Source: Promethearchaeia archaeon (GTDB lineage Archaea; Asgardarchaeota; Lokiarchaeia; Sigyniarchaeales; SOKP01). Taken from it: a stretch of DNA of 32,000 nucleotides. A program made the position numbers and the translations under genes. The DNA is taken from NCBI GenBank assembly GCA_046497275.1, contig JAWOFX010000096.1:23202-55201 (forward strand), written 5' to 3'. How positions within the stretch are numbered: the stretch's first letter is position 1; each line of letters starts with the position of its first letter. The notes beneath the pieces were generated by a model. It had not been told where the DNA came from. It ran no database searches and saw only the letters and a list, made by a program, of their open reading frames with translations. Shown in pieces: positions 1 to 32,000 of this stretch.

Positions 1-825
1 TAGTGGTATGTTATAATTTTTAGCAATTTCACTAACTTTCTTTATATTCGCCATTGAAACAGGCTGTCCCGCAGCAGTGTTATTCGTTATAGTCAAATAA
101 ATTATAGGTATATGATCAGCTCCCTTTTTTTCAATAAATCTACTTAATCTTTTACAATCCATATTTCCTTTGAAATTGTTCCTTTTTCCAAGTTGATCTA
201 TTGGGAATTCGTCTAATAGATTGTTATCGAAGAAATTTATTGGCATCATTCCCGAAGATTTAACATTTGCTTCAGTAGTGTCAAAATGTCCATTATTAGG
301 AATATAAAATTGATCGAGTGATGAATCATTTTTAAGGACCTCTGAAAGAGTAGAAAATAATAAAAATTCCGCACATCGTCCTTGAGGTACAATAAAAGCA
401 TTTGGATATTTCAATTGAAATATTCCACCATTCGCAAATCCTCCTTCATAAGATTTGAGATATAATTCTTCCATTAACTTTTGAGAATCTCTTTCGCCAG
501 AAAGAATTAAATTTATTCTTTTCTTAAAATTATCTCCACGTTCAAAAATATCTCTAATTGCTTCAAGAAGAACATAATAACCTTTATTTCGTCCATATGA
601 CTCATCACCATGAAATAGTGCTGACCATTGAAGATCTGTCATAACACCAGATCCACTATCAGAGAGGAAATCAAGCACTAATAAATCCGCTGGAAAAGAA
701 AACATATTATATTCCGTTTTTTCTAACACTTCTTCTCTTTGTATCTTTGATACATCTTTGATATTTCTAACAACTAATGACTTTTTTGAAGGAATTGGGA
801 CTCCTAATTCATCCATAGATTTCAT
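1..825 (-). CDS. Tryptophanase / tyrosine phenol-lyase family PLP-dependent beta-eliminating lyase (5' part; runs off the window start)
   Basis: Not in the ORF track; translated by hand from ATG at 825: MKSMDELGVPIPSKKSLVVRNIK...DFLSDSGSGVMTDLQWSALFHGDESYG...PQGRCAEFLL...NGHFDTTEANV...TITNNTAAGQPVSMANIKKV. These match the TnaA/Tpl motifs DLLTDSGT, GDEAY, HQGRGAE, HFDTT and TNNxxGGQPVS. The frame is open to position 1. Confidence 0.92.
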   Translation of the reverse strand, partial: MKSMDELGVPIPSKKSLVVRNIKDVSKIQREEVLEKTEYNMFSFPADLLVLDFLSDSGSGVMTDLQWSALFHGDESYGRNKGYYVLLEAIRDIFERGDNFKKRINLILSGERDSQKLMEELYLKSYEGGFANGGIFQLKYPNAFIVPQGRCAEFLLFSTLSEVLKNDSSLDQFYIPNNGHFDTTEANVKSSGMMPINFFDNNLLDEFPIDQLGKRNNFKGNMDCKRLSRFIEKKGADHIPIIYLTITNNTAAGQPVSMANIKKVSEIAKNYNIPL

Positions 826-833
826 ATTGATAT

Positions 834-838
834 ACCTC
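834..838 (-). promoter_or_regulatory. Shine-Dalgarno-like GAGGT upstream of the tryptophanase-family gene
   Basis: GAGGT on the minus strand, 8 nt before the ATG at 825. Confidence 0.55.
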
Positions 839-1033
839 AAGATTTCATAAATAATTCCATTATTCGATTAAAATGATAATATCTTATAGTAAGATTCTAT
901 CTTGATTAAATTTTACACTTTGAGGGAAAGAAATCCCATTTTGTAAAATTATATCTAACATAATAGAGTTCTAAATTAAAGTTTCTATCTAAAAGGAACA
1001 TTATATAATAAGAAAAAAAATAGAAAGAAGCTA

Positions 1034-3163
1034 TTATTCTTTCTCTTCTAAAAGTTCATCTGCGGTACAAAAATTCGATCTCTTATCTGATTTTGGTTTA
1101 AACTTGACTGAAGACTTCCTATACACGTTTGAATTTAATTCATCAATAAAAGGAGATATTCTTGCTGTTAAATATCCCTTCCATGATTGAATTAAAGCAG
1201 GAGAGATTAAATAAAGCTGATCTTTAGCCCTTGTTATAGCTACGTAAAAAACTCTACGCTCTTCTTCAATTGCTTCCGTATTATCCTTAACCCTGCTTGA
1301 CGGAAAGAACCCATCGCATAACATAGGAATGAATACAACTCGCCATTCTAAACCTTTTGCTCTATGAATCGTTGAAAGAATGAGCGGTTGTTCACTTTCG
1401 TTCTCTGACCCAGCCAACACGGTTTTTGATTCAATATTATTTCTATTTAGACTGAGTGTCTCTAAAAATTTCTGAATAGTTGAATAATTCTGAGAATAAA
1501 TCGCTAATTCTTTTAGGTCCTCTAATCTCTCTTCCCAATTTTCATAAGTTGCTTTAATATAATCCTGAATTAAATCAATTATTTCCTTTAAAACCTCGGA
1601 TGGAGATTCATCAGAATTATAATATCGCAGATTTTTGATGTGGTTAACTAAATTCTGAGCACCTTTACCGGGAATTCTTGAACCTTTCATAATTTTAGTA
1701 AAAAAATTTTTTTCCATTAATCTTTCTAATGGATGATCTGATTGGGAAATTTCAGTAAAAATTTTAGAACCCGAAGTTTGGCCCAAATCTGGGATCATAT
1801 TAAAAATTCGAGACCAAGCGATTTCATCATAAGGATTTTCTATTATTCTAAGGTGAACTAAAGCATCTTTTATATGAGCTTTTTCAAAGAAAGCAACACC
1901 TGCTCTAACTTCGTAAGGAATATTTTTAACTTTTAATTCTTGCTCGATTTTTAGAGAATGTCTACTAGCTCGAATTAATATAGCCATCTGATTTAAATCA
2001 TATCCTTCAGATCTCAATCTTAATATTTGGTTGGCTATAAATTTTGCTTGTTCTTCTCCATCGGCAACGTTTACTAGAAAAGGTTTGACTCCCGCTTTCC
2101 TAGTGGGCCTCATTTTTTTTGAGTGTTGAAATTCATTATGAAGAATTGAGTCATTCGCGAGGTCTAATATTTCTGGAACACTGCGATAATTGTAGGTGAT
2201 CTTATATTTATTGCAATTGTTATAATTATTCTCAAAATCTAAAATATTTTTGAAATTTGCTCCACGAAATGCATAAATGCTTTGAGCATCATCCCCTACC
2301 ACCATAATATTTTTTTCAGGATTTAATGCTGCAATTTTTTGAATGATCTCATCTTGTATATAATTTGTATCTTGATATTCATCTACTAAAATATATTTAA
2401 TTTTTCTTGCAATCATTCGAGCGACTATTTTTTCATCCAATAACCGATTCCAATAGATTAATAGATCATCGAAATCTAATAATCCATCTTCTTCCTTTTT
2501 TTTGCTATATCTTTTATAGATCTCTTTTAATTTATCTTCGATTCTCTCATCGTCAAAATCACTATATTTCCATTTTAATACTTCACGTATAGATTTATTA
2601 CAATTGATCGAATATGAAAGAATATTTTTTGCCATTTTAGAAGTGGGAAATCGCTCTTCAATTTCAGAGGTTTTGGACTCGTCCATAGCTAATCTCATCA
2701 AAGCTCTCGCATCCGTTTCATCCATAATATTATAATTTGGTTTTAATCCTAATGTTTTAGAATAACGTCTTATAAAGCGGTTCGCCATAGAATGAAATGT
2801 ACCAGCCCAAATACCCTTTGGTCGTTTTCCTAATAAAATTTCCACTCGCTTTATCATTTCTTTAGCTGCTTTATTAGTAAAGGTCACCAGCATAATTTCA
2901 TTGGGTTTAACGCGTGAAAGGAGGAGTTTTGCCACTGCATACGTAATTGTTCGGGTTTTCCCCGACCCTGCCCCTGCTATAACCAACATTGGCCCTGAAA
3001 TATTATTAATTATTTCAAGTTGTTCATCATTCAGATTTTCTTCGAAATCTATCTTGTTATATTCCTCGGCAATTGAATCAATATCTTTATCTAAAGATCC
3101 TTCATAATCCTCATAAAACTCGAAAATAAATTCCTCTTCAGATTTTTTATTATCTTTATTCAT
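1034..3163 (-). CDS. uvrD: UvrD/PcrA/Rep superfamily 1 ATP-dependent DNA helicase
   Basis: Motif I AGAGSGKT, Ia VTFTNKAA, TFHS, motif II VDEYQDTN, III VGDDAQSIYAFRGA, IV NYRS, V STIHRAKGLEW, VI EERRVFYVAITRAK. Confidence 0.96.
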   Translation of the reverse strand: MNKDNKKSEEEFIFEFYEDYEGSLDKDIDSIAEEYNKIDFEENLNDEQLEIINNISGPMLVIAGAGSGKTRTITYAVAKLLLSRVKPNEIMLVTFTNKAAKEMIKRVEILLGKRPKGIWAGTFHSMANRFIRRYSKTLGLKPNYNIMDETDARALMRLAMDESKTSEIEERFPTSKMAKNILSYSINCNKSIREVLKWKYSDFDDERIEDKLKEIYKRYSKKKEEDGLLDFDDLLIYWNRLLDEKIVARMIARKIKYILVDEYQDTNYIQDEIIQKIAALNPEKNIMVVGDDAQSIYAFRGANFKNILDFENNYNNCNKYKITYNYRSVPEILDLANDSILHNEFQHSKKMRPTRKAGVKPFLVNVADGEEQAKFIANQILRLRSEGYDLNQMAILIRASRHSLKIEQELKVKNIPYEVRAGVAFFEKAHIKDALVHLRIIENPYDEIAWSRIFNMIPDLGQTSGSKIFTEISQSDHPLERLMEKNFFTKIMKGSRIPGKGAQNLVNHIKNLRYYNSDESPSEVLKEIIDLIQDYIKATYENWEERLEDLKELAIYSQNYSTIQKFLETLSLNRNNIESKTVLAGSENESEQPLILSTIHRAKGLEWRVVFIPMLCDGFFPSSRVKDNTEAIEEERRVFYVAITRAKDQLYLISPALIQSWKGYLTARISPFIDELNSNVYRKSSVKFKPKSDKRSNFCTADELLEEKE

Positions 3164-3482
3164 GATTATATTTCAATCGAATCGTATTCGTTATTTTAAA
3201 TGGTATAATTAAATACTTACAAATAGATATTAACAAATGCGATTATAAAATACTTCTTTTTACATGTTTAGATTAATATCAATTTTATATATTTTAAATA
3301 AAGATGTGGTTCTTATCCTTATTGAAATAAAAAATGAAAAAAACAATTTATTCTTAATTATAAAAGATAAGCGAGATCTTAGTCCTTATTTTCTCATTTT
3401 TTTTAAAATTCCATATTCAACAAAAAAGTTATTATTAAATATTAATTTTTTAATATATTCAAACGAGCTAAGCGTGAAAATT

Positions 3483-4283
3483 ATGAATTTAGGAAAAAAC
3501 ATAAGAATTGAAAGAATAATTGATAGAGAATCGAGAAGAACAATAATTATACCTATGGATCATGGAATGAGTGTCGGTACCATAAAAGGACTGGAGGATA
3601 TGGCTTCTGTGGTTGATAAAGTTGCTCTTGGGGGGGCGAATGCGGTTCTTGAACATTCAGGTATGGTAGGTGCCGGACATCGACAATATGGTAAAGATAT
3701 AGGCTTAATAATACATTTATCTGGAGCAACAAAATTAGCCCCTGATCCAAATAAAAAAGTGCTTGTTTGTAGTGTTGAAAGAGCGTTAAAAATGGGCGCA
3801 GATGCAGTTTCCATTCATATAAATATTGGTGCAGATGATGAACCTGAAATGCTTGAAGACGCTAAACAAGTTGTTGAATCGTGCAGAGAATGGGGAGTGC
3901 CATTATTAGCCATGATGTACCCTAGAGGACGAAAAATAGAAGATGAGAATGATCCAGAAGTTGTAAATATTGCTGTGCGTGTTGGCGCTGAAATAGGTGC
4001 AGATATTGTTAAAACAAATTATACTGGAGATATTGATTCTTTCAAATATATTGTCAAGGGCGTTCATATTCCAGTAATAATAGCAGGTGGACCTAAAATG
4101 GATACTACAGAAGAATTATTACAAATGGTTTATGATTCAATACAAGCAGGTGGTACTGGGGTAGCATTTGGCAGAAATGTATTTCAAGCAACAGATCCAA
4201 CCAACTTAGTAAGAGCCATTTCGGAAATCGTCCATAAAAACCACACAATAGAAGAAATTATGAAAAATCATACATTTGGTTAA
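3483..4283 (+). CDS. Class I DhnA-type aldolase (ADH synthase AroA'-like / archaeal fructose-bisphosphate aldolase)
   Basis: [31 protein letters not shown], Schiff-base Lys in [25 protein letters not shown]. Start moved to ATG 3483 ([12 protein letters not shown]), where family similarity begins; the upstream 73 codons in the ORF track are AT-rich intergenic-like sequence. Confidence 0.9.
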
Positions 4284-4395
4284 GATCTATATTATTTTTT
4301 GCTAAATCAAGAAGATATGTTATTATAATAATTCCATAGATAAACTATACAAAAATTTAGGAAGATATATAACATAAAAAAAATCAATTAGACTA

Positions 4396-5700
4396 ATGGA
4401 AAAACATAAAATATTTCCTTTACTTTTAAATAAGCTTAACAATTTCGAAGAGATTAAAAATAAGTCAGCAAATAATATTGAAAATGACTTAGATCATAAT
4501 GGATTGAAAATAATTATTAGTTTTAAAACAATTGAAGAGAGAGAAAAATTTTTATCAGAAATGAAAAATTTCCAAATTTTAGATAAATTTGATCTGATTC
4601 CATCAATTTCCACTCAAACTTCTTTAAAAGAAATAAAACGGCTCTCTAAGAATGAATTAGTCTCCCAAATAGAAGAGGATCAAAAACTCTTTACGTCGAG
4701 TTATGAAATATTAGATTTTTTGAATCTAAATGAATATAAAAGATCTCAATTAAATTATACTGGAAAAGGTATCAATATTGGGATAATCGATACAATCATT
4801 CAAAGTTATTATCAAAGCTTTTATCGTACGGGTATTGATGGAAATTATATAGTTTTCGAGAAAAATGAAAAGAAAGAATTGAAAAAAAGAGAAAAAATCT
4901 CACACGGTACTTTAAGCGCAAATTTGATTATAAATCAACTTAAAGACAAGGAGGATTTTAGGTTAGGAATCGCTCCTGATGTTCATTTGTACGATCTAAG
5001 TCTCTATAAAAAAGAAAATTTTTATTTTTCTGATATTCTTCACCAACTTGACAAAATTAGAACCCAAAAATTCCCGATAGATATTCTTTTAATTAATTTT
5101 TCTACTTCTGAAGCATCTGATGGAAATGATATATTATCAAATGCTTGCAACGAATTAAGTAAAAAAGAAGAGATAATAATAGTTGTCCCTGCTGGAAATT
5201 CTGGATTAAAACTAAATACAATAGGTAGTCCTGGAGCATCTTCAGAAGTTATTACTGTTGGAAGTATAGATTATAGTGGTAAAATCTCTAATTTTTCAAG
5301 AAAAAATATATCTATTAATAATGGGGTTAAACCAGATATGTTTTTTCCAGGTTCAAAAATTCAAATTAAATTGGAAAAGAATTTCAATCTTGAAGTATCG
5401 GGAACTAGTTTTTCAGCAGCAATTGCTACAGGTTTTATAGCATTATTGAAAGAATATGATAATACTCTAACAAGTGAAGAAATAAAAAAGAAATTTAATC
5501 AATACTATAATATTTTTGGAAAAAATGTAAATGCAGTAAGATTTTTCAAATTAAATTCGCTTTTTTATCCCAATTTAGTTTCATATAGATATCTATTAAA
5601 AAGATCATTATGGGTTTCCCTTCAAATTCTAATAATCATAATTGTTTTATTTTTCTGGAAAGAGATATATCATTTAATTCGATTAATCTATGGATTTTAA
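4396..5700 (+). CDS. S8 (subtilisin-like) serine peptidase with C-terminal transmembrane anchor
   Basis: Catalytic triad motifs GIIDT (Asp), HGT (His), SGTSFSAA (Ser); oxyanion Asn in PAGNSG; KPD motif; N-terminal I9-like propeptide; hydrophobic C-terminal helix LWVSLQILIIIIVLFFW. Confidence 0.88.
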   Translation: MEKHKIFPLLLNKLNNFEEIKNKSANNIENDLDHNGLKIIISFKTIEEREKFLSEMKNFQILDKFDLIPSISTQTSLKEIKRLSKNELVSQIEEDQKLFTSSYEILDFLNLNEYKRSQLNYTGKGINIGIIDTIIQSYYQSFYRTGIDGNYIVFEKNEKKELKKREKISHGTLSANLIINQLKDKEDFRLGIAPDVHLYDLSLYKKENFYFSDILHQLDKIRTQKFPIDILLINFSTSEASDGNDILSNACNELSKKEEIIIVVPAGNSGLKLNTIGSPGASSEVITVGSIDYSGKISNFSRKNISINNGVKPDMFFPGSKIQIKLEKNFNLEVSGTSFSAAIATGFIALLKEYDNTLTSEEIKKKFNQYYNIFGKNVNAVRFFKLNSLFYPNLVSYRYLLKRSLWVSLQILIIIIVLFFWKEIYHLIRLIYGF

Positions 5701-5818
5701 ATTATATTCAATAAAAAATTTAAAATTCTAATAATTTTTTCTTTTTAAGCCTTTAATCTGAAATTTAATTATCGAGATATTAATTACTTAAAATATAATA
5801 TAATAATAAGGTAAGACT

Positions 5819-6571
5819 ATGGATAAAAATGAAACAGTTCACATAATTATTGATACTAGAGAGAATAAACTCATTAAAATTTTAGAAGAAAGTCATGAGT
5901 TTGTGGAATTAGAAATTAAACAGTTAGATATAGCAGATATCATTGTATCTAAAAATGTAGCTATTGAGAGAAAAGAGGGATCTGACTTTATTGCGTCTAT
6001 AATGGATAATCGACTGTTTGATCAGTTGATTAGATTAAAGGAAACTTATCCAAATCCCGTTCTTATTTTGGAAGGCTTAACTGATGAGATATTTGATAAT
6101 ACAGGTATGAATATCAAATCCATATATGGTGCTCTTGCATTTATATCTTATAAATTAGGAATTGCAGTAATTCCGACTCGAAATTTAGATGATACTGCGA
6201 TAGTTATTGAAAGAATTGCTTACCGGGAGCAAATAAAAGATGAAATGCCTATTTTAAGCCGTTCAGCTCCAAAAAATATGGGAACGTTCGAAAGAAGATG
6301 TTTTATCCTCGAAGGACTTTTAGATATTGGTCCTACAAAAGCAAAACAATTAATTGAACGTTTTGGAACGCCTTTTAGAGTTTTTGAAGCAATAAAGTTT
6401 ACAAAAATTCTTTATACAAGTACAGGAAATCCAAAAGGGATTCAAGGACCTCTTGATACATTAAAAGGATTTGGATGGAAATTTTTAAAGAAGAATAAAC
6501 ACCTAATTTTAGGTAAAGAAAAATCAGATGATAAAAAAATAGAGAAATCTGCGATCGATGATTATATTTAA
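5819..6571 (+). CDS. xpf: Short XPF/ERCC4-domain structure-specific endonuclease with HhH domain
   Basis: IIIDTRE, LDIADII, ERKEGSDFIASI (ERKxxxD), RLFDQL, LILEG; C-terminal HhH GLLDIGPTKAKQLIERFG; no helicase module. Confidence 0.9.
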   Translation: MDKNETVHIIIDTRENKLIKILEESHEFVELEIKQLDIADIIVSKNVAIERKEGSDFIASIMDNRLFDQLIRLKETYPNPVLILEGLTDEIFDNTGMNIKSIYGALAFISYKLGIAVIPTRNLDDTAIVIERIAYREQIKDEMPILSRSAPKNMGTFERRCFILEGLLDIGPTKAKQLIERFGTPFRVFEAIKFTKILYTSTGNPKGIQGPLDTLKGFGWKFLKKNKHLILGKEKSDDKKIEKSAIDDYI

Positions 6572-6784
6572 AAGAAGATAGATCTATTTATAATAACTAA
6601 ACGATAAAATTTGTTGATTGAAAAAAGCAAAAGAAAAAAATTATAAAAAGTTTTTATATCTTCTATATAAAATAATCTAAAATCCATAGAGTAATCATAT
6701 TAAATTATATATCTCCCAATTTTTGAAGTTATAAGTAAAATATTTACTCTTTTTCTTTAAATAGATATATTATATTTTGATAGT

Positions 6785-8836
6785 ATGAGTATTTTTAATT
6801 ATCTTAAAATAGATAAAATTTTTTACCCTGAATGTGGTTGCTCCTTTTCTTTGCGCGAACGACAAATAGAGATAGCAAACTTTTACTGTCCAGAATGTGG
6901 AAAAGATATTAATATTGAGGCTTATTTTAGAAAAAATGAAAGCGAGAATTCAATATTTAGCAATAAAAATTACTTATTGGATGATATTAACTATATATTT
7001 AATTTAAAAGAGAAGAAATTTACAGAAATAAAACATTCAAAAAAATTTTGTGCCAATGCGTCTAATAGAGATTCAAAGTTCTTTCCAAATATATCAGATA
7101 ATAAGAATTTGAATAAATTTGCTTTTAATGGTAAGGAGGATTATGCTAATTACCTAAATAATGAAATCATAAATCATCTTAATGAAAAATACAGTTTAGA
7201 TTCAAAATATGTCCCTACAATATGTGAACTCGTTAAGGAAGGCTATATTCAATTCATTAAGGCTTTTTATGAGAATGGGTTAAAATATTCAGAAATTATA
7301 AGTAAACTTAACCTTAGCCAAAAAAGAGTATATCGAAAGAAATCGATTAAAAATCTAGCTAATGAATTAATACATATAACCCAATGTTTGCGTGAGGTCT
7401 TGGATCTAAAGTTTCATCAAGCACCGAACCCAAATCAATTAATAAATTTAGGTTATAGAGGCTTTGTGGTTTTTTTGCAGAAATATAATTTTAATTATGT
7501 TGATATTGTGAATGAAGCGGGGTTAGAATATAGAAATTGGAAATCAGATTTACTCAATTTTGAAGACATGTTAGAATTAGCAAGCGAAAAAGAAATTATA
7601 TTTCCTTATACTCGTGAAACATTCGAAAAAATGATTAAAAATCGATCTACCTCTCCAAGTCATATTAAATTCAATTGGATTTGTCCGGATCATGGAGTTT
7701 GGAAAACAACTTACAATACTTTGATAAATACTAAATATGGATGCCCTGACTGTTATCGAGAATCATTGAGTCTAAAATATATGGATTGTGTTAAATTGGC
7801 TAAGTCTAAAGGAGCAATATTCGCGATGTCGAATGAAGAATTTGAAACCGCTAAATTTAAAGAAATTTTGGATTCTCAAAATGAAAAGAGAAAACCAAAA
7901 ACAACTTCTAAAATTCCTCTTGTATGGGAATGCAAACAACATGGAAAATGGGAAACAACCTATAATGTATTAAAAAATACTGCTATAGGATGCCCCATTT
8001 GTGCTTTGGAAATTTGGAAGGAAAAGATTTCTATTTCATATGAAGATTATTATAAATTAGGTTTAGTGAGAGATGATTTGAATTGTGTCATAGATGAAGA
8101 TCTGTTTCAAGAGAGGATTTCTTCGACGGATACTCCCCCTAGCTTGGTTCATTTACCATGGAAATGTACTGCTAATCATAATCATGGTATTTGGTTAGCT
8201 CCATATTCTAGAATTAAACGAGGACATGGATGTCCTTACTGTCAAGAGAGAATTAGAGTGATAGGAATTTTGACACACCCAATTTTAGAATATTATTCTA
8301 TTAAATTTTTAAGATTGAAAAATTGTAATGTTAATTACGAAAGAGAAGTAATGGTCAAAGATGGATACCATCCCGATTTATTTATTAGCAGAGACTTAAA
8401 ATTTATCAAAAAAATTGAAAAAAATCAGTATATTATACAATTCCCCGATCATATTAGCGAAATTTCGATTGATTTTACATTTTCTTTAGAGGATAAAATA
8501 ATCCTACAAAAATGTTTTAAGAATTATCAATCTAAGTTTAGATATCTTCTAATAATTCTGTTAAGAGAGAATGAATATGCTTCAAAAGATATTTTTCAAA
8601 ATATAATTGATGTTAATGAAGAAATATTCATGCCCAAACACATTAAAGTTATAAATCTTAAGGATTATAAGGAATTCTTAATGCCCAAATTATTATGTAC
8701 TCCCAGAGAGATAGAGGTACTTAGTAAATTATCAAAAGCTCAAAAGTTAGGGATAGAAGCGATTAATTCAGATAAAAAATTTACTGAACTAATAATGCAA
8801 AGCAAAAAACATACTAAATTACTTAAAAAATTATGA
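6785..8836 (+). CDS. Modular protein: N-terminal Zn ribbon, 2 helical repeats, 3 W-x-C..H..W..Y..G-C-P-x-C Zn modules, C-terminal PD-(D/E)xK-like domain
   Basis: Repeats read directly from the translation: NWICPDHGVWKTTY..GCPDC, VWECKQHGKWETTY..GCPIC, PWKCTANHNHGIWLAPY..GCPYC. C-terminal YEREV..YHPDLFI..EISIDFT resembles a restriction-endonuclease-fold core. The function call is inference. Confidence 0.6.
   Translation: MSIFNYLKIDKIFYPECGCSFSLRERQIEIANFYCPECGKDINIEAYFRKNESENSIFSNKNYLLDDINYIFNLKEKKFTEIKHSKKFCANASNRDSKFFPNISDNKNLNKFAFNGKEDYANYLNNEIINHLNEKYSLDSKYVPTICELVKEGYIQFIKAFYENGLKYSEIISKLNLSQKRVYRKKSIKNLANELIHITQCLREVLDLKFHQAPNPNQLINLGYRGFVVFLQKYNFNYVDIVNEAGLEYRNWKSDLLNFEDMLELASEKEIIFPYTRETFEKMIKNRSTSPSHIKFNWICPDHGVWKTTYNTLINTKYGCPDCYRESLSLKYMDCVKLAKSKGAIFAMSNEEFETAKFKEILDSQNEKRKPKTTSKIPLVWECKQHGKWETTYNVLKNTAIGCPICALEIWKEKISISYEDYYKLGLVRDDLNCVIDEDLFQERISSTDTPPSLVHLPWKCTANHNHGIWLAPYSRIKRGHGCPYCQERIRVIGILTHPILEYYSIKFLRLKNCNVNYEREVMVKDGYHPDLFISRDLKFIKKIEKNQYIIQFPDHISEISIDFTFSLEDKIILQKCFKNYQSKFRYLLIILLRENEYASKDIFQNIIDVNEEIFMPKHIKVINLKDYKEFLMPKLLCTPREIEVLSKLSKAQKLGIEAINSDKKFTELIMQSKKHTKLLKKL
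7553..8245 (+). repeat. Three tandem ~70-80 aa protein modules, each (L/I)x(F/Y)xD helix - F - W-x-C - HG-x-W - Y - GCPxC
   Basis: Residues ~257-324, ~330-407 and ~417-487 of the 683-aa ORF align by eye. Confidence 0.8.
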
Positions 8837-8987
8837 TATATAATTTCATTTTTAGCGAATCTGATTTGAATGATTTAGTATTTATTCCACTAAAAAAGTC
8901 TGATAAAAGAAAAAAAAAGAATAAATAATTTAGAGGTTATAGAAAAATCTTATAAGATACTTTTATATCGTCTGAGGGCATTCTGTA

Positions 8988-10250
8988 TTATGAACAGCTG
9001 GATATTTCTAGTAATTGGCCAGAAATTGGACAAATATTTCTAGCGCCCCCTATAACTTCTTCAATCTTGCTGGTATCCATAAGCTCATCTATAGGTGTAT
9101 TGTCAGTGACTGAGACACCACCGGCATGTTGTTGAACTTCATAGCATATTTCATGAGTGAGTTTTGAAACATAATATTTCCCTTGAGAGGAAACGCTCGC
9201 AACCCATTTCTCTGCATCTTTATTTACTTCATCTGCAAATAACACTTTATCATCATAAATTGTAGCCGTTTGCAAAGCCAAGGATGTAGCAGCGGTACAT
9301 TTACTTAACAATTCAGCAAGACCAAAACCCACACCCTCAAATTTAATAACTTTCTGGCCAAATTGTTCTCTCAAATTAGTATATATTATTCCATAAATTA
9401 ATCCAGCCCAGCAAATTCCTATTCCAGATCCCATGATACCGAGTCGTTCGGGAACCAAGCCTTCAAACAAGCGTACATATCCACCACCATTATCTGCTAA
9501 AATGTATTCCTTAGGAACTTTTACATTATCCATAATAGTATGTGCAATATGAACACGTGGAACTGCGCTAATCCATAATCTATTTGTTTTAACACCCATT
9601 TCAGGAGTTAGAATAGATTGGACCATTGTTTTTCGAGGTTTTTCTGTATCATAAACGCCATAGACGCAAAAATAGTCAGCTTTTGGACCATTAGTTGTAA
9701 AAACTTTTTCTCCATTATATATAACATCTCCATCTTCTGTTTTTGTGCATTTTGTTTTCAAATTTACCGCATCTGAACCTTGGCTAGGTTCTGTTATCCC
9801 AATACAACCCACTTTTTCTCCAGACATCAATCCATCTTGAACTTTACGAATTTCTTCACTTTCACCACCATATTTAAAATAATGAAATGTGGGGTTTCCG
9901 CATAGAATACCACTAGCAAGACGTGCAAGTTCCAATTGAGAGTCTAACATAGAAATATGAGTTGCCAGAAGGATTTCCTTTTTCATTCCATATGGTTCAA
10001 AATCTTTCCATAGGTTTATTCTCTGCATATAACCGTGTTTACCTAATTCAGGAAACAGTTCATATACATCCTTAGATTTATCAATTTTAGGCTCTAGATT
10101 TATACAAAAATCCTGCAAATCTCTGCAATATTCCCTCTCTTCATCATTGAGCATCGGAAAAACATTGTCATTAAATATGTTAAATACATTTTCTAATGAC
10201 ATTTTTTCCAAAATGCTATCCTCGATGATTTTTTCTTGAATATTCTTCAT
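8988..10250 (-). CDS. Acyl-CoA dehydrogenase; C-terminus frameshifted by a 32-bp insertion (restored stop at 8950-8952)
   Basis: GCIGITEPSQGSDA, NGEKVFTTNG, LVPERLG (IVD/LCAD-type catalytic Glu), REQFGQKVIKF, QQHAGGV. Removing the insertion gives the family-like tail GGARNIQLFIIQNALRRYKSIL*. Confidence 0.93.
   Translation of the reverse strand: MKNIQEKIIEDSILEKMSLENVFNIFNDNVFPMLNDEEREYCRDLQDFCINLEPKIDKSKDVYELFPELGKHGYMQRINLWKDFEPYGMKKEILLATHISMLDSQLELARLASGILCGNPTFHYFKYGGESEEIRKVQDGLMSGEKVGCIGITEPSQGSDAVNLKTKCTKTEDGDVIYNGEKVFTTNGPKADYFCVYGVYDTEKPRKTMVQSILTPEMGVKTNRLWISAVPRVHIAHTIMDNVKVPKEYILADNGGGYVRLFEGLVPERLGIMGSGIGICWAGLIYGIIYTNLREQFGQKVIKFEGVGFGLAELLSKCTAATSLALQTATIYDDKVLFADEVNKDAEKWVASVSSQGKYYVSKLTHEICYEVQQHAGGVSVTDNTPIDELMDTSKIEEVIGGARNICPISGQLLEISSCS
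9002..9043. repeat. 10-bp direct repeat ATATTTCTAG (9002-9011 and 9034-9043) flanking a 22-bp insert
   Basis: Exact duplication; insert TAATTGGCCAG AAATTGGACAA consists of two imperfect 11-mers. Confidence 0.9.
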
Positions 10251-10408
10251 TTTAAGTCATCAAATCAAATATTTATTGTTAAAGTAATTTTTAATAATTA
10301 GTTAAAATTTTCATACCAATTAAATATTGAAATTTGAAAAAAACATCAATAGTAAAAGAATAAAAAAATTAATTTTATTATTTTATTAAAGAATTTTTCC
10401 GAATAAAT

Positions 10409-12130
10409 ATGAAAATTATATTAATCACGATTGGGAGTGTATTAGCACTTATTATCATTTTATTATTATTGAATAAATATTACGGAAATCGAGCTATTTA
10501 TAAAACTATTAAAAAATATTTTAAAAGCGAACAAGAAAAAGAAATAATGGTGAAATACAAGGAAATCAGTAAAATCGTTGAAGACACGGAAAAAGAGATG
10601 GAGAAATCCATTCAAAAAAAAGTAAAACTTGTTAAAAATCAATTTAAGAAGGCTGAAAGGAAATTAATTGAAAAAGGAACTATGCAATATTCAGTGTTTT
10701 CATCTAATTTAAGTTCTGCAATGCCCGAATCTGAACAAGAACTTAAACAAGATATGGATGATCTCAAAGGTGCAATTTCTCTTTTAGAATCTATGGATGA
10801 AGCTGCAATAAAAGAGTCGAAACAAGAAGTTGGAATAGGATTAGGAATGTTCTATGATAAAATGTCCACAAGGATTAAAAAAATTATTGAAGAAAAAACT
10901 CTGGACAAGTTTGATTTTATTCCTCTTCCAAGATTGAAATATCATGCATTTCAGGAAATAAAAAACATAAAAGATGAAGATTTTCTACCCATTATACAAG
11001 TTATGAGAGAAACTAATTTATTAGGTGATATTATCGAAATAAATCCTGCATTTCATATATTATTATTTAAGGATAAAAAGTTAGATTTGACTAAAACAGA
11101 AAAAGTTGTACTCACATTCGCTTATGAAGAAGATAATCTTACAAGGAAAAAATTATTAGAACTAACAGAATGGAACAGTGATTATGCAGAAAAAATACTT
11201 AATGGATTATCTGAAAAAGGAGTTCTAGATTTTAATGGCTCAATTATAATTAAAAGTTTTAATCCTCCGGAAGAACGAAAAAAATGGAAAGAACTTTTAA
11301 ACAATATAAAAAAAGAACAAAGGAAAAGAGAGGAAGAAAAATTTCAGAAAGCTTTAATTCGGCGAACTGAATTTAAAGATAAGTTAACGAAGACAGAACT
11401 AATAGCTAAAGCAGAAAAGAATAAAATAACTGGGAAAACAGAAAAAGAAAAAAATACAAAAAGTGAGAAAAAAATCAAATTTGGGAAAAAACCAACAACA
11501 AAAGCACTTCCTGAATTAAAATCTACAATACAGGAAGAAAAAATTAAGAAAATTCAAGATATTAAAGATAAAGATTCTCTGATTGGCGCAATGGAGGCAT
11601 TGGATGAAGAATTAAAAATATCCTCAAAAAAAAGATTGAAAACGGATTCAAGTGAGGATGATCTTAGTGATATCTCATTAGATATAGAAAATTTAAGAGA
11701 AGAAGCGCCAGGTGCAGAAGATATTATCTCAGGACAGATTTTAAATTATGATGAAAAATTTTCCATGATAAATGGTGGATTTGTGCAATATCAAAAGATT
11801 AAAGATTATATTCTTAAGAAAGATGAACGTTTTACTGAGGAAATGCTTAAAAAAATGCTAAATGATTTAGCCAATCTCAAAATGATAAATAAAATAATAA
11901 TCATAGGGGAAGACACATTTTATGCGTTCAATCAAATTGATTTAACTCAAAATCAAAAAGAATTTATTAGATTTTTGATAAATAGAAAACCGATGCAAAA
12001 AGAAAAAATAATTACTGGATTAAAATGGGATGAAGAAAAGGTGTTAAATGTTATGAAATCGCTCCAAAAGAAGAATATTCTCCGTTTTCAAGATGATAAA
12101 ATAATAATACCTGGAGCATTACAAAAATAA
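10409..12130 (+). CDS. Membrane-anchored protein with two tandem EAP30 (ESCRT-II Vps22/Vps36-like) double winged-helix modules
   Basis: N-terminal TM helix (res ~3-21), then coiled coil. Module 1 (res ~142-284): IGLGMFYDKMSTRI...LDLTKTEKVVLTFA...TEWNSDYAEKILNGLSEKGVL. Charged linker. Module 2 (res ~437-570): SGQILNY..INGGFV...IDLTQNQKEF...LKWDEEKVLNVMKSLQKKNIL. Both resemble SNF8/Vps22 as recalled (LGVGDFYYELGVQI..NGGLI..ELNMDHTVVL..LKWETERARQVLEHL). Confidence 0.68.
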   Translation: MKIILITIGSVLALIIILLLLNKYYGNRAIYKTIKKYFKSEQEKEIMVKYKEISKIVEDTEKEMEKSIQKKVKLVKNQFKKAERKLIEKGTMQYSVFSSNLSSAMPESEQELKQDMDDLKGAISLLESMDEAAIKESKQEVGIGLGMFYDKMSTRIKKIIEEKTLDKFDFIPLPRLKYHAFQEIKNIKDEDFLPIIQVMRETNLLGDIIEINPAFHILLFKDKKLDLTKTEKVVLTFAYEEDNLTRKKLLELTEWNSDYAEKILNGLSEKGVLDFNGSIIIKSFNPPEERKKWKELLNNIKKEQRKREEEKFQKALIRRTEFKDKLTKTELIAKAEKNKITGKTEKEKNTKSEKKIKFGKKPTTKALPELKSTIQEEKIKKIQDIKDKDSLIGAMEALDEELKISSKKRLKTDSSEDDLSDISLDIENLREEAPGAEDIISGQILNYDEKFSMINGGFVQYQKIKDYILKKDERFTEEMLKKMLNDLANLKMINKIIIIGEDTFYAFNQIDLTQNQKEFIRFLINRKPMQKEKIITGLKWDEEKVLNVMKSLQKKNILRFQDDKIIIPGALQK

Positions 12131-12161
12131 AAAAACAAATTTAATATTTCTTAAGAATTAA

Positions 12162-13919
12162 CTAAGAATAATTTTCCTTTACATACTCTTTTACTGTTCT
12201 TATTTCATTAAGATAAGTATTCCTATCCCCAAAAATATAAAACCTCACTTGGGGACCTGTTCCGGAAGGGCGAAAATAAAGAGTTGAATTGTTACTCTTC
12301 AATTTATAGATTTCTATATTACCTTCGTTATCATAAAGACCAGTAATTTTATAGTTTTTGCCGGCTATGGTTAATTCTTTACCATCTAATTTTTCAAAAT
12401 TTTCCATAATCTTTAATTTTTCCTCGTCCTCCGCATGAATAGTCTGATTTATCCCTTTAAGAGACCAATCAATAGCATCTTCAATAACATATCCTCTGCT
12501 AATTAGTTCAGTGATTAAGACTAAAGCTGGTACTATGTATTTATCTGCTATTAGGGGTAAATCTGTAGAAAATTCATATCCACCTTTAGTTCCGTTTTTT
12601 GAAGCATTTAAAATATTCAAAGTATGTCCTCCTGACTCTTCCCACATTACAACAATAAACTGAACATTTGTCAATCCATTCCTCTCCATTCTCCTAATTA
12701 TTTCATTTTTAAGAGGTTGAGCTTCTTGAATCTGAATTAATTCTTCATTTTCTCCCTCCATATATAAAATTGCTGAATCAATTTTTGACGGATCGACCTC
12801 AACATCAAATAGGAAATACAATATAATTCCAAGGTGTTTATACCCAACTCCTGTTAAAACATTTAGAAAGCTTGTATGATCTGCTCTTAAATCCGATGGG
12901 ATGGTTCTTATGTTAATAATTTCTTTTTCGAATTCTTTTGCTAAAATATTATGCATTGCTGAATATATTTCATTAGGGATATAGTATGAAAATTCTCCAT
13001 TTTTTTTCACATAAAGAGCAATTCTATCTCTGTCAGCATCAAGCAAAAGTGCTATTTTGGAATTTGAATCATTCATTACATCTTGTAGTTTCTCTTCTTT
13101 AACAATTTCTATAGGATTCGGAGGATTAATTGTTTCTTTTATTAAATGTACTTGAGCACCATAATCTTTAAACAATTTCACGATTCCTTCTGCTTTCCCT
13201 AAATATGGCCATATTACAAGATTTTCTCCATTGAGACTCTTAATATCTATAATTTTTGAAACTAAATCCCTTACATAATCATTATTTTTTTGAATTGCAT
13301 CAATTACTTGTGGTTTAAATTTTTTTTTTAATTTTATATTCTTTAAGTCAAGTGCAATATTTGAAACATCCTTAAAGAGATCTCCTGATATTGGAATCGG
13401 ATAATCGATGTAAAATTTAATTCCATTCCAAGATAAATCATTATGACTTGCAGTTAATACTATTATAAGATTAATATCATCATAGAGAGCAACAGACGCG
13501 GCTCCATAAGGAGATGAAGCTCTTGACCAATCCTTTTTATCTTTTTGATGATAAACTTGATATCCCTCATAAGCAAATATTTTTGAAGAGAAATTAAGAA
13601 GAATATGACTACTTGGACGATCATCTGTTACAATCAACACCTTTAGCTTAGACTCATCTTTCATTTGCTTAAACTTCAAGCTAATTGCTTTAAATACCCG
13701 CAGAAATAAAAATAATTTCCGATTAGTTAGGATGTATTTTGGAGGCTTGGTTGATTCATTAATATTATAGATCTGAATTCTTAACCCCGATGTGGGTGCT
13801 ATAACAGGATCAATTAGATTTTTTTCTTCATCTGTTAATTTAGGTAAATTTATGACTTCAAATTGTTTATTCCTCTGCTCATATTCAATATCTTCTATTT
13901 CAAAATCTATATCGATCAA
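12162..13919 (-). CDS. Alpha-D-phosphohexomutase family (PGM/PMM-like)
   Basis: TSGLR, phosphoserine loop TASHN, metal loop DADRDR, EESGG, phosphate-binding RPSGT; TTG start. Confidence 0.88.
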   Translation of the reverse strand: MIDIDFEIEDIEYEQRNKQFEVINLPKLTDEEKNLIDPVIAPTSGLRIQIYNINESTKPPKYILTNRKLFLFLRVFKAISLKFKQMKDESKLKVLIVTDDRPSSHILLNFSSKIFAYEGYQVYHQKDKKDWSRASSPYGAASVALYDDINLIIVLTASHNDLSWNGIKFYIDYPIPISGDLFKDVSNIALDLKNIKLKKKFKPQVIDAIQKNNDYVRDLVSKIIDIKSLNGENLVIWPYLGKAEGIVKLFKDYGAQVHLIKETINPPNPIEIVKEEKLQDVMNDSNSKIALLLDADRDRIALYVKKNGEFSYYIPNEIYSAMHNILAKEFEKEIINIRTIPSDLRADHTSFLNVLTGVGYKHLGIILYFLFDVEVDPSKIDSAILYMEGENEELIQIQEAQPLKNEIIRRMERNGLTNVQFIVVMWEESGGHTLNILNASKNGTKGGYEFSTDLPLIADKYIVPALVLITELISRGYVIEDAIDWSLKGINQTIHAEDEEKLKIMENFEKLDGKELTIAGKNYKITGLYDNEGNIEIYKLKSNNSTLYFRPSGTGPQVRFYIFGDRNTYLNEIRTVKEYVKENYS

Positions 13920-14019
13920 TTTTTTCCACCAATTATAATTCAGAGATATAAAAAATAGTTCAAAAAGAAATAAAATCTTTCTTGTTCAAGAATAATGATT
14001 TCGGAGATTAAATTTAACT

Positions 14020-14922
14020 TTAAGGGTTTTCGTTTTCAAACTTTTTTTTTTCAATTTTATCAATAGCATCATTTAATATCGCATGGATTTTTTCTCTATA
14101 ATTTTCATTTATCGCGATCATCCCATGAGTAATAATTTCTCTCCCACCTTCAGATAATATCTTTTCACAAAATTCTGGAGTTAGCCGATTTGATAAATCT
14201 TGTTTATTTGCTATCCCAATGACATGTATATCCTTAAAATATTTATCGAGAAGATCTTGGATTATGGTTTTAGTTGAATTTACATTTTCAAAAGTCGAAT
14301 TCGTAACTAACAGAGTAATATCAGTCCCTTCAAGAAGGTTTTTCCATAAACTTCGAAATTGAGATTGCCCGGCAAAATCCCAAAAAATTACGTTTCTATT
14401 TGTTTTAATACCTTCCCCATCATAGGAACTTATATCTGCATTGACTGTTGGGACATATTCAAGATCAATCTCTTTTCCACAAATAAGATGGAGTAGAGTA
14501 GTTTTTCCAACACCTCCAAATCCAATAATGCTTACCTTAATTGAGCCTAAAATAATATTATCTAACTCTTTTTCAAAATCTAAAAAAAGTGAACGGTTTC
14601 CTGCCCAACTCCCATCCTCAATTATGGAGCCGTACTTTTCCAAAAATTTAGCTCTAATAGTGCTTATTTTTGAATTTATAACAGCATCTTCTTCTTCAAG
14701 ATCGGTGCAAACTACAATAATAATGTTATTTATAATCGTATAGTAATATTTGAAATCCTCTGTGGCTGTACTTTTAATATCGGATTGACTAATTTCTTTT
14801 ATAAATCCAGAAAACGCACTTAAAAATCCTGCTAATAAGTCTCGATCGATCTCAGAATCACTATAATTTCTAAATACCAGAGATTTGCCGTCTTTACTGA
14901 GAACATTTACATAATTTATGAT
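14020..14922 (-). CDS. Longin-domain + Rab/Arf-like small GTPase fusion (Asgard type)
   Basis: The ORF track starts at TTG 14643, but the frame is open ~93 codons further upstream: (I)INYVNVLSKDGKSLVFRNY..DRDLLAGFLSAFSGFIKEI..FKYYYTIINNIIIVVCTD, a longin-like pattern. GTPase motifs GFGGVGKTT, YVPTV, WDFAGQ, NKQD. Start codon uncertain (ATC at 14922 or 14925, or ATA at 14919). Confidence 0.85.
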   Translation of the reverse strand: MINYVNVLSKDGKSLVFRNYSDSEIDRDLLAGFLSAFSGFIKEISQSDIKSTATEDFKYYYTIINNIIIVVCTDLEEEDAVINSKISTIRAKFLEKYGSIIEDGSWAGNRSLFLDFEKELDNIILGSIKVSIIGFGGVGKTTLLHLICGKEIDLEYVPTVNADISSYDGEGIKTNRNVIFWDFAGQSQFRSLWKNLLEGTDITLLVTNSTFENVNSTKTIIQDLLDKYFKDIHVIGIANKQDLSNRLTPEFCEKILSEGGREIITHGMIAINENYREKIHAILNDAIDKIEKKKFENENP

Positions 14923-15049
14923 GATATATCCCTTGCCGAATTTCTATTAACTTTATTTAAAATATTGAGATCTATTAAATCTAAAAAATTTTGACTTTAT
15001 ACTTGAATTTAAATTAAGTTTTTTAGATATATTATTTATATTTAATGCA

Positions 15050-15300
15050 TTTTTAAGAGTGCACGTTCTCTGTAACCGCAACACTTTCGTGAATTGGTAT
15101 TGGGTAAAACTACTAATAAACTTCACACATAGGCGGGTAGAGTCTTTTCCAAAAATTTGTCCGGACTCATTTGATACCTTTGTGGTCTAACCTTACTTTT
15201 ATTTAACCTTTCTTTCCTTTTTAATTCTTTTGTGGGGTGTCCGTTTGAGGGGGAAAATTTTATGGGCGGGGTTATGATAAATTTGGTAACCCTTTGCATT
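15050..15300 (-). ncRNA. Predicted omegaRNA/reRNA overlapping the tnpB 3' end
   Basis: TnpB guide RNAs are known to derive from the 3' end of the gene plus the right end. A GAAA-tetraloop hairpin ACCAATTCAC-GAAA-GTGTTGCGGT lies at 15075-15098 on the minus strand. Boundaries are guessed. Confidence 0.4.
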
Positions 15301-17650
15301 GTTTGATCGGTTAGGCGTCGGCGAGGATCGGAAATCAAACATAAGTTATAGGCGATCATTCGTTTGGAAAATAATTTTGGATGACCTTTCCTACCGATAT
15401 TAGCCGCACCGTTGATATCTCCGTGAATGATGTTTCTGTTCCTTGTTCTAAACAATCCATTATGTTTTACTCCATTTTGGGTAAACCTGCGTAATCCAGC
15501 ATATTCACCATTTGGTTTTTTCCCAATTGATTCATCGTCGATATATGAACATTTGCTAGTATACCATTCGGGCGTGTAATCCACTTTAATTCCAAAATAG
15601 ACCGCTTCTTGCTGAATTCTCTCAAACATTTGGTTAAACGGTAGTGAAACGAATAAAACTCTAATTAATTTATTTAATTTTATCTTTCTATTACGTTGAT
15701 TTTGCCAACCTTTATTATAGCCGATTGTAATCGTTCCTACTCCATAGTATAGGCAATAAAACATAAGTTTCTTGGCGATCTTGCTGATAGCGTCCCGCTT
15801 CACTCTGTTATATTTGTCCCATAACTCATCAGTCTTCAATTTGTATAATTCCAATTTGTTTTGCAATCTTCCTACCGAAAAATTGGATATCTGATTAAGG
15901 AATTTACTTTTATCACTATCCCGTGATTTAACATAATCTAAATATTCTATAAACATATCTCTCTTGTCTTGGGGAGTGGAATCCGTGAGAATAATTGTTT
16001 TGATGATGTTAAAAATGCCAGAATAGACCATTCTTCTTTCATTTTCGGCGAACTTCCTAAAATCATCCCAATTTGTGTTTTTCATTGTCCTAAAAAAACG
16101 ACGAGATTTCAAACATTTAATGATAATGTCCCTATTCCCTAAGCCACGTATATCCAATCTTGAAAGAGTAGAAATTTTCCTAAAAATGTAAAGAATCATC
16201 CTTCTCACTTTCTCAAATTCGTCGAGATAGGTGTGAATTCGAGAATTGATAATTGATTCTAATGAAAGTAACCTTCCCGCTTCTTTATTTTTTTCATATC
16301 GCTCTAAAACATCGTTAATTAGATCAATCCTACTTTGAAGTTTAGGAATTGTATGATTCACTCTAAAATTCCATCGCTTTAATGCTGATCCTTTAAATAT
16401 AGGGAATCTCATACCAAAATTATTGAATATAGTAAGGAAATTATTCACTCCGAAGTCTATAGAAATGGCTCTATTAGGGTTTTTCTCATACTTAAGACCA
16501 TATTCTCTGACTCGTTGAGGTTTTGATTTAATATAATGGATGTTAAATGAATAATTTCTCCCGCAAGGAATGATCTCCACAAACCCGCCGTTTTTAAAAA
16601 GCTGTCCCAAAACTTTTGTTCTGACTCGTATTCGGGGGATTAAATGATCGTGTGAGGGCGGCACATACATATAACACGTATATTTTTTATTATTAATGGC
16701 GTTTTTAAGGCTTTTTAGATTTTCTTTATGTTCAAGTTTCTGCTTTGTATAGATTAATTTCCATTTCCCTTGTCGCTCTCCCTTTATTTTTTTACCAATG
16801 TAGCGGGGTAGACCAGGTCGTGATGGTTTTTGTCCGCGTCGGTTTTCGGCAGTTTGCTTCCATTTCCTTAAGTCGTGATAATATTTCTTTATTAATCCTA
16901 AATGACTGATAAAGGTATTACACACGGCTAAAACGATCTGTTGAGCACAAGGAGAATATCCGATATCTTTGTAAGATTCCATAAATTTCATTATCGTTGG
17001 AACAACACTTCCCAAAGCCCTAAATCTGACAAATAATTCTTCTAAAATCTCTATCGCTCGCTCTTTTTTTTCATTAGGATATTTGGATCTTTTTATGGTT
17101 TTATAAAACCTATCATCTATATTTCTACGATAAAGTTCCATTTTCTCGGGATCGTTTGTATTTTGATAAAAATAACATTGCCGCAATAAATATAAAGTAT
17201 TATTCGCGAGTGCACGAGAGCGGTCAGCAAGGCGATCCAATTCATTTAAAGGAAATTTTGATCGAGACATTCGCACTGATTCGGCGGAATAACGCCCTTT
17301 TTCGTCAATCATTGATTCCATTTCTTCAATGCGTTCCCGTTTTATAATGAAAACACTATCATCTCTAAAAATATCTGAATGATTGTCATTATCAGAACAT
17401 CTCCTACGCCCCGAATCGCAAGAAAGTCTTAAATCCCTATTATCCATAGGCTACTAATATTTTTTTATTTTATATGTAGTTGAAAATTTATAATTAAAAA
17501 ATTCGATAAAATCGTCTAGACGCCGCAAAATTTCAAATTTTTTTTCATATTTGTTCTTATTGTAAAAAATAGCCAATTGCGAATGTGTCCCACCCTATCC
17601 AGAGTGTAAAAAATTTCAATTCAAAGATTGTATTCTAATTTGCAACGACG
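15060..17650 (-). mobile_element. Putative non-autonomous tnpB-only IS200/IS605-derived element (ends approximate)
   Basis: tnpB with no tnpA in the window. Visibly GC-richer short segments at ~15060-15120 and ~17510-17650 contrast with the AT-rich host intergenic DNA. Exact ends cannot be defined. Confidence 0.5.
15123..17447 (-). CDS. tnpB: Enlarged TnpB-family RNA-guided endonuclease (IS200/IS605, IS1341-like) with rearranged RuvC
   Basis: N-terminal LDRLADRSRALANNTLYLLRQCYF, AQQIV, RPGLPRY; RuvC-I SIDFGVNN (D331); TITIGYNKGWQ with Gly at the usual Glu position; PEWYTSKCS (E627); RuvC-III HGDINGAANI (D677). True start may be Met43 (ATG at 17321). Confidence 0.9.
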   Translation of the reverse strand: MDNRDLRLSCDSGRRRCSDNDNHSDIFRDDSVFIIKRERIEEMESMIDEKGRYSAESVRMSRSKFPLNELDRLADRSRALANNTLYLLRQCYFYQNTNDPEKMELYRRNIDDRFYKTIKRSKYPNEKKERAIEILEELFVRFRALGSVVPTIMKFMESYKDIGYSPCAQQIVLAVCNTFISHLGLIKKYYHDLRKWKQTAENRRGQKPSRPGLPRYIGKKIKGERQGKWKLIYTKQKLEHKENLKSLKNAINNKKYTCYMYVPPSHDHLIPRIRVRTKVLGQLFKNGGFVEIIPCGRNYSFNIHYIKSKPQRVREYGLKYEKNPNRAISIDFGVNNFLTIFNNFGMRFPIFKGSALKRWNFRVNHTIPKLQSRIDLINDVLERYEKNKEAGRLLSLESIINSRIHTYLDEFEKVRRMILYIFRKISTLSRLDIRGLGNRDIIIKCLKSRRFFRTMKNTNWDDFRKFAENERRMVYSGIFNIIKTIILTDSTPQDKRDMFIEYLDYVKSRDSDKSKFLNQISNFSVGRLQNKLELYKLKTDELWDKYNRVKRDAISKIAKKLMFYCLYYGVGTITIGYNKGWQNQRNRKIKLNKLIRVLFVSLPFNQMFERIQQEAVYFGIKVDYTPEWYTSKCSYIDDESIGKKPNGEYAGLRRFTQNGVKHNGLFRTRNRNIIHGDINGAANIGRKGHPKLFSKRMIAYNLCLISDPRRRLTDQTMQRVTKFIITPPIKFSPSNGHPTKELKRKERLNKSKVRPQRYQMSPDKFLEKTLPAYV

Positions 17651-17652
17651 AG

Positions 17653-17838
17653 ATGATCTTAGACTATTCAGATGTATTAAATTTGAAAGTAAAAGATCTT
17701 AATGGTGAAGCATTTGAAATGTTGGAAAATTACATTTGGGACAATACTACAATACTTAAAGAAGAGTATTATGACTTTCCCATAAAAAAAGCATTTGGTA
17801 TTGTGAAATCTATTTTAGAAGAGTTAATAATTTCTTAA
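17653..17838 (+). CDS. Small acidic hypothetical protein (61 aa), divergent from tnpB
   Basis: ATG start, host-like composition, no overlap with other genes; no family recognised. Confidence 0.4.
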   Translation: MILDYSDVLNLKVKDLNGEAFEMLENYIWDNTTILKEEYYDFPIKKAFGIVKSILEELIIS

Positions 17839-18087
17839 CTTTTTTTTCCTTATTTTGGACTATCCTTTCACATTAATTCCACGTTTCTTTGCCCCTATTC
17901 AAGAAGCCATACATCCATATATGGTTAAAAGATTACACATCAAAGATGAAAAAATGTTATAAGGTAAAGGATATATTCAGTCATAAGGTCAATCCTTCCT
18001 TTCCCGTTTCCAATGGATATGAGTTGTTTATTTTAGATTTTAAACCATTTTAACTTTCTTTTTTCTTATTTTTTCTTATTTTGGACT
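17835..18087. repeat. Imperfect direct repeat TTAACTTT...CTTATTTTGGACT (17835-17861 and 18050-18087)
   Basis: 13-bp exact core CTTATTTTGGACT at 17849-17861 and 18075-18087, plus shared TTAACTTT; ~190 bp between the copies. Confidence 0.7.
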
Positions 18088-18215
18088 TAATTATATGGGG
18101 ATGAAAGAAAATGTTTAATACAAATAGGTTTATATTTAATACAAATAAATTAAGTTTTTTAGATATTCCTATCATTAGGATAAAGCTATTTAGATCAAAA
18201 ATCGGTGTGCTATTC

Positions 18216-18803
18216 TTGACAAATAATGAAGACAAAAATATTAAAGAAGATGCTAATCAAGAATTAAAAGAGAGGTTAGATGGGTTTTCCTCAGTACTAG
18301 AAAAATTCGGAATGGATTTAATTACCAAACTCGGGAAAACGAATTTTAATATTAAAGTTTTAACCGACAAAGTTGAGGATTTAAATAAAGCAACTATAGA
18401 TATTAAAGCACTCATCCCAAAATTGAATAAAATCATTGAAAAGCAAGATACTCTTGAAACAGAAATAGATTTATTAAAATCGTTAGTTTTGAAAAAGTCT
18501 GAATCGAAAAGCAAGGAGAGTGAAGACCAAATTGAACGCGACTCATCCGCAACTGATAAAAAAGAGCTTATTTTGAAAATGATTATTGAATTTAAAGAAG
18601 GAGTGGGAGACCAAGAAGTTCCATCTAATATTATAGAAGATCTTGACGAATTAAAAGATAAGATCTTTGAATATACCGGAGGACATAAAATATTATATGA
18701 AATTTCCCAAATGATTAAACATGTCAAAAAAAAAGAGACGGTTTCTCCAGAATTAAAAGAAATCTTATATCAGAAAGCAACGTATTGGGCTAATAAACTA
18801 TAG
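18216..18803 (+). CDS. Hypothetical coiled-coil protein with C-terminal helical domain
   Basis: Heptad-rich N-half and helical C-half ending YWANKL. Start moved to TTG 18216 (GGTG upstream); the ORF-track extension from 18111 is low-complexity. Confidence 0.7.
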   Translation: MTNNEDKNIKEDANQELKERLDGFSSVLEKFGMDLITKLGKTNFNIKVLTDKVEDLNKATIDIKALIPKLNKIIEKQDTLETEIDLLKSLVLKKSESKSKESEDQIERDSSATDKKELILKMIIEFKEGVGDQEVPSNIIEDLDELKDKIFEYTGGHKILYEISQMIKHVKKKETVSPELKEILYQKATYWANKL

Positions 18804-18834
18804 GGAGAACTAAAAGAAAAAAACTCTTAAAGAC

Positions 18835-19407
18835 TTAAGGTTTCTTCATTTTTGATTCTAAAACCAATTTTGCGATTTTTCTGAACATCACTTTAACATT
18901 CTCGCCTGTTAAGGCAGATGTCTCAAAATAAGGAGCATTCAATTCATCTCCCAAATGTTCCATCATTGGAACTATAATCTTTCTCTCATCTTTTAGATCT
19001 ATTTTATTCCCTACAAGTATGCGGGGAATGCCAGATAATCCATACTTAACTCCGCTATTATACCAGTTCTTAACATTAGAGAAGGAACTACTCCGTGTAA
19101 CATCAAATACCAAAATCATTCCATCAGCACCATTAAAATAAGGACGATGGAGCATATAAAATTGTGGTTGACCAGCAACATCCCACATCATCATATTTAC
19201 TAGTATATCTTCTCCTAAATGATTCACTTCAATTTGTTCTTTTGTGATATTAACTCCGACGGTGGGTAAGTACTTTTTCTCGAATTTATTTGATGAAAAT
19301 TTTGTTAAGAGGCTCGTTTTGCCCACAGCAGGATCCCCAATTATGATAATTTTATATATGTGTTCTGTTTTTCCTTGAAACACAATTCCTTTGTTATTTT
19401 TAGTCAT
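18835..19407 (-). CDS. Rab-like small GTPase
   Basis: G1 GDPAVGKTS, G2 YLPTVG, G3 WDVAGQ, YFNGADG, G4 GNKID, G5 ETSALTG; no C-terminal prenylation cysteines. Confidence 0.93.
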   Translation of the reverse strand: MTKNNKGIVFQGKTEHIYKIIIIGDPAVGKTSLLTKFSSNKFEKKYLPTVGVNITKEQIEVNHLGEDILVNMMMWDVAGQPQFYMLHRPYFNGADGMILVFDVTRSSSFSNVKNWYNSGVKYGLSGIPRILVGNKIDLKDERKIIVPMMEHLGDELNAPYFETSALTGENVKVMFRKIAKLVLESKMKKP

Positions 19408-19539
19408 AATTCAGCCCATTCGATAAAAAATTATTTTGATAATTATTTACTCTATTAAGAATCTTTGATATCTTAATGTATTAAATGTTTTTATATTTTA
19501 CTTATAGTTAACTTATCATAAGTTTAAAAGTATTTTTTT

Positions 19540-20088
19540 TTAAAGGTTAAAAGGAACTGTTTTGATAATTTTAAAGGAGCTATTTTTTCTATTCTCTCTG
19601 CTAATAAAAAATATCTTATCCACGAGGAAAGTAAGTGGGTCCCATTTTTTTTGGAGTTTATTAAGTTTTTTATTAATTTTATACGTGGTAAACTGTCCTA
19701 CACTCAAATGAGGTTGGTAACCACCTCTAAATTGGATAATATCATTGCATTGTGGAACAACTTTTAATAATTCTCTTTGGAGAGAAATGATTTTTTTATT
19801 TGGTTCAGGATCAAGCCATATTGTGTAAGTTTGATATTTATGTCGAAAGTATTTAAATTGCTTTAATACGAGCTCAAAAGGTTCGATTGAGGCACAAACC
19901 TCGCGTATATAGTTTTCAATAGTATCATATTTTTCTTTTGGTGTAAATGGATACAAAAGATTAATATGTGGCATCCATCTCTCGATTTTTCTATCATATT
20001 TCTGTCTGATTTTTTGAATGGGGTCCCATTTTTCACGAGGAGGGATGATAACACATGCAGAAGTTACAACTTTACTCATAAATTTCAT
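19540..20088 (-). CDS. 2H phosphoesterase (2'-5' RNA ligase superfamily)
   Basis: Two H-x-(T/S/N) motifs: WMPHINLLYPF and YQPHLSVGQF. Confidence 0.88.
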   Translation of the reverse strand: MKFMSKVVTSACVIIPPREKWDPIQKIRQKYDRKIERWMPHINLLYPFTPKEKYDTIENYIREVCASIEPFELVLKQFKYFRHKYQTYTIWLDPEPNKKIISLQRELLKVVPQCNDIIQFRGGYQPHLSVGQFTTYKINKKLNKLQKKWDPLTFLVDKIFFISRENRKNSSFKIIKTVPFNL

Positions 20089-20147
20089 ATAAAATAATAT
20101 AGAATAATTAAAAGGTTTTTATATAAGAAGAGTTTATTCTAAAATGT

Positions 20148-20654
20148 ATGAACATCAAGCAAAGACATTTTATCCGTAAGGATGAATTAGAAGAATTAAA
20201 AGATAAATTAGAGAGTATGTATGGTGAATCTTTCTTAAATGAAGTATTTCCGAAAAAAAGCAAGGTAGAGATCATAATAACTGAAGAGGAAGATAAGCTT
20301 TATGCTATCAATGGTAAATTAGCCCTATGGAAGTCTAAAGAAGGGTATATTCCTATTCTCACTTTCTTATTAGATAATAGAGTAGGGTTAAAGACAATTA
20401 TTGTAGATATGGGTGCGGTTCCATATGTGACTTTGAATCAAGCGGATATTATGCGTCCTGGAATAACCAAAATTGATCCTAATATTAAGAATGGAGATAT
20501 TGTACGAATTGCAGATGAGAATAATAATAGGACATTAGCAGTCGGAAAAGCCATGTTTGATGCCAATGAAATGGAGCAAAAGGAGAAAGGAAAAGTTGTT
20601 AAAAATTTACATACTATCAATGATGATATGTGGGAGTTCGCAGAAAGTTTCTAA
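20148..20654 (+). CDS. DUF1947 + PUA domain RNA-binding protein (MCT-1/Tma20-like)
   Basis: IIVDMGAVPYV..ADIMRPGI..IKNGDIVRI..LAVGKA..KGKVVKNLHTINDDMW. Confidence 0.92.
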   Translation: MNIKQRHFIRKDELEELKDKLESMYGESFLNEVFPKKSKVEIIITEEEDKLYAINGKLALWKSKEGYIPILTFLLDNRVGLKTIIVDMGAVPYVTLNQADIMRPGITKIDPNIKNGDIVRIADENNNRTLAVGKAMFDANEMEQKEKGKVVKNLHTINDDMWEFAESF

Positions 20655-20835
20655 GAATTATAATCAGAGAGCAATGTTCTAATTCGCAATCCTTTAAAGA
20701 TCCCCTCATGAGGAAGAATTAATATCTAAAACTGATAAATTTTGAAATTTTCTAGATTTTAGCTATATTGATATTAATTAAATTATTTAGGCTAATTGGA
20801 AGTTACCTGAAAAATGAAATTAATCCTATTCTCCC

Positions 20836-21120
20836 CTAATTTATTTCTTTAAGAATTTTTGTAACTTTTTGCTTCTCGTTTGATGATAATTTTTCGATAT
20901 CTTTACTGCAAGCATCAAACGGATCCACACACTCCTCTCTAAATAATGAGAGAATGATTGGCATTGCATTCTGAATAAAATCTTGTTTTCCCTTATTAGA
21001 GTGAACTTCCATTAGTTCTCTTATCGCATTGCTTTTCAGCAATTCAATTTTGATTGGATCTTGATTAATATCAGAATATTTTTCAATAATTTTAGTAAAG
21101 AATTCTGTTTCACTAATCAT
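20836..21120 (-). CDS. Hypothetical protein (94 aa)
   Basis: ATG start, host-like composition, helical; no family recognised. Confidence 0.6.
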   Translation of the reverse strand: MISETEFFTKIIEKYSDINQDPIKIELLKSNAIRELMEVHSNKGKQDFIQNAMPIILSLFREECVDPFDACSKDIEKLSSNEKQKVTKILKEIN

Positions 21121-21676
21121 TTTTCTTTAGTTAGTAAAATTATACAGTTTATAATTGGATTTTGAATTTTATAAAGATTTTTTTTTTAGATTTTTTTGTT
21201 CCATTAACTCGTACATATTTTATATAAAAATTTACATCTAATAGTCAAATAAGACTTTAAAAATCCAATATAATATGTAGGTATATAAATTTTTAACTTT
21301 AATTATTAAAAAGTTTAATAAAAATGATGTCTGATTAACATTTTTCATTGATTAATAGATGTAATATAGATTCTTAAAAATTTAACTTAGATATTTAATT
21401 AGAATGATAAAAAGACAGTCAAATACCAGAAAATTATGCATTTTTTTCCAGTGGAAATAACACGTTTTTGACCCTCAGTAAATTTTATTTAGTAAATAGT
21501 TCACAATATTTTACTATTTGATTTAAAAAGGAATTTTGAGTTCATTAAAATATAATAATATATGCATAGAAATTGGCATTAAAATCAAAATATAATATCT
21601 GGATAATGTGTAATCTGAATAATACACTGGTATAAGAATGAACGGCTCAATTATCTACATATATTACTGAGATCTT

Positions 21677-21720
21677 ATCCCGAAGATCATAACTAATATA
21701 TACGCATGATTTCTCGGGAT
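21677..21720. other. Imperfect inverted repeat / stem-loop upstream of the 98-aa ORF
   Basis: ATCCCGAAGATCAT - 15-nt loop - ATGATTTCTCGGGAT; GC-rich arms in a very AT-rich intergenic region. Confidence 0.6.
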
Positions 21721-21758
21721 TATCTATTAAAATTATAAGATAGTGTGTGTGAAAATAA

Positions 21759-22055
21759 ATGAGTATGTTTCGAGGATTTTTGTTAAAGGAAAATTTTTGG
21801 GCTAAAAAAGGGAATGAAAAAAATGATGAGGAAAAAGTCTTTATAAAACATGATTCAAATATTGGAGGGATCTATGCAATTATCGAGAAAGATAATAGAG
21901 GCGTCAAGATTATCGCGAATGGTGAAGAACATTTTTTTACGAATTTCGATAAGCTTGATCTGTTCCTAAATCAATTAAATCAACGGAAAGATGATTTCAT
22001 GAAAATTTTAAAGAGAAGAAATCTTTCCCGTAAGCTCAGAACACTTGATATTTAA
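21759..22055 (+). CDS. Hypothetical protein (98 aa)
   Basis: ATG start with GTGTG upstream; globular-looking sequence; no family recognised. Confidence 0.6.
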   Translation: MSMFRGFLLKENFWAKKGNEKNDEEKVFIKHDSNIGGIYAIIEKDNRGVKIIANGEEHFFTNFDKLDLFLNQLNQRKDDFMKILKRRNLSRKLRTLDI

Positions 22056-22231
22056 TTATTTCTATATTTTTTTTAAATATTTGTTATTAAAATTTTAATT
22101 CAAAAACTATTTCATATCTTATGGTTAGAGATTTAAAATTCATCTTAAAATTAAAAAACCAAGATATTTATTGATCTTTCCGTTATGTTAAATAATCTAA
22201 AATTGTATATTCAAAAAATTAGGTTTATAAT

Positions 22232-23467
22232 GTGGAAAAACACTTTAGAAGCCGCTATTATTTAGTTTTAATATCTTCAGTTCTTGGTCCATTAAGTACG
22301 AATGCATTAATTCCTATCTTTGGACAACTTAGATTAAATTTTTATCTTGATTCAGTGTCGCTTATTTCTTTGGCCTTCTTCGTGTATATGTTACCTTTTG
22401 CGTTTATACAGCTATTTGCTGGATCCTTCTCTGATATTGTAGATCGAAAAAAGGTCGTGTATGCGGGATATTTCATTTTTCTTTTAGGGCTTCTCTTAAC
22501 ATTTCTCTCTGTTATGGTGAGAAGTTATTTTTTATTTTTAGCAGGGTTTCTATTTCAAGGAATTGGTTTCGCATTCATTAATCCTACAGTCTTGGCAATC
22601 TTATCAATAATAACACCTGAAAAAAAGGAAGGATTAATAATGGGGTTATATAACTCATCTGCTGGAATCGGCGTAAGTGGAGGTGCTCTAATTTCAGGAT
22701 TATTAGCAAATATAGATTGGAGAATACTATTTATCATCAATCCTATAATCACCTTCTTTTCTTTAGTATTTTTTATTTATGCCTTGAAGCAATGTGAAGC
22801 TTTAGTTTGTAGAACCTATGAATTGAGTGGAAAAAATAAATTCGAAAATATCAAGTCGAGCATTATTGATTTATTTCATCAAATAAGTAATAATTTAAAA
22901 ATGAATATAACCCTTCTGGGAATGCTAGGTTTCTTTGGCTTTTTTTCTGTTATAACCTTAACTAACACCTTAAACGATCAAATCGATATAGCAATATCAG
23001 GACTATCACAAGTGGAGATAACAAATTATGTTAGTCTGATACTCACGATAAATGGGTTGATTTCAACAGGAATCTCTCCCTTTAGTGGATATATTTTGAA
23101 TAAAATTAAGCCTTTAATTATGATGATGATTGGATTCATACTAATGATCGCTATAATTGGAATGCCTATTAGCCAATCAATCCTGGAGTTTATGATAATT
23201 AGTTTTATTATATATTTAGGTTCTGCTTTTATTTGGCCTGCACTCTTTAAAGAATCTATGGATATAAATCCCGAAGCAAGAGGTACGAGCTCAGCAATTA
23301 TAAATAGTTTAAGATTCTTAGGTTATTCACTTGTGGGACCTATGTATGTGATACTAAATATCCCGTTTATCTATTACTTAGTTTTAGCTTTTATAGCGTT
23401 TTCTTTAATAATTATCATAGGATTAAGACACTTCATTAAAGAGTCAAACAAAAAAAATACGAAATAA
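22232..23467 (+). CDS. MFS transporter (DHA1/Bcr-like)
   Basis: ~12 TM helices; motif A variant GSFSDIVDRKKV; QGIGFAF; RGTSSAIINSLRFLG; GTG start. Confidence 0.9.
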   Translation: MEKHFRSRYYLVLISSVLGPLSTNALIPIFGQLRLNFYLDSVSLISLAFFVYMLPFAFIQLFAGSFSDIVDRKKVVYAGYFIFLLGLLLTFLSVMVRSYFLFLAGFLFQGIGFAFINPTVLAILSIITPEKKEGLIMGLYNSSAGIGVSGGALISGLLANIDWRILFIINPIITFFSLVFFIYALKQCEALVCRTYELSGKNKFENIKSSIIDLFHQISNNLKMNITLLGMLGFFGFFSVITLTNTLNDQIDIAISGLSQVEITNYVSLILTINGLISTGISPFSGYILNKIKPLIMMMIGFILMIAIIGMPISQSILEFMIISFIIYLGSAFIWPALFKESMDINPEARGTSSAIINSLRFLGYSLVGPMYVILNIPFIYYLVLAFIAFSLIIIIGLRHFIKESNKKNTK

Positions 23468-23639
23468 AAGGATTAAATCATATACCCTTTAATAATTATT
23501 TTGGGGGAAAGAGTAAATGTTTAAATAGTAAGCTATCCCAATAAATCATTAAATATTCGCTATTATCAAAACAATTTCATGGTGATGCAAAATTTTCGAA
23601 AAAATAAAAAATATAGAACCAGCAACTAAACTTCGAGTT

Positions 23640-24002
23640 ATGTTTTTATTTAATATTTGTACTCTACTTCCCGTAGGATTGCTTATGCTTATTCTTCCAA
23701 ACATATTTTATAGTATTTTCGCTTGGCCTGCACAGAATTCCTATCTTTTGGGTATCATAGCTTCTTTATGGTTGATTCTCGGATTTCTCTCAATATTCGG
23801 ATATTCTGATCCAGAAAAATATATCCCAGTATTATTGTTACAACTATTCTATCAACTTGTTTGGATCTTTGGAGTTTTTTTAGTTAACACGATTATAAAC
23901 CCTAACTTAGAAATATGGACGATAATCTTGGTAATATTAATGTCAATCTATACTGTGGGAGATCTTTTAGTAATACCATTTAGATCTTTTTTCGAGATTT
24001 AA
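23640..24002 (+). CDS. Small 4-TM membrane protein (start may lie ~50 nt upstream)
   Basis: Four hydrophobic segments with DPEKYIPVLLLQLFY; the frame is open back to a TGA at 23583-23585. Confidence 0.7.
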   Translation: MFLFNICTLLPVGLLMLILPNIFYSIFAWPAQNSYLLGIIASLWLILGFLSIFGYSDPEKYIPVLLLQLFYQLVWIFGVFLVNTIINPNLEIWTIILVILMSIYTVGDLLVIPFRSFFEI

Positions 24003-24027
24003 GATTTTTAATAATTTTTTTTCTTTT

Positions 24028-24544
24028 TTAAATTCTTATTGTTTTACTCAATCTACCATCTTGATTTTGATAAATGGTATTGGTTTTTTTAGCCAATATG
24101 AATATCGTGAGTAATGGCTATAATGGTTTGATTTTCAGATTTATTAAGGGATATTAGATAATCCATTATCATATCAACAGTGTGAGTGTCAAGATCTCCA
24201 GTGATTTCATCAGCAAGAAGGATACTTGGTTTATTAACTAAAGCTCTGGCTATTGCTACCCTCTGCTGTTGTCCTCTTGATAATTCATTGAGTTTATGTT
24301 CTTTATATCTTTCCAATTCTACTTTTTTCAATATTTCATCAACCTTATTCATCCTTTCTTTTTTATTCACCCCAGCTATGATTAAGGGCAATTCTACATT
24401 CTCATAGCAAGAGAGAACAGGAATTAGATTAAAGAATTGGAATATGAATCCTATTTCCTACCTTCGAAATTTAGTTAATTCAGAGTCGTTTAATTTCTCC
24501 AAATCGTTTTCATTAATGTAAATTTTACCTTTTGTAGGTGTATC
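24028..24544 (-). pseudogene. Degraded LolD/MacB-type ABC transporter ATP-binding gene
   Basis: [74 protein letters not shown]..THD. In-frame TAG at 24458-24460; N-terminus and Walker A missing; signature LSGG>LSRG; frameshift near 24092 (tail AKKTNTIYQNQDGRL continues in another frame to the stop at 24028-24030). Confidence 0.9.
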
Positions 24545-24617
24545 TTACATTATTAAAAAGTCATAGATAAAGGCATTATTTATATTTATTCATATAGTAA
24601 AGGAAAATAAATTTTTG

Positions 24618-26078
24618 TTAAGGTTTTATAATATCTCTCGAAGCACTTTCATTTTTATCTGTTTCCAAAATTTTTGCTCTCTCCTTCAAAATTTTTTGGA
24701 TTATTTTACGATCATCCCGATACCATCGAAGCGCGATTATCCATAGGATAGCTCCCGGTAAGATACATAAAACCACAAGAAGTACAGTTACCTGATAATT
24801 CTGGGCAGTAATAGAGAGTAGAAATCCACAGAGGATAGGTCCCACACCTCTTCCAAAAGCCTCAAGGAATTGGTTCCAAGAGATTATCTGTCCTTGAGCC
24901 TCAGGGAGATTAATTGCTTGGAGAACGGGACTCTGATTGACCACATAAAGAGAAAAGAAAGAGGTCGATGTGAAGTATAATATTCCCATAATCCAAATTA
25001 TTGGAAGAGTTAACAAAAATCCAATATCCTCTCCTTGTGCCGGAGTTAATGGTTTCCAAGGAAGGAAAAAGAAAGTTGCGAAGGTGACTAATCCTCCAAC
25101 TATAGAGATAACAATAATAGGAAGTCTAATTAGTTCATTTTTTTCTGCCAATTTATCGCTGATTTTTGCTAAAATTAATTGTCCAACAATTCCTCCCGTG
25201 AGCCCAAAAACAACGAGGAAAACACTTGTGGAAAATTCAGATATATTTATCGGTGGATTCTGAATAAAATTCAATATCATAAAATTTAGACTAGACATTA
25301 AAATCCAAGTAAAAATTCCTTCAACAAGCGCAACAATATTGGTTTTACTTAACATGGTTTTCTTCATCATTTCCTTATCTATTTGAAATTCATAGGAAAC
25401 ATCATCAGCCTTTAAGACGGTGTAAAGCTCTTCTTGAAATGCACCTCTTTTAGGTTCATCATTATGTATAGCAAAAACCAAACCCGCCAACAAAATCAAT
25501 GCACCAATTCCTAGGAAAAATTCTCTCCATAACCCAATCTGGACAAGATATGTTGCTACGAGCCATCCTGATGTATTAGTTGCTCTTCGAACGAGTTCAT
25601 AAACTCCGAAAAATTGGGAACGTTGGAATCTCGGTACTGTATCATTTGAAAGAGAGATGACAGCTGGCCAACTTCCACCAGCAAAAAACCCAAAGATAGA
25701 GATTAAGACTAAAAAATAAGCCCAAGTTAAAGTTCCTTTACCAGCTACAGCAAATCCTAACAAGAATATCGGTATGCCACGGAATACAGAAATAATAATA
25801 ATGATATGCTTTCTAGAATACTTATCTATCAATCTACCAAAAACTAATCCTCCAACTGCCGAACTCCATGAAAGAGAAGAGTAAAGGATTCCCATTTCAA
25901 TAAAATGAGTGGTTTCTGTAGGCCAGAAAATCTCTGACAAAGGTACGATAAGAACAATAAATGACCCGTAAGCTATGGATTGAAATCCATTTAGTAAGTA
26001 CAAAGGCCATAAGAGTTTATTGTAATTAACCTTATCGTTTAGATTAGTATCTTTGAGATTTTTAGTTATTTTACCCAT
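24618..26078 (-). CDS. MFS transporter (spinster-like)
   Basis: Motif A GRLIDKYSRK, SLSNDTVPRFQRSQFFG, second motif ISDKLAEK, NLPEAQG; ~12 TM helices. Confidence 0.88.
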   Translation of the reverse strand: MGKITKNLKDTNLNDKVNYNKLLWPLYLLNGFQSIAYGSFIVLIVPLSEIFWPTETTHFIEMGILYSSLSWSSAVGGLVFGRLIDKYSRKHIIIIISVFRGIPIFLLGFAVAGKGTLTWAYFLVLISIFGFFAGGSWPAVISLSNDTVPRFQRSQFFGVYELVRRATNTSGWLVATYLVQIGLWREFFLGIGALILLAGLVFAIHNDEPKRGAFQEELYTVLKADDVSYEFQIDKEMMKKTMLSKTNIVALVEGIFTWILMSSLNFMILNFIQNPPINISEFSTSVFLVVFGLTGGIVGQLILAKISDKLAEKNELIRLPIIVISIVGGLVTFATFFFLPWKPLTPAQGEDIGFLLTLPIIWIMGILYFTSTSFFSLYVVNQSPVLQAINLPEAQGQIISWNQFLEAFGRGVGPILCGFLLSITAQNYQVTVLLVVLCILPGAILWIIALRWYRDDRKIIQKILKERAKILETDKNESASRDIIKP

Positions 26079-26298
26079 GATATTGAAAAATTTAAGTTAT
26101 TAGATAATAGTATTGCTAATTAATCTGAAGTTGGCTTAAAAAATTATATAAATTTAAGATTTAATTATCTTAAAAAATATAACTTAATTCTAAAAAATAT
26201 CGAAATACATACATCAAGATTTATTAAGATATACAACCTCATTTTATATTAACAATAATTTTTATCATAACCTAATAAATCATAGGATAAGTGAAAAT

Positions 26299-27006
26299 AT
26301 GGCAATTGAAGATATATTATTGAATGGTGGCTCTGCTTTAGGTGTGGTTATATCAAATGTGTTAATCGGTATCTATATTTTATATAAGGGATTGAAATTA
26401 AAAGCGAAGTTATTGAAATATGCGGGAATTATGATTATTCTGATTGGGATGCTTTGGTTAGGACCCGCAACTGACTTTTTAACGATATTGACATCCACAG
26501 AGAATTTGGATCCTCCCATAATTTACGCATTTTTATCCTATATCTGGGTAGCTCCCGCCATTTTTATCGCAATGCTTATTGGAACTGAATTAATCACGCC
26601 AAACAGGAAAAATATAATATTAGTGGTGGTTGCGGTGCTTGGTGTAATATTTGCTATAGGATTAATATTCTTTCCTTATAATAATCAAACATTTGAATAT
26701 GATCTTCCTGCATCACCGGGAGAGAATATTATTGATACCTCCTTTAATTTAACATTTTTCTCATCCTGGGCCCTCGCAGCGATATTGCTATTCGTTATAG
26801 TGTTTAATGGCATTGGATCTGCAATTAAAGCTAAAGAATCTACAGGTATATTAAGAAAAAAGTTTACATACCTTGCACTTGGATTTATAATTTTCCCTAT
26901 AGCGGCGCTATTTGATACATTAGTTCCACCAGGACCTTTACTTCCGATTGTGAGAATAACTGTTGTAATTACGGCAATTTTACTTTACTTGGGATTGAAA
27001 CCTTAA
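26299..27006 (+). CDS. Stand-alone 7-TM membrane protein (resembles the N-terminal 7TM sensor region of histidine kinases)
   Basis: Seven hydrophobic segments, a loop between TM4 and TM5, RKK before TM6; no cytoplasmic output domain. Confidence 0.7.
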   Translation: MAIEDILLNGGSALGVVISNVLIGIYILYKGLKLKAKLLKYAGIMIILIGMLWLGPATDFLTILTSTENLDPPIIYAFLSYIWVAPAIFIAMLIGTELITPNRKNIILVVVAVLGVIFAIGLIFFPYNNQTFEYDLPASPGENIIDTSFNLTFFSSWALAAILLFVIVFNGIGSAIKAKESTGILRKKFTYLALGFIIFPIAALFDTLVPPGPLLPIVRITVVITAILLYLGLKP

Positions 27007-27291
27007 TCTTGGATCAATTATAATTCATTTTATTTTTTTATATTTATTTTAGAAAAGATGATTTTATTTCTTAAAAATACACTAAAATTCACGTTTGAAA
27101 ATTGCGTTAAAATCATACTAATCAGAATTTCAATTTATTTATAATCTTTTTATTTTAACTAAATATTGATATATAAACAAAGTTTTTATCAAAAAGAAAG
27201 TTATCTAACTAAAAAAAAAATATTATTCCAATAAATAGATTCATTAATCTATATAATTATAAAATCGATTAAAATAAAGCAATAAAATATC

Positions 27292-28080
27292 ATGGAAAAA
27301 GATAATCAGTTCTTGAAGTGGATTCAATCAAACACTCTGAAAGGAATTATATTTGATTTTGACGGTACTCTTTTAGATATTAGTGAGCCGCTCGAAAGAG
27401 CACTTCATGAAACGTTTGAAGAGTATAAACTAGATGTTGATATTTCAGAGACGAAAAAGGAAATTGGATCCGTATTAGAATCAGTACAAGGATTCCCCTT
27501 GCCAAAAATTATATTAGAATCACATGATATTTTCAAATTTATTACCACACTTAGTCATCTCACATATTTTAAAAAATTGCGAGTTGCAACTAAGATTTTT
27601 ACCCGATATCTCGATTATGAAAAAGAGGCCCCCTTATTCGAAGGCGCAGTTGATTTACTTAAAGAATTGAGTAAAAAGTATGATCTATATATCATATCAC
27701 ATAACCAATCAAAAAATTTACACCATCATCTTGATGAGAAGGAAATTAAGAAATATTTTAATGAAGTATATGGTGCTGATGAATTGCCTGCGTTAAAACC
27801 TAATCCTGAAGCTTTGCAGCCCGTTTTGGAACAATTTCCCAAATCAAACACAAATGAATTTGTAATGATTGGAGATATGCCTACAGATATTGAAGTTGGA
27901 CAAGAAGCAGGAATATGGACAATCGGAATTGCTAGCGGAATTAGCAATAAGGATTTATTAATTGAATATAGACCGAATATGTTAATCGAATCATTATATG
28001 AGTTAATGGATATATTTGGAATAAAATATAAGAAAAATTCAGATTCTAAAACTCAAGAATCTTTAAAAATTAAGACTTAA
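27292..28080 (+). CDS. HAD-superfamily hydrolase (phosphoglycolate phosphatase-like)
   Basis: Motif I IIFDFDGTL, II IISHN, III KPNP, IV MIGDMPTDI. Confidence 0.92.
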   Translation: MEKDNQFLKWIQSNTLKGIIFDFDGTLLDISEPLERALHETFEEYKLDVDISETKKEIGSVLESVQGFPLPKIILESHDIFKFITTLSHLTYFKKLRVATKIFTRYLDYEKEAPLFEGAVDLLKELSKKYDLYIISHNQSKNLHHHLDEKEIKKYFNEVYGADELPALKPNPEALQPVLEQFPKSNTNEFVMIGDMPTDIEVGQEAGIWTIGIASGISNKDLLIEYRPNMLIESLYELMDIFGIKYKKNSDSKTQESLKIKT

Positions 28081-28095
28081 GGAGTTGATATTAAT

Positions 28096-29814
28096 ATGGT
28101 AACAAATAAAAGCGAATTAGATAAGGAATTAGAGGAAATCAAACAAAAAGGTATCGGCGACTGGGAAGCAGAGGAAGAATCTAAATCAGAGGAGTTAAAA
28201 TGGAAAAAACCCCATCAAAACACACTTTATAAGATATTGAAATATAATCCAATAGATCCTATTAATGATTTCTATCATGAAATCATTGATTTATTAGAAT
28301 TGACTGAGAAAGAACAGCGAATACAATGGTGGTTAGCGGAAATATGGGTTAAACAAGCTATGAGATTAATTTGGAGATACGAAGCAGTATATGAAGACGG
28401 CGAGCTTTTTCCAGAATATGGACCAGGAATCGTGGTAAGTAATCATGAAAGTCATTTGGACCCATTTTTCGTCGGTGGAATATGTTTTCATAAAATTAAC
28501 TATATGAGTAAACCGGAGAATTTTAAGACTCCCATCGTTCGTACTTTATTTAAAAATCTGAGTGCATTTTCTCTCGGAGAAAGAGGGAACACAGAAGATA
28601 TAAGAAAAGCGTGGCAATATGCTAAACATAAACTCGAAATGGGTGAATGGATAGGTATTTTTCCAGAAGGTACTCGAAGCATGGATGAATCTATAGCGCC
28701 ATTCAAAACGGGAGCAGTAAGGTTGGCTATAGACGCAGGTGTACCTATCGTTCCAGTCGCAGTTATTGGATCTAGGGATGCTTTACCAAAAGGAAAATTA
28801 GTTGGAAAACCTGTACAAGTTCGATGTCGAGTAGGGAAACCAATCTATTACGATGAATATGAAGGGAAACTAACTCCAGAGCTTGTTAGGAAATTAACAG
28901 ATGAATTACACCAAAAAGTAGTTGATCTTAAGGAAGGAAAAGGTAATTTTGGTAAAAAAGTAATTAAACATAAAAAACCAGATGAATTAGAGGAATTATC
29001 AATAGGATCTCCTGAAGAGGAGAAAAGAGAGAAACAACAAAAAGGCTTTAAATACTGGTTGAAGTTTTATCAAAATTATTTATTACGGTCTATAGATGAT
29101 GCTTGGTTGACATTTCTAAAAATATTAGATGAATTTGGACTTAGGTATGAACTTCAAAAAGTAATTCAACACGGAATTACTTATCCTGTAGTGAAATTTA
29201 TTTGTGATAATTTCGCTCCTATTAAAGTGCTTGGATATGAGGAGAATGTACCAAGTGAAGCTGGTGCGATTATTTGCTCTAATCATAATTCTGAATGGGA
29301 TGTCATCATGAATGCTTATGCACTTGAAATATCCAAGAAACGTATGCTATGGCAAATGTCTAAGCAATCGTTATTCCAAATTCCAGTAGTGAATGCGTGG
29401 GTACGGACTCATCATGCATTTCCATTAAAAAGAGGTGGAAATGATATACCTTGTTTTAATTATGCGAGAACATTATTAGAAGAGGGGAAGATAGTGATGA
29501 TATACCCAGAAGGTACAACCTCTGGAGGAGGCGGTGAAGTGCTTGAAGGACACACGGGTTCAATGAGATTAGCTATTGAAGCAAAAGTTCCTATCATTCC
29601 CGTTGGGATCACGGGTACCGAAAAAACGTATCCAAAACACGGAAAATTTCTCCATTTCGGCCATGGACAAACATTCAAAGCGGGGGAACCGTTTATGGAA
29701 CATGCGAAATATTTTGATCAACCTATGCCGGACTATGATGAACTAAAGAGATTAACAAATGAACTAATGAATAGAATTAGAGATCTTTTAGTTTATGAAA
29801 AACCTAATGCCTAA
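28096..29814 (+). CDS. plsC: Tandem two-domain PlsC-family (lysophospholipid/glycerol-phosphate) acyltransferase
   Basis: Domain 1: SNHESHLDP, FPEGTRS, VPIVPV. Domain 2: SNHNSEWD, YPEGTTS, VPIIPVG. AGGAG at 28080-28084 upstream. Confidence 0.92.
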   Translation: MVTNKSELDKELEEIKQKGIGDWEAEEESKSEELKWKKPHQNTLYKILKYNPIDPINDFYHEIIDLLELTEKEQRIQWWLAEIWVKQAMRLIWRYEAVYEDGELFPEYGPGIVVSNHESHLDPFFVGGICFHKINYMSKPENFKTPIVRTLFKNLSAFSLGERGNTEDIRKAWQYAKHKLEMGEWIGIFPEGTRSMDESIAPFKTGAVRLAIDAGVPIVPVAVIGSRDALPKGKLVGKPVQVRCRVGKPIYYDEYEGKLTPELVRKLTDELHQKVVDLKEGKGNFGKKVIKHKKPDELEELSIGSPEEEKREKQQKGFKYWLKFYQNYLLRSIDDAWLTFLKILDEFGLRYELQKVIQHGITYPVVKFICDNFAPIKVLGYEENVPSEAGAIICSNHNSEWDVIMNAYALEISKKRMLWQMSKQSLFQIPVVNAWVRTHHAFPLKRGGNDIPCFNYARTLLEEGKIVMIYPEGTTSGGGGEVLEGHTGSMRLAIEAKVPIIPVGITGTEKTYPKHGKFLHFGHGQTFKAGEPFMEHAKYFDQPMPDYDELKRLTNELMNRIRDLLVYEKPNA

Positions 29815-29831
29815 ATAATCGGGTCTACAAT

Positions 29832-30905
29832 ATGGAAACTGCATCAGAAACACGTGAACACAAAAGAAAACCAAAAGTGGGAATACCGAGAGCACTTCAT
29901 TACTATCGATATTTTCCATTCTGGAAAAAATTATTAGAAGAACTTGGAGCAGAAATAGTTTTAAGTCCTCCCACGAATAAAAAAATAGTAGAAACGGGGG
30001 TACAGCAAGGTTTTGGCGAATTATGCATACCCATGAAAATATATTATGGACATGTTATGCATCTGATTGATAATAATCCTGATTTAGATTATATATTCGT
30101 TCCACGATATGTTTCTGAAGTTCAAGACGGTTTTTTTTGTCCAAAATTTCTATCTCTTCCTGATGTAGTTAAAATTTTACCCGGAATACCGAAATTACTA
30201 AATTTTGAAGTAAATGTGAAGGAATTTCCCGTAAATATGTCTGCGATAGATCTTGGAAAACAATTAGGAGTAGCGCGCTCCAAGTCATTAGAAGCATATA
30301 AAGAGGCAAAGCATTATTACCATGAATATAAGAGATTTCTTAGGAATGGGGCACCGGTTATTCATGCGTTAAGGTTAGTGCGAATGGATAAACCGTTTAA
30401 ATTGCCTAAGAAAAAAACAGAAGGTGAAATTCGATTATTATTAATAGGACACGAATATAATCTATTTGACACTTATATTAATTTAGATTTTCAGAAAAAG
30501 CTCAGAGAAAGGGATGTAGAAGTTATAACGAAAGAAAATATGCCAGAATCTATGTTTAAAGTACCAATAGTAGTGAATAGAAAACTTCATAATTACTGGC
30601 GGCACGAAGAGGAAATAATGCAAGTATGTCGATATTATATGAGAAAGGGTCGTGATGAGATTGATGGAATTATTTTTCTGATAAGTTTTGCATGTGGACC
30701 TGACAGTATTATCTCAGAATTAATAATGAGAGATATGAAGGTAGTTGGAATCCCATATCTTGCTCTCATTATGGATGAACATAGCGGTGAGGCGGGATTA
30801 CTCACAAGAATCGAATCTTTTGTTGAAATGATTAAACGAAAGAAAAAAAAGATGAGAGCAGATTCTCGCCAAGAAAAAAAAAGGCAAGAAGTTGATATTT
30901 TTTAG
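29832..30905 (+). CDS. DUF2229 / 2-hydroxyacyl-CoA dehydratase(-activase)-related protein
   Basis: KVGIPRAL..PFWKKLLEELGAEIVLSPPTNK, ELCIPMKIYYGHV, FFCPKFLSLPD, SFACGPDS, DEHSGEAGLLTRIESF. Confidence 0.85.
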   Translation: METASETREHKRKPKVGIPRALHYYRYFPFWKKLLEELGAEIVLSPPTNKKIVETGVQQGFGELCIPMKIYYGHVMHLIDNNPDLDYIFVPRYVSEVQDGFFCPKFLSLPDVVKILPGIPKLLNFEVNVKEFPVNMSAIDLGKQLGVARSKSLEAYKEAKHYYHEYKRFLRNGAPVIHALRLVRMDKPFKLPKKKTEGEIRLLLIGHEYNLFDTYINLDFQKKLRERDVEVITKENMPESMFKVPIVVNRKLHNYWRHEEEIMQVCRYYMRKGRDEIDGIIFLISFACGPDSIISELIMRDMKVVGIPYLALIMDEHSGEAGLLTRIESFVEMIKRKKKKMRADSRQEKKRQEVDIF

Positions 30906-30993
30906 AATTTTTTAATTATCTTTTTACTAATTTTATTATTTTTATATCTCTATTTAGTTTTATGTAAATGATTTAAATATTTCACTAGATTGA

Positions 30994-31881
30994 TTACTTT
31001 ATAAATCCTGCTGCTTTCATTGTGTCTAGATTCTGTTCTATATTCCATTGTAATCCCATAAGGTGCTCTTCCGAGAATATTTCCGAATTTGGAACGATAT
31101 GTTGTTGATACTTTTTAGTAACATATTCTACTGAAGGATTTTCATTATACCATTCAATTAATGAATTCTTCGCTTTAAAATACAGATTTTCCACCTCATT
31201 AACTAATTCCTCCATATCATCCCCTTTCCATATTCCAAAATGCGCTACAGCTATAGCATCAATCTCATTTTTTAATTTCCTTAATTTCTCATACGTTTTG
31301 AGCAAGCTCTCTTCGTCAAAATCTGGACCAAATAATACAGGTACGTAAGTATTTTTATCAATCTTATCGATTATGGCGTCTCCTACATAAAGAATTTTAT
31401 TTTTTAAATCTTCAATGGCGATAGAATCTTGGGTGTGCCCAAATAATTCATGAATTTTTAATTCCAACCCATTTAGATTTAAAATATCATCTTGTTTTAA
31501 TGGAGTCACCTCCTCGATTGGATCTACATGATAGCCAAAAAATTCATTCATTCTCTCTGGATTTTTAAGTACATCAAGGGCATTTTCATGGGCAAATACT
31601 TCTATATCCGTGTCCTTCATTAACCTTTTTATTTTTGGTAAGGCTTGGATATGATCCCAATGGGCATGAGTTAATAAAATTTGATGAATAGGGTAAATAT
31701 CAAAATGTTTTATTTTCTTAATCACTCTTCTCGCACTTAAAGCCTCACCGGTATCTATCATTAATCTTTTTCCATTACTTTCAATGACGTAGATTGCGCA
31801 CGTCTTCTCGGTTTTCATAAATTCCGCATCTAATAAATAAGCATTCTCATTAAATTTTCCTTCCTCTACTATATGTACCAA
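30994..31881 (-). CDS. Metallo-beta-lactamase-fold hydrolase
   Basis: IDTG, THAHWDH (HxHxDH), GHT, VGDAI, AHFG; TTG start. Confidence 0.92.
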   Translation of the reverse strand: MVHIVEEGKFNENAYLLDAEFMKTEKTCAIYVIESNGKRLMIDTGEALSARRVIKKIKHFDIYPIHQILLTHAHWDHIQALPKIKRLMKDTDIEVFAHENALDVLKNPERMNEFFGYHVDPIEEVTPLKQDDILNLNGLELKIHELFGHTQDSIAIEDLKNKILYVGDAIIDKIDKNTYVPVLFGPDFDEESLLKTYEKLRKLKNEIDAIAVAHFGIWKGDDMEELVNEVENLYFKAKNSLIEWYNENPSVEYVTKKYQQHIVPNSEIFSEEHLMGLQWNIEQNLDTMKAAGFIK

Positions 31882-32000
31882 TTTAAAACACTCGTGTTTA
31901 ATTTTATTTAATATTTATAACAGATATTGAAGTGATATTTATAGATTTCTCTAAAGTTTCATATCTACTAATAATTTAAAATCTTCAAAATTTTAAAAAA

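Follow-up and report, generated by a model that had tools for sequence, protein, structure and literature searches.

We found, in a 32,000-nucleotide stretch of DNA from a Promethearchaeia archaeon (hereafter the window), a gene that very probably encodes a single-pass membrane protein proper to one order of Lokiarchaeia, the large post-anchor part of which is made of two paralogous Vps22/EAP30-type modules (a helix plus two winged helices each) that go back to a diverged Vps22 paralogue duplicated within the chain. ESCRT-II belongs to the eukaryotic signature machinery that has been traced to Asgard archaea, and the protein bears on how this complex reaches membranes and on how the Vps22/Vps36 pair arose. 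The features of the gene are the following:

10409 to 12130, plus strand: whole gene, 573 aa plus stop, ATG start (from the ORF list and its translation)
10412 to 10474, plus strand: N-terminal transmembrane (TM) helix, residues 2-22 (from hydropathy; common to most full-length relatives and helical in the AF2 model)
10475 to 10528, plus strand: basic juxtamembrane stretch, residues 23-40 (from K/R content and pI)
10529 to 10816, plus strand: helical stalk, residues 41-136 (AF2 helices 40-77, 81-100 and 109-136)
10751 to 10789, plus strand: repeated helix motif, copy 1, residues 115-127, D-x3-L-x2-A-[IM]-x2-L-[ED], about 15 residues ahead of module 1
10829 to 11266, plus strand: module 1, residues 141-286, helix and two winged helices of Vps22/EAP30 fold
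11267 to 11434, plus strand: long basic helix after module 1, residues 287-342 (AF2 helix; pI 10.0; R290 and W293 invariant)
11435 to 11710, plus strand: low-confidence K/E-rich linker, residues 343-434 (pLDDT < 50 at 341-393 and 405-434)
11474 to 11512, plus strand: conserved linker motif, residues 356-368, consensus IKF-x2-KP-x-VK-x-LP
11567 to 11605, plus strand: repeated helix motif, copy 2, residues 387-399, consensus KDKD-x-L-x-GAMEALD, about 35 residues ahead of module 2
11711 to 12127, plus strand: module 2, residues 435-573, helix and two winged helices of Vps22/EAP30 fold

The ORF was confirmed as genuine. Its coordinates, strand, start and length are those given in an earlier note made on this DNA from the letters alone, and the motif strings quoted there are all present in the translation: GIGLGMFYDK (residues 142-151), LDLTKTEKVVL (225-235) and EWNSDYAEKILNGL (254-267) in the first module, and GQILNYDEKFSMINGG (442-457) and LKWDEEKVLNVMKSL (538-552) in the second. 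As a transcription unit the gene stands alone, since the upstream neighbour, acyl-CoA dehydrogenase-like, is divergent from it and the downstream one, PGM-like, is convergent with it. It occurs as a single copy in its own genome, a search of which disclosed no paralogue. Salt-lake metatranscriptome contigs from RNA libraries of two studies were identical to portions of the gene, which hints at transcription; the depth along the locus was very uneven and some stretches of the gene were uncovered, but these holes carry no meaning because the contigs give neither strand nor level.

Since single-sequence searches with this protein (P0001) were weak, profiles and structures were needed to place the modules. 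In Pfam, EAP30 (PF04157), the family to which the earlier note had assigned both halves, was absent even at E 10, the only match being TrmB (E 0.0045), which fell on module 2 in its WH2, and phmmer against the PDB retrieved SNF8 at E 1 only. Among the family members, 2 of 36 matched Pfam EAP30 at E <= 0.1, and the relative P0038 passed the EAP30 gathering score (27.4 vs 26.8 bits, HMM positions 31-217 of 219) with a match spanning module 1 and its upstream helices. Folded alone from the family alignment, module 1 reached a pLDDT of ~90, and module 2 had values of 81-93 (AF2). The three top Foldseek matches of module 1 were SNF8/Vps22, with Vps36 chains in ranks 4 and 5, and the E-values of the two modules' Vps22/SNF8 matches were 5e-6 and 3e-5. 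An exhaustive VIA search, which does not depend on Foldseek, led module 1 to Vps22 (1w7p_A; Z 11.1, rmsd 3.5, 141 residues aligned), and the VIA comparison of module 2 (model range 430-573) with SNF8 (2zme_A) gave Z 13.9 and rmsd 4.5 over 144 aligned residues. These Vps22 matches cover the leading helix and both winged helices (141-146 residues), whereas single winged-helix proteins were matched with Z about 9-11 over about 56-82 residues. In the whole-protein AF2 model the pTM was 0.36, and therefore no packing of one module on the other is confident.

Profile-profile comparison by hhalign connected the two modules with each other (97.5% probability, E 7e-12, 113 columns), so that the likeness of the two halves far exceeds chance. 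Against an alignment of canonical Loki Vps22 in which every member carries PF04157, the values were 84.7% and E 6.6e-6 for module 1, and 94.4% and E 9e-8 for module 2. Vps25 (PF05871), the other double winged-helix subunit of ESCRT-II, has tandem winged helices in common with the modules but not the leading helix, and as a control it yielded a probability <1% with both of them. In addition, the family profile retrieved 241-aa canonical Vps22 proteins in other genomes (E 1e-6 to 1e-8), and the best PDB match of the module 2 profile was SNF8 (E 0.021). The proposal that both halves are of EAP30 type thus stood, the best structural matches being Vps22/SNF8 followed by Vps36, and the profile links leading to canonical Asgard Vps22 and not to Vps25.

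The helix at residues 2-22 has a mean Kyte-Doolittle value of 3.27 over 19 residues, and residues 1-40 (pI 10.2) contain seven K/R, all after the helix except K2, and no D/E. By the positive-inside rule, the helix probably serves as a signal anchor that leaves the N-terminus outside and the remainder of the protein in the cytoplasm. The integral anchor predicted beforehand is genuine in this protein and in most family members; it is truly absent in two clades, where in-frame stops lie upstream, so that the modules can do without it, whatever their role. The stalk is probably a coiled coil. A Pfam scan of residues 24-140 in 35 members (E 0.0005) found no family in this part, including Vps28, Vps23-core and the CdvA steadiness-box models, and no GLUE/split-PH domain ahead of module 1, a region where AF2 shows helices only; nor did the stalk match canonical Vps22 in its N-terminal part. 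The spacer that separates the modules, for which a charged linker of ~150 aa had been estimated, measured 148 aa (287-434) and consists of the long helix followed by the disordered K/E linker.

The family comprises 63 clusters at 90% identity (83 representatives at 50%), and is also present in closed genomes. In a tree with 38 canonical Asgard Vps22 sequences, a 99/99 branch separated these from modules 1 and 2, a grouping that fits an internal duplication within the family. This tree sampled canonical Asgard Vps22 and left Vps36 out, and within that sample there was no sign of either module being a Vps36 orthologue. Since the duplication appears to be lineage-specific, the protein would be an analogue of the Vps22/Vps36 split, as the earlier note had put it, and not its ancestor. 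In one large genus of the same taxonomic family (g12, 54 genomes), the gene is mostly absent and canonical Vps22 is kept, so that core ESCRT function can dispense with the protein. The searchable Asgard ESCRT papers hold no description of an anchored double-Vps22 architecture, in line with the novelty suggested for it, although Makarova et al. 2024 may list it in their supplementary tables.

When compared with eukaryotic Vps22/SNF8/EAP30 (PF04157; 2zme_A, 3cuq_A, 1u5t_A, 1w7p_A), each module presents the same helix and two winged helices, and signature positions are common to them in the alignment, among these the GG turn before WH1 and the Trp that starts the last helix of WH2. However, the identity is ~16%, there are two modules per chain, a TM anchor and a ~120-residue helical stalk stand where Vps22 has a basic N-terminal helix, and the gene is encoded apart from other ESCRT genes. 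In ESCRT-II, Vps25 is bound by way of the C-terminal winged helix, and the assembly is Y-shaped. The canonical Asgard Vps22-like protein (asCOG cog.002769, 'EAP30/Vps22 family', 226-241 aa), which is homologous by profile-profile comparison and by the family HMM and is encoded in the same genome, is soluble and has one module. It is found in 190 of 201 genomes of the phylum, adjoins Vps25, Vps4 and Snf7 and keeps 62-100% identity across Lokiarchaeia; the double protein, in contrast, is restricted to a single order, has a faster rate of evolution and makes up a clade by itself. Vps36/EAP45, the second EAP30 subunit, which pairs with Vps22 and brings ESCRT-II to membranes, has the EAP30-type double winged helix in common with the modules, but its membrane contact is a GLUE/PH domain, which also binds ubiquitin and may be accompanied by Zn fingers, and not a TM helix. 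An OB-fold plus double winged-helix protein has been named MK-D1 VPS36 in one preprint (10.1101/2025.11.01.685982), and it differs from the protein described here, which carries a TM helix and no OB fold.

We tentatively propose, with a confidence falling a little short of even, that the protein serves as an ESCRT-II-like platform residing in the membrane. Its TM helix and basic juxtamembrane stretch would keep it at the membrane's inner face, and the two modules would be placed at differing distances from the membrane by the stalk, which is helical, and by the linker, which is long and flexible. The linked modules could take the role of the Vps22 homodimers that stand in for Vps36 in Asgard ESCRT-II (Hatano et al. 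2022, PMC9192718), or that of Vps22 plus Vps36 in eukaryotes, each offering a winged-helix surface for binding, for instance, Vps25 or ESCRT-III, while the short conserved motifs ahead of the modules and in the linker may be further docking sites. In this way, remodelling machinery could be recruited to the membrane with no need for ESCRT-I, ubiquitin or a lipid-binding domain or, as is equally possible, be held in check there. Possible partners exist in the same genome, where a Vps22-Vps25-Vps4-Snf7 cluster lies on contig C39 (Vps22, L002:7221-7901; Vps25, L002:7914-8822, minus strand) and a second Snf7 gene on C41. Partner-binding surfaces may have changed, since P0001 has no Pfam EAP30 match and so little identity to Vps22. 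A complex model that joined module 2 to the winged helices of Vps25 from the same genome (residues 115-303) scored 0.00 against a mark of 0.32, a result that speaks neither for nor against binding. A stronger version, in which the protein would be a complete, permanently membrane-bound single-chain equivalent of ESCRT-II, with the modules pairing like Vps22/Vps36, each recruiting Vps25 or an ESCRT-III subunit directly, and the amphipathic motifs and the linker proline motif docking further ESCRT factors, we regard as unlikely. If it were true, the order would own a second, ESCRT-I- and ubiquitin-independent route to nucleate ESCRT-III on the cell membrane, one that could serve, for example, vesicle or protrusion formation and might be regulated by the nearby roadblock-Arf-like GTPase.

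The genomic context counts against the platform, as the gene is unlinked to ESCRT genes whereas in Asgard archaea the canonical Vps22 and Vps25 genes are members of ESCRT clusters. The earlier note's observation that vps25, ESCRT-III and vps4 are missing from the window was borne out: no ESCRT gene was found when its 20 largest ORFs were compared with Pfam, its contig carries no Vps25, Snf7 or EAP30 gene besides this one, and none was called as ESCRT in the loci of three relatives. That the gene never adjoins ESCRT genes in the loci examined speaks for another explanation, possible though not probable, namely that the EAP30-type modules were co-opted as general protein-binding modules in a membrane scaffold that serves a partner different from ESCRT-III. 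One candidate would be the small-GTPase system beside the gene, made of a roadblock-fused Arf-like GTPase, a conserved 230-aa protein (orf230) and a divergent PGM-like protein. In the own taxonomic family (39-44% identity) the order is acyl-CoA dehydrogenase-like gene, this gene, PGM-like, Arf-like GTPase, orf230 and Ras-like GTPase, and in a second taxonomic family (24-29% identity) the PGM-like/Arf-like/orf230 trio still lies within 3-6 kb, inverted or moved (L007-L009). However, the neighbours are on the opposite strand, and therefore there is no operon; the linkage could be residual synteny among related genomes, and in two further loci (L010 and L011) none of these neighbours was found. 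As regards both the access of ESCRT-II to membranes and the origin of the Vps22/Vps36 pair, one Lokiarchaeial order has performed a natural experiment by duplicating a Vps22-like module within one chain and fastening it by a TM helix in most lineages, with the clades devoid of the anchor as built-in controls. Recruitment of ESCRT-III by the protein would mean targeting of the machinery independently of ESCRT-I and of a lipid domain; should it not recruit ESCRT-III, the EAP30 module would have been reused outside ESCRT already in archaea.

Much less credible is a membrane-tethered nucleic-acid binder (for example a regulator that acts at the membrane or is set free from it, or a tether for the chromosome) with its four winged helices on DNA or RNA. 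Single winged helices did give weak Pfam matches to TrmB, MarR, Phage_rep_O and DnaD_N, all under the cut-offs, and structural matches to MarR/Fur-type regulators (Z 9-10), but these span one winged helix (56-70 residues), and when the generic HTH alternative raised in the earlier note was looked at, Vps22 matched the whole module at higher Z; the profile-profile links lead to Vps22 as well. Moreover, the modules are acidic (median pI ~5 across the family) and thus not DNA-binding in character, and D and E abound in the third helix of WH2, which is conserved. That the protein is of the KITE type, with tandem winged helices that work alongside an SMC-kleisin complex at the membrane, has very little probability, as there is no sequence-level link and no SMC or kleisin gene in the window, and the ScpB, MukE and Nse1/Nse3 chains that appear among the weaker Foldseek matches (E 0.004-0.3) fall short of the E-values of Vps22 by two to four orders of magnitude, with rmsd 9-12 A.

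When the comparison by hhalign was made with longer segments (residues 88-300 vs 388-573), again only the two winged helices aligned, over 113 columns, and the duplication was not extended upstream; the repetition of the helix motif before both modules rests on a count of the pattern and not on profile alignment. Its hydrophobic spacing resembles that of MIM1 (MIT-interacting motif), the likeness being limited to this spacing: the MIM1 consensus has basic positions, which are occupied here by A and D/E, and we claim no MIM identity. The pattern occurred 50 times in 36 family members as compared with 0.2 expected from shuffles, always preceding module 1 or module 2, which adds to the case for the duplication, and D115, L119 and L126 are invariant in copy 1. 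In the linker (343-434), the alignment consensus is conserved only at two short motifs and, in the 36 sequences from which the consensus of the linker motif was taken, P362 is conserved in at least 90%.

The gene of the double Vps22-like protein (P0001) forms its own transcription unit, since its upstream neighbour is divergent and its downstream neighbour convergent. It lies in an AT-rich window (26-35% GC) among the following genes:

8988-10250, minus strand: acyl-CoA dehydrogenase-like gene, divergent from the double Vps22-like gene
10409-12130, plus strand: double Vps22-like gene, an ORF of 573 codons with an ATG start
12162-13919, minus strand: PGM-like gene, divergent in sequence, convergent with the double Vps22-like gene
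14020-14925, minus strand: Arf-like small GTPase gene, listed start TTG at 14643 (207 aa; 292-294 aa in relatives)
15123-17447, minus strand: TnpB-like gene (OrfB_IS605 plus Cas12f-like TNB domain), 774 aa

The AlphaFold2 model, built with an alignment of 36 full-length family members (A1), presents a TM helix followed by helices at residues 40-136, a first confident block (143-285, pLDDT about 90) made of a helix, a strand, two helices, a hairpin, three helices and a hairpin, a long helix (287-342) with a low-confidence stretch up to residue 434, and a second confident block (436-570) with an identical order of elements. When the whole model was compared with the PDB by Foldseek, the best three matches were human SNF8 and yeast Vps22 (E 5e-6 to 7e-5), and VIA-align placed them on residues 430-573 (Z 13.9, rmsd 4.5 A, 144 aligned), the rows below being single winged helices (Z about 10-11 over 65-82 residues). 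For module 1, a model computed separately from its own alignment (A2, residues 88-300; pLDDT 83.5) retrieved SNF8/Vps22 first (E 3e-5 to 8e-4) and two Vps36 chains next. Similarly, a Foldseek-independent search of 48,161 chains ranked Vps22 (1w7p_A; Z 11.1, 141 aligned) highest together with SNF8 (3cuq_A; Z 11.0, 146 aligned), and the MarR-type single winged helices below them reached Z 9.3 across 58 residues. The resemblance of both halves to the Vps22/SNF8 double winged-helix pointed out in the earlier note is thus seen in the best structural matches of each module.

HMMER with Pfam EAP30 (PF04157), proposed as a check in the earlier note, found no match in P0001 itself, but its relative P0038 scored above the gathering threshold across HMM positions 31-217 of 219, corresponding to module 1 plus the upstream helices. 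Profile-profile comparisons with canonical Vps22 of Lokiarchaeia (alignment A4, with PF04157 in all members) linked both modules to this family (module 1, 84.7%, E 6.6e-6; module 2, 94.4%, E 9e-8), and both stayed under 1% against the Vps25 family. The best PDB match of the module 2 profile was SNF8 (E 0.021), and in an ESM Atlas feature search, taken only as a lead, EAP30 clusters ranked just behind the protein's own cluster (score 0.87). On the basis of the structural matches together with the sequence and profile matches, our conclusion is that the two blocks are modules of the Vps22/EAP30 type rather than generic HTH domains.

The modules also matched each other (97.5%, E 7e-12) over 113 columns spanning both winged helices, more strongly than either matched canonical Vps22, and an L-INS-i alignment of their cores was almost gap-free. 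In a tree of 16 module-1 cores, 16 module-2 cores, eight Lokiarchaeial Vps22 and 30 Vps22 of other Asgard families, drawn up without Vps36, the OB-EAP30 paralogue or eukaryotes, module 1 (99/97) and module 2 (95/90) were each monophyletic, and a 99/99 branch separated the two together from all the sampled canonical Asgard proteins. This agrees with the internal duplication proposed previously, which would have occurred within the double-protein family and before its radiation, unless the root falls inside the module clade or the grouping reflects long-branch attraction. A short amphipathic motif (D-x3-L-x2-[AGS]-[ILMV]-x2-[LIM]-[EDQ]) precedes each module (residues 115-127 and 387-399) and was counted 50 times in the 36 proteins versus 0.2 expected from shuffles. 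Its position ahead of both modules suggests a duplicated unit larger than the winged helices; hhalign gave no extension of the repeat beyond them. A second conserved linker motif (IKF-x2-KP-x-VK-x-LP, residues 356-368) lies within the disordered stretch.

The N-terminal helix (residues 2-22; mean hydropathy 3.27) is followed by K/R residues, with zero acidic residues as far as residue 40, so that, by the positive-inside rule, the bulk of the protein is probably cytoplasmic. The integral TM anchor described earlier holds for P0001 and most full-length relatives, but not for two clades that start directly after the TM-helix position; as there are in-frame stops upstream at both loci examined, these are not mis-called starts. 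The anchor is common in the family, not universal.

A word-indexed search recovered 63 clusters at 90% identity, all annotated as hypothetical, and the named ones were all from Lokiarchaeota/Promethearchaeota MAGs except two labelled Hermod- and Thorarchaeota. Exhaustive phmmer over 1.84 billion representatives yielded 83 proteins, some of them (550-770 aa, 24-32% identity) aligned over the whole length. Mean column identity in A1 was 51%, with two conserved blocks and a variable spacer between them. Of 400 phylum genomes, only those of the order to which the window belongs gave strong matches (family f1, 55/134; f3, 12/14; f4, 4/4), and the profile matches outside it were only short canonical EAP30 proteins (E 1e-6 to 1e-10). 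Canonical EAP30 was present in 190 of 201 sampled genomes. The double gene occurs in several closed genomes and is almost entirely absent from one genus of f1 (g12, 54 genomes). Some genomes (L006, G175 and G176) carry the gene twice in tandem, as in L006, another Lokiarchaeial assembly:

4186-5931 and 6001-7683: two tandem paralogues of 581 and 560 aa

The genome of P0001 (3.85 Mb, 188 contigs, 98.9% complete) has one copy. As noticed earlier, the window holds no vps25, ESCRT-III or vps4: its other large ORFs, with no ESCRT genes among them, include UvrD, DeoC, subtilase, ERCC4, a Zn-module protein, two small GTPases, TnpB, LigT, a PUA protein, MFS transporters and acyltransferases. The potential partners are encoded elsewhere, in a canonical cluster on contig C39 (coordinates of locus L002):

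6504-10902: NIP7-like PUA protein, Vps22-like, Vps25-like, Vps4 and Snf7

The Vps22-like gene of this cluster encodes 226-241 aa with PF04157, the Vps25-like protein (303 aa) has a long N-terminal coiled coil, and Vps4 carries MIT and Vps4_C domains. Contig C41 carries another Snf7 gene, and Vps25 is single in the genome.

A Vps22 homodimer has been proposed for Asgard ESCRT-II (Hatano et al. 2022, PMC9192718). Two covalently linked modules might act like such a homodimer, and the double protein would provide Vps25/ESCRT-III or other partners with a platform fixed at the membrane. We tentatively favour this ESCRT-II-like role, at slightly less than even confidence; the gene shows no linkage to ESCRT genes, the sequence is strongly divergent, the anchor is missing in some clades and a large sister genus almost entirely lacks the gene, all of which count against it. 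The main rival, another scaffold role, seems rather unlikely and is based on the conserved neighbours. In its own family the gene order is acyl-CoA dehydrogenase-like, double Vps22-like, PGM-like, Arf-like GTPase, a 200-230 aa protein, Ras-like GTPase, LigT and PUA, and persists where the double proteins share 39-44% identity. At 24-29% identity, in family f3, the dehydrogenase still adjoins in two of three loci, and every one of the three has the PGM-like/Arf-like/orf230 trio within 3-6 kb, inverted or moved. This linkage may be a functional hint, but it may also be residual synteny, and all these neighbours are missing from two other loci. A nucleic-acid-binding role is very improbable; the modules are acidic (median pI about 5), which argues against DNA binding.

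As Asgard ESCRT-II variants, the main texts of Makarova et al. 2024 (PMC10936438) and Hatano et al. 2022 (PMC9192718) name Vps22 bearing a steadiness box, Vps25 extended at its N-terminus, and a double-wH protein that combines a steadiness box with Zn ribbons. P0001 is a TM-anchored tandem EAP30 protein, and we found no such protein in these two texts, in a preprint on the ESCRT proteins of MK-D1 or in a structural-clustering preprint of 2026. Within these sources the architecture is undescribed, as supposed earlier, and we regard it as a domain arrangement that is new within a known family.

The gene block spans 8988-20654 and, across the loci compared (L004-L009 and L012), is conserved in one Lokiarchaeial family and, partly and rearranged, in a second. 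The PGM-like protein (585 aa) has only weak matches to phosphoglucomutase domains I and II (E 1e-9 and 2e-4) and may not be a working PGM; its identity is 57-64% across its own family and 40-43% in f3, always close to the Arf-like GTPase. The frame of the latter is open to about 14943, and the 90 residues upstream are conserved with the relatives of 292-294 aa, with no ATG, GTG or TTG at the expected start; by eye, this N-terminal extension looks roadblock/longin-like. The TnpB-like gene separates the Arf-like GTPase from the 230-aa ORF (18111-18803). In relatives (L004-L006, L012) the latter two genes adjoin each other directly and are divergent, so the TnpB-like gene is probably an insertion specific to this genome.

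Salt-lake metatranscriptome contigs from two studies matched parts of the double Vps22-like gene with zero mismatches (10559-10659, 11152-11294, 11328-11598 and 11641-11906), at very uneven depth along the locus. Because such contigs do not reveal strand or level, and DNA can be present in RNA libraries, this is only a hint of transcription in situ. One metatranscriptome contig (run X2) lacks 32 bases at 9001-9034, in the 3'-terminal part of the acyl-CoA dehydrogenase-like gene, and forms with and without them both seem to exist in nature.
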